Part shown: positions 1-64,000 of the stretch, in pieces
Numbering within the stretch: the first letter of the stretch is position 1
Layout: each line of letters starts with the position of its first letter
NCBI GenBank assembly: GCA_965262725.1
Contig: OZ253555.1
Coordinates: 2,496,001-2,560,000 of the forward strand
DNA from: Dehalococcoidia bacterium
Lineage (GTDB): Bacteria > Chloroflexota > Dehalococcoidia > UBA2979
Direction: 5' to 3'
Length of the DNA stretch: 64,000 nt
Notes under the pieces: generated by a model
What the model was told of the DNA's origin: nothing
Seen by the model: only the letters and a program-made list of their open reading frames with translations
The model's database searches: none
Program-made: the position numbers and the translations under genes

Positions 1-62
1 GGGTTTGTATTTCCGAAGGAATATTCGGGTGTATGAGGCTGAGGCAATTCATGTAGTGAAAC

Positions 63-655
63 CTGCCGAGCGACGGTTCTGGACAGGGTCGTCCGCCTAC
101 GAGGACGGCGGCGGGTTCGCGGCGATCCGGATCCCGGCGGCGAAGGATGGGCGGGCGCTGACCGGCTCCCTGGTCGGGCGCAGCGACGCGACCTACGGCG
201 ATCTCAAGGCTGCCGAACAGGGGGCGCTGGAGGCCGTGCGCGCGTACGCCCGGCGCACGCTCGGCATCGGGGAGGCCATGAAGCGCATCACGATGTACGA
301 CTCGATGCTGGGCGCGCGAGTGTACGAGCGGAACCAGGCGGACCGAGAGCGGCTCTACCGAGAACTGCTCCAGAGGCGACCCTGGGATCGCTGCCCGTGC
401 CCGATATGTGGGGAAATCGGCGTGGAGGTGGCCATCTTCCGGGGGAACAACCGCAACAGACGACGGGGGTTCCACAACCTCTGGGTCTTGCGCCGTCGCA
501 TCGAGCGCGCCTCGGGGCACAGCCCGGCCCACCCTCGTCGCCGATCTCGGGGCTCGGTACCCGACGCGGCCCGTGACCCACACCCACCGGTCGCGGCTCC
601 GGGCCAGGGTGCTTTCCCGTCGAGATGGGTGAGGTCAGTATGGAGGTGTAGGTAG
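63..655 (+). pseudogene. dpdA: C-terminal half of a DpdA-like tRNA-guanine transglycosylase paralog (7-deazaguanine DNA modification)
   Basis: ORF 5..655 contains AIRIP and RPWDRCPCPICGEIGVEVAIFRGNNRNRRRGFHNL, the Zn-binding C-terminal signature of DpdA/TGT-like proteins. The N-terminal catalytic part is absent, and bases 1-62 look unrelated. Confidence 0.7.
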
Positions 656-720
656 ACCGCGAGGCCGACGCTCTCTACGTCCGCCTCGACGAAGTGGAAA
701 AGAACGGGACATTCGATCCC
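640..720 (+). pseudogene. DUF2283-like small protein remnant
   Basis: Reads MEV*VDREADALYVRLDE. Resembles the YDxEADALYIRL motif, with an in-frame stop at codon 4. Confidence 0.45.
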
Positions 721-926
721 CCACCCTCACTGTCGAGGCATGCCGCGCAGTGGAATGTCTCGCCAAAGCTTGCGAACCCGGGAATCCCGCGAAACCGACG
801 GCAGGTCGATAAGCCGTTCCGGTGGTTTGCAAGGTCGATGGATGCCTGTGCCCTGCCCCGACGTTCTCGCCACTCGGCCGCGCCGAGGGATGCCGTTGGT
901 GCAACATCGTGAGCGATGCGACCTAG

Positions 927-2837
927 GACGCTGGTGCCAAACTCGAGTCACGGCGGCCGCAGTCGGTGTGAGAGGGAAGTGTAGCGTCGGGTGGGCGCGG
1001 GTCGGGAGTTGCGCCGCTGGGGAGTGAGCGGGGCCGGCATCGACCCGGGATCGGGACCCCCGGACGCAGGCTCTCCCGCAGTCGCCCCCGCCTCCGTCTC
1101 CCCTACGAGGGCGCTGTGACCGCCCACCGGGTTGGTGTGTGATGCAGGCCCAGGACCGCCAACCGCGCCAGGTTGACGGAGGCGGCGAGCAGATTGTGGT
1201 CGGCGTCGACCTTGAGACGGCCCCGGACACGGGCGACGCGGCCCCCGTGTCTGCGACGGGTCGTATGCGCCACCTTGCGTTCGACTCGCGAGCGGACCGC
1301 GCGGTAGCCGGATAGCCACCCGGGAGTCTCCTGGCGTGCCCGGGCGGCCGCGAGACTGGTCTCGTGGACGCCCACCGCGACGGTGCGTCCCCCGCGCGAT
1401 GTGGTGCACTGCGCGCGAAGCGGACAGGGGCTGCAGGCGCCCCGGAAGCAGGCGGTTCCCGAGCCGTCGGAGGCGCGGCGAATCGGCACCGTCACCTCCG
1501 CGGGGCAGGTCACGGTGCCCCTCTCCAGGTCGATGGTGAATCGCTCCTTGCTGAAGTGCTGATGCGGCGCGGTCGCTCTCTGAGTGCGGCAGCGGGACTC
1601 GACCCCGTGCTGCTCCAGCACCTCCTGGAACGCGCCCGAGCCGTAGGCCGAATCGCCGTAGACCGTCGGTGTCCCGGTGCTCGCCTCCGCAGCCGCGTCG
1701 GCGGCTAAGTCGTGTGCCCCTGCGTCCTCCAGCAGGTCCGTGATCAACTCCTCCGCAACCTCCCCGTCCGCCACGTTGCCCGCGGTCACCGTCGTGTGCG
1801 TGATGAGCTCCGACTCCGGGTCGACCGCCAGATGGCCCTTGTAGCCGTCGAAGCCGTGCGCGGAGCTCTTGCGTCCGTGGCGGGCGTCGGTGTCCACGGT
1901 CGAGATGATGCGGTCCCTCGCTACCCGCCGCGCAATCACGAAGCGCCCGCCGTCGTCCTGCTCGAGGTCCTGCCCCACCACGGCCGCACAGAGCTCGCCC
2001 GCCCGCTCGACGTGCCCGTCGAGCTCCCGGCCCTCCAGCACCCGCAGGCAGCGCGATACATCGGCCGCCAGCTCGTCGATGAGCGCCCGCGCGGCCTCGC
2101 GGTCCTCCCAGTCGCACGGAGGCTTCCCAGCGGCCCGGTAGTCGTCATCGCGCTCCAGCACCGCCCGCAGCTCGGCCCCGAGTCCGGGCGCATCGAGGCT
2201 CTCCGCCTCCCGCAGCAGCCCGCGGAGCGACGAGCGGAGCAACGTCACCGTGTCCTGCGTGGCGACGGCGTCGTAGAGCGGCGTGGAGTCCAGCACACGC
2301 TGAGCAGAGAGCAGCTTCGCCTCGCGCGCCACCGCGAGCGTGGCCTCGAAGATGCGCCGGGGACGCTCGGAGCCGGCGAGGCGAGCGCGCATCGAGACCA
2401 GGACCGTGTGCACGAAGCCCGGCGCGTCGTAGTCGAGTCCGCCGCAGGCGAACTTCCAGCGGGCGTCCCACTCGAAGGCCGCCACCGCCTCGCGGTCGGA
2501 GAGGCCGTGGAGTCGCTGCAGCACCATGACCGTGGCGACGACGCGGGGCGGAACGCTGCGGCGGCCGCGAGCGGCGAAGAGGTCGGCGAACATCTCGTCG
2601 GGGAAGAGGCGTTCACCCTCGCGGGCCAGGAGGGTCCAGATCGAGTTCCCGGGAACCCTCTCAGCGACGTAGGCGGTGCTCTTGAAGAGGTGGGGCTGCC
2701 TGGAGGTCTCTCCGAGTGTCATGGGCGCGCCTTCCGCTGCGAACGGAACTGATCACCCACATGATCGCATCCCGTGACTCAGCTCGCAACGCGACCCCGC
2801 CTCCAGCGGCACCCACCGTCCAAAAAACACCAGCCTC
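927..2837 (-). mobile_element. IS1182-family insertion sequence, complete
   Basis: Imperfect terminal inverted repeats GACGCTGGTG (927) and CACCAGCCTC (2837), each flanked by CTAG (923-926 and 2838-2841). Confidence 0.8.
1103..2722 (-). CDS. IS1182-family DDE transposase
   Basis: 539 aa with DUF772-like LSDREA, LDSTP, DRIISTVDTDARHGRKS, GYKGH, YGDSAYG, a CPA..CSPCPLRAQCT zinc motif and RSRVERK. Confidence 0.92.
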   Translation of the reverse strand: MTLGETSRQPHLFKSTAYVAERVPGNSIWTLLAREGERLFPDEMFADLFAARGRRSVPPRVVATVMVLQRLHGLSDREAVAAFEWDARWKFACGGLDYDAPGFVHTVLVSMRARLAGSERPRRIFEATLAVAREAKLLSAQRVLDSTPLYDAVATQDTVTLLRSSLRGLLREAESLDAPGLGAELRAVLERDDDYRAAGKPPCDWEDREAARALIDELAADVSRCLRVLEGRELDGHVERAGELCAAVVGQDLEQDDGGRFVIARRVARDRIISTVDTDARHGRKSSAHGFDGYKGHLAVDPESELITHTTVTAGNVADGEVAEELITDLLEDAGAHDLAADAAAEASTGTPTVYGDSAYGSGAFQEVLEQHGVESRCRTQRATAPHQHFSKERFTIDLERGTVTCPAEVTVPIRRASDGSGTACFRGACSPCPLRAQCTTSRGGRTVAVGVHETSLAAARARQETPGWLSGYRAVRSRVERKVAHTTRRRHGGRVARVRGRLKVDADHNLLAASVNLARLAVLGLHHTPTRWAVTAPS

Positions 2838-2968
2838 CTAGAGGGCGTCGGTAGGCTCGGGAGCCCGCCGATCACCGAGACCGGAAACTGCAGATGGAGG
2901 TTCACCGCCACCATCCACATATCGCCGACCCGGTCCCGGGAGGCGCGACCCACGCGAGATGCACGGGC

Positions 2969-3226
2969 CTAGCGCGTGCCAACCTTCTTCCACACCAGCA
3001 TGCGCTGCTGGCTGTCCGTCCACGAGCAGCGGATGCGGATGTTCGCCTGACGTGCCGCTTCCTGAAGCAGCCGCTTCACGGTCGCCGGCTTCTCGCCGCG
3101 CTCAAGCTCCACACTCCCCGCGTCGCCCGCCTTCAGCGCCTCGATGTAGGGCTTCCGCCTCTCCGCACCGGCGCGCCCGCGCCCGACGGCGACATCATCA
3201 GGGTCCACCTTCGTGAATGTGGGCAT
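2969..3226 (-). CDS. Hypothetical small basic protein (85 aa), possibly DNA-binding
   Basis: MPTFTKVDPDDV...LVWKKVGTR has protein-like composition and a GAGGAG RBS upstream. Confidence 0.65.
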   Translation of the reverse strand: MPTFTKVDPDDVAVGRGRAGAERRKPYIEALKAGDAGSVELERGEKPATVKRLLQEAARQANIRIRCSWTDSQQRMLVWKKVGTR

Positions 3227-3542
3227 CAGCTCCTCTCTCTCAGTATGTCCCGGATATGCGCCATCGCTGTTGCGCTCCCGCCCCTGTGTGGCCGGCGACC
3301 CGCCGCTCCCGGCGGTCAGCGCCGTCAGGGGCGGAAGGCCGTCAGATACCATTATCCCAGAGTCACGGAGGCACCTCCGTGCGTCTCCCGGCACGCGAAC
3401 CGGTCGGGCCTTCACTGGAGCCGGGCCAGGGACGTGCTGCCGCCGGCGGCCTGGGCTACGCGAAGGGCATTCGCCGCGCGAACACCTCTCCTGCGCGTGC
3501 TCACCTGCCGTCCGTCGGCATGCCGTGGCACCTCCCTGGTGG

Positions 3543-6029
3543 CTAGTGCGCCTCTCCGATGATTCCGGATTCGGCTCGGGCTGCGAGCGAGCGCAGGCCG
3601 GCGTGCTCCGGCCGTGTGAGTGCGGCATCGCTGTCGAGCACGGCTTCGGCCTCGACCTTCGTGGTGATGATCAGCTGGCCGTCGAGCAGTGCGGAGGCGC
3701 GCAACCGCGGCTGGCCGGACTGGCGCAGCCCGAACACGTCGCCCGGCCCGCGCAGCTCGAGGTCGGCCTGCGCGAGATCGAAGCCGTTGTTGTTGCGCTC
3801 GACCAGGGAGAGGCGCTGCACAGCATCCTCGCTCGGCTCGTCGGAGAGCAGGTAACAGAACGACCGCGCCTCGCCGCGGCCGACACGGCCGCGGAACTGG
3901 TGCAGCTGCGCGAGCCCGAAGCGGTCGGCGCTCTCGATGATCATCACCGTCGCGTTCGGCACGTCGATCCCGACCTCGACCACGGCGGTCGCTACAAGGA
4001 TCGCGGCCTCGCCGCGCGCGAAGCGCTGCATCGCAGCCTCCTTGTCGCGAGCGCGCATGCGGCCGTGCAGCAGCTCGATGCGGCTGGCGAGGTCCGGGAA
4101 CTGCTCGTTGCGGAGGCGCTCCGCCTCCTCGGTCGCGGCGCGCGACACCACGCGCTCCGAGCCGTCGACGAGCGGGCAGATCACGAACACCTGACGGCCC
4201 GCGGCGATCTCCACGCGCGCGCGCGCAAAGGCCTCCTCGCGCGCTCGGCCGTCCAGCATCCTGGTCGTGATGCCGGCGCGCCCCGGCGGCAACTCGTCGA
4301 TCAGCGAGAGATCGAGATCGCCGTAGGCGGTCAGGGCGAGCGAGCGCGGGATCGGTGTCGCGGTCATCACGAGCAGGTGCGGCGCCGTGGCGCCGTCGGG
4401 GCCGCCGCGAAGCGCGGAGCGTTGCTCGACTCCGAACCGATGCTGCTCGTCGACCACGGCCAGGCCGAGACGCCGGAACTCAACCTCGTCCTGGATCAGG
4501 GCGTGCGTGCCGACGACGAGCCCGGCGCTGCCGTTGCGAATCGCGGCGAGTGCCTCGCGGCGCTTGCGGGCGCCGGCGGAGCCGGTGAGCAGGACGGCGC
4601 GGACGTGGCGCCGCCGCATGTACGGCAGATCGGCAAGCCCGAAGCTGAGCAGGTTGCGGCCGGTGTCGAGCAAGGTGGCGATCGTGCGGAAGTGCTGCTC
4701 CGCGAGCACCTCCGTCGGCGCCATGAGCGCGGCCTGGCTGCCGCTGTTCGCGCAGGCCAGCATCGCCGCCAGGGCGACCACGGTCTTGCCCGAGCCGACG
4801 TCGCCCTGGAGCAGGCGGGCCATCGGCGTCGTGCTCGCGATCTCGCCCTCGATCTCAGTGAGCGAGCGACGCTGCGCCGCCGTGAGATCAAAGGGCAGGG
4901 ACTCGACGAATCCGCGCACCGTGTCCGGTTCGGCGATCGCCGGCGCAAGGCCCGCCTGTGCGAGGCGGCGCTTGCGCCGCACGACGGCGAGCTGCACTCC
5001 GAGCAGTTCGTCGAAGGCGAGCCTGCGCTCGGCACGGCGCGCCGCCGCGTAGTTCGGGGGGTTGTGGATCTCGAGGAAGGCCTGGCGCCGCCCGATCAGC
5101 CTGTGGCGTGCGCGCAGATCGCCCGGCAATGGCTCGTGGATCGCCTCGGCGTAGCGCTCGATCGCCTTCTCGATGTGGCGCCGGAGCATGGTCTGGGAGA
5201 GGCCCCTGGTGCTGCGGTAGACCGGCACGAGGCGGCCGCGGTACGCCTCGCGGGCGTCGAACAGGTAGAACGCCGGGTTCGCCATCGTGACCTCGCCGCG
5301 GCGGCCGTTGAAGCCGACCTTGCCGACGAGGGCGATTCCGGAGCCCCTCGGCAGGCGCGTTGCGAGCCAGGGCTGGTTGAACCAGGTGACGGCCAGCATG
5401 TTGCCGAAGGCGTCGCGTACCTCTGCCTTGCAGGCGCCGTGCATGCGGCCGCGCCAGCGCTCGGCGGTGACGGACACGACCACGCCGCTGACGGCTCCCT
5501 CCTCGCCGACCAGGAGCTCACGGACGCCGCGCGTGGCCGAGAAGTCGTGGTAGCGGAACGGGTAGTGGATGAGCAGGTCGTCGACGGTCGCGATCCCGAG
5601 CGTCTCGTAGCAGGCGAGCTCGTTGCGGCGGATCCCGAGCCGGGCGTCCGTGAGCGCTGTCTCTGCGGGAGGCGCGGACGGCGCCTTCGCCCGCGCGCGG
5701 CCGGCCGCCGGCTCTGGGGTTGCCGCAGGCTGAGCCGGCGCTGGTGCGCCTGCGGGCGACGCCGCGGCGTCGCCGGTCAAGCGTGCGATCTCGGTGTTCA
5801 GCCACGTCGCTCGCGCGGCCGGCGAGAGTTCGCGGTAGCGTGCCGGCGCGAGCCGCACGGCAAGCTCCTGCACCTCCGCGCTCTGCCCTGCCTGGCGGTC
5901 GAGGAAGGCGTCGAGGCCGCCGATGACCGCGCGATCGTGGCAGCCAGCCGCGTGCTCGAGCTCGAGCATTCGCACCAACCGCGCTGCTGTGAGCCCGCGC
6001 CTTGCCGGCGCGCGGGTCGCCGTCACCAT
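3543..6029 (-). CDS. recG: ATP-dependent DNA helicase RecG
   Basis: Wedge domain (WFNQPWL), RLLQGDVGSGKT, MAPTEVLAEQH, VDEQHRFG, MTATPIPRSL, QFRGRVGRG and DLELRGPG. The ORF is open to 6107, so the start is uncertain. Confidence 0.97.
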   Translation of the reverse strand: MVTATRAPARRGLTAARLVRMLELEHAAGCHDRAVIGGLDAFLDRQAGQSAEVQELAVRLAPARYRELSPAARATWLNTEIARLTGDAAASPAGAPAPAQPAATPEPAAGRARAKAPSAPPAETALTDARLGIRRNELACYETLGIATVDDLLIHYPFRYHDFSATRGVRELLVGEEGAVSGVVVSVTAERWRGRMHGACKAEVRDAFGNMLAVTWFNQPWLATRLPRGSGIALVGKVGFNGRRGEVTMANPAFYLFDAREAYRGRLVPVYRSTRGLSQTMLRRHIEKAIERYAEAIHEPLPGDLRARHRLIGRRQAFLEIHNPPNYAAARRAERRLAFDELLGVQLAVVRRKRRLAQAGLAPAIAEPDTVRGFVESLPFDLTAAQRRSLTEIEGEIASTTPMARLLQGDVGSGKTVVALAAMLACANSGSQAALMAPTEVLAEQHFRTIATLLDTGRNLLSFGLADLPYMRRRHVRAVLLTGSAGARKRREALAAIRNGSAGLVVGTHALIQDEVEFRRLGLAVVDEQHRFGVEQRSALRGGPDGATAPHLLVMTATPIPRSLALTAYGDLDLSLIDELPPGRAGITTRMLDGRAREEAFARARVEIAAGRQVFVICPLVDGSERVVSRAATEEAERLRNEQFPDLASRIELLHGRMRARDKEAAMQRFARGEAAILVATAVVEVGIDVPNATVMIIESADRFGLAQLHQFRGRVGRGEARSFCYLLSDEPSEDAVQRLSLVERNNNGFDLAQADLELRGPGDVFGLRQSGQPRLRASALLDGQLIITTKVEAEAVLDSDAALTRPEHAGLRSLAARAESGIIGEAH

Positions 6030-6205
6030 CTCGCTGTTGTTCCCCCTGCTCGCGCCTTGCCCGGGGGCAGGCGCCGCCGCCCGGGTGGTCCTGCTATCGT
6101 ACAGCACAAACGTTCTTATCCCGCTGTATTCTGGTCGCGCGCCTTGCGTCGCTGACTAGCGGACAGGTGGCGCGCTCGCAGGGACGAGAACGGGCAGGCA
6201 GGAGC

Positions 6206-6409
6206 ATGACCGCTGCCTTCTACGTCCACGAAGACAGGCCGACCGGCTCGGCCACGGTCCACCAGACGGGGGGCCCCTGCCCTGTCCCCCAGCGAAAGCG
6301 GGCGCGCGACGGGCAATGGCACGGACCGTTTCGACTCAAGGAGGGGGCGCTGAGAGTCGCCCGTGACGTCGGCCGCGACGTCTACGAGTGCCAGCGCTGT
6401 AACCCCTGA
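6206..6409 (+). CDS. Small Cys/His-rich protein (67 aa), putative metal-binding
   Basis: AGGAG RBS. Motif FYVHED..ATVH...CP...WHGPF...CQRCNP is paralogous to the N-terminal domain of 9371..10408. Confidence 0.7.
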   Translation: MTAAFYVHEDRPTGSATVHQTGGPCPVPQRKRARDGQWHGPFRLKEGALRVARDVGRDVYECQRCNP

Positions 6410-6491
6410 CGCCGGTGGGGCGATCCCCTCTCGTGCCGACGGACGGAGCACTCGCTGTGCCGGCGCGTTCGTGGGTTGCGATGGAGGACAT

Positions 6492-7145
6492 ATGACGACG
6501 CATGCACTGCCCTCCGGGAGAGAGTTGGCGGATCGCGTCAGGACGGCGATCGACGCGACCGGGTGGTCTCCCCGGCGGGGTGACCGGACGCGCCGGCTGA
6601 AGCAACGCGTGTGGGAACTCGGCTTCGACCTCGCCTCCGAGTGCGGCGTGGCGCTGTACCCCTTCGCTGGCAAGCTCGGGCACGACCTGGCCGACGACGC
6701 CCGGGGCCGCCTCGAGGCGCGGTCCGCGCACTTCTGGCCGTACCCCGAGGAGCATTCCACGCTCACGGAGTGGGCATACGGCGTTGCGTGGGCGACGTTC
6801 GGGGGCGAGTACACGGCCTGCTCCGACGACCGCGACACCGCCGAGCGGGTGCCGTCCTTCGAGCGCCTGGTGCTGGCGCTTGAGAGCGAACTCGCTCCCC
6901 GCAGGTGGGACGTGCTGACCGATCTCAACAAGCTGCTCTGCGCCCGCGCCGACCTGCGCGTGATGGTGTGGGACCGCGACGCGCTCGAGGACGGCTTCGA
7001 GCTCGTGGAGCCCCGGCTGCGTGCAGCCGCCGGAGCGGATGAGGGGTGGTGGCTGCTCAGCGGCCGGGGGAAGGGCGGCTTCGAGCACCGCGTCTACCCC
7101 GACGCGGCGCCGCAGGGCGTGCCGGCACCCGCCGGCACTCAGTAG
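6492..7145 (+). CDS. Hypothetical protein, possible degenerate PD-(D/E)XK fold
   Basis: GGAGGA RBS. EWAYGVAW...LVLALESE...DLNKLLCARADLRVMV pattern. Confidence 0.6.
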   Translation: MTTHALPSGRELADRVRTAIDATGWSPRRGDRTRRLKQRVWELGFDLASECGVALYPFAGKLGHDLADDARGRLEARSAHFWPYPEEHSTLTEWAYGVAWATFGGEYTACSDDRDTAERVPSFERLVLALESELAPRRWDVLTDLNKLLCARADLRVMVWDRDALEDGFELVEPRLRAAAGADEGWWLLSGRGKGGFEHRVYPDAAPQGVPAPAGTQ

Positions 7146-7285
7146 GATTGGTCGGGGCGTGCCGCCCGGGTGGGCCGGTCCCACGTGCGGCGCCGCCCAC
7201 GCCCGGTCGCGTTCACGCGCGGGCCCGGACGCAGGCGCGTCGTGCTCCCGGACACGCCTGGTCGGAACCGCCCGGAGGCGCGCCC

Positions 7286-8320
7286 ATGTCCGAGCAGACC
7301 CCCAGCCGGGCCGAGCTGGACGCGGAGGCTCACGCGGAGCTGGCGCTCCACCGCGCGGTCCTCGCCGAGATGGCCGCGCGCGGCGTCGCCGAAGAGGTGC
7401 TGGAGCAGCAGCGCGAGAACGTCGCGCTCGCGGCCGGGACGGCCGAGCTGCTGCGGCACAGCGAGCCCGGTCACGACTGCGCCCGTCTCGGCTGCCGCAC
7501 GGATGACCTGGTTGCCCGGATCGGCGCTCTGCTCACCGGCGTGCCGAGCGGCTGGCGCGCTCCATCACCGGACGAAGCGGCGCCGGGCCGGCGTCCCGCG
7601 ACGATTCGCGTGTCGCTTCTCGGCGGGTTCGGCGTCACCCGGGATGGGGTCACCTGCGAGCTACCGGAGGCGGAGCAGCGCCTCGTCGCGCTGGTGGCGC
7701 TCCACCGCGCCGTGGGCCTGCACTGGGCCGCGGAGCGGCTCGCGCCTCGCATCGAGCCGGCGAGCGCGGTCGCGCGCCTCCACGCGGCGATCGCCCGCCT
7801 GCGGTCGGCCGGCCTCGACATGCTCGACGTCGACGGCCGGGTGCTCAGCCTGGCGGCGGGCGTCACGGTCGACGCCGCGGAGGCGGAGGCGTTCTTCTCC
7901 CGGCTCGCGCGGCAGGGGGGCGCCCCGCGGTGGAGCGCCGACCACGACCGGCTCCTGCTGGAGCTGCTCCCCGGCTGGCCGGACGGCTGGGTGCTTCTCC
8001 AGCGTGTCAGGTTCGAGGATCTCTCCCTGAGCGCACTGGACACGGAGATCCGCCGGCTGCTGGACGGCGGCGCCCGGACCGCCGCCGTGACCTTCGCGCA
8101 GAAGGTGCTCCGGGCCGATCCGCTCCGGGAGAGCACCCTGCGCCTGCTGATCGCGACCCACCTCGCCGAGGGCCGCGACGGGCTGGCCCGTGACTGCTAC
8201 CTCGACTTCCGGCGGGATCTGCTCGACGGGTTCGGCTTCGAGCCCTCGCCGATGGCCCGTGCGCTCGTCGCCCACCTGCTGGGCGACGCGGGCGCGCCCG
8301 GCGAGAGATCTCCGGGCTGA
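7286..8320 (+). CDS. SARP/BTAD-domain transcriptional regulator
   Basis: RVSLLGGFGV, QRLVALVAL, ELLPGW.DGWV, ADPLRES, GFEPSP. Confidence 0.85.
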   Translation: MSEQTPSRAELDAEAHAELALHRAVLAEMAARGVAEEVLEQQRENVALAAGTAELLRHSEPGHDCARLGCRTDDLVARIGALLTGVPSGWRAPSPDEAAPGRRPATIRVSLLGGFGVTRDGVTCELPEAEQRLVALVALHRAVGLHWAAERLAPRIEPASAVARLHAAIARLRSAGLDMLDVDGRVLSLAAGVTVDAAEAEAFFSRLARQGGAPRWSADHDRLLLELLPGWPDGWVLLQRVRFEDLSLSALDTEIRRLLDGGARTAAVTFAQKVLRADPLRESTLRLLIATHLAEGRDGLARDCYLDFRRDLLDGFGFEPSPMARALVAHLLGDAGAPGERSPG

Positions 8321-8369
8321 CGCGTCGAGCGTGCGCCGGCCGGTTTCAGCGCCCGGTGTGGGCGCGGGC

Positions 8370-8723
8370 GGCACGGTCAACGACATCGACTGGTACCGGG
8401 TCGGACTGCAGGTTCGCGCAACCTATCAGTTCGACATGCGCGGCAAGCCGACCGGCGGGTGGCAGCTGGTCGACGGCGTGCCCGCGTACGTCTCCGTGGA
8501 CAGCCTGGAAGCTCCGAAGCTGCTGGGAATCCACGACGCGAGCGGCGTACTGCTCGCGGGCACGGACTCGGAGGTGGCGGGCACGGGCAAGGACAGCCGG
8601 ATCGCGTCGTTCAGCCCCGCCGCGGACGGTGTCTACTTCATCTCCGCCTCGGCCGAGAGCGGCTGGACGGGCACCTACGTACTCTCGCTCACCGTGACGG
8701 CCGGCGAGCACGTCACGACCTGA
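8370..8723 (+). pseudogene. C-terminal fragment of a surface protein with a pre-peptidase C-terminal (PPC)-like domain
   Basis: DIDWYRVGL...TYQFDMRG...LLGIHDASG...FSPAADGVYFISA...GTYVLSL. No credible start or signal peptide. Confidence 0.55.
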
Positions 8724-9002
8724 CCTTGCTCGCGCCAGGCGGCCCGACCGCGACCATCGTGGACGGCAGCGGCGGCGCGCTGAGTTGGAACACGCCCGCG
8801 CGGGCCAGGTCCGGCGGATGGATCCCGGTGCCTGCGAGGGCGCGCCGGGCGGCAGCCGTCCGGTTACGGCGAGGGCGGACCGTCGCTGGTCGCGAGCAGG
8901 GGCGTGTCGGGGGGAATCCCGTCCGCGAAGAGCGCGCGGAAGGCGCGGTTGACGGTCTCGGGCGCGCCGAGGACGTAGGGAACGGAGGCGCCGTTCTGTG
9001 TG

Positions 9003-9158
9003 GCGCGAGCGCTGGGCGACGGGCACCACCAGGCGCTGCGCGCCCTCGCCAACCGCCTGGTCGCGTTCCTGCACGGCTGCCTGGGCAAGCGTCGGCCCTA
9101 CGACGAAGAGGCGGCCTGGGGCAGCCTGAAGACTGAGCCTGCCGAGCTCGCCGCCTGA
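9003..9158 (+). pseudogene. IS110-family transposase C-terminal remnant
   Basis: Translates as ARALGDGHHQALRALANRLVAFLHGCLGKRRPYDEEAAW...ELAA*. Confidence 0.7.
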
Positions 9159-9370
9159 CGGAGGTCGTTGAGCGCCTCGGCGGGCCCGGACTCATCCAGA
9201 GTCTGGAGCTCGTCGAGGACGCAACACGGCGCGACGAGTACCTGCGCACCCCGCATCACGGGCGACCGGCAGCGGTCGGCCAGCCACCGCATGTCCGCGA
9301 AGCCGACACGCATCTCACGCCGGCCAGGACGATCCTCTCCGGCGTCGTCGATCTCGGAACACCGCCGCGA

Positions 9371-10408
9371 TCACGGCTCTAGCACGGCGCTCCGGCTGCT
9401 CACGATCTCCTTCGCCTCGCGCACCCGACGCCCCGATCCGCTGCCCGGGTGGGGGCGCCACTTGCGCGTTACGGACATGGGGTGTCTCCCCTCGATCCCG
9501 GCGGCCTTCACGCGGCGTCGGACGATGTCGCTGACGGTGTCCCCGCTCAGCGGCTGACCGCTCCGCGGGGCGGTGGCCACCAGGAAGACGTGCTGCCCGG
9601 GATCGCGCTCTGCGTCCGGGAGGAGGGCGGCGAGCGCCTGGCGCGCGCGCTCGCTGACCAGCCAGAGGTCGACCGTGACGCTCCCGCGGATCTGGGTGTG
9701 GCGCACCGCGATCGCCACGCCGCCGGCCGCGACGTCCCTCCACCGCAGCGCCGCGGCTTCGAACGGCCGCAGCCGGCAGTCGCGCATCACCAGCAGCAGC
9801 GCGCGGTCGCGCCGGCCGATCGCCGTGTCGGGGATCGCCTGAAGCACCTGGTCGAGTCCGGCGGCCGTGAGCGGGTCGCCGCGCCGCGCCGCGCCGCGCC
9901 GCCGGCTCCGCTGCTCGCCGACCAGGCGGAGCACGCTCCCCGCCCGCGTCGGATCGGGGAGTCCGGCGTCGCGGTGCTGCGCGGAGATCGCGCCGGCGTC
10001 GACGTTGACGGTCGAGGGCGTGCGGCCCTGCGCGAGGCGCTCGACCAGGTAGGTGCCGACGTCCTCGGAGGTGGCCGGCAGCGCCTCAGCTCCCCGCTCC
10101 TCGCACCAGGCCCGGAAGCGGCGCCAGGCGGAGCCGTAGGCCTTCCACGTGGCCGGCGTGCGCGCCTCGGCCGCGGTCGCGGTGCCGCGGCCCGCACACT
10201 GGTTGCACACGCGGGCGTCGTCCGGCCGGAGGAGCACGGCGAGACGGAGCGCCTCCGCTTCGCTCGCGTACGGGCCATGCCAGCGGTTGCCGGGACGACG
10301 GCTGTGGCCGCGACCGTTGTTGCAGTGCCGGCAGCTCGCCCTGTGGACGCGCGCGTGCGTGGCGGTATCGTCCTCGTGGACCCACCAGGTCTCGCCCGCC
10401 TCGCTCAT
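9371..10408 (-). CDS. Cre-like tyrosine recombinase with an N-terminal Cys/His domain and a degenerate C-terminus
   Basis: SAM-like core-binding domain (TWKAYGSAWRRFRAWC...AISAQHRDAGLPDPT) and RDRALLLVMRDCRLRPFE box. No HxLR motif or catalytic Tyr after VRRRVKAAGIEG. Confidence 0.7.
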   Translation of the reverse strand: MSEAGETWWVHEDDTATHARVHRASCRHCNNGRGHSRRPGNRWHGPYASEAEALRLAVLLRPDDARVCNQCAGRGTATAAEARTPATWKAYGSAWRRFRAWCEERGAEALPATSEDVGTYLVERLAQGRTPSTVNVDAGAISAQHRDAGLPDPTRAGSVLRLVGEQRSRRRGAARRGDPLTAAGLDQVLQAIPDTAIGRRDRALLLVMRDCRLRPFEAAALRWRDVAAGGVAIAVRHTQIRGSVTVDLWLVSERARQALAALLPDAERDPGQHVFLVATAPRSGQPLSGDTVSDIVRRRVKAAGIEGRHPMSVTRKWRPHPGSGSGRRVREAKEIVSSRSAVLEP

Positions 10409-11129
10409 CGGGTCTCCGGGGAGGGTGCCGCCCGGGGCCCGGCTCCGCGGCCGGATCCCGCACGCCGCGCCGCCATCGGGGCCACGCACGACCGGGCGAC
10501 GGGACGCTCGCGGACTGCTGGACGGGCAGCCCGACGCGAGCGGCACGGCGCCGGAGCCGCTCCCGGGCCTGTTGCCCGGCGAGCCCGCCCACCCCCGCCG
10601 TCCTCCGCCGCCGGGTCGCCCTCGGGGATCGCGGCCGCTTCCTCTCCCTCCCGGGGGCCTCGACGAGTCGAGGGCCACGGCACCGGGCTCGCGGCCGGGC
10701 CGCGCCGGGCGGCCGTGACGGGGCCGTCGCTCGACCGGCCCTCCGCCGGCGCGGGCGCGAAGCCGTCGGCCCCGGCCGCCTGCGGAACCGGCGGCAGGCA
10801 CGCCGGGCGCGCAGTGCCCGTTCGCCGGCGAGTCGGCGTCGTCACCCCCGCGCCGAGCGGCGCCGCCGGCCTCCCACCGTGAGCTCGCGGCATGCCATTC
10901 ACTCCCGCAGCTCCACGCGACGGCGGCGCCGCCGTCGATGCTGTAACGAAGGTTGTCCCAATCGTCGAGGCCGACCACCCATACTACGGGGAAGCTCTCG
11001 GCGAGAATGCCGCCCGAGCCTGCCGCGAAGCAGTCCGCGCTCGCACCACAGCCCGGCACCGCCCCCGCGATCGGCATTCCCGGGCTCCCGAGCCCCTCCG
11101 ACCTGCTGAGCGGACTCGACCCGCGCGAG

Positions 11130-11260
11130 TGGGCGGCCTCGATCGCACGCAGGTCGGCCTTGCCGGCCTTCAACTCGATGACCACCGTGGTCCCGTCGGG
11201 ATCCTCCGCGGTGATGTCGATCTGGCTGGCGTCGACGGTCTTCCCGGTACCGCCGTCCAC
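11130..11260 (-). pseudogene. NucS-like PD-(D/E)XK endonuclease fragment
   Basis: QIDITAEDPDGTTVVIELKAGKAD, flanked by sequence that does not look protein-coding. Confidence 0.6.
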
Positions 11261-11346
11261 GAGGGCCGGAGCGACCGGCCGAGCTACGGTCGCCGTGGCC
11301 CTGGTCGCGTAGGGCATCGTGCCGATGCTCTACCTCTGACCATCCG

Positions 11347-12126
11347 TCAGGATCGCGGCCGTTCGTCGAGCAGCGGCGCGACCAGCGCCCGCAGCGCCTC
11401 CGAGGGTTCGCGCCCGCGCGCCACCGCGATGTGCCGCTCGAGCGCGTGGTAGACGCGCAGCGCCTGGTCGTCGTTCCCGTCGTCGAGGTGGATCCCGATC
11501 AGCACGCCGGCGGCGCTCTGGTGCAGGGGCTCGCTGTCCCATGTCCGCTGGGCGACGGCCAGCGCCTCGTCCACATCGCCGCGCGAGGCGAGCCGGCGCG
11601 CGTATCCGTCCAGGGCGCGCAGGAACCGGTCCCTGAACCCCGTGCGGGCGCGATCGGCCCACTCGTCGTCCCAGCCGGCCAGCGGCTCCAGCATGAGGAT
11701 CTCGAGGCGAGCGTCCCCGGGCAGGGGCTGCGAGGGATCCGCGATGCGGGCCGCCAGCGCCTCCGCCTCCCGCACGTCGACCGTCACGTGGGGGTGAAGG
11801 CGCAGCGTGTCGCCGTCCGTTTCGACGAGCGGCAGGCGCGTGGCCCGCAGGCGGGTGAGCGCCTTGCGCAGGCTCGCCCGTGCGCTCGCGGTCTCCAGGA
11901 GGGGGGTGAGCCGGCGGGCGGCGTCGCTCCTGTGCAGGCCGTGCGGGTTGAGGGCGAGCAGGGCGACGAGGCGCCGGGCGCCCTTCGGCAGTTCGCATTC
12001 GACGCCGTCCGCGGTGACCGCGGACGTGCCGAGCAGGGAGACGCGGAGCTCCCGGGGAACGCGCACCCGCCCGCCGGTCCGCCGGACCCGCGGGCGGGTT
12101 CCTCCGGCAGGGTCATCGACGCGCAT
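11347..12126 (-). CDS. SARP/BTAD-domain transcriptional regulator, divergent from the Tad operon
   Basis: GGAGGAG RBS. RVSLLG, RRLVALLAL, EPLAGWDDEW, SEPLHQSA, GREPS. Confidence 0.85.
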   Translation of the reverse strand: MRVDDPAGGTRPRVRRTGGRVRVPRELRVSLLGTSAVTADGVECELPKGARRLVALLALNPHGLHRSDAARRLTPLLETASARASLRKALTRLRATRLPLVETDGDTLRLHPHVTVDVREAEALAARIADPSQPLPGDARLEILMLEPLAGWDDEWADRARTGFRDRFLRALDGYARRLASRGDVDEALAVAQRTWDSEPLHQSAAGVLIGIHLDDGNDDQALRVYHALERHIAVARGREPSEALRALVAPLLDERPRS

Positions 12127-12432
12127 CAGACTCCTCCGTTCCTCCCTCCCCGCCCCGATCCACCGGTCCTGGACGCACGGATCGTGCATGGCGCCGGATC
12201 GGACCGTTCCAATCTGCGATCCCTTTTTCCGGCCCGTATTGAACCTGTGCCGGGGCCATGGCGTGCGCGATGGGGGCGCCGGTGGGCCCATATCCGTCCC
12301 CGGGGCGCGGATCTGCCGCGCAAATGGGAACGGTGCCCGTCGTAGGGTGTTGGCCGTTTCGCCGAGCGCCGGCGCCCAGGTCGAGTGGCTTCGGAGCGGC
12401 GCCGGGTCGGCGAGACGGGCGGGGGCGGGGCG

Positions 12433-13155
12433 ATGGCGGCCGAGAGCACGGAGCAACGCGGACGAGCGGTGGCGCTGCCCCGCGTCGACATGCGTCTTTT
12501 GGCCGGCCTCGCCCTCGTCGCCGTCTCCGTGGTGGGCGGCCTGACGCTGTGGAGCGCGGCGCGGACCACGACCGTGGTGGTGGTGGCCGCCCGCGACATC
12601 GGCTCCGGCGCCGTCATCGAACCGGACGACCTGGCGCTGGCCGAGGCGCGGCTCGAGGAGCCGCTCGCCGCGCTCGTCCTTCCCGAGGCGGAGCTGGCTG
12701 CAGCCGTCGGCCGCACGGCGACCGGCGCGATCCATGCCGGCGAGCTCGTGGTGCGTCCCGACCTGGGGAGCGGCCCGGTGATCGGTCCGGGCGAGCTCGC
12801 CGTGACGATCCCGGTCGAAGACGACGCCGTCTTCGGGCGGCTGCGCCGCGGCGCCGTGGTGACGGTGATGGCGACGAGCGATGCGGGCCAGCCGGAGAGC
12901 CGGACGGTGGCGCTCCTGGAGCGGGCGGTGGTCTACGCGGTGGCGCTGGAGTCGACGCGGGTCTCCCTCGGCGGGTCGGGCGACGCCTCAGAGGACGGCC
13001 GCCCCGCCAACGTGACTCTGGTGATCCGGCGCGAGCGGGCGGAAGCGGTCGCGCACGCCCTGGTCAACGCCGAGCTGACGCTGCTGCTGCTTCAGCCGGA
13101 GCCCGCCTCCGGGCCCGCCGCCCGGCCCGCAGGGGGTGAGGGAGGCCGTCCGTGA
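12433..13155 (+). CDS. cpaB: Flp pilus assembly protein CpaB/RcpC-like (SAF domain)
   Basis: N-terminal TM helix, SAF motif VVVAARDIGSGAVIEPDDL, first gene of the Tad operon. Confidence 0.75.
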   Translation: MAAESTEQRGRAVALPRVDMRLLAGLALVAVSVVGGLTLWSAARTTTVVVVAARDIGSGAVIEPDDLALAEARLEEPLAALVLPEAELAAAVGRTATGAIHAGELVVRPDLGSGPVIGPGELAVTIPVEDDAVFGRLRRGAVVTVMATSDAGQPESRTVALLERAVVYAVALESTRVSLGGSGDASEDGRPANVTLVIRRERAEAVAHALVNAELTLLLLQPEPASGPAARPAGGEGGRP

Positions 13156-14381
13156 CGATTGCGAGCGACCCGCGGGTGCTGCTCGCGGCCGGAAGCCGCG
13201 AGCTGGAGCGCCGGCTGACCAGGGAGCTGGCCGCGGCCGGCCTCGTCGTCGGCGGGCGCTGCCTGGACGGGCCGAGCCTGCTGGAGCGGGCGTCTGAGCC
13301 CGGCTTCGATGTCGTGCTGGCGGCGGCGGAGCTGCACCGGCTCTCGGACGGCGTGCTCGCCGCGCTGCGCGAGCGTGGGCTGCCGGTGGTGCTGCTGGCG
13401 GCGGACTCAGGCGACGCGGCGAGGCTCTCCGGGCTGGCGCGCGTGCTGCCCGCCTCCACGCCCGGCCCGGTCGTCGCGGCCGCCCTGCGGCAGGCCGCGG
13501 CGTCCGGCGCGCGGCCTGCGGGCCCCGTGGACGCCGCCGGCTCAGCCGGCGGCGCGGACGCCCCGCCCGCCGCGCTCCCTCCCGCGGCGGTGCGGGACGT
13601 CCCGTCCCCTCACGCGCGGAGCCACGGCCGCGTGGTGGCGGTCACCAGCGGCAAGGGCGCGCCGGGGAAGACGACGATCGCCATAGCGCTGGCGGCGCTG
13701 CTGGGGGAGCACGGCGCGGGCGTCGTGCTGCTGGACGCGGACCTCCGCGGCGGCAACGTCGCGCCCTACCTGGATCTCGACCCCCGGCGCGGGCTGGTGG
13801 GACTGGCGGCGGCGGGCGGGCGGCTCGACCGCGAGCTGCAGGAGGGGCCGGGCTGCTCGGTGCTCGCCGGCGTGGAGCGCCCCGAGCTCGCGGCGGGGCT
13901 GGCGGGCGGGGCGCTGAGCGGCGTGATCTCCGCGCTGCGCGAGCGCTTCGAGACGGTGGTGGTGGACCTCGGCGCGCCGCCTGATGCGGGGCTGCTGCGG
14001 GCGGCCGACGAGTTGCTGCTGGTGACGGGCCCCGACCTGGTCTCGATCTGGAACGCGCGCACCGCGCTCCCCGCGATCCGGGAGGAGTCGGGCTCCGCGA
14101 TGCCCCGCGCGGTCGTGAACCGCCGCGAGGGCCGGGAGCACTACCCCGCCGGCGAGGTCGGGCGGGCGCTCGGCATGGCGGTCCTGGGCGTGGTGCGGGA
14201 GGAGCGCGAGAGCGCGCGCCGGGCGGTGTCGAGGCAGATCCCGCTCTCCGCCGCGGGCGGGAAGGTGACGCTCGACCTCCGCGCGCTCGCAGGGGCGCTC
14301 ACCCCCGCGGCAGCGGCGGCGCCCGCCGAGGCGCTCCAGGGCGCCGACTGGCTGACGTTCGGTCTGGCCGAGGGGTACTGA
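13152..14381 (+). CDS. CpaE/TadZ-like MinD/ParA-family ATPase with receiver-like N-terminus
   Basis: SGKGAPGKTT, LLDADLRGG, VVVDLG, VVNR. Confidence 0.85.
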   Translation: MTIASDPRVLLAAGSRELERRLTRELAAAGLVVGGRCLDGPSLLERASEPGFDVVLAAAELHRLSDGVLAALRERGLPVVLLAADSGDAARLSGLARVLPASTPGPVVAAALRQAAASGARPAGPVDAAGSAGGADAPPAALPPAAVRDVPSPHARSHGRVVAVTSGKGAPGKTTIAIALAALLGEHGAGVVLLDADLRGGNVAPYLDLDPRRGLVGLAAAGGRLDRELQEGPGCSVLAGVERPELAAGLAGGALSGVISALRERFETVVVDLGAPPDAGLLRAADELLLVTGPDLVSIWNARTALPAIREESGSAMPRAVVNRREGREHYPAGEVGRALGMAVLGVVREERESARRAVSRQIPLSAAGGKVTLDLRALAGALTPAAAAAPAEALQGADWLTFGLAEGY

Positions 14382-14382
14382 G

Positions 14383-15654
14383 ATGGTGGCGCCGGCCGTC
14401 GGGGGCGAGCGCGAGCGCGCGATCCGGAGCGAGGTGCGGGACGAGCTCCGGACGCTGCTCGACGCCGAGGCGCTGCTTCAGCCGGGACCGGCGGAGCATG
14501 AGCAGGTGGAGCGGCTCGTCTCCGAGCGCATCGCGGCCTGGAGCCGGCGCTCGGCGACGCTCGGCGAGCCGGCGCTGGCGGAGCCGGAGCGGCTCGCGCG
14601 CCGCATCCTCGACGACCTGCTCGGCCTCGGGCCGCTGCAGCCCCTGCTGGATGACCCCGAGGTCGAGGAGATCATCGTCAACGGCCCGCAGCGCATCTTC
14701 GCCATAGCGGGCGGCAGCAAGCGGCTGACCGACGTGGTGTTCGAGGACGACGAGCAGCTGCTGGGACTGCTGCGCCGCGCGCTCGGCCCGCTCGGGCGGC
14801 GTCTGGACGAGACCTCCCCGATGGTCGACGCCCGCCTCGCCGACGGCTCGCGGCTCAACGCCGTGATGCCCCCGCTCGCCTCCGGCGGCACGCACGCCAC
14901 GATCCGCAAGTTCCTGCTGCGGGCGCGCACGATCGCCGACCTCGTCCGGCTCGAGGCGCTCACGCCCGAGGCCGCCGCGTTCCTGGAGGCGGCGGTGCGC
15001 TGCGGCCTGAACATGCTGATCGCCGGGGGCACGGGCTCGGGCAAGACGACCTGCCTGAACGCGCTCGGGTCGTCGGTCTCCGGGCTCACGGAGCGCGTCG
15101 TCACCATCGAGGAGACGGCGGAGCTCCAGCTCGAGCCGGTGCTGCCGGACTGCGTGGCGCTGCAGGCGCGCCAGCCCAACGCCGAGGGCGCCGGCGGCGT
15201 CCCGATCCGCGCGCTGGTCAAGAACGCGCTGCGCATGCGTCCGACGCGGATCGTGGTGGGCGAGGTGCGCGGCGCCGAGGCGCTGGACATGCTCACCGCC
15301 ATGAACTCGGGCCACGACGGCTCGATGTGCACGATCCACGCCAACGGTCCGCGCGAGGCGCTGACCAAGCTCCGCACCTACGCGCTGATGGCGGAGGAGG
15401 CGATCCCGGCGCAGGCCGTCACCGAGATGATCGCCGAGGCCATACAGCTCGTCGTGCACCTGCGCATGGACCCCTCGGGCCGGCGCCTCGTCTCGAGCAT
15501 CTACGAGGTCACGGGCCTGGAGGGCGACCAGGTCGCCGGGAGCGAGCTCTTCGCGCTGGGGGCCGGCCGGCTCGAGTGGACCGGCATCCGCCCCCGGCGG
15601 GCGGCGCGGCTGCTTGAGGCCGGCTACCCCGGACCCGGCGCGAGCGGTTCGTGA
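14383..15654 (+). CDS. cpaF: Tad secretion ATPase CpaF/TadA
   Basis: GLGPLQPLLDDPEVEEIIVNG, GGTGSGKTT, TIEETAEL, NALRMRPTRIVVGEVRGAEA, MNSGHDGSMCTIHAN. Confidence 0.95.
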   Translation: MVAPAVGGERERAIRSEVRDELRTLLDAEALLQPGPAEHEQVERLVSERIAAWSRRSATLGEPALAEPERLARRILDDLLGLGPLQPLLDDPEVEEIIVNGPQRIFAIAGGSKRLTDVVFEDDEQLLGLLRRALGPLGRRLDETSPMVDARLADGSRLNAVMPPLASGGTHATIRKFLLRARTIADLVRLEALTPEAAAFLEAAVRCGLNMLIAGGTGSGKTTCLNALGSSVSGLTERVVTIEETAELQLEPVLPDCVALQARQPNAEGAGGVPIRALVKNALRMRPTRIVVGEVRGAEALDMLTAMNSGHDGSMCTIHANGPREALTKLRTYALMAEEAIPAQAVTEMIAEAIQLVVHLRMDPSGRRLVSSIYEVTGLEGDQVAGSELFALGAGRLEWTGIRPRRAARLLEAGYPGPGASGS

Positions 15655-15784
15655 TGCGCATTCCCTCTGGTGTCGGCCCGGGCGCACGGCTGTGCCGGCC
15701 GCGGCCCGTTCGGACCACGCACGGGCCGTTGGCCGTCCGTCGCCGAGGGGGTGCTCACCACGTTCCGGGTGAGAGGAGCCTCCC

Positions 15785-16663
15785 GTGCACGTCGTGCTGA
15801 GCCTGGGCTTCGGGCTCGGCCTCTACCTCATATTCCGCTGGCTCGCGGGCGGGCGGCCCGAGGTGCGCCCCGACGAGGATCCCAGCGAGCGGCCCGCGGG
15901 GCGTGCGGGCTGGATCGCGCGGCGCCTCGCCTCGCCCGGCGCGGACGGGGTGGGCCTCCGCGAGCTGGCGCCGGCGAGTGCCGCCGCGGGTGCTGCGAGC
16001 GCGCTCCTCGCCCAGCTCTTCTTCGGCTGGCCGGTGGTGACGCTCGCGGCCGCGGGCGCCGGGCTGCTGCTCCCCACCTGGTACTACCGGCAGCGCGCCC
16101 AGAGGCGTCGCGCCGAGATCGAGGAGGCGGTCGGCGAGGCGGTCGAGACGCTGCGCGACGCCGTCCGCATCGGGCTCGGCGTCGAGGAGGCGCTGCGCGC
16201 GCTCGCCGTCACCGGCCCCGCCGCGCTGCGGCCGGTCTTCTCGGGGATCGAGCGCGACCTCCGGCTGGCCGGCTTCGAGGAGGCGCTGGAGCGGGCGCGC
16301 GAGCGGCTTCAGGAGCCGCTCTTCGACACGCTGGCGGTGGCGCTGCTCACCGCCTACCGCATCGGCGGCCGCAACCTGGCGGCGGTGCTCGACGGGCTCA
16401 GCGCCTCGGTGCGCGGCAGCGTGCAGGTGCGCCGCGAGGTGCGGGCCAACCAGGCCCAGAACGTGCTCTCGGCGCGGGTGATCGCGGCGCTGCCGCTGCT
16501 GCTGATCCTGGTCATCCGCGGCTCCAACCCGAACTACCTGGCCGCCTTCTCGCAGCCCGTGGGGCAGGCGGTGCTCGCCTGCTGCCTGCTGAGCATCACC
16601 GTCGGCTACACGGTGATGCTCCGGCAGGCGGCGCTGCCGGCCCAGGAGCGGGTGCTGAGGTGA
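15785..16663 (+). CDS. tadB: TadB (type II secretion F-domain) membrane protein
   Basis: TM helices, LRDAVRIGLG, GGRNLAAVL, directly after cpaF. Confidence 0.85.
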   Translation: MHVVLSLGFGLGLYLIFRWLAGGRPEVRPDEDPSERPAGRAGWIARRLASPGADGVGLRELAPASAAAGAASALLAQLFFGWPVVTLAAAGAGLLLPTWYYRQRAQRRRAEIEEAVGEAVETLRDAVRIGLGVEEALRALAVTGPAALRPVFSGIERDLRLAGFEEALERARERLQEPLFDTLAVALLTAYRIGGRNLAAVLDGLSASVRGSVQVRREVRANQAQNVLSARVIAALPLLLILVIRGSNPNYLAAFSQPVGQAVLACCLLSITVGYTVMLRQAALPAQERVLR

Positions 16664-17604
16664 CGGCCGCGCTCGCCCTCAGCTGCGCGCTCGGCGCCGG
16701 GCTCTGGCTGATGCTGATGGGGCAGCCCGTGGGGCGGCCTCGCCCCGAGCTCTCGGCCCGGCTCCGGCGGCTCTCGGTGCAGGAGCGGATGGCCCAGGAG
16801 GAGCGCGCCGGGAGCCCCGGCGCGCCGATGTTCCGCTGGGCGCTGCTGGAGCGGCTGCTGCGGCCGCTGCTGGAGGACGCCGGCGGCGCGGCCTCGGGGC
16901 TGCTGCGGCGCCTCGGCCTCGAGGCCGGGGACCTGGACTCACGGCTTGCGCTCGGCTGGCCGGGGATGAGCGCTCCGCAGTTCCGCGGGCAGCAGCTCGC
17001 AACCGGCGCCGTCGCCGCGCTCGTCCTCCCCGCCATGAACGTCCTGGGCGTGCACCCCTTCGGGGCGTGGCCGGTGTGGCTGTGGGTGGGGGCGTTCGCC
17101 GCCGGCTTCGCCGCCCCGAGCTGGCAGCTCGCGGGCCGGCTCACGAGAAGGCGCCGCGCGATCCACGCCGAGCTGCCGGTGGCGCTCGACCTCTTCGTGA
17201 TCGCGGCGTCAGCGGGACTCTCCCCGGAGCAGGCGCTGGTCGAGGCGGGCCGTCAGCTGGACGGCGTGCTGGGGGAGGCGCTGCGCGAGGTGGTGCGCGA
17301 GGCCGGGCTCGGCACGGTCGAGGGCGCCGAGGGGCTGCAGCTACTCGCCGACCGCGAGGGCATCGCCGAGCTGCGCTCGCTCGCCGGCGCCTGGCAGCTC
17401 TCGCACACGCAGGGCCTGCCGCTGGCGCCGGCGATCCTCTCGCTCGCGGAGACCGTGCGCGACCGCAGAAGGGCGCAGCTGCTGGAGGAGGGCGGCAAGG
17501 CGGCCGTCCGGATGCTGTTCCCGGTCACGATTTTCATCTTCCCGGTGTTCCTGGTCGTCCTGCTCTATCCCGCCGGGGTGGAGCTGCTCGGCCTGGGCAA
17601 GTGA
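16660..17604 (+). CDS. tadC: TadC (type II secretion F-domain) membrane protein
   Basis: GTGA overlap with tadB. ELPVALDLFVIAASAGLSPEQAL...MLFPV..FIFP. Confidence 0.88.
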   Translation: MTAALALSCALGAGLWLMLMGQPVGRPRPELSARLRRLSVQERMAQEERAGSPGAPMFRWALLERLLRPLLEDAGGAASGLLRRLGLEAGDLDSRLALGWPGMSAPQFRGQQLATGAVAALVLPAMNVLGVHPFGAWPVWLWVGAFAAGFAAPSWQLAGRLTRRRRAIHAELPVALDLFVIAASAGLSPEQALVEAGRQLDGVLGEALREVVREAGLGTVEGAEGLQLLADREGIAELRSLAGAWQLSHTQGLPLAPAILSLAETVRDRRRAQLLEEGGKAAVRMLFPVTIFIFPVFLVVLLYPAGVELLGLGK

Positions 17605-17632
17605 GACGGCTGGTCATGGACCGGAAGGGGGT

Positions 17633-17821
17633 GTGGTGATGCTGACGAGGATCCATGGGGTGGTGCGGAGGCTGCACGAGGACGAGCGCGGTGCGGCGAT
17701 GGTCGAGTACGCGATCGTCACCGCCGTGATCGCGGTCGTGGCGCTGACCGCGGCGCAGGCGATCGGGACCAGCGTGGTCGGCGTGTTCGAGGACATCGCC
17801 GACGCGCTGGACGGGATCTAG
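17633..17821 (+). CDS. flp: Flp family type IVb pilin
   Basis: DERG/AAMVEYAIV prepilin motif followed by a hydrophobic helix. Confidence 0.92.
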   Translation: MVMLTRIHGVVRRLHEDERGAAMVEYAIVTAVIAVVALTAAQAIGTSVVGVFEDIADALDGI

Positions 17822-17831
17822 GCCGGTCCGC

Positions 17832-18218
17832 GTGCACGAAGGCGAGTCGGGGCAGAGCACGCTCGAGCTGGCGCTCGTGCTGCCGGCGCTCCTGGTCGTG
17901 CTGGTGGGCGCGGTGCAGTTCGCGCTCATCCAGCACGCCCGGAACGTCGCCGATACCGCGGCCGCGGAGGGCGCGCGGCTCGGCGCCGCCGAGGGTCACA
18001 CGCTGCTCGAGGGCGCGGAACGCACGCGGGAGGTGCTGGCGTCCGGGCTCGGTGCGACCGGTGCGGCCTTCTCCGTCCGGGCGGAGGACCGGGGCGGGAC
18101 GGTGGTGACCGAGGCGAGCGGGCAGTACCGGCTCTTCATTCCGTGGGTGAGCGACCTCGCCGTCGCGATCGAGTCGCGCTCCGAGGTCCGCAAGGAGGGA
18201 CTGCGCAGTGGTCCGTAG
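17832..18218 (+). CDS. tadE: TadE-like pseudopilin
   Basis: ESGQSTLELALVLP...AAAEGAR. Confidence 0.85.
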   Translation: MHEGESGQSTLELALVLPALLVVLVGAVQFALIQHARNVADTAAAEGARLGAAEGHTLLEGAERTREVLASGLGATGAAFSVRAEDRGGTVVTEASGQYRLFIPWVSDLAVAIESRSEVRKEGLRSGP

Positions 18219-18660
18219 AGCGTGTCGGGCGCTGCTCCGGCCGGCCGCCGGCGAATCCGGCGGCGTGCTGATCGAGGCGGCGCTGGTGATCCCGGTGGTG
18301 CTGGTGGCCTGCTTCGGGGTGGTGATGGCGGGGCGCATCGTCCACGCGCAGATCGGCGTGGCGGCCGTGGCGCGCGAGGCGGGGCGCACGCTCGCCCAGG
18401 CGCCGTCCGCTCAGGACGGGCTCGCCCGCGCCCGCTCGCGCGCGCTGGCCGTGGCGGACGGGCACGGGCTGGCGGCGGATGCTCTTCAGCTTGTGCTGGA
18501 GGCAGGGGCCTTCCGCCGCGGCGGCACGGTGCGCGCCATCGCCTCCTACCGCGTCGCGCTCGGCGACCTGCCGATGCTCGGCCGGCTCGGGGTGACGGTT
18601 CGGAGTGCGCACGCGGAGCGCGTCGAGCTCTACCGCAGCCGGGCGGCGGTGCGGCCGTGA
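18208..18660 (+). CDS. TadE/TadF-like pseudopilin
   Basis: ESGGVLIEAALVIPVV...VAREAGR. Confidence 0.82.
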   Translation: MVRRACRALLRPAAGESGGVLIEAALVIPVVLVACFGVVMAGRIVHAQIGVAAVAREAGRTLAQAPSAQDGLARARSRALAVADGHGLAADALQLVLEAGAFRRGGTVRAIASYRVALGDLPMLGRLGVTVRSAHAERVELYRSRAAVRP

Positions 18661-19139
18661 GCGGGAGCTGGCGGCGCCTCCACGAAGACGAGCGCGGGGC
18701 GGCGATGGTGCTGGTGGCGCTCTGGCTGGTGGCGCTGGTCACCGTCGCTGGCCTCGTCGTCGACGGCGGGATGGTGCTGGCGCAGCGCCGCGCGCTGCAG
18801 AACGTCGCCGACGCGGCGGCCGCGGCCGGCGCGATGCAGCTCGACGAAACCCGCTACCGCGCCTCCGGCGGGTCGGAGGTCGTACTCGATGAGGCCGCGG
18901 CGCACGCGGCGGCCTCCGGCTACCTGGCGGCGGAGGACGGGCTCGCCTACACGGTGACGGCCGGCGAGGCGCGGGTCGCGGTCGATGTCGAGCGCCGGGC
19001 CCCGACCGCCTTCCTGCGCGTGATCGGCATAGGCCACGTGAGCATCCGCGCCCGCGCCTCGGCCGAACCGCGGCACGGGGTCGTGCGGGCGGCGGGTGAG
19101 GCGGCGGGCGACGCGGCGGGCGAGGCGGCGGCGGCGTGA
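18657..19139 (+). CDS. TadG-like pilus assembly protein
   Basis: DERGAAMVLVAL...GLVVDGG...LQNVADAAAAAGA, with a GTGA overlap. Confidence 0.85.
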   Translation: MSGSWRRLHEDERGAAMVLVALWLVALVTVAGLVVDGGMVLAQRRALQNVADAAAAAGAMQLDETRYRASGGSEVVLDEAAAHAAASGYLAAEDGLAYTVTAGEARVAVDVERRAPTAFLRVIGIGHVSIRARASAEPRHGVVRAAGEAAGDAAGEAAAA

Positions 19140-19738
19140 CCGGCGAGGGCCGCTTCGCGGTGCTCGCCTCGGCCGTGGTCGTGGCCGCGGCGCTCGTGGC
19201 CGTGCTGCTCGCCCTGGGCGGTGGCGACGGCGAGCAGCACGCGGGGGCGCCCGCCGGGGCGGTGCCGGTGGCCGCGGTGCCGCCGGCGCCGAAGGCGCCG
19301 CCGACGACCGCCGTGCCCACGCCCACGCCGGCGCCGGCGCCGGCGCCGGCTCCCTCCGTCGAGGAGAAGGTCGAGGCCGCCTACCTCGCGTACTGGGACG
19401 CCTACGCCCTGGCCGCCCTCTGGCTCGACGCCTCGCTCATGGAGGGCTTCGCCTCGGGGGAGGAGCTGCGGCGGATCCGCGATGAGGTCGCGTTCCTGAG
19501 GGAGAGCGGCGTGGCGCTTCGGGTCGTGGTCGAGCACGACCTGCTCGTCGTCGTGACCTCCCCCGCCTCCGCGGTGGTCGTGGACCAGGTCACGAACAGG
19601 AGCTTCTACGTCGACCCCGTCAGCAAGCAGCCGCCGAGGGCGGAGGGGGGCGGCGAGGAGCTCCGCGACACGGTGTTCATGGAGAAGGAAGGTGAGAGAT
19701 GGATCGCAACCGGCAGCCAGCGGGAAGGCACGCGGTGA
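19136..19738 (+). CDS. Membrane-anchored exported protein with a Pro-rich linker
   Basis: N-terminal TM helix, PTPTPAPAP linker, VEAAYLAYWD domain, overlapping both neighbours. Confidence 0.75.
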   Translation: MTGEGRFAVLASAVVVAAALVAVLLALGGGDGEQHAGAPAGAVPVAAVPPAPKAPPTTAVPTPTPAPAPAPAPSVEEKVEAAYLAYWDAYALAALWLDASLMEGFASGEELRRIRDEVAFLRESGVALRVVVEHDLLVVVTSPASAVVVDQVTNRSFYVDPVSKQPPRAEGGGEELRDTVFMEKEGERWIATGSQREGTR

Positions 19739-20664
19739 TGCACCCGCGCGGAGCGGCCGCCGCGCTGTACCTGTTCGCCCTCATCGTCCTGGGCCTCGCG
19801 TGGGCGGGGGCCGGCACCGCCCACGGGGAGGTCGCGCCGGTTCCCGGCGAGGACGCCCGGCCGATGCCCGACCGGCCCGAGAGCACGGTCGAGATCAGCG
19901 TGGAGTCCGGACCCGACGGCGTGACGATCTATATAGAGAGCGAGACGGTGACTCCCGGGGACCCCGGCACGCCCGGCACCCCGGGCACGCCCGGTACGCC
20001 GGGGTCGGACGACCCTCCGAGCTGCACGGCCGCGCCCGTGAACGTCGGCGACAGCAGCACCGGCTGGGTGGCGGAGGGCATGGAGGCCAACCCCGGCACC
20101 TTCCCCTGGGCGGCGACCTGCGACAACGGCTACTTCGGGATCGCCTGGGTGCCGACGGGAGCGGGCGCGCCCGACGTCGTCGTCGGCGAGCCGCCGATCC
20201 CCCCGGTCGACCCGGAGCTGGTCCGCGCGTCGGCCTTCCGCATCGTCGGGCTGCCGCAGGTGTCGGTCGGCGTGAACCCGAACACGGGCCTCGTCGCGAT
20301 GCCGGCGTGGTTCTGGGTGCGGGGCTACTCGGGCGGGACGCTGAGCGGGTCGAGCGCTCTCGACCGCTCCATGGTGGAGGTCGAGATCACTCCGACGGGC
20401 TACCGCTGGAGCTTCGGCGACGGCGCGTCGCTGTACACGGGCTCGGTCGGGCGGGCGTACCCGGCGGAGAGCGACATCCGGCACAGCTACGGACGCTCCT
20501 CGCTTCAGGCAGGCGGCGCCTTCTCCGTGCGCCTCCAGATCACCTGGAGCGCCCGCTACAGCGAGAACGGCGGCCCCTGGCTGCCGCTCGACCCGATCTC
20601 GCGCACCTACACGCGCTCCTACCCGGTGCAGCAGCTGCAGTCGGTGCTGACGGCTGTCCGCTAG
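19738..20664 (+). CDS. Secreted protein with a PKD-like C-terminal domain
   Basis: Signal peptide, PGT repeats, GLVAMPAWFWV, YRWSFGDG, HSY...ITWSARY. Confidence 0.78.
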   Translation: MHPRGAAAALYLFALIVLGLAWAGAGTAHGEVAPVPGEDARPMPDRPESTVEISVESGPDGVTIYIESETVTPGDPGTPGTPGTPGTPGSDDPPSCTAAPVNVGDSSTGWVAEGMEANPGTFPWAATCDNGYFGIAWVPTGAGAPDVVVGEPPIPPVDPELVRASAFRIVGLPQVSVGVNPNTGLVAMPAWFWVRGYSGGTLSGSSALDRSMVEVEITPTGYRWSFGDGASLYTGSVGRAYPAESDIRHSYGRSSLQAGGAFSVRLQITWSARYSENGGPWLPLDPISRTYTRSYPVQQLQSVLTAVR

Positions 20665-20683
20665 CGGACGGGGAGGGAGTGAG

Positions 20684-23600
20684 GTGGCAGGCGTGGTGAG
20701 GCGGCAGGGGAGCGGGGCAGGCCCCCGGCGGCGCGGGGACGCGGTCGGGACGCTCGCCCTGCTCGCCCTGCTCCTCGGGGGCGCGGCGCTGGGGTACGTG
20801 CTGCGGGAGCTCGCCGGCGGACCGCGGGCGCCGGACGGCGCGCACATCCGCGAGGTGCTCTCGGGCACGGAGCTCGCCGACTCGGACGTGGTGGCCGCCA
20901 CGGCCGCCCTCGCCTGGCTCATGCTCGCGTACCTCGCGCTCAGCGTCGGGCTGCGGCTTGCGCTGCTGCTCGCCGGCCGGCTCAGCGGCGGGGCGCGGTG
21001 GGCGCGCACGGCCCTGCGCCTCAGCAACCTGGTCACGATCCCGGCCGTGCGCCGCCTCGTGGACGGGGGTGTCGGGGGAACGCTGCTCGCGGCGAGCTGG
21101 CTGCCGCTTCCCTCGCACGAGGGGGGCGCGGCCGGCATCGCGTATGCCGCCGCGGCGGCGGCGCCGCCGCCGCTCGTGGCGTGGGTGGACGCTCCGCCGC
21201 CTGCCGCCGAGGCCGCGCCCGAGGCGCCGGCGCCTCCGTGCGTGCTCTACACCGTCGCGCCCGGCGACGACCTGTGGGAGATCGCGCGGCGCTGCTACGG
21301 GGACGGCAGCCGCTTCGTCGAGATCTTCGAGGCGAGCCGCGGCCTGCCGATGGAAGGCGGCGAACGCTTCAGCGACCCGCGGGTCGTCCGGGCCGGCTGG
21401 GTGCTGCGCGTGCCGCTGCCCGCGCTGAACGTCGACGCCGAAGGCGACTCCACGACCTACCGCGTGCGCCGCGGCGACCACCTCTGGGGGATCGCCGAAC
21501 GCTTCCTCGGGGACGGCTTCCGCTGGGTCGAGATCTGGGAGCGCAACAGCGGACGCGAGGTCGACGCAGACTCGCGGCTCACCGACCCGAACCAGATCTA
21601 CCCGGGATGGCTGCTGGAGCTGCCGCTCCGGGACGGCGCGGCGATCCTGCGGGCAGAGGCCCAGGCCCCGGCAGCACCCCCCGCGCCCCTCCCGGTGGAG
21701 AGCGCGGCGCAGCCGGCCTTCGCTGACGCCCCGGATGGCGCAGCCGTCGGCGCCGGCACCGCGGCGTCCGAGGGCGCCGCCGAGGACGCCGACGCAGACG
21801 CCGCGCGCGGCGGTGGCTGGGACTGGGAATGGCCGCGGCTGCCGCGAACGGTCATCTGGAGCGCCGCGGGCTTCGTGGTGATCGGCGGCACGGCCATCTT
21901 CGTGCAGCGGCTGCACCCCGGAAGCCTGCAGCGGCTCCGCCGTGGCGCGGGCCGCGGCGGGGACGGTCCGGGCGACGCCGGCCGCGTGGCGCTCGCCACC
22001 GGGGCGCTCGGGACGGCGCTCGCGGACCTGGGCTTCGCCGACTCGATGCCGCTGCTCGTGATCGAAGGGGGCTCGGGGCTTGAGTTCACGGTGGCGTGCC
22101 CACCCGGTGATGCCGGCGCCCTCCTCGCGGCGCGCCATGACCTCGAGCGCCGCCTCGGCTGCGATGTTGAGGCGGCCGCGGAGGGACCCACGCGCGTCGC
22201 ACTCACGCTGCGTGCGTCCGGGCGGCCTCCGGGCGCGCTCGCCGAGGCACCGTACGCGGCGCCGGCGCTCGTCGTGCCGGTCGGCGCGAACGATGCGGGC
22301 GTCGTCTACCTCAACCTCGCGGCCGTTGGCACCGTGACCGTGACCGGCACGGCCGGGGAGCGGCGAGCACTGCTGCGCTCGTGGGTCGCGACGCTCCAGA
22401 CGACCTGCGCCCCGGACGAGCTCTCATTCCGCGTGGACGCCGCCGCCGCCGGGCTGCTCGATTCCGATGCGGGTCTCCTCTACTTCGGCGGCGCGGCCGG
22501 CGCCCCCGACGCCGCGGACCTGGCGGACGAACTGGATGAGATCATCCAGAGCCGGAGCTCGGGGCATGGCGTGAGGCGGCCACTCGTCGCCGTCTTCGAT
22601 CCGGCCGGGAGCGGTGGGGACGTGCCCGCCGGAGCGATGCGCTACGGGCCGGCGGCCGGGGTCTTCGTGATCTGCTGCCTGCCGCCGGGCGAATCCGCGG
22701 ACGACCTCACGGACTCCGGAGCGCTGGTCGCCTTCGGCGCCGCGGGAGACGGAGCGGACGGGGACGCGGACGCAGTCCCGCCCGGTGCGATCGTCCTGAG
22801 GACCGGCCGGGACGAGCCGCTGCTGCTCGAGCCGGTGCACGTGCGGCGAGATACGTCGGCCAGGTGGAGCGAGAGCGCGGACCCGGCGGCGCCGACAGAG
22901 GTGCTCGGCCGGATGCCCGAGGATCTGCCGCCTCCCCGGGAGCCGGACGCGCGCCCCTCGGCCGACGGACGACCGCGGAGCGGCGACGATCGCGAGGGCA
23001 GCGCCGACGATCTGGGCGCCGCCCTCGCCCACCCGGTCATGCCCCACGACCCGCTCGCCGGGTTCTCAGCGAACGACCCGCTCGCCGGGTTCTCAGCGAA
23101 CGACGGCGGCGGGCAAGAGGCCGTGGCCCGTGCGCCCGTCCGACCAGGCAGCGAGCCCGAGCCGGATCGTTCCGAGCCCGTGGGGCCCGCGGTCGAGCAG
23201 GATGCCGAGTGCGAGGCCACGCGGGTGCGGTCGACCGTCCCCCCGGAGCAGCCCGAAGAGGATGTCTCGCCGCAGGCCGGTGAGGCGCCCGGCGAAGCGA
23301 TTACCTCCGGCGAAACCCCGCGGGACGAAAGCCCGGTGACGCTGCCGGAGCCGCAACCCGTGGCGGCGGCGGACGGCATGAGCCGGCCCGAGCAGGCGAT
23401 CCGTCAGTCGGCGCTGCTCACTCACGCCGACCTCGCCCCGGCGGCGGAAGATGACCCGCCCGCCGCGCAGGCGGTCTTCACGGTGAATTGCCTCGGCCCC
23501 TTCGAGCTGCGGTTCGGAACCACCCCCGTCGCGGGCTGGCCCATAGCGAAGTCCCGCGAACTGCTCGCGTTCCTCGCCACGCAGGGCGGAAGGCCCGTAC

Positions 23601-24241
23601 CGCGCGAGTCGGTCGCGGAGGCGCTGTGGCCGGACTCCCCCTGGGACGCGAGCCTCCGGCACACCATCGCGAATGCCGTGAGCAGCCTGCGGGGAGTCGT
23701 GCGGTCCGCGGCGGGCAGCGACGAGCTGCAGCCGGTCGTGACAGCCCGCCAGCGATACGAGCTCCAGACCGCCCTCTTCCGCATCGACCTCGACGAATTC
23801 GAGTCCGCGCTCAGGCGCGCGGCGGCGCTCACCGACGTGGACGCGCTGGCCGAGTACGAGCGTGCCGCGGCGCTCTGCCGGGGAGATTTCCTCGCGGGAG
23901 AGCCGTTCCCGTGGCTCGATGCCTACCGCGCCGATTACCGCCGGCGAGCGGCCGAAGGGGCGAGCCGCGGCGCGGCGATCGCCGAACGGCTCGGGGAGCG
24001 GGAGCGGGCGGCGCTCCTCTACGGGGTGGTCCTGGAGCAGGATCCGACCGACGAGGCCGCCGCGCGTGGACGGATGCGCCATCTCGCGGCGTTCCGGGAC
24101 ACCAACGGGGTCCGCAAGGTCTTCAAGGCGCTGACCGAGGCGCTGCGGCGGGAGCTGGACGACCCGCGGGCCGCGCCCGCCCACGACACGAGGGAGCTGC
24201 TCGCCGAACTCCTGGCCCGGGAGCCGGGAGCGGTGGTGTGA
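20684..24241 (+). CDS. Membrane protein with two LysM domains and a C-terminal wHTH/BTAD regulator domain
   Basis: YTVAPGDDLWEIARRCYGDG and YRVRRGDHLWGIAERFLGDG...DPNQIYPGW. TM helices. C-terminal CLGPFEL..KSRELLAFLA..EALWPD..CRGDFL..QDPTDE. Confidence 0.9.
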   Translation: MAGVVRRQGSGAGPRRRGDAVGTLALLALLLGGAALGYVLRELAGGPRAPDGAHIREVLSGTELADSDVVAATAALAWLMLAYLALSVGLRLALLLAGRLSGGARWARTALRLSNLVTIPAVRRLVDGGVGGTLLAASWLPLPSHEGGAAGIAYAAAAAAPPPLVAWVDAPPPAAEAAPEAPAPPCVLYTVAPGDDLWEIARRCYGDGSRFVEIFEASRGLPMEGGERFSDPRVVRAGWVLRVPLPALNVDAEGDSTTYRVRRGDHLWGIAERFLGDGFRWVEIWERNSGREVDADSRLTDPNQIYPGWLLELPLRDGAAILRAEAQAPAAPPAPLPVESAAQPAFADAPDGAAVGAGTAASEGAAEDADADAARGGGWDWEWPRLPRTVIWSAAGFVVIGGTAIFVQRLHPGSLQRLRRGAGRGGDGPGDAGRVALATGALGTALADLGFADSMPLLVIEGGSGLEFTVACPPGDAGALLAARHDLERRLGCDVEAAAEGPTRVALTLRASGRPPGALAEAPYAAPALVVPVGANDAGVVYLNLAAVGTVTVTGTAGERRALLRSWVATLQTTCAPDELSFRVDAAAAGLLDSDAGLLYFGGAAGAPDAADLADELDEIIQSRSSGHGVRRPLVAVFDPAGSGGDVPAGAMRYGPAAGVFVICCLPPGESADDLTDSGALVAFGAAGDGADGDADAVPPGAIVLRTGRDEPLLLEPVHVRRDTSARWSESADPAAPTEVLGRMPEDLPPPREPDARPSADGRPRSGDDREGSADDLGAALAHPVMPHDPLAGFSANDPLAGFSANDGGGQEAVARAPVRPGSEPEPDRSEPVGPAVEQDAECEATRVRSTVPPEQPEEDVSPQAGEAPGEAITSGETPRDESPVTLPEPQPVAAADGMSRPEQAIRQSALLTHADLAPAAEDDPPAAQAVFTVNCLGPFELRFGTTPVAGWPIAKSRELLAFLATQGGRPVPRESVAEALWPDSPWDASLRHTIANAVSSLRGVVRSAAGSDELQPVVTARQRYELQTALFRIDLDEFESALRRAAALTDVDALAEYERAAALCRGDFLAGEPFPWLDAYRADYRRRAAEGASRGAAIAERLGERERAALLYGVVLEQDPTDEAAARGRMRHLAAFRDTNGVRKVFKALTEALRRELDDPRAAPAHDTRELLAELLAREPGAVV
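23046..23104 (+). repeat. 27-bp in-frame tandem duplication (DPLAGFSAN x2)
   Basis: ACGACCCGCTCGCCGGGTTCTCAGCGA repeated exactly at 23046 and 23073. Confidence 0.9.
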
Positions 24242-24795
24242 CGGGTCACCTCGCGGGCGGGCGCCCTGCGTGGCTGATGAGGGCCCGGGAGCCGTGGGCC
24301 GCGTACCCGGTGCTCGCGGGAGCGGCCCTCCTGACCGGGGCGATCCTCGGGATGCGCGGGCGGGAGCCGGCGGAGATCGCCTTGGCGTCGGGCTTCAGTG
24401 CGATCTTCATGGCGCTGGCCTGGTCGGACCTCCGCCGCCGCCTCATCCCGAACCGGATCGTCTACCCGGCGCTGGTCCTGGCGCTCGCCGTCTCCGGCGC
24501 CTGGCCCGACCGCGGGGTGGTCGAGGCGCTCACGGGCGGGCTCGGCGCGCTCACCGTCGCGATCACCATCCGCGGACTGAGCGGGGGTGGACTCGGCGGC
24601 GGGGACGTGAAGATGGCCGCGCTGACGGGAGTGGTCGTTGGCTATCCAGGGGTGCTATCGGCCGGCCTCGTGACCGCGATCGCGGGAGGCGTGACGGCCG
24701 CGATGCTGCTGGTCACCCGGCGAGTCGAACGGGGTGGCCACGTGCCGTACGGGCCGTGCATCGCGCTCGGCGCGGTCGTTGCGTTGCTGGGCTGA
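24238..24795 (+). CDS. Prepilin peptidase, A24 family (TadV/CpaA-like)
   Basis: SDLRRRLIPN, GLGGGDVKM, VPYGPCI, with a GTGA overlap. Confidence 0.9.
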   Translation: MTGHLAGGRPAWLMRAREPWAAYPVLAGAALLTGAILGMRGREPAEIALASGFSAIFMALAWSDLRRRLIPNRIVYPALVLALAVSGAWPDRGVVEALTGGLGALTVAITIRGLSGGGLGGGDVKMAALTGVVVGYPGVLSAGLVTAIAGGVTAAMLLVTRRVERGGHVPYGPCIALGAVVALLG

Positions 24796-24997
24796 GCGCT
24801 CGACGTGGCCGCATGTGCCCCGCCTGTGAAGTCGAGGTGCAGGAGGTCGACGCGTCGGAACTCCTGGGAGAGCCGCGGCAGTTGCTCCGGCTGGCACAGC
24901 TCAAGCACCTGCCCGGCGGCCGGCTACATGGACGACGCGTACATGGCGCGGCGCCGCGGCGCCGCGCTGCACTTCCAGGTGCGGTGCTATCGCCTGC

Positions 24998-25764
24998 GTC
25001 TCAACGAAGGCCGAGGTTCGCACCCCGGCGACACGCGAGTGCGCGGGCTGCGGCCGGGGCACCGTCAACGTCGCTCAACGAAGGCCGGGGTTCGCACCCC
25101 GGCGACACCTCCATCCACGGGATCGTGAGCGCGTCCGTCACGTCCGCTCAACGAAGGCCGGGGTTCGCACCCCGGCGACACATCCCCAGCATCACGCGCG
25201 TACTCCTGCGCGGCAGTGCGCTCAACGAAGGCCGGGGTTCGCACCCCGGCGACACCCTCGCGGAGCAGGGCGCCCGCGCACAGGTCGCAGACCGCTCAAC
25301 GAAGGCCGGGGTTGGCACCCCGGCGACACGGAGCGGAGCGCGCCGACGCGCTCGTTCACGCAGCTCGCTCAACGAAGGCCGGGGTTGGCACCCCGGCGAC
25401 ACCCGCATCCTCCACGCCGGGGAACAGGCGGGCAGCGTCGCTCAACGAAGGCCGGGGTTGGCACCCCGGCGACACCCGGACTCGAACTCGATATCGCCGC
25501 TCTCCCAGACCGCTCAACGAAGGCCGGGGTTGGCACCCCGGCGACACAAGATGATGGCGCGCTTGCCGGCCGCATAGCGCATCGCTCAACGAAGGCCGGG
25601 GTTGGCACCCCGGCGACACCACCACGACTCGGACACGACGTCCTCGGTGGACAGCGCTCAACGAAGGCCGGGGTTGGCACCCCGGCGACACCCAGACGAT
25701 CGGCATCGGCGAGACGCTGCAGGGCACCGCTCAACGAAGGCCGGGGTTGGCACCCCGGCGACAC
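24998..25764 (-). CRISPR. CRISPR array, trailer-side segment (11 repeats)
   Basis: 37-bp repeat, minus strand GTGTCGCCGGGGTGCCAACCCCGGCCTTCGTTGAGCG, with 35-37 bp spacers. The terminal repeat at 24998 is degenerate, and the first four repeats carry a loop variant. Confidence 0.97.
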
Positions 25765-25859
25765 CTCTAGCAGGGTCGGGAAAAAGGCCCCCTTTGGCGC
25801 GGCCACGGAGCGAATCACCGCCAAGAGGGCGTATGCGGCGTCATTTCGGGGCCGATTCT

Positions 25860-27277
25860 AGTAGCGTCCCAGCAAGTGGTGTCACAGGCGGGGAGACGGT
25901 CTCCGCAGGGGGACCTACTACCGACCACGGTGCCCATGCAGGTGGACGTAAGAGACCACCGCATCATCCTTCACGAAGTTATGACGAACGTGGAGGAGGA
26001 CGACGGTGGTCAGAGAGAGCGTGGACGTGTTGGAACTGCTCCGCAAGCAGGCATCGGGAGCTGACCTCGATTTCCTGCGCGAAGCGGTGGCTGTGCTCGC
26101 CGAGGCGGTCATGGACCAGGAGGTCTCGGCGCAGGTCGGCGCCGGCTACGGTGAGCGCAGCGAGATGCGCACCACCCGGCGCAACGGCTACAGGCAAAGA
26201 CGCTGGGACACGCGGGTGGGCAGCATCGACCTGCAGATCCCGAAGCTCCGCCAGGGGTCCTACTTCCCGGCGCTGCTCGAGCCCCGGCGCCGCTCAGAGC
26301 GCGCCCTGCTAGCCGTCGTCCAGCAGGCGTACGTGGAGGGCGTCTCCACACGCCGCGTCGACGACCTCGTGCGCTCGCTCGGCTGCGAGGGCATCTCCAA
26401 GAGCCAGGTCTCGCGTATCTGCTCGGAGCTCGACACGGTCGTCACAAGTTTCCTCGGCCGGCCCCTGGACTCCGGCCCCTACCGATACCTCTGGCTCGAC
26501 GCGCTCACCCAGCGGGTGCGCGAGGAGGGCCGCATCGCCCAGGTGAGCGTCGTCGTCGCCACCGCGGTCAACGTGGAGGGGAAGCGCGAGGTGCTGGGCA
26601 TCGACGTCGGTACCAGCGAGGACGGGGCCTTCTGGCTGGCATTTCTCCGCGGCCTCGTAGCACGAGGGCTCTCCGGCGTGGAGCTGGTGACCTCCGACGC
26701 CCACCAGGGCCTGAGGGGAGCGATCGCGACCGTCTTCGGCGGCGCCTCCTGGCAGCGCTGCCGTACCCACTTCATGCGGAACCTGCTCACACGCGTGCCG
26801 AAGAGCGCCGAGGCGCTGGTGGCGACGACCGTGCGCACCATCTACCAGCAGCCCTCGGCCTCCGAGGTGCACGCCCAGCACACGCGGGTCGTGGAGCAGC
26901 TCGGTGCGCGCTTCCCGCAGGCCGCGGCGATGCTCGCCGACGCCGCGGAGGAGATCCTGGCGTTCACGGCCTTCCCGGTGGCGCACTGGCGTCAGGTCTG
27001 GTCGAACAACCCCCAGGAGCGCCTCAACAAGGAGATCCGCCGGCGCACCAACGTCGTCGGCATCTTCCCCAACCGCTCAGCGGTCATCCGGCTCATCGGT
27101 GCGGTGCTCTCCGAGCAGCACGACGAGTGGGCCGTGGGGCGGCGCTACATGACGATGATGACGCTGCTCGCCCCGCCGGGGAGTGAGCTCACGCCGGGCA
27201 AGGAGGTGCTGCTGCAGGCTGCCGGCTAAGAACTGATAAGGATGGTGCGCAGTGACACCACTTGCCGGGACGTGACC
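25860..27277 (+). mobile_element. IS256-family element nested within the IS5
   Basis: 25-bp imperfect TIRs (AGTAGCGTCCCAGCAAGTGGTGTCA / TGACACCACTTGCCGGGACGTGACC) and an 8-bp TSD CCGATTCT at 25852-25859 and 27278-27285. Confidence 0.93.
26006..27229 (+). CDS. IS256-family (Mutator) transposase
   Basis: RNGYRQRRWDTRVG, YVEGVSTRRV, YLWLDA, VTSDAHQGL, WQRCRTHF, NPQERLNKEIRRR. Confidence 0.96.
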   Translation: MVRESVDVLELLRKQASGADLDFLREAVAVLAEAVMDQEVSAQVGAGYGERSEMRTTRRNGYRQRRWDTRVGSIDLQIPKLRQGSYFPALLEPRRRSERALLAVVQQAYVEGVSTRRVDDLVRSLGCEGISKSQVSRICSELDTVVTSFLGRPLDSGPYRYLWLDALTQRVREEGRIAQVSVVVATAVNVEGKREVLGIDVGTSEDGAFWLAFLRGLVARGLSGVELVTSDAHQGLRGAIATVFGGASWQRCRTHFMRNLLTRVPKSAEALVATTVRTIYQQPSASEVHAQHTRVVEQLGARFPQAAAMLADAAEEILAFTAFPVAHWRQVWSNNPQERLNKEIRRRTNVVGIFPNRSAVIRLIGAVLSEQHDEWAVGRRYMTMMTLLAPPGSELTPGKEVLLQAAG

Positions 27278-27343
27278 CCGATTCTGGCCCCCTCCGGGGC
27301 TCTCTCACCCCGTCCGGGCGCCCCGGGACCTACTCCGGGCGCA

Positions 27344-28420
27344 CTACGCCCGTGACAGCGCGGCGTCGATATTGGCCACGCGCACCAGGTTGTACGCGGC
27401 AGCGCCCATCTCCATCCAGAAACCGTTGACCTGTTCGCCGATGTAGCGGAGCTTGCGCCCGCCCCCCACGGTCTTCAGCCACCCGAAGCTCTCCTCCACC
27501 ATCTTGCGCCGGCGCTGACTCACCTCGTAGCCGGGCGTCTGCGCCACCTCCTCGGGGATGGCGCTGTGCTTCGCTCGCCGTGCCACGTGCGGCACGACCC
27601 CGAGTTCGCACAGCCCCTCCACGAAGTGCTTCGCGTCGTATCCCTTGTCGGCGCCCAGCGTCGCCCCCGGTGTCAGGCTGCGCTCGGCCATGGCCAGCGC
27701 CGCATCCCGCTCCGCCCGCCCGTGCGCCGTCGTGAGCTCGACGTCGACGATGAGCCCGTTGCGGTTCTCCGTCATCACATGCCCGATGTAGCTCGGGCGC
27801 GCCGCCTGCCCGTTCCCCTTCCGGTACAGGTGCGCGCCGGGATCGGTCGTGCTGACGTGGGTGTCCCGGTGCCGGCGCTCGCCGCGGAAGTCGACGTCCG
27901 GATTGCGGCCCGCAGGCTTGTCCCCGTCCTGCTCGTCGCGTGACCGGTAGCTCTTGTGCGACGCCCACGCCTCGAGCTGCGACCCGTCGACCGTGAAGTG
28001 CTCCTCGGACAGCAGGTTCCGCTCCCTCGCCTCCCTCACGACTTCCTCGAAGAACCCCCGGGCGATGTCGCCGTCAAGGAGCCGGGAGCGGTTCTTCGAG
28101 AACGTGGAGCGGTCGAAGGAACCGGGGTCTCCCGGGAGGTCGAGGAACCACTTGAACGCCATGTCGGACCGCAGCCGCTCGCAGAACTGGCTCTCGCTAC
28201 GAATCGAGAAGAAGGCGATGAGGAGTGTCGACTTGAGCAGCGTCTCGGGCGGAATCGACGGTCGCCCGGACTCGCTGTAGAGACCGTCGAAGCGCGGGGA
28301 GAGATTGGCGAGCGCCCGGTCGACGATGGGCTTGATGCGTCGGAGCGGGTGGTCGCTGGGGACGAACATCTCCGGGCAGGTGAGAGTGGCGCGGCCCTGG
28401 TCCTCGCTCTGTCCTCGCAT
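27344..28420 (-). CDS. IS5-family transposase
   Basis: VPSDHPLRRIK, GRPSIPPE, FTVDGS, STTDP, LGADKGYD, RKMVEESFGWLK. Confidence 0.95.
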   Translation of the reverse strand: MRGQSEDQGRATLTCPEMFVPSDHPLRRIKPIVDRALANLSPRFDGLYSESGRPSIPPETLLKSTLLIAFFSIRSESQFCERLRSDMAFKWFLDLPGDPGSFDRSTFSKNRSRLLDGDIARGFFEEVVREARERNLLSEEHFTVDGSQLEAWASHKSYRSRDEQDGDKPAGRNPDVDFRGERRHRDTHVSTTDPGAHLYRKGNGQAARPSYIGHVMTENRNGLIVDVELTTAHGRAERDAALAMAERSLTPGATLGADKGYDAKHFVEGLCELGVVPHVARRAKHSAIPEEVAQTPGYEVSQRRRKMVEESFGWLKTVGGGRKLRYIGEQVNGFWMEMGAAAYNLVRVANIDAALSRA

Positions 28421-28460
28421 CGATATCCTCCCTCGTGGGGGTCCCTCTTGTATGATCGTT

Positions 28461-28489
28461 AGTATACTCGTCTTATCAGTTACAGTCGA
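28461..28489 (-). promoter_or_regulatory. Putative sigma70-type promoter of the IS5 transposase
   Basis: Minus strand TCGACT-N17-TATACT, upstream of a GGAGG RBS and the ATG at 28420. Confidence 0.55.
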
Positions 28490-28624
28490 CCACTACCTGG
28501 GGCTTCTGACAGCTACCGGGGGCGTTTGTTGCACCCGCGGGGCACCGCCGGCCATGCTCCGGGCACCCAGGGAGAAAATCACAACCCTGCTAGGGTCCGT
28601 GCCGGTCAAGTGCCGACGGTCGGG

Positions 28625-30192
28625 CGCTCAACGAAGGCCGGGGTTGGCACCCCGGCGACACCCAAACAGCGTCAGCTAAGACCGCGGCGCGATAGGTCGA
28701 CGCTCAACGAAGGCCGGGGTTGGCACCCCGGCGACACCGCAGCGGTTCGGGTTTGGCGTCATGGGGTCGAGGCGCTCAACGAAGGCCGGGGTTGGCACCC
28801 CGGCGACACGCGGCGAGCCGGTGGCCACGGGTGGCGGCGCCGACCCCGCTCAACGAAGGCCGGGGTTGGCACCCCGGCGACACACACCCCGACGGTGCAG
28901 GGCAAGGGCTCTCGCCTCGACGCTCAACGAAGGCCGGGGTTGGCACCCCGGCGACACGAGATCGCGCCCGCAGCGATGTTGTAGCGGCCGCCGACGCTCA
29001 ACGAAGGCCGGGGTTGGCACCCCGGCGACACGGGCAGCGGCTCTCCGGACAGGTGTTCGTCGCCGCCCGCTCAACGAAGGCCGGGGTTGGCACCCCGGCG
29101 ACACCCGCGTGGAGGGCGCGGCCCTTGAGTGCCTCGTCCTCCGCTCAACGAAGGCCGGGGTTGGCACCCCGGCGACACACATCGGCGGGCTGCTCGCTCT
29201 CCTCGATGACCACGCTCAACGAAGGCCGGGGTTGGCACCCCGGCGACACCCGCGCCCCCGAGTTGTACAGACAGCGGCCTCCATGCGCTCAACGAAGGCC
29301 GGGGTTGGCACCCCGGCGACACCCGCCCGCGAGCTCCGCCCCGCCCTCCTTGAAGCCCACCGCTCAACGAAGGCCGGGGTTGGCACCCCGGCGACACCCT
29401 CGCGAGGCGGGGCGGATCCTCGCCCGCGAGACGCGCTCAACGAAGGCCGGGGTTGGCACCCCGGCGACACGGTTCCTCGAGCGCGCCGCCGGCGTGGAGG
29501 CCGGCGCTCAACGAAGGCCGGGGTTGGCACCCCGGCGACACGTCCCACGTCCCCTACCTCCGGCGGAGCCTCGAGACCGCTCAACGAAGGCCGGGGTTGG
29601 CACCCCGGCGACACGTGCTCCGCGACCGAGTCCGCGTAGCCCCGGCTCTTCGCTCAACGAAGGCCGGGGTTGGCACCCCGGCGACACACGCGCCCGCCGA
29701 CCTGGACCCGTGTCAGCACCTGCGCTCAACGAAGGCCGGGGTTGGCACCCCGGCGACACCGGCTCCGCGGTGGCCACAAGTCCATCGGTGTCCACCGCTC
29801 AACGAAGGCCGGGGTTGGCACCCCGGCGACACCTGTATGGCCGCGATGGCCGCGTTCACGTCCCCCACGCTCAACGAAGGCCGGGGTTGGCACCCCGGCG
29901 ACACATGCGCGTCAGCACGCGCGCGCGGCTGCCATCGTCGCTCAACGAAGGCCGGGGTTGGCACCCCGGCGACACCCCTTGATTCGCGGGCCGCCGACCT
30001 CACCCCCCAGCGCTCAACGAAGGCCGGGGTTGGCACCCCGGCGACACGTGACGTCGTGGGAGAGCGCGTCAACAGTGCGATATCGCTCAACGAAGGCCGG
30101 GGTTGGCACCCCGGCGACACCCGACGAATCCCGCGATCGCGGAACCGTCGTCCCGCGCTCAACGAAGGCCGGGGTTGGCACCCCGGCGACAC
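28625..30192 (-). CRISPR. CRISPR array, leader-side segment (22 repeats)
   Basis: Same 37-bp repeat, invariant, with unique 34-39 bp spacers. Confidence 0.98.
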
Positions 30193-30346
30193 TGCTAATC
30201 CTATCGGGGTGACGCTCCAGGAGAAGATTGCACAGATTTTCTGGCACGCCAGGCGCCTCAGCCATGCAGATTGGTAGCCACGTGTGCCCGTGATCCGGCC
30301 TCGCCCCGTGCCGAAGCGCTGAATCACCGGAGGTTCGCACGCCGCG
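30193..30346 (-). promoter_or_regulatory. CRISPR leader
   Basis: Non-coding, relatively AT-richer stretch between the cas2 stop and the first intact repeat, at the opposite end from the degenerate repeat. Confidence 0.65.
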
Positions 30347-30640
30347 TCATAGCACCCAGGGATGACCGAGCTTGCGCAATTCCTGGCTTCGGCCAAGGCG
30401 GAGCGTAGCGTCCTCGATTCTGGCCGGGAAACGGTAAACGATCACCGAGTCACGCTGGCGATCGATGACATCCTCGACCTCACCGATCATGCGAGCCAGC
30501 CGGGTGGCGGAGAGCCGGCACTCGAACACCGAGAACTGCACCCGCTGGCCGTACTTCTCGCAGACCGCGGCGACGCGCCTGAGGCGCACCGCTCCGGCAC
30601 CATCCGTGTCAGCGATGTCGTAGGAGATGAGGACGTCCAT
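30347..30640 (-). CDS. cas2: CRISPR-associated endoribonuclease Cas2
   Basis: LISYDIAD...RLRRVAAVCEKYGQRVQFSVFEC...DSVIVY. Confidence 0.96.
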   Translation of the reverse strand: MDVLISYDIADTDGAGAVRLRRVAAVCEKYGQRVQFSVFECRLSATRLARMIGEVEDVIDRQRDSVIVYRFPARIEDATLRLGRSQELRKLGHPWVL

Positions 30641-30643
30641 CAC

Positions 30644-31660
30644 TCACGCCAGTACGAACGGAGGATACGCCGGCAAATCCCCGCGCAGGTGCCGGGCGAG
30701 GAGCGTCGCTTGCACCGACGGGAGCGCCCACCGCTCCACGGGTCGACCCAGAAGCTGGTGGCGAACCTCCGTTCCCTTGTGCTCCTCCCATGCTTCGATC
30801 AAGCGTGTTCTGCCGATGTCGCCGAGATAGACGCCGCCGCCAGGCGTGTGGTCGAAATCACCCGGGCCGACCTGCCTGCGGCGGACAAGCGACACAACGA
30901 ACCGATCCGTCAGCGCACGGAACTCTTCAGCAAGGTCGAGAGCGAGTGACGGCCGGCCCGCGCGGGGGCGGTGGAAGAATCCCATCTGGTAGTCCAACCC
31001 GACGCTTTCCGCCGCGCCGATACACTCCGTAACGAGCATGCCGTAGCAGAACCCCAGCAGCGCATTGACGGGGTCGCGCGGCGGCCGGCGCGTCCTCCCC
31101 GAGAACTCAAGCTCACTTGATGCGACGGCCCGGCCGATCGCGCGGAAGTAGATCCTGGCAGCGTCACCCTCGACGCCTCGAACATGGTCGGCGGTGTCCG
31201 CCCCTGCCAACCGCGCGATGCGTTCCCGTATCTGCGCCCCTCTGGCCGCGAGCTGTTCCGCCTCGACCGGATTCTTCTCGTCCCGCGACCACCGGCCGAC
31301 GACCCGGCTGCTGTTCTGGAGCTTCGCCGCGACGATCGCCCGGGCCACCGCCAGTGACCGGGTGTCGTCCATGACGGCGGCGAACTGGGCCGTCCGCAAG
31401 TGCACGTTGCCGCTGGTCGGGCCATTAACGACGAAGCGGATGGCGCCGCTCATCTGAAGCGCCGCCACGCGAACGCCGCGACGCACGCACGCATCGAGCG
31501 CCTGCGTCGTGATCTGCGCGCCCCCCAGGACGACAAGAGCGTCAACGGCTTCAAGCGGAACACGCTGGCTGCCTTCCGGCGAAGACACCACCAGGGAACC
31601 CCGGCGGTGCCGCACGCGGGCGCGATGATTCCTCACGTAGACGGTGTTCAGGTAGCGCAT
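30644..31660 (-). CDS. cas1: CRISPR-associated endonuclease Cas1
   Basis: LNTVYV, GNVHLRTAQ, RGVEGDAARIYF, RRPPRDPVNALL, GFFH, SLALDLAEEFR. Confidence 0.96.
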   Translation of the reverse strand: MRYLNTVYVRNHRARVRHRRGSLVVSSPEGSQRVPLEAVDALVVLGGAQITTQALDACVRRGVRVAALQMSGAIRFVVNGPTSGNVHLRTAQFAAVMDDTRSLAVARAIVAAKLQNSSRVVGRWSRDEKNPVEAEQLAARGAQIRERIARLAGADTADHVRGVEGDAARIYFRAIGRAVASSELEFSGRTRRPPRDPVNALLGFCYGMLVTECIGAAESVGLDYQMGFFHRPRAGRPSLALDLAEEFRALTDRFVVSLVRRRQVGPGDFDHTPGGGVYLGDIGRTRLIEAWEEHKGTEVRHQLLGRPVERWALPSVQATLLARHLRGDLPAYPPFVLA

Positions 31661-32265
31661 CGGAACACAACATCCTCCATGTACCGGTTCACTCTGCGCG
31701 GCGCACTGGAGAGTTCCGGTAGACAGTGGTGCAGGAGCTGGCACTCCGTGCATCGGGCATCGTTGGGCGCCTCGGGCAACTCGAAGGTCATCAACTGCGT
31801 TCTGATTGCTTCGATGACTTGTCGTACGTCCCTGCGCAGTGCCTCGGTGAAGTCGACGCGCAGCCGCCGTCTCGGTCCGCCGTACCACACATACCCGTGT
31901 GGTATTTCGACCTCAAGCATCTCCTCGAGGCAGAGCGCCTGTGCGCACAGCTGCAGGTCCGCGGCCGCTCCGTGCTGGACGCCGGCCTTGTACTCGACGG
32001 GCCGAACCGCGCCGCCCTCCACCTCAACGGCGTCGGCGCGCCCCGACAGTCCCAGTACCTCCGACCAGAGGGGGATCGCCCTGAGCACTTGCCGTCCCCG
32101 TTCCTGACGATGCTGCCCGCCGTCCACCCGCCGGTGGGCACGCGTGCCCCTGACGGTGTGGGCGTTGTCGCTCCAGACGCCGTCGCAGTGGATGAGGGCG
32201 CACTGCCGCGGGCAGTACACGAAGTGCTCGATCGCGGAGATCTGGACGACGGGTTCGGGCGTCAC
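31648..32265 (-). CDS. cas4: CRISPR-associated exonuclease Cas4
   Basis: ISAIEHFVYCPRQ, GRADAVE, PVEYK, QLCAQALCLEEM, CTECQLLHHC. Confidence 0.95.
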   Translation of the reverse strand: MTPEPVVQISAIEHFVYCPRQCALIHCDGVWSDNAHTVRGTRAHRRVDGGQHRQERGRQVLRAIPLWSEVLGLSGRADAVEVEGGAVRPVEYKAGVQHGAAADLQLCAQALCLEEMLEVEIPHGYVWYGGPRRRLRVDFTEALRRDVRQVIEAIRTQLMTFELPEAPNDARCTECQLLHHCLPELSSAPRRVNRYMEDVVFRCAT

Positions 32266-33161
32266 AGCCGCATGGCACCGATCGCCCGGGTCGAATCCGC
32301 CGAGCTTCGGCGCTCGAACTGCACGCTCCGCCATCCGGCGTGTACACCAAGCCGTGCCCACCCGTCCTCCCGCTCAGGGCTCCAGGCGTCCAGGAGTGCA
32401 TCGATGCCATCGCTGTCGAGCGGTTGGCTCCACGCGGGCCAGTGGAAACTGCGCAACTCCCCGGTTCCGGCAACCTGCCGCCACCCCCGTTGCAGTGGAG
32501 AGAGGTGTGCGGAGCGATCAAGCCGCTTGTCGGCCCCTCGTCCTCGCACCGGCAGGAGGGCGAGGCCGAAGAACGCGAGCACCTCGACGACCGGATCAAC
32601 CCAGGGGGCCGTCGCATCCTGTAGGGATCCAAGCCTCGTCTGGTCGAACCCTAATCCGTTGTCCTGCACGCGATCAGCCTGGCCCGCCAGCGATTCGCGG
32701 AGTCGCGCCTCCGGGTCGTCCAGGCGCCCGTGGACCTTGAGCAGCCGGTGATGGAGCCACTTGGTGGTTCCGGGCCCGGCGGGGTCGAACGGAGCATGGG
32801 CAACCTCGCCGCTCTCGTCGACTGAGAGATCGGTCATCGTCGACGAGAGCGTCCACGAGCGCCGGTGGCTCCGCGCCGCTCGGGCGCGCTCGGCGAACGC
32901 CTCGACGGGAACCCTCCGCTGAAGCCTGGCGGCACCCTGCCAGTCCTCGGCGATCGGCAGCTCGGACAGGGCCGCCGCAGCCGGCCACGACTCGAGCAGG
33001 GCGGTCACCGGATCGAGGGCCGTGCAAGCGAGCACGGCAACGGGCTCACTATCGGTCGTCCAGCGCAACCGGATGCGTTCGTCAAGGACAGTGGCGCCCA
33101 CTGCCGCAAGCCACGCATTGACCCATGATGCCCGCCAGCCCGGACACGCTACGTCGGTCAC
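32262..33161 (-). CDS. Short type I-G large subunit (Cas8g2/Csb3-like)
   Basis: Lies between cas3 and cas4. WLAAVG...RLRW, LGFD, PVVEVLAFFGLALLP, FHWPAWSQPL. Confidence 0.7.
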   Translation of the reverse strand: MTDVACPGWRASWVNAWLAAVGATVLDERIRLRWTTDSEPVAVLACTALDPVTALLESWPAAAALSELPIAEDWQGAARLQRRVPVEAFAERARAARSHRRSWTLSSTMTDLSVDESGEVAHAPFDPAGPGTTKWLHHRLLKVHGRLDDPEARLRESLAGQADRVQDNGLGFDQTRLGSLQDATAPWVDPVVEVLAFFGLALLPVRGRGADKRLDRSAHLSPLQRGWRQVAGTGELRSFHWPAWSQPLDSDGIDALLDAWSPEREDGWARLGVHAGWRSVQFERRSSADSTRAIGAMRL

Positions 33162-35947
33162 CGGGGCGCCCCCTGGGGTACATCCGCGCCGGCGGACACT
33201 GTCCAGTCCGCCAGGCGCACGATCGCTTCAAGCAGTGCTAACCCCCACGGGCCGAAGCGCTCGTTCAGCCTCCTGAAGCGGCGCGGTTGGCTCCAGTCGA
33301 CAATGGCCAGGTCAGCCGGTGCTTCGACCGACGCGCCATCCACTACAACCGACACCATCGGAGGAGTACGGTCGGTCACCGGTGGTACGAGCGGGCGGCC
33401 CTTGCCGTGGTGGCTGATCACGAGATGGAGCAGCAGGTCCCGACGATCGGGATCGCCCCAGGATCGGTGCGATTCGAGCCAGACGTGCACCAGGCGGGCG
33501 GACAGGACCTCGTGACGGCCGCCCTGCGGCCACCCACCGTGCGTCGCCTCCCAGCGGTGACGCGGTGTGTCCGACTTGGCCAAGAGCTCGTCACTTCGTC
33601 CCTCGGGATCGAGTCGTCGCTGGAAGCGCGCGTCGGCTTTCCCGATGTCGTGCAGCGCTCCGGCGCGCTCCACAACCTCAGCCAGGTCTGCCCGGAGCCC
33701 AATACGCTCCGCGATCACCCGCGCCAGTACACCCACAGCCCGGCCGTGCTCATCGAGCCGGACAGCCGCAGCGCTGAGCGACGTCTCGTCGAAGTCACTG
33801 CTGAGGTCGCTGCTCGGCCGTAAAGCCTCATCTGTCCGGCACGTCAGCCGGGGCACTTCGCGGCGCGGCTCTTCGACGGAGGAACCGAGGGCATCCGTGA
33901 ACTCGGACCATTCCCTGTCATCCCATCCGGGTGGCGTCACCGCCTCTCTGAGCCGAGCCCGGATCGTCTGCGCTGCTTCGTCGCGCGAGGCCTGATCGAC
34001 ATCTTCGTGCTCGTCGGTCTCCAACGCGATCGCCAGCTGGGGCGTCACGTCGACGCCGCACAGCCGCTCGATTGCCTTCGCATCGAGCGGTACTCCCTGC
34101 CCCGCCAGCGATGCATCCACGACGGGGCAGGATGCGGCGGGGTTCCAGCCGAACTCATCCAGGAGGCCGCGGTCGGCGGCAAGGATGATCTGGTCTCCGG
34201 GCCGTAGATCCGCCGCCCGCGTCAGCTCCACCGTCACGCCGTCCGGAGCCAGCCGATGGAGGTCTTCGTCATCCTGCAGCGCCATCCGTACCTCGCCGAT
34301 CGCAACATCCGCGGATTCGCGATCACTGGCACGGGGCCACAGCCGCTGACCCTCCCCGGGCACGTGGACGCGCCAGATGACGGACACGGAGTACTCGGAT
34401 ACCTGGATGCCGCTGAAGTAGGGCTCGACGGGGGCCTCCCCGTCCGGTGGGTTGGTCGTCTTCGTCCACTCGCGCACAATCCCCGGCAGCACTTCCGGTG
34501 CCCGGCCGTGATCATCGCCCGGAGCGCCCAGCACCTCGGCCACGCGCGCAGGCGGCAGATCCACGACGCGGCGCTTATCTCCAGCGCACGCGCCCTCCAG
34601 TCGCCGGAGAACCTGCGAGGGCTCCTCGCCGTACACGGGCCAGGCTGCAGACTCCTGGCCGCGGCCGGCCCCACGGCGCCCCCTGGGAGGCGGCGCATGC
34701 ACGTACACGGCCCGCGCGTGCGGATGGTGCCCGAGCCGATTCACTCTGCCCAGGCGTTGTGTGAGCGAGCGAACCCCGCACGCTTCCGTGACGAGGTATT
34801 CCGCGTCGAGGTCCGCGCCGACCTCGAGGGTCTGCGTCGCAACCACGACGAGGTGCCGTTCGCGGAGAAGTCCCGCCGGGCGCGCTGCAGCCATGCCGGT
34901 GGCGCGATCCAGGATGCGCGCCCGGATCTGCTCGGCCTCCCGTTCGCGGTTGAGGCCGGTCAGCAGTAACGCTTCGGCATCCGGCACCTGCTGACGCAGG
35001 CGCTCGAACACCTTCCGTGCCGTCCTCGGCGCGTTGGCGAAGATCAGGAAGGACGCCGGCTCCGGGGCGGCAGTGAGCAGCTCGAGTGCCGCCTCCGCGA
35101 GTAGCTTGCCCGTGTCGCCTGCGTCGTACCTCCGCACTTCCAGCGGCTTCGCGGCGTGCAGCCGGCGCTGAATGACCGGGTTCGACTCGTCCTGGTCATC
35201 GAGATCGAACCGCTCTCCGGAGGCATCGCCCGTCGCGGTCAGCGCGGTGATCCTCGCCCTCGAACGGGCTGCACCGAGTATGGGCTCTGCTTCGGGCGCA
35301 CACTCGGCGATCGCGGGAATCAACGTCATCAGGTGCGGGGCGAGGTGTGCTTCGTCCAGGAGGACGAGGCTGTCAGTCCCAGCCATCGCAGCGTCTATGG
35401 GGCACCGATTCAACGTCGATCCGTAGCCTCGGAACAGAAGCCGCGAGCCGTACATCGGTAACGTGCACAGGATGACCGTCGGCCGTGAAGGGTCGGCCGG
35501 CGTTCGCGACGCGACTCCCCCGCGCAGTCGTATGACGTCGAGCGGTGGTGCGGCTGGATTGGCGGAGAGGGAACGGAGCCGCTCGGCGATCTCGCCGACG
35601 ACCCCCCGCGCGTCCGCCGCGAGATCGACCGAACCGGGATCGGCGAGCACCCGCGCAAGCTGTTCGGCATAGTCTGCGGTCGAGTCCACCAGCAGGCGCC
35701 GGTTGACCACCCACCAGATGCGGGTCGGCGCCGTGCGCCGCGCCGGCTCGCGATCCGCCTGGGTCGCGAGCCACCACACGGCGATGTCCAGGCACGCCGT
35801 CTTGCCCAGCCCGGTCGGTACGCCAACCTCCCGGGGCCACTCGTCCGACTCGGCGACCTGCCCGGCCAGCCGCGCCTGCCACGGAAAGGGCTCACGCCCG
35901 TGGATGGCCCGGTAGAAGTCGGCGAAGGTCGGTGCGGGAGCCATCAT
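33158..35947 (-). CDS. cas3: Type I-G Cas3 helicase with C-terminal HD nuclease
   Basis: PFPWQ, PTGLGKT, VVNRRLLVD, GSRLLFRGYG, LDEAHL, ATQTLEVGADLD, QRLGRVNR, and C-terminal LHDIGKAD...RHE...SHHG. Confidence 0.95.
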   Translation of the reverse strand: MMAPAPTFADFYRAIHGREPFPWQARLAGQVAESDEWPREVGVPTGLGKTACLDIAVWWLATQADREPARRTAPTRIWWVVNRRLLVDSTADYAEQLARVLADPGSVDLAADARGVVGEIAERLRSLSANPAAPPLDVIRLRGGVASRTPADPSRPTVILCTLPMYGSRLLFRGYGSTLNRCPIDAAMAGTDSLVLLDEAHLAPHLMTLIPAIAECAPEAEPILGAARSRARITALTATGDASGERFDLDDQDESNPVIQRRLHAAKPLEVRRYDAGDTGKLLAEAALELLTAAPEPASFLIFANAPRTARKVFERLRQQVPDAEALLLTGLNREREAEQIRARILDRATGMAAARPAGLLRERHLVVVATQTLEVGADLDAEYLVTEACGVRSLTQRLGRVNRLGHHPHARAVYVHAPPPRGRRGAGRGQESAAWPVYGEEPSQVLRRLEGACAGDKRRVVDLPPARVAEVLGAPGDDHGRAPEVLPGIVREWTKTTNPPDGEAPVEPYFSGIQVSEYSVSVIWRVHVPGEGQRLWPRASDRESADVAIGEVRMALQDDEDLHRLAPDGVTVELTRAADLRPGDQIILAADRGLLDEFGWNPAASCPVVDASLAGQGVPLDAKAIERLCGVDVTPQLAIALETDEHEDVDQASRDEAAQTIRARLREAVTPPGWDDREWSEFTDALGSSVEEPRREVPRLTCRTDEALRPSSDLSSDFDETSLSAAAVRLDEHGRAVGVLARVIAERIGLRADLAEVVERAGALHDIGKADARFQRRLDPEGRSDELLAKSDTPRHRWEATHGGWPQGGRHEVLSARLVHVWLESHRSWGDPDRRDLLLHLVISHHGKGRPLVPPVTDRTPPMVSVVVDGASVEAPADLAIVDWSQPRRFRRLNERFGPWGLALLEAIVRLADWTVSAGADVPQGAPR

Positions 35948-35973
35948 CGTTCCACCGCGAAGGTGTTCGCTCG

Positions 35974-37383
35974 TCAAGCCCGACCATCGAGTGGGACGCA
36001 GAGTCCGAAACCCCGCTGCCGTCCGGAGCCGATGACGACCGGCCCCGGGATCGCCTGCTCGAACCACAGCTCGACGTGTGAATACGGAAGCGGCGGCCTG
36101 CCCGGCCGGTTCACTTCCACCGGGGCGAGATCGAGCGCCCCGGGGATCAGCGGCGTGTGCGCCGACCGCAAGTCGATGGGCGCCGGTAACCCCGCATGCT
36201 CACACCAGCGGGTGACCTCCGCCAGGTCTAGGCGATGGCGGCGCTCGTGAATCGCCGGTACTGCCGTCGCCCAGCCGGACGAGGGTCGCAGCCATCGATT
36301 CGGATGGGCGGCCATGGGACGCTCCTCGTCGTCGCGCGGGGTCACCGCCACATCGACTCCGTGCCCGACGAGCCGCCGGATCGAGAACGCCGCATCGCGG
36401 GCCATGCCGTGTACCGCTGCGTCGCACCCCGGTGGTAGCCACAGGGCCAGCCCGTGGATGCGCCCGCGCGACCGCGGATAGCCTGCGTCAGGAAGCGCGA
36501 GGTAGCGGGCAAGCTCGTAGCCCGTCGCGCTGAATCCGTGTCCGTGGAGCACCGCCGGAGGCTCGCCGTGCATCTGCTGGTGCTGGCTGAGGATGGCCTC
36601 CTTGAAGAGCGCGGTCAGCGCCGAAACGCGTCGCCCGGAGACCGCCGTCGCGAGGCGCAACCACGCCACGACTTCGCCTCGGTCCCGCGGCTCCTCCGAC
36701 CGCGGTGAGCGGTACGGAACCGGGTGCGTCAGCGCCGGGGACTGCGACCGGCTGACCGAGGCACCGTGCACGACCCACCGCTCGTGGAGACGATCCCAGC
36801 GAGCAAGGTCCCCCTCAACGGGCACGTTGATCACGGTGCCGCCTGCGTGATCGGGGACGAACGCGCCGGCCTCGGCCGGGGGTGCGACCATCTCCGTGGA
36901 GACGCGTGTGCGCACCGGCGAGTCCGCGGAGCCCAGGTACCCTACACGCGCGGCGCGGCGCCGAAGCGCCTCGAGGATCGTGTCGTTGGGTGGCGCCACA
37001 TCCCACTGGTAGACCACGCGGGGCGAGCGCGGGGCGACCCGCACACCGGCCCGGCTGGCCGCGCCCGAGCGGCCCACGTACTCGTGGTGCGTCCCCTTCG
37101 CTGGCGCGGCCCCGTGCTGCACGACGAACCGCGGCCGAAGGGGCTGGTGAACGGGGTCGGGATCAGCGTGTATGACCGGCGACGGCAACCGCTCGAACCA
37201 CTCGAGCTCGGTGCCGTCGGTGACCCGGCACGCGTCTCCGGTCCCGTCGGCCGCCACCAACGCCGCGAAGAGGCGTGCCGGCGACGGCGGCCACTCGCCG
37301 CGCGTCAGGCGGCCGGTGTTGGCGGTACCGTCGGGGTCGCCGCGAAACGTGCCGTGCAGGAGTTCGACCGAGATCGAGAGCAT
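35974..37383 (-). CDS. csb2: Type I-G Csb2 (Cas5/Cas6 fusion)
   Basis: EWPPSPARLFAALVA, YLGSADS, GPVVIGSGRQRGFGLC. Confidence 0.93.
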   Translation of the reverse strand: MLSISVELLHGTFRGDPDGTANTGRLTRGEWPPSPARLFAALVAADGTGDACRVTDGTELEWFERLPSPVIHADPDPVHQPLRPRFVVQHGAAPAKGTHHEYVGRSGAASRAGVRVAPRSPRVVYQWDVAPPNDTILEALRRRAARVGYLGSADSPVRTRVSTEMVAPPAEAGAFVPDHAGGTVINVPVEGDLARWDRLHERWVVHGASVSRSQSPALTHPVPYRSPRSEEPRDRGEVVAWLRLATAVSGRRVSALTALFKEAILSQHQQMHGEPPAVLHGHGFSATGYELARYLALPDAGYPRSRGRIHGLALWLPPGCDAAVHGMARDAAFSIRRLVGHGVDVAVTPRDDEERPMAAHPNRWLRPSSGWATAVPAIHERRHRLDLAEVTRWCEHAGLPAPIDLRSAHTPLIPGALDLAPVEVNRPGRPPLPYSHVELWFEQAIPGPVVIGSGRQRGFGLCVPLDGRA

Positions 37384-38576
37384 CAGTCGCCTGGCTCGGG
37401 CCAGGTCGAGCGGATCGCCTTTGCGAGTGCATCGCCGGGTCGCAGCATCATCGGCGGCTGCCCCCAGCCATCGAGCGGTACTCCGACCGACTCAGCATGC
37501 GTGCGGGCAGCCTCCAGCAGCGTCCGTGTCGCCTCAGCGCCACCCAGGTCGCACGTCTCGTCACCGGAGCCACCGAGCCACGTCACCGTAGCGGCGGCCG
37601 GCCGCAGGTCGGCGCCGGAGCGGAGCGCGAAGGCGTGCCCGAAGGCGAGCTGGTGGGCGTGGAGCCCAAGCGCAACGAGGAGCGCCCGCGCGGCCGAGTC
37701 CGCTCCTCGCGACGCTTCCCGTCCCAGGCTGACACGCCGCAATTGGGCGAAGGACACGGTCGCTCGCTGGGTCACCCGCTGGAACGAGACGGCCGACGCG
37801 GCCGCGTCGCTCCCCATGAACGGCACCTGGCCGTGACCGAGCTCCGACAGCCTGTCCCGCTTCCCGCCCTCGACCTTCTCGGCCCCTCCGATATCCCACC
37901 TGGTTCGATCGTCCGGGTTCGAGGTCACGACTTCGTCTGTGTTCAGGTTCAGGGGGTCACCCTTCAGGCCCAGGACCCTGGTCTCGGTCGACCCCGGTCG
38001 CCACCCAACAATCTCCGAGACCCACGCCCGGGCGTGCTTGCTGTTGTGGCGCTTCCTGCCCAGGTGGGACTGCCAGAATCCGTACAGCAGTGCCTGCGGG
38101 AACCAGGACATCAGCGGCCCGCATTCTTGGGCGGTGGCGCCGAAGATGGCCTGCCCGACCTCCGTACGGATGAAGTCGAGGTCGCCCAACCGGGCGTCGC
38201 GAAGATACGCGTCCGCATTGCGGTGCGGGAATTCGAGGCTCGAGAGCGACCGGGGCAAGTGAGCCGGCAGGCCGCGGATCTCGGACAGGTCGAGAACCAA
38301 CTCCGGGATCGAACTCGACTCGCGGTCGCGCCGCAGGGCGTGCTCCAGGCGGTTGGCCTGCGACGGAACATTGTCGATCACGATGATTGGCGTGGGTTCC
38401 GCATCCCCCGGTGAGGCCCAACGGCGATCGAGTTGGTACGTCCCGCCCTCGTACACCGCCGGCTTGACCGGACCACCGGGCCCCGAAAGGGGCTGGAGTT
38501 CCGCATCGATCCGAATGCCGTCATCGAACGCGTCGTCCGCGCAGGCGAACAGCAGTTGTTCAGCGTCGATCGTCAT
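37383..38576 (-). CDS. csb1: Type I-G Cas7 backbone Csb1
   Basis: LQPLSG..VKPAVY, IDNVPSQANRLE, PHRNADA, PQALLYGFWQS, RLSELGHGQVP. Confidence 0.93.
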   Translation of the reverse strand: MTIDAEQLLFACADDAFDDGIRIDAELQPLSGPGGPVKPAVYEGGTYQLDRRWASPGDAEPTPIIVIDNVPSQANRLEHALRRDRESSSIPELVLDLSEIRGLPAHLPRSLSSLEFPHRNADAYLRDARLGDLDFIRTEVGQAIFGATAQECGPLMSWFPQALLYGFWQSHLGRKRHNSKHARAWVSEIVGWRPGSTETRVLGLKGDPLNLNTDEVVTSNPDDRTRWDIGGAEKVEGGKRDRLSELGHGQVPFMGSDAAASAVSFQRVTQRATVSFAQLRRVSLGREASRGADSAARALLVALGLHAHQLAFGHAFALRSGADLRPAAATVTWLGGSGDETCDLGGAEATRTLLEAARTHAESVGVPLDGWGQPPMMLRPGDALAKAIRSTWPEPGD

Positions 38577-38959
38577 ACACCCCCTAGACCTAGCGTTGAC
38601 ACCCGTTGCGTGCAGCGACAGCTGGCCGGTCCGTCAGCGCTTCTTCTTCGGTCGTCGTCTCTCGGTTTCCCGAACGGTGGTACGAGGGTGGTCGTCGGCG
38701 TACTTGTTCGTAACGTATCTTCCGGACCCCGCGTCTCGATACTTGGGTTGCGGTTTGCCAGCCACAGCAGGTTTCTTCAATACCCGCAATCGTTCTCGTA
38801 CGGGAATACTCGCGGATTAATATATGACACCTGTTGCGCCCCGCGCCAGCAACCCGGGATTATCGACCCGAGCCTCGCCTGCTGCACGGGCTCCATGACG
38901 GTGAGCTGCCTCCCGTAGGCGGACCGCCGCCGGTGCGGATCCGCGCGACGGTCATGTCG

Positions 38960-39250
38960 GGCGTGCAGGAATGCGCTCACGAGCCCGCGGTCGGGCCAGA
39001 GCTGCGCCGCGATCTCGACGCGGAAGGTTTCTTGGGGGCGCAGGGCCAGCAGCGCGATGAGACGGCTCGCCGCCTCCGGCACGTCGCAGTCGACGCCGTT
39101 CACGGTGACCGCGAAGCCTCCCAGCAGCGTGACGCGGATCGACGGCTGCACAGGACCGCCCCTCCCCCACGAGTCCCGGTCGGGCCGGGTGGGGCGCTCC
39201 GCCCGGCGCTCGGCTCGACGCACTCCCCGCGTCTGCCTCCCGGTACTCAT
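38960..39250 (-). pseudogene. Truncated SARP/BTAD regulator (N-terminal part only)
   Basis: IRVTLLGGFAVTVNGVDCDVPEAASRLIALLALRP...AQLWPD, after which homology to 11347..12126 stops. Confidence 0.7.
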
Positions 39251-39411
39251 CGTGCCTGTCGTGCGCCGGCTGTGGCGAAGCGACGGCGAGGGTGAGCACG
39301 ATACCGCACGGCGACTGACCGTGTCGAGCAGGGGCGGCGCAAGGTCGAGCGCCACCGTGCCACGCACGCCATCGTGGTCATGACGGGTGCCTCCCCACGG
39401 CTCAGGGACAG

Positions 39412-39595
39412 CGGCGGCCGCGCGTGGACGGATGCGCCAGCTCGCGCCGACCGGGGACATCAACGGGGTCCGCAAGGTCTTCACGGTGCTGACCGAGTCG
39501 CTGCGGGAGCTGGACGACCCCGGGCCGGGCCCGCCCAGGAGAGGAGGGAGCTGCTCGCCGAGCTCCGGGCCCGCGAGCAGGGCGCGGTGGTGTGA
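39412..39595 (+). pseudogene. 3' fragment of a second LysM-BTAD gene copy
   Basis: Aligns by eye with about 24055-24241 (AARGRMR...NGVRKVF...GAVV*), with indels. Confidence 0.8.
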
Positions 39596-39970
39596 CGGGG
39601 TACATCGCGGGCGGGCGCCCTGCGTGGCTGGTGAGGGCCCGGGAGCCGTGCGCCGTGTACCCGGTGCTCGCGGGAGCAGCCCTCATGGTCGGGGCGATCC
39701 TCGGGATGCGCGGGCGCGAGCCTGTGGAGATCGTCTGGGGCGCGGGCTTCGGTGCCTGCTTCCTGGCGCCGGCCTGGTCGGACCTCCGCCGCCGCATCAT
39801 CCCGAACCGGATCGTCTACCCGGCGCTGGTCCTGGCGCTCGCCGCCTTCGGTGCCTGGCCCGACCGCGGATTCGCCGAGGCGCTCGCGGGCGGGCTCGGC
39901 CCGCTTGCCGTCGTGACCATCACCCGCGGACTGAGCGGCGGCGGCCTCGGCGGCGGGGACGTGAAGATGA
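39592..39970 (+). pseudogene. Truncated second copy of the A24 prepilin peptidase
   Basis: Close paralog of 24238..24615 up to GGGDVKM, then unrelated sequence. Confidence 0.85.
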
Positions 39971-40184
39971 CTGCGCTGCCTTCGGGATTGCTACGCTGCC
40001 GCCCGCGAACAGGCCACTCCCCCCGATGGGATGTCGCGGTACTGAATCCGCGTGCAAGCGGGAGACGGCCTCAAAGGCTGGGTCTCGCAGGAGCACCTCG
40101 ACCACTCCAAGTGACGCGACCCGCGAGGCCTCCGTTGCCTCGATGACTCAGCGAGCCCCGGGCGGGTCGCGGCGAGGCCGAACG

Positions 40185-40240
40185 TGGCGCGCCGGGAAGG
40201 ATTCGAACCCTCCAGCCTCAGTTGTCCGAACTGGCGCTCA
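40185..40240 (-). other. Degenerate tRNA 3'-half-like sequence (att-site-like)
   Basis: TGGCGCGCCGGGAAGGATTCGAACC is the reverse complement of a T-arm, acceptor stem and CCA. No intact 5' half. Confidence 0.45.
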
Positions 40241-40409
40241 TGCGCGGTGGCAGACGGGAACGGGGAAGCGATCGCCCTTCGGTCCCGCGGTCATGGTGAA
40301 CTCGAACTTCTCCGGCGGCGGCGCGTCGTTGTCCTGGACCGTCACGGACGCCCTGCCGTTGGTCGTGTGATCTCGTAGCCGGTGCCGCCTCGCACTTCCA
40401 CCGTGACGC

Positions 40410-41385
40410 GGTGGCCGACTCCACGCTTCTGTCTCCCGAGCACCGAGTCATAATGAGCTTCGTGTCCGGGTCGAGAGCCGTCCACGTGCGTCCGGAAGTC
40501 GAAGGGGTGGTGACGTGATGACGTGACCGGTCCGGAGACATGCTCGTTGCTGCCAGCCGGTGAGAGTCCGGCACGGGTAACTGTCAGGAGGCCCGTTAGC
40601 AGGTCGGCGGCGTGGACGGGAAACGGTCTGCGTCGAAGCCCGACGTCAAGAGCCCTATGAGGGGGAGCAAACGTGCGGTCCGCAGCATGACGCGAAGTCT
40701 GCCGCGCCGTGAGACTCGCCTGTCTATTGACAGGACCAAGGAGGAGCCGAGCCCGGGTGGTCAGGGCGAAGGCCATGGACGAGGTGAAGATCCTGGAATG
40801 CAGCCTCAAGAAACCTCCCGGCGTATGGGACGTGGAACGTACGGAAGGTAGCGACGGGAACCGGAGAAGCCCTCCCCGGCCCGGCACCCTGTGAGAGGGC
40901 GTCGGAGCGAGGCGTCCTATAACCGGTCAGAGCCGGGAAGTGGACAGCCAGCCGGAAGGGTGGCGGAGGGGGTCGTAGTACCGCTGGAGCCGGACGGACA
41001 ACATAACCGCCGGTGATGGGAAGGACCCCTACTTTGTCCGTGCATGTTGCTGGGGGTGTGGACTGGTGAGTGCCCCTCGGGGCTAGCAACCACTTGGTAG
41101 GGTTCGAGGCTCTCCGCACATGCTGTACCGGCTGGCCAAGGCACGACCCACGTTGTGGGGAGCGCTGCATGCCATCTGGTGAAGGGCATCGGTGAGCCGG
41201 ATGAGGGAGAACCTCACGTCCGGTTCGATGTGGCAGGGGCTGGAGACGGACGCTGCTATGGCCGTGGAGTTGGGCACCACCGGGAAACCGGCTTGGAACT
41301 GATGCGCCACCGCCTACGGCTCGCACCGCGCCAGCCCCTGACCCTACGTCCAAACAGTGCCAGGTGCGTCGGCACCCTTGCCGGG
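40410..41385 (-). pseudogene. IS1-like transposase remnant interrupted by a group II intron
   Basis: Joining 40485 to 41348 gives, on the minus strand, GTVWTWTALDPDTKLIMTRCSGDRSVESA. Confidence 0.75.
40486..41347 (+). ncRNA. ORF-less group II intron (862 nt)
   Basis: 5' GTGCG, domain V GAGCCGGATGAGGGAGAACCTCACGTCCGGTTC, domain VI ending CCCCTGACCCTAC. Precise removal restores the host codons. Only IEP stubs remain in domain IV. Confidence 0.88.
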
Positions 41386-41473
41386 CGCTGGAGGACGAGA
41401 TAGTGAGTCGCATCATCGTCGGGTGCAGGCCGTTCCAGAATCCTCGTCCCGACTCCAAGCAAAGTGGGGAAGA

Positions 41474-41656
41474 ATGCTAGAGTCAGTCCTGCGTCGCACG
41501 GCTGAGAAGCTCGCCGCGTCGGGTGTGCTCGACGCCGCTGAGAACGCACGCCTGATGAGAGCGCTCGCCGACGGCCGCCTCAGGTCTATCGCCGAACTGA
41601 GCGCCTTCCTCGAGAAGCCCGCGGATACGGCCGAGGCCCAAACCGATGAAGATTAG
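41474..41656 (+). CDS. Small helical protein (60 aa) overlapping the ATPase start
   Basis: MLESVLRRTAEKLAASG...AQTDED overlaps the downstream ATG at 41646. Confidence 0.6.
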   Translation: MLESVLRRTAEKLAASGVLDAAENARLMRALADGRLRSIAELSAFLEKPADTAEAQTDED

Positions 41657-44084
41657 CTCGCTGACCATCACTGACTTCCGCGGCATTCGACACCTCTCGA
41701 TCCCGCTCGAGGGCCGAAGCGCCGTGATCTGGGGTGATAACGGCGTTGGGAAGAGCGGGGTCGTCGACGCCGTGGACTTCCTCTTGCACGGCGATGTAAC
41801 GAGGCTGGCCGGGCGCGGCGCGGGCGGCCTGTCGCTCCTGCGGCACGGCCCACACGTCCGCGCGAAACCGGAGCACGCCCGGGTTGACGCCGAGGTGATC
41901 TTGGACGATGGCGCAACATACCAAGTCAGCCGCTCGGTATCTCAACCCAACGCGCTCGTAGCTGACCCGGTGGTCTCTCCAGAGTTCCTCCGCGTGTCGG
42001 GCCGCGGACAACACCTTCTCACTCGCCGAGACATCTTGTCCGTAGTCACCGTTCCTCCGGGCGACCGCGGTGCCCAAATCAACGAACTCCTCAACCTGTC
42101 GCCGATCGAGCAGGTTCGCAAGCAACTCGTCACCTTGCGGAACGCCGCCAAGAACGCTGACACCGCGGCAGACGATCGAGTCACGCAACAGCGAATGCGC
42201 CTGGCGGCGATCTCACGCGTTCCGGTCTACGACCATGACGCCATCGTTCGGGCCATCAATGAACAACGCCATCTGCTCGCCCTCGATCCGATAGCCACTC
42301 TCCACGATGATGCCGCGGCCGGAGCCCCTCCAACGCGACCACTAGACGAAGCAGCCGAAAGGCGGGTCAACGCGCGTGCTGCGGTGAGCACTCTCGCAGA
42401 GCTACTCGTCGACTCTCAACTACTCGCGGACGTCCGGCGCGAATTCCAGGACGGGTGTGATGCATCCGACAGCCTCCTGGCCATCGTCGACTACGAGCGA
42501 ATCCTGTCTTTAGCGGCCCTGGTGAATGGGGGGCTATCGCTCCTTGACGGGACCGGGATGTGCCCACTTTGCGACACCCAGTGGGACGCGGGACGCCTCG
42601 CCGACCACCTCAATCGGAAGCATGACACGACCCGCGCGGTGCGAGAAGCTAAGCAGAAGATCGCAGATGCCGCCAAGCGGCTACGCACACGCCTCAACGG
42701 CGTTGCAGCGCGTGCGTCCGCTGCTCTCGACGCTGTGGCCCAAATGGATCCCGCGGCCTTGCCCCAATGGTTCTCCGACTGGAATACGACACTGGGCCAA
42801 TCGGTAGCGGCGTTGGCCGATCCAGTTGACGCGCTTTCAACCGTTGAACAGCGCGTAGTGATTGCTGCAGCGATAGTGCCCGACGAGTCGTTGGCGCAGC
42901 GCTTCGCTGACTTCGCTGCCACCATTCCGATAGAGGAGGAGCCGCAGGCCCGCACTCAGGCACGCGAGCAACTCATCCGGACCGATCAAGAAATTCGGAA
43001 TCTCCGCGATGCCGAGACGGAGACACGTGCTGCTCGGCGGCTTGCCACGAGCGCAACACTACTACACGACAGCTTCCTGGCTTCGCGCGATGAGCTACTG
43101 CACGAACTCTACGATTCAGTTCGGGATCGGTTCGTCGAACTCTACCGCTTCCTTCACCCGGAGGAAGCAGAATCTTTCGCCGCCGACCTCGGGCCGGACC
43201 AACGCGGGGGAGTCGACCTCGCTGTCGACTTCCACGCCGTGGGAAGGTATTCCCCTAACGCCGTCCACAGCGAGGGCCACCAAGACAGCATGGGGCTATG
43301 CCTCTTCCTCGCGCTCGCGGAAGTCCTCACGGGTGGCGCGGCCCCCGACCTACTCCTGCTCGACGATGTCGTCATGTCCGTTGACATGGATCACCGAGCC
43401 AAGGTCGCGGAGCTGCTGAAGGTCCACTTTCCAACCACCCAATTCATCCTCACCACTCACGATCGCGCTTGGGCGAGCTACCTCCAGTCATCCGGCGTCA
43501 TTCGGCCTGCCGATCGGTGGGAGTTCCGGACATGGAATCTAGAGAGCGGACCGTCCGTTGGCAGGGCCGTGGATGTTTGGACTCGAATCGAGAGCCAACT
43601 CGACGACGCAGACGTGCCCGCAGCAGCCGAGTCCCTACGCCGTCATGTCGAAGAAACGCTCTTCAACGTCTGCGATGCAATTCGTGCACCGGTTCGCCTG
43701 CGCGCAACCGCTCAGTACCAAGTTGGGGACCTCGCTGGGCCAGCGTTCGACACGCTCAAGGTGCTGATCACGAAAGGCATCAGTCGAGCACAAAACTTGA
43801 ATAACGTCTCGGCAATTCAGCGGCTTGAGCACCGCCAGGCCGTGCGCGCTCGTGCGCACACTGAGATGAAGATTCACGAGTGGTCCGTCAACGCCCAGAT
43901 ACACTGGAACGAACTCCTGCGCTTATCGGCAGCGGAATTCCGGCTCGTTACCGCCACCTATCGAGAAGCGCTAGCACTCTTTGGATGCGACCTTTGCCAC
44001 AGTCCCATCCGGTTGCTTGTCGACGGCGAAGGCCGGCCAAGCGCCGTCCAGTGTCACTGCGCGAACGTCGCCTGGGCCCTGTAG
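41646..44084 (+). CDS. Rad50/SbcC/RloC-like ABC ATPase with a zinc hook and a C-terminal effector-like domain
   Basis: Walker A GDNGVGKS, coiled coil with CPLC, signature HSEGH, Walker B LLLLDD, TTHD, C-terminal LRRHVE...VNAQIH...CDLC..CHC. Confidence 0.85.
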   Translation: MKISSLTITDFRGIRHLSIPLEGRSAVIWGDNGVGKSGVVDAVDFLLHGDVTRLAGRGAGGLSLLRHGPHVRAKPEHARVDAEVILDDGATYQVSRSVSQPNALVADPVVSPEFLRVSGRGQHLLTRRDILSVVTVPPGDRGAQINELLNLSPIEQVRKQLVTLRNAAKNADTAADDRVTQQRMRLAAISRVPVYDHDAIVRAINEQRHLLALDPIATLHDDAAAGAPPTRPLDEAAERRVNARAAVSTLAELLVDSQLLADVRREFQDGCDASDSLLAIVDYERILSLAALVNGGLSLLDGTGMCPLCDTQWDAGRLADHLNRKHDTTRAVREAKQKIADAAKRLRTRLNGVAARASAALDAVAQMDPAALPQWFSDWNTTLGQSVAALADPVDALSTVEQRVVIAAAIVPDESLAQRFADFAATIPIEEEPQARTQAREQLIRTDQEIRNLRDAETETRAARRLATSATLLHDSFLASRDELLHELYDSVRDRFVELYRFLHPEEAESFAADLGPDQRGGVDLAVDFHAVGRYSPNAVHSEGHQDSMGLCLFLALAEVLTGGAAPDLLLLDDVVMSVDMDHRAKVAELLKVHFPTTQFILTTHDRAWASYLQSSGVIRPADRWEFRTWNLESGPSVGRAVDVWTRIESQLDDADVPAAAESLRRHVEETLFNVCDAIRAPVRLRATAQYQVGDLAGPAFDTLKVLITKGISRAQNLNNVSAIQRLEHRQAVRARAHTEMKIHEWSVNAQIHWNELLRLSAAEFRLVTATYREALALFGCDLCHSPIRLLVDGEGRPSAVQCHCANVAWAL

Positions 44085-44229
44085 GCCGCGCCCGTGTCGC
44101 TGAACATCAAGTCCGGCGCCTGCGGTCCGGCCGGTCCGGGTCAGTGGCATCTGGTTGATCCTTGTCTTGATCTCGCGCAGCGCTTCGCCGAGTGACAACG
44201 ATCGCGGTGCCGCAGGCTGGCCCAGCCGC

Positions 44230-44585
44230 TCATCTCGCTGGTGCTGGCGACGTGGCCTTCGGCTCACGCGGCCAGCATGACGCCGACACCTACGTCGAGC
44301 CTTCCGACAGCTGCCGACGCGCGCGACGGCATCGAGCGCTGCGGGGAGCTCGCAGCAGCAGCGTGCCGGAGTGCGGCGGCGACGCGGCACGCGCCGTCCC
44401 CGCGCGGCGCGATTCGGCGCTGCGTCTGCTCATCGACGCGCCCCCAGAGTCGCCCGTCCTCACTACGTCCATTGTCGCGGGCGATGACCCAGGCGATGGA
44501 CCAACTGGCGCGCGCCGGGATCTTGGTCCAGATCACGGTCGGCCGGCACAATCGGGCGTTCGAGGCGCTAGACGAGGCGAGCGGA
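44230..44585 (+). pseudogene. Fic-family protein C-terminal (wHTH) remnant
   Basis: Frameshifted fragments LLIDAPPESPVLT and AMDQLARAGILVQITVGRHNRAFEA. Confidence 0.5.
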
Positions 44586-44594
44586 GCGGGGCGG

Positions 44595-44665
44595 GGCGCG
44601 CTGTGAAGGATTCGAACCCACGCCCCCCAGTCCCATGAACTGATGCTCTCATGTGCAGTGACGGC
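44595..44665 (-). other. Second degenerate tRNA-like/att-like sequence
   Basis: GGCGCGCTGTGAAGGATTCGAACCC...CAGT...GAACTG...CTCATG parallels the 40185 copy. Confidence 0.4.
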
Positions 44666-44990
44666 GCAAGCGAAGCCGCTTCGACCCCAGCCGCGGGGTC
44701 ACAAACCGAGCGACGGCCCGATCCTCAGAGCATCGCTTCCTCGAGCGCGCGCCTTGCGCGATACGGCTTCACCGTGAGCGAGCTCAGGACGCCGCGGGTT
44801 GTCATGGACAGTGGCGGCGGCCCGAGATTCGGCAGGCGACTCGGGCGACCTTGGCTCGCTCGCGCTGCAGGCTGTGACTGCGAATGGCGACCGCCACGGC
44901 AAGCACGATCCCCGCGGTCACCGACCTCGTCCGCTTGTCAACGGTTCCGATTCGCTTCGGCCGAGAGCCGACGCTACAACGGTAGCTCTA

Positions 44991-45530
44991 TCAATAGCCG
45001 ATCACGCATAGCGAGAATGGCATCTCTACGCGTGAGTGGGCGTAGAGCGCCTGCGCCACCGACACAGTATTCTCGTAGTCGCGGCTTACCGTGGCCCGTC
45101 CGCCCGACTTGTAGCGATATGCCTGTGGGACCGCCAGAATCAGGTGCTCCATGTCAACCATGACCAGGGCCTGGATCAAGTCTCGGTAGACCGCGTTGCC
45201 CATCCAGGCTCGGCCTGCCTCGATCTCAAGGCCAGCCAGCCACCCTTGGTGCCAAGCATCCACCTCATACTGGAGCTCAGGCTCGGCATTCTCTCCGAAG
45301 AACACTGGCCGCTTTATCTTGTCTCTGGTCCGCTTGCCTGCTTCCACCTCAAATCCAAGATCGATAAGGTCGGGCCGAAGTACCGCAAGTACCCCGTCGC
45401 TTGTCAGGCCCTTCTCGAGATGGGAGGTCCCTATCTCTCGAGCATGTTCCTCAAACAGCGCGACCAGACCCACCAGGAATCCGGGCGGTGTCCGTGTACG
45501 TGGAAACGTTGAGAAGCGAATTGACACCAT
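44991..45530 (-). CDS. Putative PD-(D/E)XK restriction-endonuclease-like protein
   Basis: LGFEVE...YEVDAWH...LEIEAGRA...RDLIQA pattern, 179 aa. Confidence 0.65.
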   Translation of the reverse strand: MVSIRFSTFPRTRTPPGFLVGLVALFEEHAREIGTSHLEKGLTSDGVLAVLRPDLIDLGFEVEAGKRTRDKIKRPVFFGENAEPELQYEVDAWHQGWLAGLEIEAGRAWMGNAVYRDLIQALVMVDMEHLILAVPQAYRYKSGGRATVSRDYENTVSVAQALYAHSRVEMPFSLCVIGY

Positions 45531-45639
45531 TCACCTAGTGTGCCGTACCACCGAGTAGTAGCGACAGCTGTAGGGCCTCGGAAGCAGGGGCCGTACGGTT
45601 CACTCTGCTGTGTGAACGAAGCACAGGAAGGAGACCTTC

Positions 45640-45840
45640 GTGACTCCCGACGACATACTCTACCGTGGTCGCGTGCGCACGCTCGCCCTCGCGCAGGAGC
45701 TCGGCAGCGTCCGTGCCGCCTGCCGGGCGATGGCATCCACTACTCGATGTTCTTACACTGCAAGAACAAGACCGAGCGCTTCGGCCCCGACATGCTCCGG
45801 CCCCGGGAGCGCCGCCAACCGCGTCTCCCCGACGCCTACA
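45640..45840 (+). pseudogene. IS481-like transposase N-terminal remnant
   Basis: AGGAG RBS. RVRTLALAQELGSVRAACRAMG, then a frameshift, then IHYS...ERFGPDMLRPRERRQPR. Confidence 0.65.
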
Positions 45841-46293
45841 CCCTGAAGAGCGCTATCGCGGGGCGCGGCCGCCACGCCGGCCAGCGAACAGCAACCCCCG
45901 ACGCGGAGACTTCGGGTACCGTCGCGGCTGCCGCGGAGCGCGACTGCCGGCCAGACGCGACCGGCTCCGCCCCTACGGGCACATGGTCTCCGGTATTGGG
46001 CGCCCCGCGCGGCGGAGGAGTCGGCCAGACAAGCGACTCGGGCTAGGGCGCGCGATCCCGCCTTCGATCAGTGGCTGCCGATATCAGGACACACGGTTTG
46101 GGGCTTGGTCGCCTAGGTCAGGCCGCTGCCCGTACCATGCGAGCCTGGCACCAGGATGGATAGATCCGGCGGGCTGGTACCACGACGTCACCAGCAACGA
46201 CGGGCGCTCGCCCACCATCTCGTGGTGCCTGAAGCCAGCCCGGTGGAGGATCGCGAGGCAGGTGTGGATCGAGATGCTGTGGTCGCGCGCCTG

Positions 46294-46704
46294 ATGACGC
46301 TCCCGCTCTGGGGTTCCATGGGAATCGAGTGCGGGATTCGTGCCGGGTTCCGGTGTGAGTACTGTGACCGTGATCTTCTCTCGTCGCTGGACGACTACAA
46401 GGCGTGGGCACAGGATCACATCGTTCCCGAGAGGCTCGGCGGCGCGGACACGATCGAGAAGATGGCTGTGTCTTGTGATCCCTGCAATTCTGCCTACAAG
46501 AAGGCATGGAACCCGCGCTCCGTGGCTGGCGCCACGGCAAGTCGCGCAGAACTGATCGCCGCCACCCGAAGACTCATCGCCGAGAAGCGCGCGGCAGAGC
46601 AGGCAGTGCTCACTGAGGTCCGCGAAGTCACGGGGTGGTCTCTCGCTGGGAGCCTGGAGCCATCACCGTCGCCGACGCCCGGCTCCGCAGCGGCGTCTCC
46701 GTGA
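46294..46704 (+). CDS. HNH endonuclease
   Basis: CEYC...DHIVPERLGGAD...SCDPCN. Its stop overlaps the next gene's GTG. Confidence 0.85.
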   Translation: MTLPLWGSMGIECGIRAGFRCEYCDRDLLSSLDDYKAWAQDHIVPERLGGADTIEKMAVSCDPCNSAYKKAWNPRSVAGATASRAELIAATRRLIAEKRAAEQAVLTEVREVTGWSLAGSLEPSPSPTPGSAAASP

Positions 46705-49700
46705 CTGACGTCCGCGCCGTCGAGCAATCGTTTGGCGCAATCTACGCCGCCCTCAATCGACTCGATGAGCCCGGTGGCTCGGCACTACGGGATCACTACG
46801 CGCTGCAGTCAACCCGCGACGGTGATCGCGAGATTCTCAGTTCGGTAGGTGCCGGCAGTCGCATGAACATGCTCATCGGGGCGAGGGCGCAGTTGAGCCG
46901 GTCGCTTGGCGGAGGCGTGAGCTCGGGTCTCGCAGATCTGGTGGCCCGCGTATCGGCCCTGACCGGCGAGTCGCCAGTCTCTCCTGAAGTGTGCCGCACA
47001 CTCGCGAGCCGCGTCGGTGGCGTGGACGCTGCCGATCTACCGGCGCTGCTGAGCGCCCTTAGCGGTGTGCAGCCTGCGGGGTGGGCGCGGTGGAGCGCGT
47101 ACGACATCTGGAATGAGTCCCTCATCGAGGAGTTCTTCAGCGGGTCGCGAGCGGGGCGCCCCGTCTACCTTGACCTCGAAGCGGATGTCGTCGAGCGTTT
47201 AACGGCCGCTATCGGTGCTCCGGCAGGCGCAGCCGCACCGGACGCTACTCGGGCGTTCAGTAGGTCGGTTGTACGGACCTTCGAGTTTCGACTCGACGGC
47301 CCTCCGATGCTCAGGGAGCATGTTCGAAAGGCTGTGACCTGGGCCGCTTCAGCGCCACGGGGCGATGGCGGCGAGGGCCACCCAGGCATCCGGCCTCCCC
47401 CGTTCATCGCTGCTTTGGGCCTCTTCTCGCTAGCAGCAGAATCGATGCGCTCGGGCGAGGGGATGCGTGCCACCAACTACTACGGGCGGCTCTGCGAGCG
47501 TCTTGAGGTGGGTAGCGACGCCGTAGCGCGCAAGGTTCAGAATGACTTCAGGCGGCACGCCAACAGGCTGTGGGCACATCTGAACGCGTGGTTGCGACGG
47601 GCCCACGGCGCGCGGGGTATTCCGACTGCCGAGGCGTTCGACCACCGTGTCTACGTCAGCATCCCCATCTCGCAGGCGCTCGTACGTGCGGCCGACCGGG
47701 ACCGGCTCTCGGAGTTCTTCTCGGCGTACCAGCTGAACCCCGGACAGCAATTCTCGAGACTCGACATGCGCGAGATTCTCGCTGCGTGGTTACCGGGGTC
47801 GCATCTAAGCGCGTCGTTGAAGTCCCTCTGGCGTTCGAGTCAGGAGGCCCGCCGCCGCATCGCGGACGTCGTGTGCATCGAACTTGAACATTGGGACGGG
47901 ACAGCCCCCCCTGAGCACTCTAGCTCGCAGCGACACTTCGACGCGGTCCTCGCAGCGAGTTACGAGGAGGTCCCCTTCCCGGAGTTCTCCATCGCTCTCG
48001 TAGTGCGCGACGAGGGTGACGTACCGGACGGCCGTTACCGCTTCGACGACGGCTCCGCACTGCCGGGCTTTTCTGGTGCGGTCCACGCCGTACGCGAGTC
48101 CGGCGGCTTGATCAGGCTCCAGCCGGCGACGCCGCAGTCCATGGGTAACGGGCTTCTCAACTCGGTGTTGCGACATCCGCTGGGCCTCGCACACGAATCG
48201 CGACCCGCGACGATCTCACGACCGAGCCGCTCGGTCGTGGTGTTCTTGATGGACGAATCGCGAGGATTGTTCACCGAGTCGGCGCGAGTCGAACTGGGCA
48301 GGGAGCACTTCATACTGGTGAGGAACGGTCTCGCAGCCCAGGTGCGCGGCGCCCTCGGCGAGATCGCACGGCCGGGTTATCGAGCGCTGAGTGGCGTAGC
48401 TGGTGTGCCTGATGGCTGGATGCTGTACATCGGCGTTCACGTCCGGTCACTGCTTACCGGCGCGTCTGAGGCACTCACCACCCTCGTTCCTCTGTCAACC
48501 ACGCAGGTCGACCTGACCGGTGGCATGCAACTCTCCGCTGGCCGCTGGCACTCGTCATCGCCTCCCGATGTGATGGCGGTAGACGCGGCCGGAAGGCGCT
48601 TCGCCGTCAGTCTGTTCGACGAGTCCGGTACGAGCGGCGAGTTCGTAGCAACGCCGCTCGGCACGCACTCCGGTGAAGCGCGGATCTCGCTGCGCGAGCT
48701 CGGGCTTGTTGATGGCAACTACCGGATCGTCCTGAACGAAACAACCCCGTCGGGCGGAATAGGCTCTCATCTCACGTCGCGCGGGCTCAGACTCAGGTCG
48801 GCGGAGTCGGCGCACCTTGATCCGCCCACGGATGTCTGTCTCGCCCACCAGGCAGGACCGTCGCCCGACGGATGGACCGCGCTGTCAGCAACGAGTCTTG
48901 ATGTATCGAGCACGGCTGCGATACGTGGCGCGGCCATCTCGGGTACTGAGGCCGGCCCGCGGCCAGTTCCCCCGGTGCGGCTGCCTGCTCGACTGGGCCG
49001 CAGTGTCTCCGTTAGTGATGTCGGCAGCCTCTCGCGGCTCTTTCCGAGAGCACATCCTGCCGCGATCGAGGCCGAGCTCGAGCAACTCATGCGTCTACAT
49101 CTGGTATCCGTCGACGACGGGAAGCCGCGGCTGACGCCGGCGGGGTACGCCTACGCGAACGAGGGCCTCAAGTCATCAGGCAGGGCGGTCACACGAGCCG
49201 GCACGACTCCACCAGACGAGATCGCCAGTCGCTTCGAGGCGGACCTCGACCTCATTCTCGATGCGCTGGGCGCAACTGGCGGCGGCACGTGGCGATCGCT
49301 GGAGCAGCTCATCAGGTACTCCAGCGTTGAGCGGTGGGAGCCGCTGGAGGCAGCCCGGAACCTCAGCGCGCTTGGCTACATTGATCTCGAGCTTGACCAC
49401 CACTCACAACGACCCCTGCGCTGGTCCGCAGCCCCAGCGACGATGGTCGTTCTGCCCGACGGCCTCAGCGCGTTCATCGCTGGCGCCCGCTCGGAGCCGT
49501 TGCTGCAAAGGGTCGAGGCAGAGGCCCGGCAGCTCGGGGGATCGATGTTTCGCCATGAGAGAGGCGGCCGGCCGGTTCTCGTTCAAGTGCACGGCCTCCA
49601 GGGTCGCGCCTTCGAGACGGTTGCTCAAAGGGCTAGCCTGGCGTGTGTGCGAGACGTGCCGAGACGCATCGCCCAGATGTTGCCGGCGATCCGCGATGTC

Positions 49701-50129
49701 TACAGGGAGCGCCCGGAGTTCTATCCACCTCAAGGCGCTTCCATTGAGCAGTTCGACTTCGGCACGAACACGTGGCGAGACGTCGAGCGAATCGAACTGT
49801 CCGGTGCCTACCGGATCACCGCGGACACGCGTCACTATGCGGCTCTGGCTGACGACGGGCTGCGCGAATGCGGCAACGCGGTGTCGAAGTATGCGGGCGC
49901 TGCGGCGACGGGCCGGAGCATCATGTCGTACAGCGTCGGCGATGAGAGACTGACGTGCCTGCTCGGGGCGCGCCCTCCCGGCCTCTACGAGCGGGTGCTG
50001 GTTCTTTGCACGGGTGAACTGCCTCGATCACTTTCAGACGGGACGTCCGTCTATGAAGGGGTCCCGCCGGGAGTCGCCGCCTGGCTAGCAGCGAGTCTTG
50101 GCCCTCACTCTTGGGAGACAGGGAGTTGA
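46701..50129 (+). CDS. druH: Druantia type III DruH-like protein
   Basis: About 1140 aa, TGATG-coupled to a DruE-like helicase. PPFIAAL..AA..NYYGRL, PISQAL..DR..L.EFF..L.PG, LSALGYID...GAR. Call rests on size, context and recalled motifs. Confidence 0.65.
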   Translation: MTDVRAVEQSFGAIYAALNRLDEPGGSALRDHYALQSTRDGDREILSSVGAGSRMNMLIGARAQLSRSLGGGVSSGLADLVARVSALTGESPVSPEVCRTLASRVGGVDAADLPALLSALSGVQPAGWARWSAYDIWNESLIEEFFSGSRAGRPVYLDLEADVVERLTAAIGAPAGAAAPDATRAFSRSVVRTFEFRLDGPPMLREHVRKAVTWAASAPRGDGGEGHPGIRPPPFIAALGLFSLAAESMRSGEGMRATNYYGRLCERLEVGSDAVARKVQNDFRRHANRLWAHLNAWLRRAHGARGIPTAEAFDHRVYVSIPISQALVRAADRDRLSEFFSAYQLNPGQQFSRLDMREILAAWLPGSHLSASLKSLWRSSQEARRRIADVVCIELEHWDGTAPPEHSSSQRHFDAVLAASYEEVPFPEFSIALVVRDEGDVPDGRYRFDDGSALPGFSGAVHAVRESGGLIRLQPATPQSMGNGLLNSVLRHPLGLAHESRPATISRPSRSVVVFLMDESRGLFTESARVELGREHFILVRNGLAAQVRGALGEIARPGYRALSGVAGVPDGWMLYIGVHVRSLLTGASEALTTLVPLSTTQVDLTGGMQLSAGRWHSSSPPDVMAVDAAGRRFAVSLFDESGTSGEFVATPLGTHSGEARISLRELGLVDGNYRIVLNETTPSGGIGSHLTSRGLRLRSAESAHLDPPTDVCLAHQAGPSPDGWTALSATSLDVSSTAAIRGAAISGTEAGPRPVPPVRLPARLGRSVSVSDVGSLSRLFPRAHPAAIEAELEQLMRLHLVSVDDGKPRLTPAGYAYANEGLKSSGRAVTRAGTTPPDEIASRFEADLDLILDALGATGGGTWRSLEQLIRYSSVERWEPLEAARNLSALGYIDLELDHHSQRPLRWSAAPATMVVLPDGLSAFIAGARSEPLLQRVEAEARQLGGSMFRHERGGRPVLVQVHGLQGRAFETVAQRASLACVRDVPRRIAQMLPAIRDVYRERPEFYPPQGASIEQFDFGTNTWRDVERIELSGAYRITADTRHYAALADDGLRECGNAVSKYAGAAATGRSIMSYSVGDERLTCLLGARPPGLYERVLVLCTGELPRSLSDGTSVYEGVPPGVAAWLAASLGPHSWETGS

Positions 50130-53100
50130 TGTCGCAGCCGCGAGACGTCTACCGGCAGATCGCCGACGCGTACCTCCGGTACTACGACACCGCCTTCTGG
50201 GTGCGAACCCCCGAGGTGCGAGCCGAGCGCCGTCACTTGCTCGCTACGGAAGGGGTCATCACGCGAGAGCCCCTCCTGGAGCCGGTGCTTCCGTACCCTC
50301 CCGCGGAACCTCTCGCACAGGTGACCAGACGCGTTGGTCTCAGCCCGGGAGTCTCCGACACGCTGGCCAAGATGCTGTTCCCAGGGCTGGCGACCGGCGC
50401 GGCCTTCCGGTTGCGGGAGCACCAGGGGAGGGCACTAGAGCTCTCGCTCTCGGACGCTGGTGCGGGCCCGGTGAACCCCGTGATTACCACCGGAACCGGA
50501 TCAGGCAAGACGGAGAGCTTTCTGCTGCCAGTGTTCGCCCGCCTGCTGCGCGAGGCGGAGCAGAACGGCGGTTGGCGGGCGGACGCCAAGCCAGTTCACT
50601 GTTGGTGGGACGAAGCTGAGGGGTCGGCGTGGGAGCCGGTGAGAACCTCTCGCGAGGAACGGCCAGCCGCGGTTCGGGCGCTGATCCTCTACCCGACAAA
50701 CGCGCTCGTTGAAGACCAGATCACTCGAATCCGGAGAGCTATTCATATCGCGGCCCGCCCGGACCGGTCGGGGCCGCAGTTCTTCTTCGGGCGGTACACG
50801 GGTGAGACGCTCGGCGGGGCGCGCATCCAGCGGCCCGCTGCGCTCCGAGGCCAGCACGTCCTCCAGGTGGCACGCGAGGTCCGCCAGATGGCTGCCGACG
50901 CTGCGGGGCTCGCCGGCGAGCTCCGTGTGCAGTTCCCTGACCCGGTTCGCGGCGAGATGGTAACCCGCTGGGACATGGTCGCAGCGCCTCCGGACATCCT
51001 CGTGTCAAACTTCTCGATGCTCAACGTGATGCTGATGCGGGGCTTTGAGGATCCCCTCTGGGCACAAACTCGCGCCTGGCTGCGCGACGACCGAAACGTC
51101 TTCACTCTGGTTATCGACGAGCTTCACCAGCAACGCGGTACGCCCGGGAGCGAGGTTGCATTGGTCATCCGCAACCTGCTCATGCGGCTGGGCCTGGAGC
51201 CGGACTCCCCGCAGCTACGTTGCATCGGAACGAGTGCATCGCTGGAACCTGGGGGCCCCGCGTCCGGCGATGGGCTGCCCGAGGAATATCTCGAGCAGTT
51301 CTTCGGCGTCCCACGGAACCGGTTCGAGATCGTGCCCGGCACACCTGTAGTGCCGTCCTCAGAGCTCCCCCTACCGCGAACTCGCTTCGAGGAGATCGCC
51401 AGCCTAGAGGGAGCTGACCGCAGCGACGCGCTGCTCGATGCGGTTGAACGGTTCCAGCTGCCGGAGGCCGTTGCGTCGAGCTGCGCGGGATCACCGCCAC
51501 GCGCGACCGCGATCCGCGAGATCGAGCAGTCTCTCTTCGGGGATGTCGTGGAGGGGTCACCCGCCATGGATATTGCCCTCGAGGCTCTCGCAGCCCGGAC
51601 CCCGGACGCCGGGGCAGTGACCTTCCGGTCGCACATGTTCATCCGGAACGTGACCGGCTTGTGGGCCTGCTCAAACCCGAACTGCCGCGACCTCGACGAT
51701 CGGTGGCGGCACGCCGATCGCCGCATCGGCAGGCTCTTCACGTCCCCGACTCCGGCCTGTAGCTGCGGATCGCGCGTCCTCGAGCTCCTCTACTGCGAGC
51801 AGTGCGGTGAGGAATCGCTGGGCGGGATCGTGGTTGCCAGGGAGGAGACCGGCGGCTCGCCATCGTGGTACCTGGGCGCGGAGGAGGCAGAGTTCCCTCC
51901 CGTCCAGCAGGCTCGGGTCAACCAGCGGCTCTACGACCGCTACATGTGGTACCGGCCGGGGCCACCAGAACCCGGGACAGACGGATGGTCACACGACAGC
52001 ACCCGACTCGCGTTCGCGCCTGCTACCTGGATGCCCGAGGTTGGCCTCCTTCGCCGAACCCCGCCGGGGCGCGATCCAACGGGAACGATCCTCCTGGCGA
52101 GCGGCGCCCCAGATCCTGAGCATGGCGCCGTCCCCGCGATTCCCGAGCGCTGTCCGAATTGCGCTCATCGCCGCCACAACCGACCGCGAGACTTCTTCCG
52201 GGGTACCGTTCGAAGCTCTATCCGCGGGATGAGGACCGGTTTCGCGCGCGTCAGTCAGGTGGCGCTTGACCAGCTCATCCGAGCGCTCGCCCATGACGGT
52301 GGCGAACCGAGAACGATCGTCTTTTCCGACAGCCGTGATGAGGCCGCTGTGGCTGCCGCAGGGATCGAACTGAACCACTTCCGTGACTTGGTGCGCCAGC
52401 TCACGGACCGGTTGCTCGGCGAACAACGCTCGCTCCCCGCTCTCATGCTCTCAGCAGCCCATGGAAAGGACCCGAGCGGTAGTGAATCGGCCCAGCTCGA
52501 GCTCGCGAAGAGCGAGCACCCCGATGTCTGGGCCGCGTACCAGGCCGTGCACCGGTACGGCGTCGACGATGACTCGGCGCGGGCCGCGATCGGTGCCTTC
52601 GAAGAGGTCCAGGCTGGTACGGCCCAGAAGCTCTCGTGGGACGATCTCCTGCGCCGGCTTGAACGAGCACTCGTCGCGCTCGGAGTCAATCCCGCCGGTC
52701 CGGGGGCCAGCCACTCGCACTGGGGGCCCGGAAGGTCGTTCCGGTGGTGGCAGGCCTACGCCCCACCGACACCTGGAGCCTGGGAGGTCGCAGGTTCGGC
52801 GGTCGACCGCCGGGTACAGTCGGGCGAAGTGCGCGAGCAAGAGCTCTCCGTCACCCTGTTCTCGTCCCTCTTCGACTTCACGGCCCGGGACTTCGAGTCG
52901 CTCGGGCTCGGCTGGATCGAACCAACGCGGACCGGGCCTGCGTCCATCGGTTCTCTTTCGCCCGCGGAGACGCGAGAGCTGCTCCTCAGCGCGATTCGCA
53001 TCCTCGGTCTCGCTGGCACGTACCCCGGTGCGCGTTGGTTTACGGGCCGCGAGAACATGCCCGTGGCGCTGCGAAAGTACGTCCGCGCCGTCGCAGACCT

Positions 53101-55537
53101 CCACGGAGTTGCGGCCGAATCCCTGGCAAGCGAACTAGCAACCGCGCTTCGCGAGACGGGAGTGATCACGGAGCGATGGGCGCTGGACGCCTCCCACTTG
53201 CGCGTGGCCCGATGGTCACGCGGGGATAGCGCCCCGGTCCGCTGCATGACGTGTGCGCGTGTGCACCTGCATGAGTCTGCGGGGGTGTGCACGTCGCGTG
53301 AGTGCTACTCCACGCAGTTCGAGGCAGCTGACCTCGACCAGCGCGATGACGGCTACTTCGAATGGCTCGCCCGCACAGCACCCTTCCGCCTCCGGACGGA
53401 GGAGCTCACTGGCCAGACGAAGCCCCTCTCCGTGCAGCGCGCACGGCAGCGCTACTTCAAGCACGCCTTCAAGGAAGAACCTGCGGAGCATGCGCTGAGC
53501 CACGGTATCGATGTGCTCAGCGTCACCACGACGATGGAGGTCGGAGTCGACATCGGGAGCTTGCGCTCCATTGTGATGGCGAACATGCCGCCGCAGCGGT
53601 TCAACTACCAGCAACGCGTGGGACGCGCGGGACGGCTAGGCCAGCCGTACTCGTACGCCCTCACGGTCTGCCGGGATCAGACCCACGACGACTACTATTT
53701 CAACCACCCGGAGCGGATCACAGGTGACCGGCCTCCGAGCCCGTACCTCGACCTTGCTCGGGAGTCGATAGTGCAACGGGTGGTTGCGGCAGAGGTGCTC
53801 CGTCGCGCGTTCAGCACTCTCGAGCCGGGATTCGACGGCGGCGGGAACGTCCACGGCCCCTTCGGGGAGGCGTCGGACTGGGCCGCGAACCGCTCTCACA
53901 TCGCGGGCTGGTTGTCATCCGGCCCCGACGTGAGGGATGTCGCGGCCCGGCTCACCACGTACACGGGCGTCGAAGCCCGCCACCTCGAGGACTGGGTGCG
54001 GGGAGACCTCGTGGGAGAGATCGACCGGGCGCTGGACAACCCTGCGTACACCCACCCCGATCTCAGCGAGCGGCTCGCCAATGCAGGTTTGCTTCCAATG
54101 TTCGGATTCCCTACCCGGGTGCGTCCCCTCTACTGGCGCGAGCCGAGATCCGCCTCAGATATCGAAAGCGCGATCGTCGCGGATCGGGATATCGAGCTGG
54201 CTGTCTCCAACTTCGCACCTGGGTCGGAAGTCGTGAAGGACAAGCAGAAGCACACAGTGGTTGGGTTCGCTCACTGGATCCCCTCCGGTGGACGTGCTAT
54301 CCAGGTTGACGACCCCCTCGGCGACGCTCATCCGGTGCTGCGCTGCACGCATTGCGGCGCTGTCGCGGTACGGGAGGGTGCCTCGGCTACATGTCCGGTG
54401 TGCGACCGAACCGCTGATACGTTCGATATGTACGAGCCGCAGGGGTTCAGAACGGACTTCCGTCCTCAGGACTTCGACGATCGCTTCGAGAGAGGTCCGG
54501 CATCCGCCCGGCCGCAGCTGGGGCTCAACGCCCCGGCGCGGGGGCACTTCCGGACGGGGGCGGTCGAGGTGAGCGTATTCGAGGCAGCCGACGTGTTCAC
54601 GATCAATGACAACGGCGGGAGGCTGTTCGGGCTCAAGCGCCGCGGGAAGTCCGTGCTCGTCGAGGATCCCGCCCTCTACGCGGATCCTCCATACGGTATC
54701 CAAGTCGGCCAGGATCCCCCCGACATCAGGGCTGCTATCGGTTCAGTCCGGCGAACGGACGCGCTCACGGCGACTCTCGTAGACCTGGCCCTTCCTGGTG
54801 GCTTGCGCGTGATCAGTACGCGGAGGCCTCCTGGGACCGCACTCGCGCCGGGACTCGCAGCTCTCCTCTCCTACGCGGCACTCCTGCGCGTGACCGCCGC
54901 GCAGGAAGTCCTCGATATCCGAGCCGCGGAACTCCAGGTTGGACTGCAACCGGTCAGGGTAGATGGTGATCTCACGCAGCGGATCTTCCTCGCCGACGAT
55001 CTGGCGAACGGAGCGGGCTACGCATCATTCCTCGGGAGCCACACCGAAATGCAGCGCCTGCTGCGGCAAGCGCTCCAGCTCGGCCAATCCTTCGAGCGTC
55101 AGCCGCACGCGTCGCGGTGCGGGGGCTCGTGTCCCGACTGCCTGCGCAGCTACGACAACAGGTGGCTCCATCCAGCCCTTGACTGGCGGCTTGCGCTCGA
55201 TGTCGCGGAACTGGCTGCGGGCGAACCGCTGCACGATGAACGCTGGCTGCGCACCGTTCCCGCGCACATCGACGCGTTCCTCTCTGGCTACTCGGGCGCA
55301 GCGCTGCAGCCAGTGCAGCTCGGACCGCTGGCGGGGATCCTGCACGCGGATCTCCGACGGGCCGTGTTCATCTCACCGCCGCTGTGGCCGTTCGAGAGCC
55401 AGTACTACGCTGAACAGCAGGCCGAGGCGCAGATCGCGGCGTCGATGATGGGGGCTGAAGCCCTCTCCTTCGATGCGTTCTCGTTCGGGAGACTGCCGAG
55501 CCGTGTTTTCGCGTGGCTGAGAGGGGGCACCCTGTGA
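50129..55537 (+). CDS. druE: DEAD/DEAH-box helicase with DUF1998 domain, Druantia DruE-like
   Basis: YLRYYDTAF, TGTGSGKTESF, LYPTNALVEDQ, IDELH, TSAS, FSDSRDEAA, TTTMEVGVDIG, YQQRVGRAGR, C-terminal ANGAGYA...CGGSCPDCLRSYDN. Confidence 0.82.
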   Translation: MSQPRDVYRQIADAYLRYYDTAFWVRTPEVRAERRHLLATEGVITREPLLEPVLPYPPAEPLAQVTRRVGLSPGVSDTLAKMLFPGLATGAAFRLREHQGRALELSLSDAGAGPVNPVITTGTGSGKTESFLLPVFARLLREAEQNGGWRADAKPVHCWWDEAEGSAWEPVRTSREERPAAVRALILYPTNALVEDQITRIRRAIHIAARPDRSGPQFFFGRYTGETLGGARIQRPAALRGQHVLQVAREVRQMAADAAGLAGELRVQFPDPVRGEMVTRWDMVAAPPDILVSNFSMLNVMLMRGFEDPLWAQTRAWLRDDRNVFTLVIDELHQQRGTPGSEVALVIRNLLMRLGLEPDSPQLRCIGTSASLEPGGPASGDGLPEEYLEQFFGVPRNRFEIVPGTPVVPSSELPLPRTRFEEIASLEGADRSDALLDAVERFQLPEAVASSCAGSPPRATAIREIEQSLFGDVVEGSPAMDIALEALAARTPDAGAVTFRSHMFIRNVTGLWACSNPNCRDLDDRWRHADRRIGRLFTSPTPACSCGSRVLELLYCEQCGEESLGGIVVAREETGGSPSWYLGAEEAEFPPVQQARVNQRLYDRYMWYRPGPPEPGTDGWSHDSTRLAFAPATWMPEVGLLRRTPPGRDPTGTILLASGAPDPEHGAVPAIPERCPNCAHRRHNRPRDFFRGTVRSSIRGMRTGFARVSQVALDQLIRALAHDGGEPRTIVFSDSRDEAAVAAAGIELNHFRDLVRQLTDRLLGEQRSLPALMLSAAHGKDPSGSESAQLELAKSEHPDVWAAYQAVHRYGVDDDSARAAIGAFEEVQAGTAQKLSWDDLLRRLERALVALGVNPAGPGASHSHWGPGRSFRWWQAYAPPTPGAWEVAGSAVDRRVQSGEVREQELSVTLFSSLFDFTARDFESLGLGWIEPTRTGPASIGSLSPAETRELLLSAIRILGLAGTYPGARWFTGRENMPVALRKYVRAVADLHGVAAESLASELATALRETGVITERWALDASHLRVARWSRGDSAPVRCMTCARVHLHESAGVCTSRECYSTQFEAADLDQRDDGYFEWLARTAPFRLRTEELTGQTKPLSVQRARQRYFKHAFKEEPAEHALSHGIDVLSVTTTMEVGVDIGSLRSIVMANMPPQRFNYQQRVGRAGRLGQPYSYALTVCRDQTHDDYYFNHPERITGDRPPSPYLDLARESIVQRVVAAEVLRRAFSTLEPGFDGGGNVHGPFGEASDWAANRSHIAGWLSSGPDVRDVAARLTTYTGVEARHLEDWVRGDLVGEIDRALDNPAYTHPDLSERLANAGLLPMFGFPTRVRPLYWREPRSASDIESAIVADRDIELAVSNFAPGSEVVKDKQKHTVVGFAHWIPSGGRAIQVDDPLGDAHPVLRCTHCGAVAVREGASATCPVCDRTADTFDMYEPQGFRTDFRPQDFDDRFERGPASARPQLGLNAPARGHFRTGAVEVSVFEAADVFTINDNGGRLFGLKRRGKSVLVEDPALYADPPYGIQVGQDPPDIRAAIGSVRRTDALTATLVDLALPGGLRVISTRRPPGTALAPGLAALLSYAALLRVTAAQEVLDIRAAELQVGLQPVRVDGDLTQRIFLADDLANGAGYASFLGSHTEMQRLLRQALQLGQSFERQPHASRCGGSCPDCLRSYDNRWLHPALDWRLALDVAELAAGEPLHDERWLRTVPAHIDAFLSGYSGAALQPVQLGPLAGILHADLRRAVFISPPLWPFESQYYAEQQAEAQIAASMMGAEALSFDAFSFGRLPSRVFAWLRGGTL

Positions 55538-55651
55538 TCGCCGCCCGTTCACCTCAACCGCTTCCGATCGCGTCGATCTCAGCGACGCAGTTCGCGGTCC
55601 TCTCGGACTGCGTGTGTCAGGCGGCCTTCGGACGCGACCCGTTGTTGTAGT

Positions 55652-55830
55652 TGACCGGACCCCTTCGCGAGGCTACCGCTATGAGAGTCCACCCGATTGT
55701 TCCGCCCTCCATTGCTCGGCGTAGGTAGCCGGGGAGAGCCAGCCCACGCTGATGTGCGGCGCGTCGTGCTGTACTCGATCCACCAGTCCTCGATCAGCAC
55801 CTGCGCCTCGAGCAGGCTGTCGAACCGCAT
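55652..55830 (-). pseudogene. IS3-family transposase 3' remnant with right end
   Basis: FDSLLEAQVLIEDWWIEY / H.SVGWLSPATYAEQW, with terminal GGGGTCCGGTCA. Confidence 0.75.
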
Positions 55831-56975
55831 TGCGCTGTGAGCCACGCGCGGTAGCCCGCAACTTCGTAGCGGGCATCGGTCAGCAACCGTTCCGTCTCGC
55901 CGATCAATTCTTCATTCAAGTCCGGCTGCTGTTCAAGGGTGGTGTCGACATCTAGACGGCGGGTTGAGCGCTTCACGATGGCCTTCGCGGTTGCGCACTC
56001 ATCTACCGATGCCGGCGCGGCCAGCGAGAACGCGTCTGGCGACGCTGCGATGACCGGATCGAAGCGAAGGGCGAACGAGACCAAGTCCTCCCGGACGGCA
56101 ACGGGATCGATTCGGTACCCATGTGTGCTTGCGAGCTGGACGCGACTGGGACCATAAACCTGCACCAGCGCCGACAGCCACTTGCAAATGGCAGCGGTCA
56201 TGAGAATGAGAAGGTCGGCCTCGCTGCACGTCGCAGGATCAATGGACTCCACATCCGATTCCAGTAGCTCCTCGCACGCTTCGGCGAATCCCTCGCAGTT
56301 GGCGACATTCTCACGAAAAAGACCCATGAGCCGCTGCTCGGCACCTGCGTCAAACATCCCACGTCCTATCCTCGTCGTGATGAGCAGAAGCCATGGGTTG
56401 TGGTTTCGCGCTTGAAAAGCCGTCAGCTGCGCCAGTGCCTCGTAGATCGATCCGCCGCTCTGCGGCGACTCGGATGCAAGCCCGTCGCAGAGGTCAATGT
56501 TGACAACATCGAACGGGCCGAGCTGCTCGGTCCGAGACCACGCGATCGACTTCGGATTGCCGATGCGCCGGAAATCATCGTGAATTACCCTGGACTGCGG
56601 ATCGACATTTGGCAGCCGCCGTACTTCGTCGAGCGAAACGCTCAGTTGGAGGTGCGCGGAGTTGCCGGGCTGCGCTTCCGTGTTGAATCCAAGGAAGCGC
56701 AGTGGGCGGTCGGTCGCTCGGCAAAGCTCCTCGTGCAGGTACCGCAGATCGATCAAGTCTGTACCAGGCAGGCCCAAGTAACGCAGCGGATCCCCCGGTT
56801 CCCGCTTCTCGTAGAGGCGCCGGAGCAAGACTGACAACTGCTCGCGCCGGACGAACTGCTTGCGTGGCCTGTGCCACGACTTGAACTCCTTCGGTTCCGC
56901 CTGCGTAGGCAGATATTCGATACCGCCAAAGATTCCTGCGATTAGATCGTCATGATCGCCCGATTGCTCGGTCAT
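55794..56975 (-). CDS. Uncharacterised protein with a SAM-methyltransferase-like fold (recalled as 'PP_RS20740 family')
   Basis: WHRPRKQFVR, YLGLPGTDLIDLR, FLGFN, FDVVNIDLCD. ATGA overlap with the upstream ATPase. The last few codons run into the IS3 remnant. Confidence 0.7.
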   Translation of the reverse strand: MTEQSGDHDDLIAGIFGGIEYLPTQAEPKEFKSWHRPRKQFVRREQLSVLLRRLYEKREPGDPLRYLGLPGTDLIDLRYLHEELCRATDRPLRFLGFNTEAQPGNSAHLQLSVSLDEVRRLPNVDPQSRVIHDDFRRIGNPKSIAWSRTEQLGPFDVVNIDLCDGLASESPQSGGSIYEALAQLTAFQARNHNPWLLLITTRIGRGMFDAGAEQRLMGLFRENVANCEGFAEACEELLESDVESIDPATCSEADLLILMTAAICKWLSALVQVYGPSRVQLASTHGYRIDPVAVREDLVSFALRFDPVIAASPDAFSLAAPASVDECATAKAIVKRSTRRLDVDTTLEQQPDLNEELIGETERLLTDARYEVAGYRAWLTAQCGSTACSRRRC

Positions 56976-59020
56976 TGATCGGACGTCTCGAGGATCTGAC
57001 GCATCCCGGAGAGGAGCCGTTCCTGCTGCTGGTCGGTCAGGCCCTCAAAAACTCCATACGCGGCGAGGACCTGGACGATCGTGCGCAGCTTACGCTCGGC
57101 TGAATCGCCCCGGCGCGTGCCCCGCCGGTCGAGTTCGCGGAAGACCGGCTCGCGCCTGAACCGATACGCTCCGGGCCTGGCAGGTGTCAGCTCGTCGGCC
57201 TCATCGGCGAAGTCGACCGGCGGCGGTTCCGCGCCTGGATCGTCGGACTCGTCCCGCCATGCTCGGGCTGCGACACTCGACAGAGCCTCCTCTTCCTCGT
57301 CCGCGGCGGCCTCGCGGGTAGCTGTGCGGATTGCAGCCGCGATGCGCTTCTGAACCGTCGCCACGCGCCTGAGCGACGCGTGGAGCCACTGCGTGAGGTA
57401 TACGACGTGTGGATGGGCGTAATTGAACGACTCACGATCGATGTTCAGCGCCGCTTCCAGACCCTCCGAGACAAATATCTCACACGAGATCTGCCTCAGC
57501 CGCGTCTGCTCGGATACCTGATACCGCAGGAACGTCGGGTCGAACAGCGTTCCGCTCGATCCGTGAACCCGGACGAGAACGCCCTGATGCTCGGTAGGAG
57601 CGATCTTCGGCGCCCACATGAGGTATGCCTCGAACTCAAGTGGGCCGCCAGTGAGTTCGGGCGGCACGCCGTCGAATTCCTCTCGGCATCGTCCGACGAC
57701 GAGGATCGGCTTCTTGACTGCGTGGCTCGTCTCAGGGAGATTCCTGAACAAGAGGGGACGAGCGAGCCGCAGGTCGTCGACGAGTACAGTGAAGTCGCTC
57801 CCGACATCGGCTGCAGAGCCGATCGACTTGCTCAGGCGAATTGTCTCGTCGTCGGTGAGTTTGAACTCGGCTGCTGCTTCTCTGATGGACTGCGGCATTT
57901 CGAAGAGACGGAGCTCGTCCTGAAGCAGAAGGTCGAATGGGTTACCCGAGACGTACGGCGCGGGAATAGCCAGACTCAGCTGCCACACCATCCGGAGGTA
58001 GTAGTCAAAGATGCGTTCGAGCTGGGGGTTGGGTGTTCCTCGCTCAACGCGCTGCCATACAGCCTTGACCAGCTTCTCGAAGGCGACCTCTGGTCGATCA
58101 TCGCGAGACCACGGGAGGCTGCTGTAGGCATCGGCGTCATTCTGGAGAACACCGGCGTCATCCGGCCGCACGCGCCCGATGTGGAAGTCAGGCGGCCTGA
58201 GGTCCCGGTTCCTCGCTTCGCTAGGCGCCAAGGCGGGGTCGGAATCGATAACCGCCCACAGGTCACGGCTCTGGAGCCTGTCGCGAGTCTGCGGCCGTAT
58301 GTCAGTGAGGATGATCGTCGTACCGTGCGAGTGGGCGTCGGAAGCTGGCTCGCGCCAGATCGTCACCCGCCCCGCCTCGTACGCCCCTTCTTCGTTCGGC
58401 CTAGGCGCACCCTCGTCCGAGTATTGGCGGAGCACGACCGATGCGATGGTCCGGAAGGGATCACCAGCTGTCGTCGTGATGATCTGGAAGCGGTGGGTCA
58501 GCTGGGCGACTGAGAAGAGGCCGATCCCAATCTTCCCGATGAGTCGGCGCCCCGACGGGCTGAGCGCTAAGTCCGTGGTACTCGCGATTCCAAGCTCGGC
58601 TCCATCGGGTGACCGCTTCGCGCTGCCCCCGATGTGGTGGAGCAGGTGGGCAAGAGCGGCGGGTGTCATACCCATGCCGTCGTCCTCCACCGACAGCGCG
58701 TGGAACCGGGGTCGATCGGTCTTTATGACTACCTGTTTCGCATCTGCGTCGTAGGCGTTCGACACAAGCTCCCGTATCGCCGACCCCGGCTGCCGGTAGA
58801 TGCCGTCAGTGACACGGGCAAGAACCTGCTCGTCTGTCCGGAGAACGGTGCTGACGGGGGATTCGCTGGAGCTGACTGCTATATGGGCAGCGAGGACGGC
58901 GTCCTCCTCGCGTCGTGGATCGTGCGCCGGGGTCACCGATTCCCCCAGCTGCGCGGATGGAGAGGATCCAGCGCTTGTCGCCGTGGGGGCCGCACGGCCG
59001 CGATCCATGCCGACGAGCAT
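56972..59020 (-). CDS. MORC-type GHKL ATPase
   Basis: IYRQPGSAIRELVSNAYDADA, EDDGMGM, IGGSAK, IGKIGIGLFS, HGTTIIL, S5-like GVLVRV...CEIFV...ALNIDRESF. Start uncertain (59020, 59008 or about 58936). Confidence 0.88.
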   Translation of the reverse strand: MLVGMDRGRAAPTATSAGSSPSAQLGESVTPAHDPRREEDAVLAAHIAVSSSESPVSTVLRTDEQVLARVTDGIYRQPGSAIRELVSNAYDADAKQVVIKTDRPRFHALSVEDDGMGMTPAALAHLLHHIGGSAKRSPDGAELGIASTTDLALSPSGRRLIGKIGIGLFSVAQLTHRFQIITTTAGDPFRTIASVVLRQYSDEGAPRPNEEGAYEAGRVTIWREPASDAHSHGTTIILTDIRPQTRDRLQSRDLWAVIDSDPALAPSEARNRDLRPPDFHIGRVRPDDAGVLQNDADAYSSLPWSRDDRPEVAFEKLVKAVWQRVERGTPNPQLERIFDYYLRMVWQLSLAIPAPYVSGNPFDLLLQDELRLFEMPQSIREAAAEFKLTDDETIRLSKSIGSAADVGSDFTVLVDDLRLARPLLFRNLPETSHAVKKPILVVGRCREEFDGVPPELTGGPLEFEAYLMWAPKIAPTEHQGVLVRVHGSSGTLFDPTFLRYQVSEQTRLRQISCEIFVSEGLEAALNIDRESFNYAHPHVVYLTQWLHASLRRVATVQKRIAAAIRTATREAAADEEEEALSSVAARAWRDESDDPGAEPPPVDFADEADELTPARPGAYRFRREPVFRELDRRGTRRGDSAERKLRTIVQVLAAYGVFEGLTDQQQERLLSGMRQILETSDQ

Positions 59021-59582
59021 CGAAGGCCCGTCACCCCTCGGGGGTCCGAGTCCGCGTCCAGCAGGGGCGGCGTGAAGTGGAGACCAGCGGCGTTCTCGAC
59101 GATGTGCGAACCCGCCAGCGCTCCGCGCTGGCGGTCGAGGGCGTAGCTCGTTTGAAGAAGGTAAGGGGCCATTTCACCCTGTCACACCCACCCCACTCTA
59201 CAGGGACGATGTGGACAGTAGCTTCGCGAGGAGCGCTGGTTTCCGCCAGATGGCGATGACGTCCGCGCGTTTATGCGAGGTTACACACCGCCCCCCGACG
59301 GGAGGTGATGGTGGAGGCCCTCAACGGGGTCGGGCATTCCGATACACTGCGCTACAGGTCGAGGCCCGACGCGGGGCCAGAATCAGGTTCCGGGCTGAGT
59401 CCGCATCGTTCTCGCGTGGCGGAGTAGCGGCGAGACCTGAACCCGCCCCGGCTCCGAGGGTGGCTGCGCCAGCTCTTAGGTCGAGCAGCCCCCGGAGAAG
59501 AAGGCGCACGGAACCGGCATCGGCGGTGCGGTTGTGCTTACCATGATCCGGGCTGCCTCTCGGTCGGAATGCTGAGGACTGA

Positions 59583-61388
59583 ATGCAAGTCAGATCGCTT
59601 GTCGGCGCTGGACTGATCTCCCGTATCGACGAGTTGCTGGAGGCCCGGTACCGGTCCGCTGATCTGGGGAACATGGAAGATCCTCTGGACGAGACCATGT
59701 ACATCCTGCTGAGCAGGCAGACGCAGGAACCTGTCTACAGGCGGATGTACCAGAACCTCCGGCGCTGCTATCCGAGCTGGAATGACGTGCTTCAGGCTCC
59801 GGAAGAGCACCTGTCCCTTCTACTGCGCCCGGCAGGGCTCCATGAGCAGAGAGCTCGGCAAGTGAAAGCTCTACTTGCGGCAGTGCAAGAGGAGAACCGT
59901 CGGCGGGGTGTCGGGCCGGCCGCAATACCTGCAACCGACCTGACCCTCGACTTTCTCCGGACGCTCGGTGACGAGGAGGCTGAACAGTTCCTGATCCGAC
60001 TGCCGGGCATCGGCCCGAAGAGCGCACGCTGTGTCCTAGCGTATTCGCTCAACCGTCCCGCGTTCGCTGTCGACACGCACGTTCACAGGGTGTTCTCCCG
60101 GCTGGGCCTCGTCACACCGGCCGGAAGGAAGAAGGATCACGACCCATTCCAGGACGCGGTTCCCAAGGGTGCTCGGAAGCGGTTCCACATCAACCTCATC
60201 CACCACGGACGCGCGATCTGCCGTGCCAGAAGGCCGAAGTGTGGGGATTGCGTCCTCGTGTCGTTCTGCCCGGAAGGGCGCAAGACCGTAGCCAACAACG
60301 GGCGTCCCGCCGTGGTTGATCTCTTCGCCGGGGCTGGTGGCCTCGGCTATGGCTTCAGAAAGGCTGGCTTCCGTGTGGCACTTGCTGTCGAGTCAGACCG
60401 GCATGCGGCGCAAACCTATCGCCTGAACAACCCGGGTGTCCCCGTGATAGAGGCCCAGATCGATGCAACCACCTCATCACACCAGCTAGCCCGCTTCATG
60501 CCTGGCGTCGAGCAGGTCATGGGACTCCTCGCGGGTCCGCCGTGCCAGGGATACTCAGCCGCCGGTGCGCGTGACCCCGATGCCGAAGGGAACTTCCTGT
60601 ACCGGCAGGTCGCGAGGCTGGCAGCGGAGCTACGGGCTGAGACCGTCTGCCTCGAGAACGTTCCAGGCGTACGGCGCGTCAGGGGCCACGGCTTCCTTGA
60701 CTCCATCCTACAGAGCCTCCGCGACGCGGGCTTTGCGACCGATGCTCACCTGGTTAATGCCTGCGACTTTGGAGTCCCACAGCACAGGGCACGCTATCTC
60801 TTCCTCGGGCGCCGAGGCGAAGGAACATCCCCTCCTCCTGGACCGGGTGCAACACACCGCTCCCACGGGGAGGCCGCACCGAGCCACCTGCCGGAGGTCC
60901 CCACTCTTCGCGATGCACTCGCCGCCCTGCCCGAACTTCCCGCCGGCACCACTGGAGAGCCCGTAACAGGGCCCGACGGTAGGGAGTACTTCAACGTTGA
61001 GACGATGGCACACTCGGAGCGTGTGGTGGCCAAGATCAGAGGGATCAAGCCTGGTGAGGGCCCCATCTCGTACAGACGCCTCAAGGACGATGAAGCGCGC
61101 ACGTTGATCGCTGGGCACCGCGCCCTTCCCGTCCATCCATGGCTTGACCGGACCATCTCGGTGCGTGAGGCGGCGACCATTCAGGGGTTTCCGCATCACT
61201 ACCGTTTTTCCGGACCCCGTTCAACCCAGCCTCTCCAAGTGGCTAACGCAGTTCCGCCACCGCTTGCGGAGGCTGTCGCCCTCCACCTGATGCGGGTGAC
61301 CAAGGAGGGTCGCGCACCCGCGGACCCTTCCGAGGCCGCAGCCGCTGATGCCAACGGAGCAGGTCCGCGCCAGCCGCCCGAAGCCTGA
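59583..61388 (+). CDS. Fusion of an HhH-GPD [4Fe-4S] DNA glycosylase (Nth-like) and a DNA (cytosine-5) methyltransferase
   Basis: N-terminal LSRQT, LPGIGPKSA, AVDTHVHRV, CRARRPKCGDCVLVSFC. C-terminal DLFAGAGG, GPPCQGYS, ENVPG, GVPQHRAR, RTISVREAATIQGFP, QVANAVPP. One uninterrupted frame. Confidence 0.92.
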   Translation: MQVRSLVGAGLISRIDELLEARYRSADLGNMEDPLDETMYILLSRQTQEPVYRRMYQNLRRCYPSWNDVLQAPEEHLSLLLRPAGLHEQRARQVKALLAAVQEENRRRGVGPAAIPATDLTLDFLRTLGDEEAEQFLIRLPGIGPKSARCVLAYSLNRPAFAVDTHVHRVFSRLGLVTPAGRKKDHDPFQDAVPKGARKRFHINLIHHGRAICRARRPKCGDCVLVSFCPEGRKTVANNGRPAVVDLFAGAGGLGYGFRKAGFRVALAVESDRHAAQTYRLNNPGVPVIEAQIDATTSSHQLARFMPGVEQVMGLLAGPPCQGYSAAGARDPDAEGNFLYRQVARLAAELRAETVCLENVPGVRRVRGHGFLDSILQSLRDAGFATDAHLVNACDFGVPQHRARYLFLGRRGEGTSPPPGPGATHRSHGEAAPSHLPEVPTLRDALAALPELPAGTTGEPVTGPDGREYFNVETMAHSERVVAKIRGIKPGEGPISYRRLKDDEARTLIAGHRALPVHPWLDRTISVREAATIQGFPHHYRFSGPRSTQPLQVANAVPPPLAEAVALHLMRVTKEGRAPADPSEAAAADANGAGPRQPPEA

Positions 61389-61597
61389 ACTACCCCCGCA
61401 ACACGTAGTGGCTGGGTTGCTGCCTGGACGCACTCCGCCCACGGTCCGAACGGGGGCGGCTGGGCCGCGCTCATACGAAGCGGCCGACCTGCGAGTCAGT
61501 CGCGGCGCGGCACTCGTGTAACGCGGCGAGTGTGGGGAACGGGCCGAGCGCAGGACGCACAGCGACAAGACGCGGAGGTTCGCGATGTCAGCACTCA

Positions 61598-61737
61598 CTA
61601 GTGTCCCGAGTTGCAAATGCTGAAAACAATCGCACCGAGCCTCGCAGGCCTGGTCCGCTCAGTGGAGGCTTGGGTCGCAACTGGAAACGAGCACCGGAGG
61701 CGCTTCATCTCGCACAAACCGCCGACCAGATCCTTGA
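61598..61737 (-). pseudogene. Possible IS630-family transposase 3' remnant (intron 3' exon)
   Basis: KDLV...FSICNSGH* ending in GGGACACTAG, resembling IS630 C-termini and ends. Confidence 0.4.
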
Positions 61738-62514
61738 GTAGGGTCAGGGGCTGGCGCGGTGCGAGCCGTAGGCGGTGGCGCATATTGCCAGGCCGGTTTC
61801 CCGGTGGCGCCCATCTCCACAGCCGTAGCATCGTCCGTCTCCAGCCCCTGCCGCCTCGAACCGGACGTGAGGTTTTCCCTCATCCGGCTCACCGATGCCC
61901 TTCACCGGGCGGCATGCGGGGTGCCCCGCCACGGTCGATATGGCCGTGGTGCCACGACGCGCTGTCCAGCTAGCGAGATGAGCCCCAGACGGTCGGCGAC
62001 GGGAAACGGGTGCCCGCGATGGCGTCGCCGCCAACGCAACCGCTTCCCCAGCCAGAGTTTGAGTCTCCACATGGCAAACCAGTGCAGGACGTCGAACGCC
62101 CTCGCCGAGTTGCCGTAGCGGAAGTAGCTCATCCAGCCGCGGAGGTAGCGATTGACTTCCTCCACGACCTGCCGGGGACTCAGCAGCAGACGCAACCGCG
62201 CCGTGATTTCACGGATGCGGTCCCGCGCCCGCTGCATCGCTCGCCGTGAGGGCCAGCGTGCGAGGAACTGGATATTCTTGTTGCGCTTCGCACGTACCCA
62301 GCGATGCTCGAAGCCGAGGAACTCCAGCCCCTCGCCTCCCTCCCGCAGGTGCACGATGCGCGTCTTCTCCGCCTTGAGCTCCAGTCCGAGCTCACCCAGC
62401 AGGTCACGCAGCAGGGCCAACGCCCGCTCCGCTTCCTCCCGGCTCCGGCAGAGCACCACGAGGTCATCCGCATAGCGCACCAGCACGCCATCACCCTTCG
62501 CCTCCCAGTCCCGG
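61738..62514 (-). mobile_element. 3' part of an RT-encoding group II intron
   Basis: Domains V/VI nearly identical to those at about 41180-41347, ending CCCTAC at 61738. Confidence 0.88.
61902..62514 (-). pseudogene. ltrA: Group II intron reverse transcriptase/maturase, C-terminal part, interrupted by IS21
   Basis: LVRYADDLVV, LGLELKAEKT, FLGF, maturase NRYLRGWMSYFRYGNS. No endonuclease domain. Confidence 0.88.
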
Positions 62515-64000
62515 TGGGAATGATGCTCTGAATTGGCCCCACCTGGAGCCGTTTTGATCCTTTGAATTGGCCCCACCCCCGACCCATCCAGGATCTACGC
62601 TCGGGTGACTGCATGACTCCCGGAGCGAGGGAAGAGGAGTGTGTCGAGAGTGGAGCTGTTCGAGTCTATCCGACGGATGGCGAGGGAGGAGGAGCTGTCG
62701 ATCCATGAGCTGGGACGCCGGCATGGCGTGCACCGGCGCACGGTGCGGCAGGCTCTTGGGTCGGCGATACCCCCGGAACGCAAGCAGGCGACCCGCGTGG
62801 CCCCGAAGCTCGGGCCGTACGTCTCGGTCATCCGGGGCTGGCTCGTGGACGACCTCAGCGCGCCGCGCAAGCAGCGGCACACGGCCCGGCGCATCTGGGA
62901 GCGCCTCGTCGACGAACACGGGGCGACGGTGGCCGAGCCCACGGTCCGCGCCTGCGTCGCGCGCCTGCGTCGCGAGATCCAGGGCGGGCGCGCGGTTGTG
63001 ACGATCCCGCAGGTCCATCCTCCCGGCGAGGAGGCGGAGGTCGACTTCGGCACGGTGACGGTGTGGCTGGAGGGCGTCGAGACCCGGCTGGCGATGTTCG
63101 TGATGCGGCTCTCGCATTCGGGGCGGGCGGCGCACGTCTGCTTCGTCGGCGAGGGCCAGGAGTCTCTGCTCGAGGGGCACGTGGTCGCCTTCGAGCGGCT
63201 CGGCGGAGTGCCGCGGCGCATCCGCTACGACAATCTGACGGCGGCCGTCACCACCGTGCTGCAGGGACGCGAGCGCCTGCAGACCGAGCGCTTCATCGCG
63301 CTCCGCTCGCATTACGGCTTCGACAGCTTCTTCTGTGAGCCCGGCATCGAGGGCGCGCACGAGAAGGGCGGTGTGGAGGGCGAGGTCGGCCGCTTCCGCC
63401 GGCGGCACTTCGTGCCGGTCCCGAAGGTGGCGACCCTCGGCGAGCTGAACGAACGAGTGCGGGAGGCGGACCGCACCGACGACGCCCGGCACATCGAGAG
63501 CCGCCTCGCCACCGTCGGCGAGATGGGAGAGAACGAGAAGGCCTCGCTGCGTCCGCTTCCGGCGGAGCGCTTCGACCCGTCAATCCCGCTGCGCGCGAAG
63601 GTCGACCGCAAGGCGCGCATCGCCGTGCGTAGCTCCCGCTACTCGGTCCCGGCGGCCTATGCAGGCCGGAAGCTGGACGTGCGGCTGTCCGGGAACAGCC
63701 TGACCGTGTGGGCCGAGGGGCGTGAAGTCGCCCACCACGAGCGCAGCGCCCGCACCGGAGCAGAGGTCCTGCTGCTCGACCACTATCTGGAGGTGCTCGC
63801 GCGCAAGCCCGGGGCGGTCCCGGGCTCGGTGGCGCTCCAGCAGGCGCGTGCGAAGGGACACGTCACAGCCGAGCATCAGCGCTTCTGGGACCGCGCCCGC
63901 CGCAAGCTCGGCGACCGCGCGGGCACGCAGGCGTACATCGAGGTCCTGCTCCTGCATCGCCATCTTCCCTTCACGGCGGTGCACGCCGCGCTCGGGACGG
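62515..64000 (+). mobile_element. IS21-family element (left end, runs off the window)
   Basis: Starts TGGGAATGATG, with TGAATTGGCCCCACC repeated at 62529 and 62563. Confidence 0.85.
62641..64000 (+). CDS. istA: IS21-family transposase IstA (partial, runs off the window)
   Basis: Translated by hand: MSRVELFESIRR..GVHRRTVRQAL..PRKQRHTARRIWERL..GEEAEVDFG..IRYDNL..HEKGGVEGEVG. GAGGAG RBS. Confidence 0.92.
   Translation, partial: MSRVELFESIRRMAREEELSIHELGRRHGVHRRTVRQALGSAIPPERKQATRVAPKLGPYVSVIRGWLVDDLSAPRKQRHTARRIWERLVDEHGATVAEPTVRACVARLRREIQGGRAVVTIPQVHPPGEEAEVDFGTVTVWLEGVETRLAMFVMRLSHSGRAAHVCFVGEGQESLLEGHVVAFERLGGVPRRIRYDNLTAAVTTVLQGRERLQTERFIALRSHYGFDSFFCEPGIEGAHEKGGVEGEVGRFRRRHFVPVPKVATLGELNERVREADRTDDARHIESRLATVGEMGENEKASLRPLPAERFDPSIPLRAKVDRKARIAVRSSRYSVPAAYAGRKLDVRLSGNSLTVWAEGREVAHHERSARTGAEVLLLDHYLEVLARKPGAVPGSVALQQARAKGHVTAEHQRFWDRARRKLGDRAGTQAYIEVLLLHRHLPFTAVHAALGT

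Follow-up and report, generated by a model that had tools for sequence, protein, structure and literature searches.

The 64-kb stretch of Dehalococcoidia DNA analysed here (hereafter the window) carries three neighbouring genes at 55794..61388. Two of them are located on the minus strand, i.e., the gene for P0002, a GHKL (MORC/Hsp90-like) ATPase (56972..59020; 682 amino acids in the ORF as listed), and, downstream of it, the gene for P0001, a 393-residue partner protein of the PP_RS20740 family with a putative class I methyltransferase-like Rossmann fold (55794..56975). The third, on the plus strand, encodes P0003, a 601-residue fusion of an Endonuclease III (EndoIII)-like domain and a C5 cytosine methylase (59583..61388). 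Given the letters at the minus-strand junction (...GATCAATGACCGAG...), the start codon (ATG) of the partner gene and the stop codon (TGA) of the ATPase gene overlap in the tetranucleotide ATGA, and the listed starts of the divergent P0002 and P0003 genes are 562 bp apart. The three ORFs, their coupling and their divergent arrangement are all found in the sequence as a first-pass annotation had described them.

The true start of the ATPase is probably a GTG at 58936, resulting in a protein of about 654 residues, since the alignment of relatives to P0002 begins only at about residue 24-40, and, in three related loci (L001, L002, and L004), the reading frame of the extension at the N-terminus of the listed ORF is broken by stop codons just upstream. 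With this start, the divergent gap grows to 646 bp. Immediately 5' of it, alignment with relatives reveals a conserved non-coding leader on the minus strand (58937..59110), which can be aligned with L001, L002, L004, and L007 irrespective of the arrangement of the methylase gene. Its substitutions are spread over the three codon positions without periodicity (125/108/115), and no covariation in it was supported by RNAalifold (term +1.56).

The window contains a defence island. Besides Druantia, it comprises two CRISPR arrays, type I-G cas genes, and a Lamassu/MADS-like ATPase, and its GC content is 62-67% vs. 70-77% upstream. The Druantia genes immediately adjoin the triad on the plus strand and encode DruF with a DruL-like C-terminus (46635-50129; PADLOC DruF2, 466.9 bits; DruL4, 78 bits for residues 900-1156) and DruE (50111-55537; DruE2, 1527 bits). 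These matches, together with the CRISPR-Cas genes, agree with the earlier placement of the triad in a defence island beside Druantia. The Druantia genes are context, possibly functionally linked to the triad.

The three proteins

Residues 79-187 of P0002 match Pfam HATPase_c_3 (50.3 bits; cut-off 25). Its AlphaFold2 model (pLDDT 83.8, pTM 0.80) has MORC2 with DNA as the best match in the PDB (E 7.5e-11, about 555 aligned columns), followed by Hsp90, MORC3, and topoisomerase VI-B. The model supports a GHKL domain followed by a transducer/S5-like middle domain, in agreement with the architecture assigned earlier. The ATP-binding residues E84, N88, D113, G115, G117, G162, G165-G167, and T234 do not vary in any of the 36 sequences aligned. 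An H536-P-H538 motif is invariant as well. The protein had also been called a MORC ATPase. Sequence models, however, place P0002 closer to Hsp90/sacsin-type or MutL-type GHKL proteins, and "MORC" is only an approximate label.

P0001 is a member of NCBIfam PP_RS20740 (NF047698; 346.9 bits, cut-off 200), and matches to it were absent from Pfam-A and PADLOC. NCBIfam lists PP_RS20740 as a family without assigned function. In the literature, one paper was found to name it; according to the accessible part of that source, a P. putida mutant allele of PP_RS20740 is tied to the tolerance of furfural (PMC9630843). At 50% identity, 1022 representatives of the family match with an E-value of at most 1e-3 (722 with E ≤ 1e-10). 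Among the 150 matches listed, 142 are 375-424 residues long, and the other eight have 263-342 residues or 483 and 511 residues. No matches were found among 50,697 phage and 72,556 plasmid records.

The AlphaFold2 model of P0001 has only a moderate pLDDT (65.6). Every top Foldseek match read was a class I SAM methyltransferase (best E 4.2e-4), although the TM scores were just 0.2-0.4. The model thus supports the Rossmann-like, methyltransferase-type fold proposed in the first-pass annotation, and the motifs quoted there are present in the translation (YLGLPG at residues 66-71 and FDVVNIDLCD at 155-164). In the alignment of 80 partners, i.e., the window protein and those of 79 loci, R38, K39, R43, Y66, L69, P70, G71, D73, D76, G96, S128, N159, D161, Q188, W266, and Y287 are identical throughout. 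Neither a glycine-rich SAM loop nor an acidic residue after strand 2 is conserved within the family. Hence, the "two modifying enzymes" of the earlier account are uncertain with regard to P0001.

The identities of the ATPases and of the partners co-vary over 2346 locus pairs (Spearman 0.89), and a complex of the two proteins was predicted with an ipSAE of 0.83 (0.83, 0.83, and 0.81 in separate runs), the best control reaching 0.00. At least 94% of the contacts were common to the runs, and the pLDDT of the partner was at least 85. In a benchmark, 116 of 157 solved complexes and 2 of 215 mismatched pairs attained this value, counts that apply only roughly because the analysis used its own alignments. 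The partner is predicted to dock on the outer β-sheet face of the nucleotide-binding domain of the ATPase, leaving free an invariant polar cluster in the Rossmann crevice (D73, D76, N159, D161, and C163). One database protein, P0078, combines a GHKL C-terminus and a full partner in a single ORF.

In P0003, residues 1-235 (59583..60287) form an EndoIII-like HhH-GPD/[4Fe-4S] glycosylase domain and residues 236-601 (60288..61388) a C5 cytosine DNA methyltransferase domain. The former comprises an HhH-GPD match (residues 42-180, 47.9 bits) and an EndoIII iron-sulfur motif in Pfam. Its closest solved structure is D. radiodurans EndoIII-1 (E 2.2e-30), and structure 1KEA was also among the matches. 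It retains the lyase lysine K146, D164, and the cluster cysteines C213-x6-C220-x2-C223-x5-C229. The methylase domain matches PF00145 (residues 244-568, 169.1 bits) and TIGR00675 dcm (131 bits; cut-off 100.65) and displays the motifs DLFAGAGG (246), PPCQG (319), ENVPG (358), QHRAR (400), and NAVPP (555). The glycosylase-methylase fusion recognized earlier is thus confirmed within one ORF. No nuclease family or fold, neither a hidden PD-(D/E)XK domain nor another one, was found in the three proteins with Pfam, PADLOC, NCBIfam, or Foldseek, consistent with the absence of a nuclease that had been claimed.

Recurrence of the cassette and its accessory genes

In all 80 related loci, a GHKL ATPase gene is located immediately upstream of a partner homologue, in most of them with a stop/start overlap of 1-8 nt. 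A C5 methylase gene is present within 2.5 kb in 68 of the 80, i.e., upstream on the same strand in 52, divergent as in the window in 6, and downstream in 10. With about 60-1130 nt between them and the ATPase gene, the 52 co-directional methylase genes are operonic with it. Of the 12 loci without a methylase gene, five are on contigs that end within about 1.1 kb upstream. The loci originate from Chloroflexota, Actinomycetota, Pseudomonadota, Bacteroidota, Planctomycetota, and others, and are partly non-independent: L077, L079, and L080 are from one genome, as are L003 and L005, and many of L016-L023 are closely related to each other. Judged from these sequences, the three genes are a copy of a widespread, recurrent cassette, the distribution of which is best explained by horizontal mobility. 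The first-pass annotation had proposed a three-gene unit, and the recurrence supports a real functional unit: a C5 methylase accompanies the pair in the 68 loci, and five loci have a full fusion of EndoIII and methylase. PADLOC (v2.0.0), in which the lack of a hit had been proposed as a sign of novelty, has no model for the ATPase/partner pair, and a literature search found no experimental work on the pair as a defence system.

Near-identical pairs can keep unrelated methylases: in 125 locus pairs, the partners are at least 65% identical, and in 39 of these 125, the methylases are less than 40% identical. By these comparisons, the methylase is exchanged freely relative to the ATPase/partner pair. 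In this respect, the cassette is unlike a classical sequence-matched restriction-modification (R-M) pair, which would not tolerate such swaps.

EndoIII-like elements are found beside 21 of the 80 cassettes, as full-length fusions (5), separate genes (3), or decayed relics (13), the latter with internal deletions that removed the HhH motif and the lysine. Genes for the Vsr mismatch endonuclease occupy a similar position beside 22 cassettes, three of which also have an EndoIII-like element; all ten Vsr genes tested match PF03852. In L033, the EndoIII lysine is lost and Vsr is also present. The separate glycosylases (L002, L007, and L008) have a tyrosine at the position of the catalytic lysine, a hallmark of MutY and of Mig, a T:G glycosylase. 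The latter, Mig.MthI (structure 1KEA), belongs to the MthTI R-M plasmid. As in the case of Vsr and Mig.MthI, a repair activity that undoes deamination of 5-methylcytosine seems to be encoded beside a C5 methylase, but in the window the putative glycosylase is fused to the methylase, keeps the EndoIII-type lysine, and is closest to D. radiodurans EndoIII-1. Because few cassettes carry an EndoIII element, most such elements are decayed, and Vsr fills a similar position in others, the EndoIII domain is, on sequence grounds, most likely an accessory that repairs deaminated 5-methylcytosine, and not the glycosylase/lyase effector that had been suggested before.

Methylase-less loci with adequate flanks (7 of 75) are all from Actinomycetota and carry genes for HNH or NOV_C nucleases. 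An HNH protein is encoded immediately upstream of the pair in L059, L064, and L066; the one from L059, the sole one tested, matches PADLOC mREase_IV (type IV methyl-directed; 84 bits). L043, L045, and L051 encode NOV_C (PD-(D/E)XK) proteins next to the pair, and two of the three also SNF2 helicases. In these variants, nucleases of the kind that the ATPase and its partner might recruit are encoded in cis. Given these nucleases, the pair may not read "unmethylated" at all.

Known systems and possible function

Prokaryotic MORC/paraMORC ATPases were described, as a computational prediction only, as members of R-M operons that also encode cytosine methylases and Vsr (Iyer et al., 2008; PMC2292703). 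According to the accessible text of that study, these operons resemble the cassette in that cytosine methylases and Vsr accompany an ATPase with GHKL and S5-like domains, and in their sporadic, laterally mobile distribution; moreover, paraMORC5 has a conserved HxH motif, to which H536-P-H538 of P0002 is alike by description. However, they usually contain SF-II helicases or recognisable nucleases, whereas the core cassette of the window has neither, and a PP_RS20740 partner is not mentioned in that text. Pairs of Response_reg_2 (PF19192) and a HEF_HK GHKL protein (PF19191) similarly combine HATPase_c_3 with an uncharacterised α/β partner and adjoin C5 methylase genes, with PF00145 commonly upstream; the available part of the report gives 91.6% linkage in 644 regions, and its authors read the pair as a two-component signalling system (Bellieny-Rabelo et al., 2021; PMC8011034). 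Since neither profile matched P0001, P0002, or five more distant pairs (E ≤ 0.1 or 0.01), the pair of the cassette is a different family pair, at most distantly related.

HgiDII/BbrUII type II enzymes (NCBIfam NF050001; PADLOC REase_II PDLC03419) are matched by the ATPase domain alone (profile positions 17-173 of 659; 58 bits, cut-off 550), and they are single-chain enzymes, whereas the ATPase of the window has a separate partner. As far as the accessible texts describe them, Tiamat and other GHL-ATPase defence proteins, among them the Shedu-type VcSduA/paraMORC3, use a GHKL ATPase in phage defence, with modular effectors and methylase neighbours (bioRxiv 10.64898/2026.09.30.754977; PMC12137116). 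The NOV_C proteins flanking the pair in three loci are a further likeness. Tiamat and VcSduA have the nuclease in the same chain, unlike P0002, in which DUF3684, NOV_C, and DUF4263 were absent (Pfam) and which did not match PADLOC TmtA.

We favor, with a probability of roughly 0.55, the view that the C5 methylase, the GHKL ATPase, and the PP_RS20740 partner constitute a paraMORC-type, methylation-gated and ATP-dependent R-M-like module, probably an unusual restriction-like defence without a recognisable DNA-cutting enzyme. Against this view, the search of the three proteins yielded no nuclease domain that could be the effector of "restriction". The methylase would mark the host DNA. A dimer of the ATPase would close on DNA in an ATP-dependent manner, like MORC, MutL, and Hsp90-type GHKL proteins, and, together with the partner, act on DNA that does not carry the mark. 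The damaging step could be performed either by the partner itself, at a cryptic catalytic site, or by recruited nucleases encoded elsewhere. The fused EndoIII domain would remove T or U opposite G after deamination of 5-methylcytosine or cytosine, i.e., do the job of Vsr in other copies of the cassette.

Type II Druantia is reportedly organized as DruM-DruF-DruG-DruE. A less probable explanation is that P0003 acts (also) as DruM for the type II-like Druantia next to it, and that the ATPase pair either stands alone as a two-gene module or forms a five-gene composite with Druantia. Like type II Druantia, the window has a C5 methylase beside DruF and DruE; no second one was found in the 64 kb. 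P0003 matches DruM2 (190.4 bits), albeit less well than MTase_II, its top PADLOC match (246.9 bits), while P0001 and P0002 match no Druantia model in PADLOC. Two unrelated genomes likewise have DruF and DruE next to the cassette, on one strand in the orders methylase-GHKL-partner-DruF-DruE (L024) and DruF-DruE-GHKL-partner (L071), and the methylase of the cassette is the only one there. Also on an Alisedimentitalea plasmid, DruF-DruE adjoins a C5 methylase module. However, full-length DruF and DruE matches are found in only 2 of the 80 loci (L054 has a single short DruE match of 70 residues), as opposed to 68 with a methylase beside the pair, 66 of which have the methylase without Druantia, and in 52 loci the methylase is operonic with the ATPase. 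Nevertheless, the methylase of P0003 could also serve the neighbouring Druantia as DruM.

Somewhat less plausible is a self-contained module outside defence, for maintenance and repair of 5-methylcytosine or for epigenetic purposes, in which a MutL-like ATPase and its partner would aid very-short-patch-type repair or read methylation for regulation. Vsr or T:G-type glycosylase accessories are frequent, the core is devoid of a nuclease, and E. coli MutL stimulates Vsr. Furthermore, the P. putida family member came from a stress-tolerance screen and not from a phage screen, according to the accessible text (PMC9630843). Yet only 29 of the 80 loci have a Vsr gene or a glycosylase that looks intact, whereas the pair is constant, and the patchy spread over phyla and the lower-GC defence island around the window copy argue against this explanation, as do the methylase-less variants, whose HNH, NOV_C, and SNF2 partners poorly fit repair of self-inflicted deamination.

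These same nucleases, including the mREase_IV match, would suit a type IV-like, modification-dependent module that senses modified cytosines, with the methylase protecting from another system or setting a non-recognised pattern, for instance. Tolerance of methylase swaps is consistent with this option, and so is the report, in the available part of the source, that EndoIII-like domains can sense modified bases in END nucleases (PMC12191111). It is, however, improbable, as an operonic C5 methylase would make a 5-methylcytosine-directed system self-targeting, and the methylase-less loci are few and confined to one phylum. Finally, the scheme initially suggested, a nuclease-free system with the glycosylase/lyase as the agent that damages foreign DNA and with another modifying enzyme and the ATPase clamp as its helpers, is very unlikely: the window EndoIII domain retains its catalytic and cluster residues and no nuclease was found elsewhere in the triad, but 59 of the 80 cassettes lack an EndoIII-like element, 13 of the 21 existing ones have lost the HhH motif and the lysine, L033 has Vsr but no lysine, the three separate genes encode MutY/Mig-type proteins, and such a dispensable and decaying domain is not what would be expected of an effector.

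Linkage of the three genes

The three genes encode a GHKL ATPase (P0002; 56972-59020, minus strand, 682 aa as listed), a 393-aa partner protein (P0001; 55794-56975, minus strand) and a fusion of an endonuclease III (EndoIII)-like domain with a C5 methylase (P0003; 59583-61388, plus strand, 601 aa). ORF calls in the window reproduced all three as the first-pass annotation had described them. The ATGA coupling it reported is also present, i.e., the start codon of P0001 overlaps the stop codon of P0002, with CAATGACC as the minus-strand junction, and the motifs it quoted for the partner, YLGLPG and FDVVNIDLCD, are both found in the P0001 translation. The listed start of P0002 is probably too far upstream, since the alignment with its relatives begins only at approximately residue 24-40 and the frame matching the N-terminal extension contains stop codons in three related loci (L001, L002, and L004). 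Initiation at the GTG at 58936 would yield a protein of 654 aa, and homologues typically measure 650-660 aa.

An alignment of P0001 relatives was scanned against one genome per species for 185,579 species. The scan retrieved 137 relatives, and 80 loci were kept. The closest loci, with 54-79% identity, are from Chloroflexota, Acidimicrobiia, and other sponge-associated MAGs; further loci are found in Gamma-, Beta-, Alpha-, and Deltaproteobacteria, in Bacteroidota, Planctomycetota, Verrucomicrobia, and Acidobacteria, and in Streptomyces, Micromonospora, and other actinomycetes. In all 80 loci, the gene immediately preceding the P0001 homologue encodes a P0002 homologue, with a usual overlap of 1-8 nt between the ATPase stop and the partner start. 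A C5 methylase gene is located within 2.5 kb of this pair in 68 of the 80 loci (upstream and co-directional in 52, divergent in six, as it is in the window, and downstream in 10), which confirms that the three genes are a co-occurring set; these loci are partly non-independent, as one genome contributed L077, L079, and L080 and another L003 and L005, and L016-L023 are close relatives.

Where no methylase gene was present within 2.5 kb, the contig is cut within ~1.1 kb upstream (L014, L030, L048, L063, L073), a methylase gene is found 5-7.6 kb away (L045, L051), or none occurs in the 10-kb flanks (L043, L056, L059, L064, L066). In the last group, a gene for an HNH protein adjoins the pair, either upstream (L059, L064, L066) or downstream (L043, L056); the one HNH protein tested, that of L059, matches the PADLOC model of a type IV methyl-directed enzyme with 84 bits. 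NOV_C proteins, which are of the PD-(D/E)XK type, are encoded in L043, L045, and L051, and SNF2 helicases in L045 and L051. The methylase-less versions of the pair in L043, L045, L051, L056, L059, L064, and L066 are from actinomycetes, and these loci may represent a distinct, modification-dependent subtype.

The identities of ATPase and partner are closely correlated (Spearman 0.89 over 2346 locus pairs), as compared with 0.42 for partner and methylase; these correlations ignore shared ancestry and are descriptive rather than a test. The methylases are less than 40% identical in 39 of the 125 locus pairs with partners that are at least 65% identical. Between the window and L002, for example, the identity is 79% for the partner, 82% for the ATPase, and 32% for the methylase. 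Judged from these comparisons, ATPase and partner appear to be one unit, with which an exchangeable methylase is combined.

A conserved non-coding leader of ~130-190 nt abuts the ATPase start in the window (58937-59110, minus strand) and in L001, L002, L004, and L007, and it is present with divergent and co-directional methylase genes alike. A small hairpin in the leader could pair with a GGGGG Shine-Dalgarno-like run; covariation in the leader at 58937-59110 gives no support for a structured RNA. A 79-aa ORF (58933-59172, minus strand), which ends in GTGA, overlapping the revised start of the ATPase, and matches ORFs in L001, L002, L004, and L007, was rejected as a gene, because antisense frames match equally well and the substitutions show no codon periodicity. 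A scan of 55400-61800 for sigma-70 promoters detected nothing, as is expected for a high-GC organism.

The ATPase and its partner

P0002 is a GHKL ATPase (HATPase_c_3 of Pfam, 50.3 bits vs. a cut-off of 25) in which motifs I-IV of the Bergerat fold are all present. The ATP-binding residues E84, N88, D113, G115, G117, G162, G165-167, and T234 are invariant in all 36 aligned family members, which are 36-81% identical to P0002. Its AlphaFold2 model (pLDDT 83.8, pTM 0.80) has DNA-bound MORC2 (9cdj) as the best match in the PDB (E 7.5e-11, ~555 columns), followed by Hsp90, MORC3, and topoisomerase VI-B. Since the matches span ~520-620 columns, P0002 is predicted to consist of the ATPase domain and an S5-fold/transducer-like middle domain. 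Thus, the GHKL-plus-S5 architecture, read earlier from the sequence, is sustained both by motifs I-IV and by the alignment of the model with MORC2 and MORC3. The model aligns equally well with Hsp90 and topoisomerase VI-B as with MORC2 and MORC3, and the matches to sequence models (MutL, Hsp90, sacsin-type, and HgiDII/BbrUII) are all sub-threshold and confined to the ATPase domain. Therefore, “MORC-like” would be fair as a structural label, short of membership in the MORC family proper. The top structural matches listed are all GHKL-family ATPases, with no nuclease among them. A loop with the sequence LNIDRESFN..HPH (residues 525-538), followed by a 55-residue helix, is strongly conserved and presumably resembles the catalytic-arginine loop of Hsp90. 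Searches of PDB sequences with P0002 residues 430-600 and with the partner-family profile produced matches at chance level only (E 0.64-0.93).

The partner P0001 belongs to the PP_RS20740 family of NCBIfam (NF047698; 346.9 bits vs. a curated cut-off of 200), with residues 15-379 covering positions 7-383 of the 384 in the profile. It carries a PF28273 tag in the protein database, and it had no match in PADLOC or in a Pfam-A release without PF28273. The family comprises 1022 representatives at the 50% level (E <= 1e-3); 142 of the 150 members listed measure 375-424 aa. Its profile found no solved relative by sequence in the PDB, and tblastn found no partner matches in the phage and plasmid collections. 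Fused forms of the partner were not found among proteins of 794-2265 aa, an observation of little weight. A 599-aa protein (P0078) contains, in one reading frame, the C-terminal ~215 residues of a GHKL homologue and a complete PP_RS20740 homologue; this single-member cluster with its read-through from GHKL tail to partner may be a genuine fusion or an artefact of a frameshift.

The AlphaFold2 model of P0001 is of moderate quality (pLDDT 65.6). Its strands and helices follow the order known from class I methyltransferases (seven-stranded and Rossmann-like with a C-terminal β-hairpin), and the top Foldseek matches listed from the PDB are all class I methyltransferases (best E 4.2e-4, probability up to 0.98). 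The methyltransferase-like Rossmann fold that had been suggested for this protein is thereby supported, with TM scores of only 0.2-0.4. In an alignment of the window with 79 loci (27-79% identity), R38, K39, and R43, which are part of an N-terminal PWHxPRKQxVR motif, are invariant, and so are Y66, L69, P70, G71, D73, D76, G96, S128, N159, D161, Q188, W266, and Y287, whilst C163 is conserved in 77 of the 80 sequences. Within the loop Y-L-x-L-P-G-x-D, G71 is the only invariant residue of the glycine-rich SAM loop, and E100 is conserved in close relatives only. Since neither the typical glycine-rich SAM loop nor the acidic residue following strand 2 is conserved in the family, methyltransferase activity of P0001 appears doubtful.

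As furfural is a DNA-damaging compound, a link of the partner family to furfural hints at a DNA-related role. In Pseudomonas putida KT2440, a V338F substitution in the type member of the family, PP_RS20740, arose during adaptive evolution to furfural, and overexpression of the mutant allele improved furfural conversion; the accessible sections of the report offer no mechanism (PMC9630843).

[quoted passage not shown] 0.00 for the best control; at least 94% of the contacts agreed between runs, and the pLDDT of the partner was at least 85. Of 157 solved complexes, 116 reached this ipSAE mark, as did two of 215 mismatched pairs; both counts are only approximate here because own alignments were used. 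As no experimental structure of a comparable complex is known to us, the score would be unlikely to be a product of model memory. The predicted interface involves helices and loops at partner residues 103-151, which sit against the outer β-sheet face of the ATPase domain (residues 96-114, 177-194, 224-240, and 284-299), and leaves the D73/D76/N159/D161/C163 cluster of the partner exposed.

The methylase fusion and the proposed function

In P0003, an EndoIII-like HhH-GPD/[4Fe-4S] domain is joined to a complete C5 methylase. The C-terminal domain matches PF00145 (169.1 bits vs. 22) and TIGR00675 (131 bits vs. 100.65), and the C5 motifs FxGxG, PCQ, ENV, QxRxR, and GN.VPP are found at residues 246, 319, 358, 400, and 555, respectively. 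The N-terminal domain matches PF00730 (47.9 bits vs. a cut-off of 26.2), retains K146, D164, and the cluster cysteines C213, C220, C223, and C229 (Cys-x6-Cys-x2-Cys-x5-Cys), and has EndoIII-1 of D. radiodurans as its closest solved relative (E 2.2e-30). P0003 scores below the cut-offs of the Nth equivalog TIGR01083 (89.8 vs. 211.7 bits) and of the DR2438-type model NF053634 (114.8 vs. 400 bits). By these sequence criteria, the N-terminus is to be regarded as an EndoIII-like HhH-GPD domain and not as an Nth orthologue.

With a profile of this domain, EndoIII-like sequences were detected beside 21 of the 80 cassettes. Full-length fusions that keep the Lys and the Asp are present in L001, L003, L005, and L013, and one that has lost the Lys is present in L033. 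A separate EndoIII-like gene is located between the methylase and ATPase genes in L002, L007, and L008, and its product has a Tyr at the Lys position, which we take to be the MutY/Mig signature. In 13 further loci (L006, L009, L010, L012, L015-L023), a fused relic is found, from which the HhH motif and the Lys are deleted and in which the iron-sulfur cysteines are kept. Clustering of the flanking ORFs revealed one recurrent extra family, present in 22 loci, and all 10 members tested are Vsr mismatch endonucleases (PF03852). Vsr and an EndoIII-like element occur together in three loci only, i.e., in L012 and L015, which carry relics, and in L033 with its Lys-less domain. Since the glycosylase is absent from most copies, has decayed in others, and alternates with Vsr, the idea of the first-pass annotation that it is the effector of the system did not hold. 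Most simply, the EndoIII domain would repair the T:G or U:G mismatches resulting from deamination at methylated sites; the fusion, the relics, and the alternation with Vsr would then reflect two ways for C5 methylases to compensate for the mutations they cause. The relics may also have a different role, as, in END nucleases, an inactive EndoIII domain senses hypermodified DNA according to the accessible text (PMC12191111); by analogy, they are possible sensors of modified DNA.

Gene content, linkage, and motif conservation are observed and the heterocomplex is predicted; all that concerns the recognition and damage of DNA by the cassette is inferred. We consider it somewhat more probable than a coin toss (~0.55) that it is an ATP-dependent, methylation-gated restriction-like module. 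The methylase would mark self DNA, a GHKL dimer with two partners would engage DNA and act on it when it is unmarked, and the glycosylase or Vsr would repair collateral deamination. This reading has three main difficulties. First, Pfam, PADLOC, NCBIfam, and Foldseek revealed no nuclease family or fold in P0001-P0003, nor a hidden PD-(D/E)XK domain, in line with the earlier remark that no nuclease motif is obvious in the sequence. Second, the exchange of the methylase that the pair tolerates favors recognition via the mark or via the methylase itself, by analogy with type I/III or BREX-like systems, and raises the mechanistic question of how a mark is read and enforced although the reader pair tolerates such exchange.

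The third difficulty is that the methylase-less variants carry nucleases, so that the pair may, more broadly, be a general motor or licensing module, the polarity of which is set by its neighbors. Truly nuclease-free immunity, in which the partner probes cytosines for the methyl mark and licenses the ATPase to clamp unmarked DNA, seems improbable to us. In that case, the MORC/Hsp90-like ATPase could clamp and compact or stall unmarked DNA, and the methyltransferase-fold partner could be a pseudo-enzyme or an atypical cytosine-directed enzyme, considering its N-x-D-x-C loop at the position where methyltransferases hold the flipped base. In a bolder variant, target cytosines that lack the methyl group could be deaminated or cross-linked by the partner without SAM, and these lesions could then be converted into breaks by base-excision enzymes, which are here fused to the methylase. 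If true, such clamping and silencing would parallel, in bacteria, the DNA-methylation/MORC silencing axis of eukaryotes. An ordinary type II restriction-modification system is not supported: no recognizable restriction endonuclease is encoded beside the methylase in the triad, the HgiDII/BbrUII model is matched over the ATPase part only (58 bits vs. a cut-off of 550), and the tolerated methylase exchange argues against a sequence-matched type II logic.

Bacterial GHKL ATPases have been linked to restriction-modification systems by comparative genomics since 2008, when prokaryotic MORC/paraMORC ATPases were described computationally in methylase-and-Vsr operons (PMC2292703, accessible sections). 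In that study, MORCs are set apart from paraMORCs by a MORC-specific sequence motif. An analogous triad of a GHKL protein, a partner, and a C5 methylase was described in 2021; its families as given in the accessible text, PF19191 and PF19192, differ from the pair in the window, which their Pfam models do not match (PMC8011034). [quoted passage not shown] Neither the ATPase nor the partner is covered by a model in PADLOC v2.0.0. Our literature search found no experimental or explicit description of the cassette and no experiments on a nuclease-free ATPase-plus-partner pair. Demonstrated anti-phage activity is reported, in the accessible parts of the sources, only for nuclease-bearing chains, i.e., Tiamat and the Shedu-type VcSduA (10.64898/2026.09.30.754977, PMC12137116). 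With three genes, many phyla, a confidently predicted complex, and no nuclease, the cassette lends itself to a clean test of bacterial GHKL ATPases.

Druantia and the surrounding island

The GC content of the window is 70-77% up to ~24 kb and 62-67% at 40-62 kb, a fall that is consistent with an acquired island. The Druantia neighborhood noticed earlier was verified, with the DruF and DruE genes immediately upstream of the cassette. DruF (46635-50129, plus strand, 1164 aa) is a DruF2, beside which a DruE2 match is present, and its C-terminal residues 900-1156 match DruL4 of the PADLOC type IV Druantia. Thus, DruF appears to include, as a fusion, the second small Druantia protein, and a DruL-like DruF C-terminus is also encoded on plasmid NZ_CP123587. 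Type II Druantia consists of DruM, DruF, DruG, and DruE together. The window contains no second C5 methylase besides P0003, which may double as DruM; in PADLOC, P0003 matches the DruM2 models less well than the generic MTase_II model, and P0001 and P0002 match none of the Druantia models.

Two further loci have DruF and DruE genes next to the cassette, namely L024, with the five genes on one strand, and L071; L054 contains one short DruE match only. On an Alisedimentitalea plasmid (L081; NZ_CP123587.1, 41777-54935), DruF2 and DruE genes are followed by genes for a 655-aa NERD/UvrD-like protein, a C5 methylase, and an MvaI/BcnI restriction enzyme. Hence, judging from L024, L071, and L081, DruF-DruE modules tend to adjoin C5-methylase modules. 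The primary linkage of the methylase is nevertheless with the ATPase pair, as indicated by 68 loci vs. two with Druantia. A role of the GHKL ATPase as a hidden DruG was rejected, as the 655-aa protein following DruE on the plasmid is NERD/UvrD-like and unrelated to P0002.

Several other elements are located in the island. An ORF for a 182-aa HNH endonuclease (HNH_5/HNH; 46156-46704, plus strand), the end of which overlaps the listed DruF start, could represent a Druantia-associated nuclease or an independent gene. An 812-aa SMC/ABC-type ATPase (41646-44084, plus strand; PADLOC LmuB 71 bits, MADS mad3 66 bits) may be part of another, Lamassu/MADS-like, defense system of the island. A protein-like 179-aa ORF (44991-45530, minus strand) shows a D...E-x-E-A-G pattern reminiscent of PD-(D/E)XK nucleases and had no match in Pfam or PADLOC. 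Two CRISPR arrays with a period of ~73 nt are present at 25000-25765 (~10.5 copies) and 28701-30192 (~19.5 copies) and share the repeat core CTCAACGAAGGCCGGGGTTGGCACCCCGGCGACAC; type I-G (I-U) cas genes for Cas3g, Cas5/6g (GSU0054), and Cas7g (GSU0053) are located at 33158-38576 on the minus strand. Just downstream of the methylase gene, an Rfam Intron_gpII match (61825-61892, minus strand) lies beside a truncated RT/maturase ORF (61902-62576, minus strand), and a separate match to group II intron D1-D4 is found at 40554-40690 on the plus strand. A mobile element at the island edge is marked by an ORF (62641-63999, plus strand) that extends beyond the window end and encodes a Mu-transposase C-terminal domain.

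Follow-up and report, generated by a model that had tools for sequence, protein, structure and literature searches.

[quoted passage not shown] On balance, the glycosylase half is probably a built-in, Vsr- or Mig-like module that repairs T:G or U:G damage at the sites on which the enzyme itself acts. Methylation of cytosine at C5 causes mutations, against which bacteria, according to textbooks, have a separate Vsr gene; the fusion family suggests a second, widespread remedy in the form of a base-excision enzyme placed inside the methylase. The first-pass annotation had left three readings side by side. Among these, the self-repairing methylase is favored by complementarity with Vsr, by decay of the glycosylase active site beside Vsr and by the occurrence of fusions in both domain orders, whereas no findings came to favor a combined writer and eraser of methylation or a glycosylase-based restriction enzyme.

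Table 1. Features of the fusion gene and its neighborhood, in positions of the window.
Feature	Positions	Strand	Basis
DruF with DruL-like C-terminal part, 1164 aa	46635..50129	+	profile search
DruE, 1808-aa Druantia helicase (DEAD, Helicase_C, MZB domains)	50111..55537	+	Pfam, PADLOC
PP_RS20740-family protein, 393 aa	55794..56975	-	profiles, fold search
GHKL (HATPase_c_3) ATPase, 682 aa, divergent from the fusion	56972..59020	-	profiles, neighborhoods
GAGGA, putative Shine-Dalgarno-like element, ATG 4 nt further on	59574..59578	+	inferred by eye only
Fusion ORF, 601 aa, EndoIII-like glycosylase and C5 cytosine methyltransferase	59583..61388, stop included	+	open frame, Pfam, homologs, bridging contigs
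Glycosylase half, residues 1-238, HhH-GPD/EndoIII type	59583..60296	+	profiles and structure-sequence matches
HhH motif LPGIGPKSA, residues 140-148 (K146 codon 60018-60020)	60000..60026	+	sequence, alignments
D164 codon (VDTH), catalytic Asp position	60072..60074	+	sequence, alignments
Predicted Fe-S cluster loop C213-X6-C220-X2-C223-X5-C229	60219..60269	+	sequence, Pfam, alignment
C5-MTase domain, residues 244-568 (PCQ Cys321 codon 60543-60545; ENV 60654-60662)	60312..61286	+	profiles, alignment, fold matches

Architecture, authenticity and kinship of the fusion

The N-terminal half matches the Pfam family HhH-GPD (PF00730) over residues 42–180 with 47.9 bits (cut-off 26.2) and the EndIII Fe-S motif (PF10576) over residues 213–229 with 20.5 bits, exactly the cut-off. 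With its HhH motif, catalytic Asp and predicted [4Fe-4S] loop, it is assigned by sequence to the HhH-GPD/endonuclease III superfamily. The C-terminal half matches DNA_methylase (PF00145) over residues 244–568 (169.1 bits, cut-off 22) as well as TIGR00675 (131 bits, cut-off 100.65), and its fold matches include 3G7U, M.HaeIII and DNMT1. Motifs I (DLFAGAGG), IV (GPPCQ, with C321), VI (ENV, residues 358–360), VIII (QHRAR), IX (REAATIQGFP) and X (ANAVPPP) can be recognized, and this half reads as a complete C5-MTase. The initial description of one open frame with both halves intact holds, as do the individual glycosylase and methylase motifs that were named, every one of which is legible in the sequence. 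Across an alignment of 18 sequences (58–90% identity), K146, D164, C213/C220/C223/C229, C321 and ENV are invariant, and 30 of 55 classifiable related loci retain the Lys and the Asp, which argues for selection on both halves. A Foldseek search of the PDB with a model of the whole fusion (pLDDT 77) returned C5-methylases only, with no solved chain spanning both domains and no clue to the substrate. A promoter and terminator scan of positions 58900–61700 yielded nothing informative.

Both Pfam domains occur in all but one of the best 120 database homologs, the exception being a protein of 373 aa (P0092), and the junction is bridged without insertion or deletion by contigs from three studies. Contigs X1 and X2 are identical and may represent the source sample; identity extends over positions 59400–60550 in X5, and X6 differs over positions 59492–61385 by 116 substitutions with 0 gaps. 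Because the fusion is kept in homologs and contigs cross it without indels, the junction is no assembly error and the gene is genuine; the stop or frameshift between the domains that the first-pass annotation had entertained is not present, all three studies reading through.

The fusion is found in Chloroflexota, many Actinomycetota, Acidobacteriota, Planctomycetota and other taxa, often in genomes without Vsr. Cultured organisms that carry it belong to Actinomadura, Spirillospora, Catenulispora and Actinoallomurus. Among 29 long representative matches to the N-terminal half, the glycosylase precedes the MTase in 17, the MTase precedes the glycosylase in 5 (P0201, P0206, P0222, P0234, P0235), 1 has the order HTH-glycosylase-MTase and 6 are without an MTase. 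In the proteins with swapped order both domains are homologous by BLASTP and the Lys, Asp and Cys residues are kept; glycosylase and C5-MTase appear to have been joined more than once. Of 13 distant relatives in which the glycosylase stands alone, none was found near a C5-MTase. Plasmids searched by tblastn contained no close relative of the fusion (best match 27% identity, on a haloarchaeal plasmid), and phage records contained distant standalone EndoIII-like genes only. A search of article full texts returned no description of a bacterial HhH-GPD–C5-MTase fusion, an earlier mention in a review being possible; the joint matches for the Pfam accessions among those listed (10 of 17) were plant DNMT/DME surveys.

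Comparison with solved structures points to the EndoIII-1 and EndoIII-3 enzymes of Deinococcus radiodurans as the closest relatives of the glycosylase half (E 2e-30 over residues 9–229 and E 1e-22, respectively), followed by MIG (1KEA; E 5.8e-11, residues 136–230). K146 aligns with the HhH-motif Lys (GVGVKTA) of EndoIII-1, which we take to be the catalytic Lys position of EndoIII. This Lys of bifunctional glycosylase/AP lyases suggests strand cleavage. The canonical Nth equivalog TIGR01083 scores 89.8 bits (cut-off 211.7), over residues 135–220 only, and the best NCBIfam model, NF053634 for DR2438-type monofunctional glycosylases, stays at 114.8 bits against a cut-off of 400 (residues 17–229). 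Kinship to the DEMETER/ROS1 enzymes, as first proposed, did not survive this comparison: full-domain similarity is absent, and the ROS1 match (7YHQ) is limited to a 58-residue HhH segment (residues 120–177, E 2.5e-7). Membership in the MIG family was likewise rejected in view of Lys146 in place of Tyr and of an E-value far behind that of EndoIII-1. In MIG the HhH Lys position is occupied by Tyr126, as the Y126K work shows (PMC9945173). In a study of the Deinococcus enzymes, EndoIII-1 is reported as a weak, mostly monofunctional thymine-glycol enzyme despite its HhH Lys, and activity of EndoIII-3 was undetected (PMC10523315). The genome that contains the window has four other HhH-GPD genes.

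Defense-system neighborhood

The first-pass annotation overlooked the defense setting of the gene, whose neighbors include DruF/DruE and the pair with the GHKL ATPase. The fusion lies 4 kb downstream of DruE, with the two opposite-strand genes of the GHKL pair in between, and is the only C5-MTase within 850 kb. The GHKL ATPase is the paraMORC-like partner that accompanies the fusion in its closest relatives, and the C-terminal two thirds of the protein match unnamed clusters only. The PP_RS20740-family gene is always found downstream of the GHKL gene; the predicted fold of its product gives weak Rossmann SAM-methyltransferase-like matches (E about 1e-5, TM 0.3–0.5). Profile and fold searches identified no nuclease in the window's GHKL module, comprising the GHKL and PP_RS20740 proteins.

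Druantia, DISARM-like, GHKL or SspH-like genes adjoin 29 of the 30 intact-fusion loci, the remaining locus being a 5.4-kb contig. Druantia genes are present at 12 of these loci, DISARM-like DrmA/NERD-helicase sets at 11 and GHKL(+PP_RS20740) genes at 5, while an SspH-like giant gene occurs at 3, 2 of which also have a DISARM-like set. The glycosylase is linked to the methylase and not to one effector. Against the PADLOC profiles, the MTase half matches DruM2 (1.4e-56) and DrmMII (4e-42), with generic type II MTase profiles scoring higher. The modification components of Druantia and DISARM-like systems are poorly studied, and for this reason the fusion, as the methylase of many such systems, is relevant to the way in which they contain the cost to themselves.

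In the window, the fusion would be the modification enzyme of a phage-defense island. Its C-terminal half is expected to methylate cytosine C5 at a target sequence and so mark host DNA as self, and the systems served would be the GHKL-ATPase and PP_RS20740 pair and probably also the DruF-DruE Druantia module. GHKL/paraMORC restriction-modification operons are reported to combine, as a rule, a cytosine methylase with a Vsr-family gene (Iyer et al., PMC2292703); by analogy, the fused glycosylase would fill the Vsr slot of these operons.

Vsr complementarity and decay of the glycosylase

A Vsr profile search over six frames found no match in the window, in agreement with the earlier observation that no vsr is visible there, and a search with PF03852 found none in the 3.67-Mb genome (marker completeness 91.6%) or in the fusion protein itself. 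Among the related loci, an own Vsr gene lies within about 10 kb of 0 of 31 intact fusions (window included) versus 10 of 25 decayed relatives (Fisher p 9e-5, kinship ignored), where decayed means that the N-terminal half is degenerate, truncated or a remnant and no longer has the catalytic Lys or its HhH part. All 8 neighboring Vsr matches that were checked are PF03852. At L009, the one intact fusion with a Vsr in the vicinity, that Vsr overlaps the beginning of another MTase, a plain one with a GHKL gene of its own. Three of four full-length Lys-less proteins (L032, L038, L049) have Vsr adjacent, and L032 is nested among the intact sisters L028–L030. At the level of whole genomes, Vsr is present in 13 of 30 with an intact fusion versus 18 of 20 others (p 0.001), and 10 of the 14 Vsr genes located elsewhere in intact-fusion genomes have another C5-MTase, one without a glycosylase, within 5 kb.

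The complementarity is not strict. No Vsr lies within 10 kb of 15 of the 25 decayed forms, the genomes of two of them (L037, L040) have no Vsr at all, and the sister genomes L028 and L029 have, at a distance of about 11 kb from the fusion, a Vsr gene that lacks a plain MTase within 5 kb. Only 6 well-supported independent contrasts are available on the MTase tree, with Vsr distributed as predicted in about 3.5 and in the opposite way in none; over these 6 contrasts the independent-pairs sign test is not significant (median p 0.25). The decay series constitutes a natural experiment that leads from intact forms to proteins without the Lys, then to proteins without the HhH half and finally to a remnant with the Fe-S loop, Vsr genes emerging in parallel. 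The Fe-S loop is kept in relatives without the remaining glycosylase, namely truncated forms and the remnants L040, L060, L061 and L076. Because it outlives the decay of the rest, the loop region also seems to serve the methylase, either structurally or in DNA binding.

Possible roles of the glycosylase and comparison with known systems

We infer that the N-terminal half would perform in cis the job done for other C5-methylases by a separate Vsr endonuclease or MIG glycosylase. Where deamination of 5-methylcytosine or of the target cytosine has left a T:G or U:G mismatch, it would cut out the T (or U), and this excision would initiate base-excision repair of the damaged strand. Sequence context for the glycosylase probably comes from the methylase half; substrate, lyase activity and cis-targeting are predictions from sequence. 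If the recognition domain of the methylase directs the glycosylase, the protein would be of practical interest as a mismatch glycosylase with sequence specificity.

The nearest characterized relatives act on oxidized pyrimidines and not on mismatches, and the N-terminal half might be an ordinary EndoIII for such oxidative damage or an Fe-S DNA-binding scaffold, with no specific link to methylation damage. This is rather unlikely. Retention of the Fe-S loop alone in truncated forms and remnants would fit a structural role, and the distant standalone relatives are unlinked to methylases, but the genome is already supplied with other HhH-GPD genes and a scaffold would not hold K146 and D164 invariant. 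Neither the repeated fusion to a C5-MTase in both orders nor the loss of catalytic residues beside Vsr would be expected. A further counterpoint to mismatch repair is that the known mismatch enzymes of the superfamily are without the Lys kept in the fusion. Lys and Asp are combined in the bifunctional DME/ROS1 enzymes, and with the domain fused to a writer, the glycosylase might excise 5-methylcytosine as these do, so that one protein sets and removes the mark. Such an activity is highly improbable, given that the ROS1 likeness covers the HhH segment only whereas EndoIII-1 aligns over the full length, that the defense system would lose its self mark in a futile cycle, and that replacement by Vsr, which acts on T:G, would be unexpected for an eraser.

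Vsr complementarity fits any common function, and equivalence to Vsr alone is no proof of repair because the Vsr-family genes of GHKL operons have been treated as predicted endonucleases of the Vsr superfamily (Iyer et al., PMC2292703). The glycosylase/lyase half might instead attack invading DNA, for example at target sites that are unmethylated or carry some other mark. The resulting abasic sites or nicks would be restriction damage or entry points for the DruE, DrmA or GHKL machines, and the Vsr genes of relatives would then do the same job. Existing base-excision restriction enzymes (PMC10273834) offer a precedent for this unlikely role, the fusion is always found in defense modules built on large helicases, and the kept Lys146 suggests strand cleavage. 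It is likewise doubtful that Druantia, DISARM-like and GHKL defense uses the glycosylase as its first blade, guided by sequence in that the target-recognition domain of the methylase steers it to unprotected or mismatched sites. The defense modules persist in the 25 relatives with an inactive or absent glycosylase, including the 15 without Vsr within 10 kb; the modules are mutually unrelated, while the glycosylase follows the methylase; and most Vsr genes elsewhere in the genomes (10/14) adjoin plain methylases. An effector role is also weakened because excision of normal unmethylated cytosine is not known to us for any HhH-GPD enzyme. If true, it would mean base-excision restriction inside multi-gene defense systems and a natural site-specific glycosylase.

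Several known systems can be set beside the fusion. Relatives carry it in the position of DruM of Druantia type II, in the order fusion-DruF-DruE (L011, L012, L033) or, as a variant, DruF-DruL-DruE-DruK-fusion (L021, L059), and others carry it beside DrmA, comparable to DrmMII of DISARM class 2. Unlike the fusion, the PADLOC DruM profiles (329–424 positions) have no glycosylase part. EndoIII-1 (DR2438, 4UNF) and EndoIII-3 (4UOB) of D. radiodurans share the HhH Lys, VDTH and the Cys cluster; they are standalone enzymes with reported activities on thymine glycol or none, whereas the glycosylase of the fusion is joined to an MTase and scores far under the DR2438-model cut-off. DEMETER/ROS1 belong to the same superfamily and also have Lys and Asp, but only the HhH segment can be aligned, and their discontinuous domain and plant-type extensions are absent from the fusion. 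Mig.MthI (1KEA), a T:G mismatch glycosylase, is, like the fusion, an Fe-S HhH-GPD enzyme associated with a C5-methylase, although it is a separate gene, encoded beside M.MthTI on plasmid pFV1. R.PabI has a fold that differs from that of the HhH-GPD glycosylases. Its family also places a glycosylase in a restriction-modification setting (PMC10273834); R.PabI is separate from its methylase and its restriction role is shown, whereas such a role would be hypothetical for the fusion.

Under the preferred reading of built-in repair, the fusion resembles the Dcm-Vsr pairs, in that a C5-methylase is coupled in both to a starter of T:G repair, an action that is predicted for the fusion. The Vsr gene of relatives sits exactly where the glycosylase has decayed. 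The likeness to Vsr is one of function and not of family membership: Vsr is a backbone cutter of unrelated fold encoded by a separate gene, whereas the counterpart here is a fused HhH-GPD base-excision enzyme.

Architecture and kind of glycosylase

The fusion of an HhH-GPD/EndoIII-type glycosylase with a C5-methylase is encoded by a single open reading frame, preceded by GAGGA 4 nt upstream of its ATG, and both halves are intact in Pfam domains and catalytic residues, as the first-pass annotation had read them. Every motif listed there is present: LPGIGPKSA (K146), VDTH (D164) and C213-X6-C220-X2-C223-X5-C229 in the glycosylase, and I DLFAGAGG, IV GPPCQ, VI ENV, VIII QHRAR, IX REAATIQGFP and X ANAVPPP in the methylase. 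Both Pfam domains occur in all but one of the best 120 database relatives (identity down to 59%), and an 18-sequence alignment shows no variation at the catalytic residues of either half. Furthermore, no stop or frameshift separates the domains, the junction being bridged without insertions or deletions by contigs of three sequencing studies. Contigs X1 and X2 are identical in sequence and possibly represent the source sample itself, X5 is identical to the window across 59400-60550, and X6, from a ~94% identical strain, differs by 116 substitutions, without gaps, over 59492-61385. The fusion is no artefact.

When the N-terminal half (residues 1-238) was compared against all solved structures, its closest relatives were two unusual endonuclease III paralogues of D. 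radiodurans, EndoIII-1 (E 2e-30, residues 9-229) and EndoIII-3 (E 1e-22, residues 31-231). Canonical Nth matched the last 100 residues only (E 2.5e-19), the T:G mismatch glycosylase MIG (1KEA) residues 136-230 (E 5.8e-11), and MutY reached E about 1e-7. The best NCBIfam model, DR2438-type, scores 114.8 bits, far below its cut-off of 400, and the score for the nth equivalog is likewise under cut-off. Because both cut-offs are missed and EndoIII-1 and EndoIII-3 are the best matches among solved proteins, the glycosylase is, by sequence comparison, a subfamily of its own within the EndoIII superfamily.

An exhaustive search with this half returned 9165 representative proteins at E < 1e-3, 217 of them at < 1e-30. 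Among the best 150 matches, 29 longer proteins were scanned with Pfam, revealing the order glycosylase-methylase in 17, methylase-glycosylase in five and HTH-glycosylase-methylase in one; the methylase was absent from the other six. In BLASTP, two proteins with swapped order (P0222 and P0234) are homologous to the fusion in both domains (glycosylase 35-38%, methylase 30-32% identity) and retain the Lys, the Asp and the Cys cluster. That the two domains came together repeatedly, and in either order, speaks for a functional link of this clade of glycosylases with C5-methylases. None of 13 loci of distant, mostly archaeal standalone glycosylase relatives (25-36% identity) contains a C5-methylase. 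On a haloarchaeal Natronobeatus plasmid (NZ_CP101457.1, 124898-126238), a gene annotated dcm aligns with fusion residues 28-458 at 27% identity, covering parts of both domains; the architecture may be present on archaeal plasmids.

Defence modules around the fusion

Features of the window and domains of the fusion
Feature	Position	Strand	Remarks
Cas3g	33158-36067	-	PADLOC; type I-U/I-G CRISPR-Cas effector
Cas5/6g, csb2-like	35974-37383	-	PADLOC; type I-U/I-G CRISPR-Cas effector
Cas7g, csb1-like	37383-38576	-	PADLOC; type I-U/I-G CRISPR-Cas effector
AAA/ABC-type ATPase	41646-44084	+	812 aa
DruF with DruL-like C-terminal part	46635-50129	+	one 1164-aa protein
DruE	50111-55537	+	full-length
PP_RS20740-family protein	55794-56975	-	NCBIfam 346.9 bits
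GHKL ATPase	56972-59020	-	682 aa; divergent from fusion
Fusion	59583-61388	+	601-aa open reading frame
HhH-GPD	fusion residues 42-180		Pfam, 47.9 bits
EndoIII Fe-S motif	fusion residues 213-229		Pfam
DNA_methylase	fusion residues 244-568		Pfam, 169.1 bits
Group II intron reverse transcriptase/maturase fragment	61902-62576	-	RVT_1 C-terminal part and GIIM
Gene with Mu-transposase C-terminal domain in product	62641-63999	+	after the intron fragment

The CRISPR-Cas genes together with the Druantia and GHKL modules make the region a defence island. No DruK follows DruE in the window; two related loci (L021 and L059) have separate DruF, DruL, DruE and DruK genes. Across the window and 77 related loci, only the window combines Druantia genes and the GHKL/PP_RS20740 pair beside one fusion methylase. 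The model of the PP_RS20740-family partner (pLDDT 82) has a Rossmann fold like that of class I SAM-methyltransferases; its Foldseek matches are weak (E about 1e-5), a protein atlas places it close to a putative O-methyltransferase family, and its YLGLPG.D motif is invariant. No nuclease was found in the GHKL and PP_RS20740 module. The 812-aa ATPase, whose N-terminal matches are LmuB-, PtuA- and GajA-like, is possibly another defence gene, and the intron fragment and Mu-transposase-domain gene, which come immediately after the fusion, point to mobile DNA at the island edge. The only other C5-methylase of the genome (L001, 357 aa, C1:1705884-1706882) lies 850 kb off, with neither Vsr nor recognisable Pfam neighbours within 1.5 kb.

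The 77 related loci, found by scanning a single genome of each species, are distributed over Chloroflexota, many Actinomycetota, Acidobacteriota, Planctomycetota and others, with Actinomadura, Spirillospora, Catenulispora and Actinoallomurus as cultured carriers. A multi-gene defence module adjoins 29 of the 30 fusion loci that keep Lys and Asp (hereafter intact); the remaining one lies on a 5.4-kb contig. Druantia genes accompany 12 of them, the fusion standing at the DruM position in L011, L012 and L033 and last, after DruK, in L021 and L059. Eleven carry a DISARM-like set (DrmA, NERD/UvrD helicase and two further proteins), and five a GHKL ATPase, four with a PP_RS20740 gene, including the three closest relatives (85-90% identity). 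An SspH-like giant gene occurs in three, two of which also have the DISARM-like set. This gene (1735-1899 aa, SspH- and DndH-like matches) adjoins the fusion in Spirillospora (L028), Actinomadura (L029) and a Frankiaceae MAG (L031), the last also carrying a second, plain DruM-like methylase. By its genomic context, the fusion is the predicted methylase of defence systems.

Decay of the glycosylase and distribution of Vsr

Each related methylase was classed by its residues at the positions aligned with K146, D164 and the four Cys. Thirty are intact. Four have lost the Lys at full length (K to D in L032 and L037, K to C in L038, K to T in L049), 17 have lost the HhH half and kept the Cys loop (L039, L041-L047, L050-L055, L057, L058, L067), and four retain the Cys loop alone in a short N-terminal remnant (L040, L060, L061, L076). 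The methylases of the last two groups, which form a decay series of the glycosylase half, measure 447-565 aa and lack either the HhH-Lys region or almost all of the domain. The four-cysteine Fe-S loop, directly N-terminal of the methylase domain, persists in all decayed forms, suggesting that this segment also has a structural or DNA-binding function.

GHKL (MORC/paraMORC) restriction-modification operons, as described by Iyer et al. (PMC2292703), commonly hold a cytosine methylase and a gene of the Vsr (very-short-patch repair endonuclease) family. A profile built from three Pfam-verified Vsr proteins detected Vsr genes in 14 related loci, and all eight checked passed PF03852. It has no match in the window, in agreement with the first-pass annotation, and the genome has no Vsr either. 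Left out of the following counts were L042 (duplicate of L039), L056 and L064 (frameshifted), L048 (N-terminal fragment), L062, L063 and L066 (truncated at contig ends), L065 and L068 (too divergent for alignment) and the standalone glycosylase loci. An own Vsr within about 10 kb accompanies 0/31 intact fusions (window included) vs 10/25 decayed ones (Fisher p 9e-5, kinship uncorrected). Genome-wide, PF03852 is present with 13/30 intact vs 18/20 decayed forms (Fisher p 0.001, kinship uncorrected), absences being soft since the completeness of those genomes is not given. Without intact locus L016 (genome G008, flagged unpublished), the intact counts become 0/30 and 12/29, respectively.

The sole Vsr close to an intact fusion is in L009, where it overlaps the start of a plain C5-methylase (385 aa); a GHKL ATPase belonging to that methylase (661 aa) comes next. 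This Vsr is therefore assigned to the second system (13543-17754), which directly adjoins the fusion and its GHKL/PP_RS20740 pair; the MAG chromosome carries two fusion copies (L009, L010). Elsewhere in intact-fusion genomes, a different, glycosylase-less C5-methylase lies within 5 kb of 10 of the 14 Vsr genes. In L028 and L029, the intact fusion has a Vsr at a distance of about 11 kb, with no plain methylase close to that Vsr. Of the 25 decayed forms, 15 lack a Vsr within 10 kb, and for two of these 15 no Vsr turned up anywhere in the genome. On the methylase-domain tree, the intact/decayed state changes at least nine times, six on well-supported branches; in these six independent contrasts Vsr behaves as predicted in about 3.5 and oppositely in none (sign test median p 0.25). 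The direction is consistent, in a sample that is too small. Equivalence to Vsr means a shared role and does not itself show which role.

Proposed role and relation to known systems

The fusion is probably best read as a self-mark methylase with built-in repair of T:G and U:G deamination products, judging from comparative sequence data. The C-terminal half would methylate host DNA, labelling it as self for the defence modules next to the gene, and the N-terminal half would remove T or U from mismatches arising by deamination at methylated or targeted cytosines. Base removal would start base-excision repair on the damaged strand, like Vsr or MIG elsewhere, and Lys146 suggests that strand cutting may occur too. 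C5-methylases bind mismatched target sites tightly, so the methylase half could plausibly guide the glycosylase to the appropriate positions.

A part in general oxidative repair, or as a scaffold, is unlikely for the glycosylase half. DrEndoIII1 is reported to be weak and largely monofunctional, with thymine glycol as substrate and activity on single strands as well, and no EndoIII activity was detected for DrEndoIII3 (PMC10523315); these nearest relatives therefore say little about the fusion's substrate. The genome encodes four further HhH-GPD genes, making the fused glycosylase an extra copy. That it acts as an effector in restriction is quite improbable: the adjacent effector modules are mutually unrelated while the methylase-glycosylase pairing is constant, which suggests a function linked to methylation as such and not to a particular killing mechanism. 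A 5mC eraser is hardly to be expected; the closeness to DEMETER/ROS1 proposed at first did not hold up, the ROS1 match being a 58-residue HhH segment (E 2.5e-7, vs 2e-30 for EndoIII-1).

Database sources label fusion homologs cytosine methyltransferases only, and no description of a glycosylase-methylase fusion was found in the full-text literature, one likely review lying outside the search coverage. The pairing of a C5-methylase with a deamination-repair enzyme is a principle already known. What appears new is the fusion of an EndoIII-type, Lys-bearing glycosylase into the C5-methylase, its wide distribution and predicted use as modification enzyme by Druantia, DISARM-like and GHKL systems, and the apparent decay of the fused glycosylase where Vsr is present.
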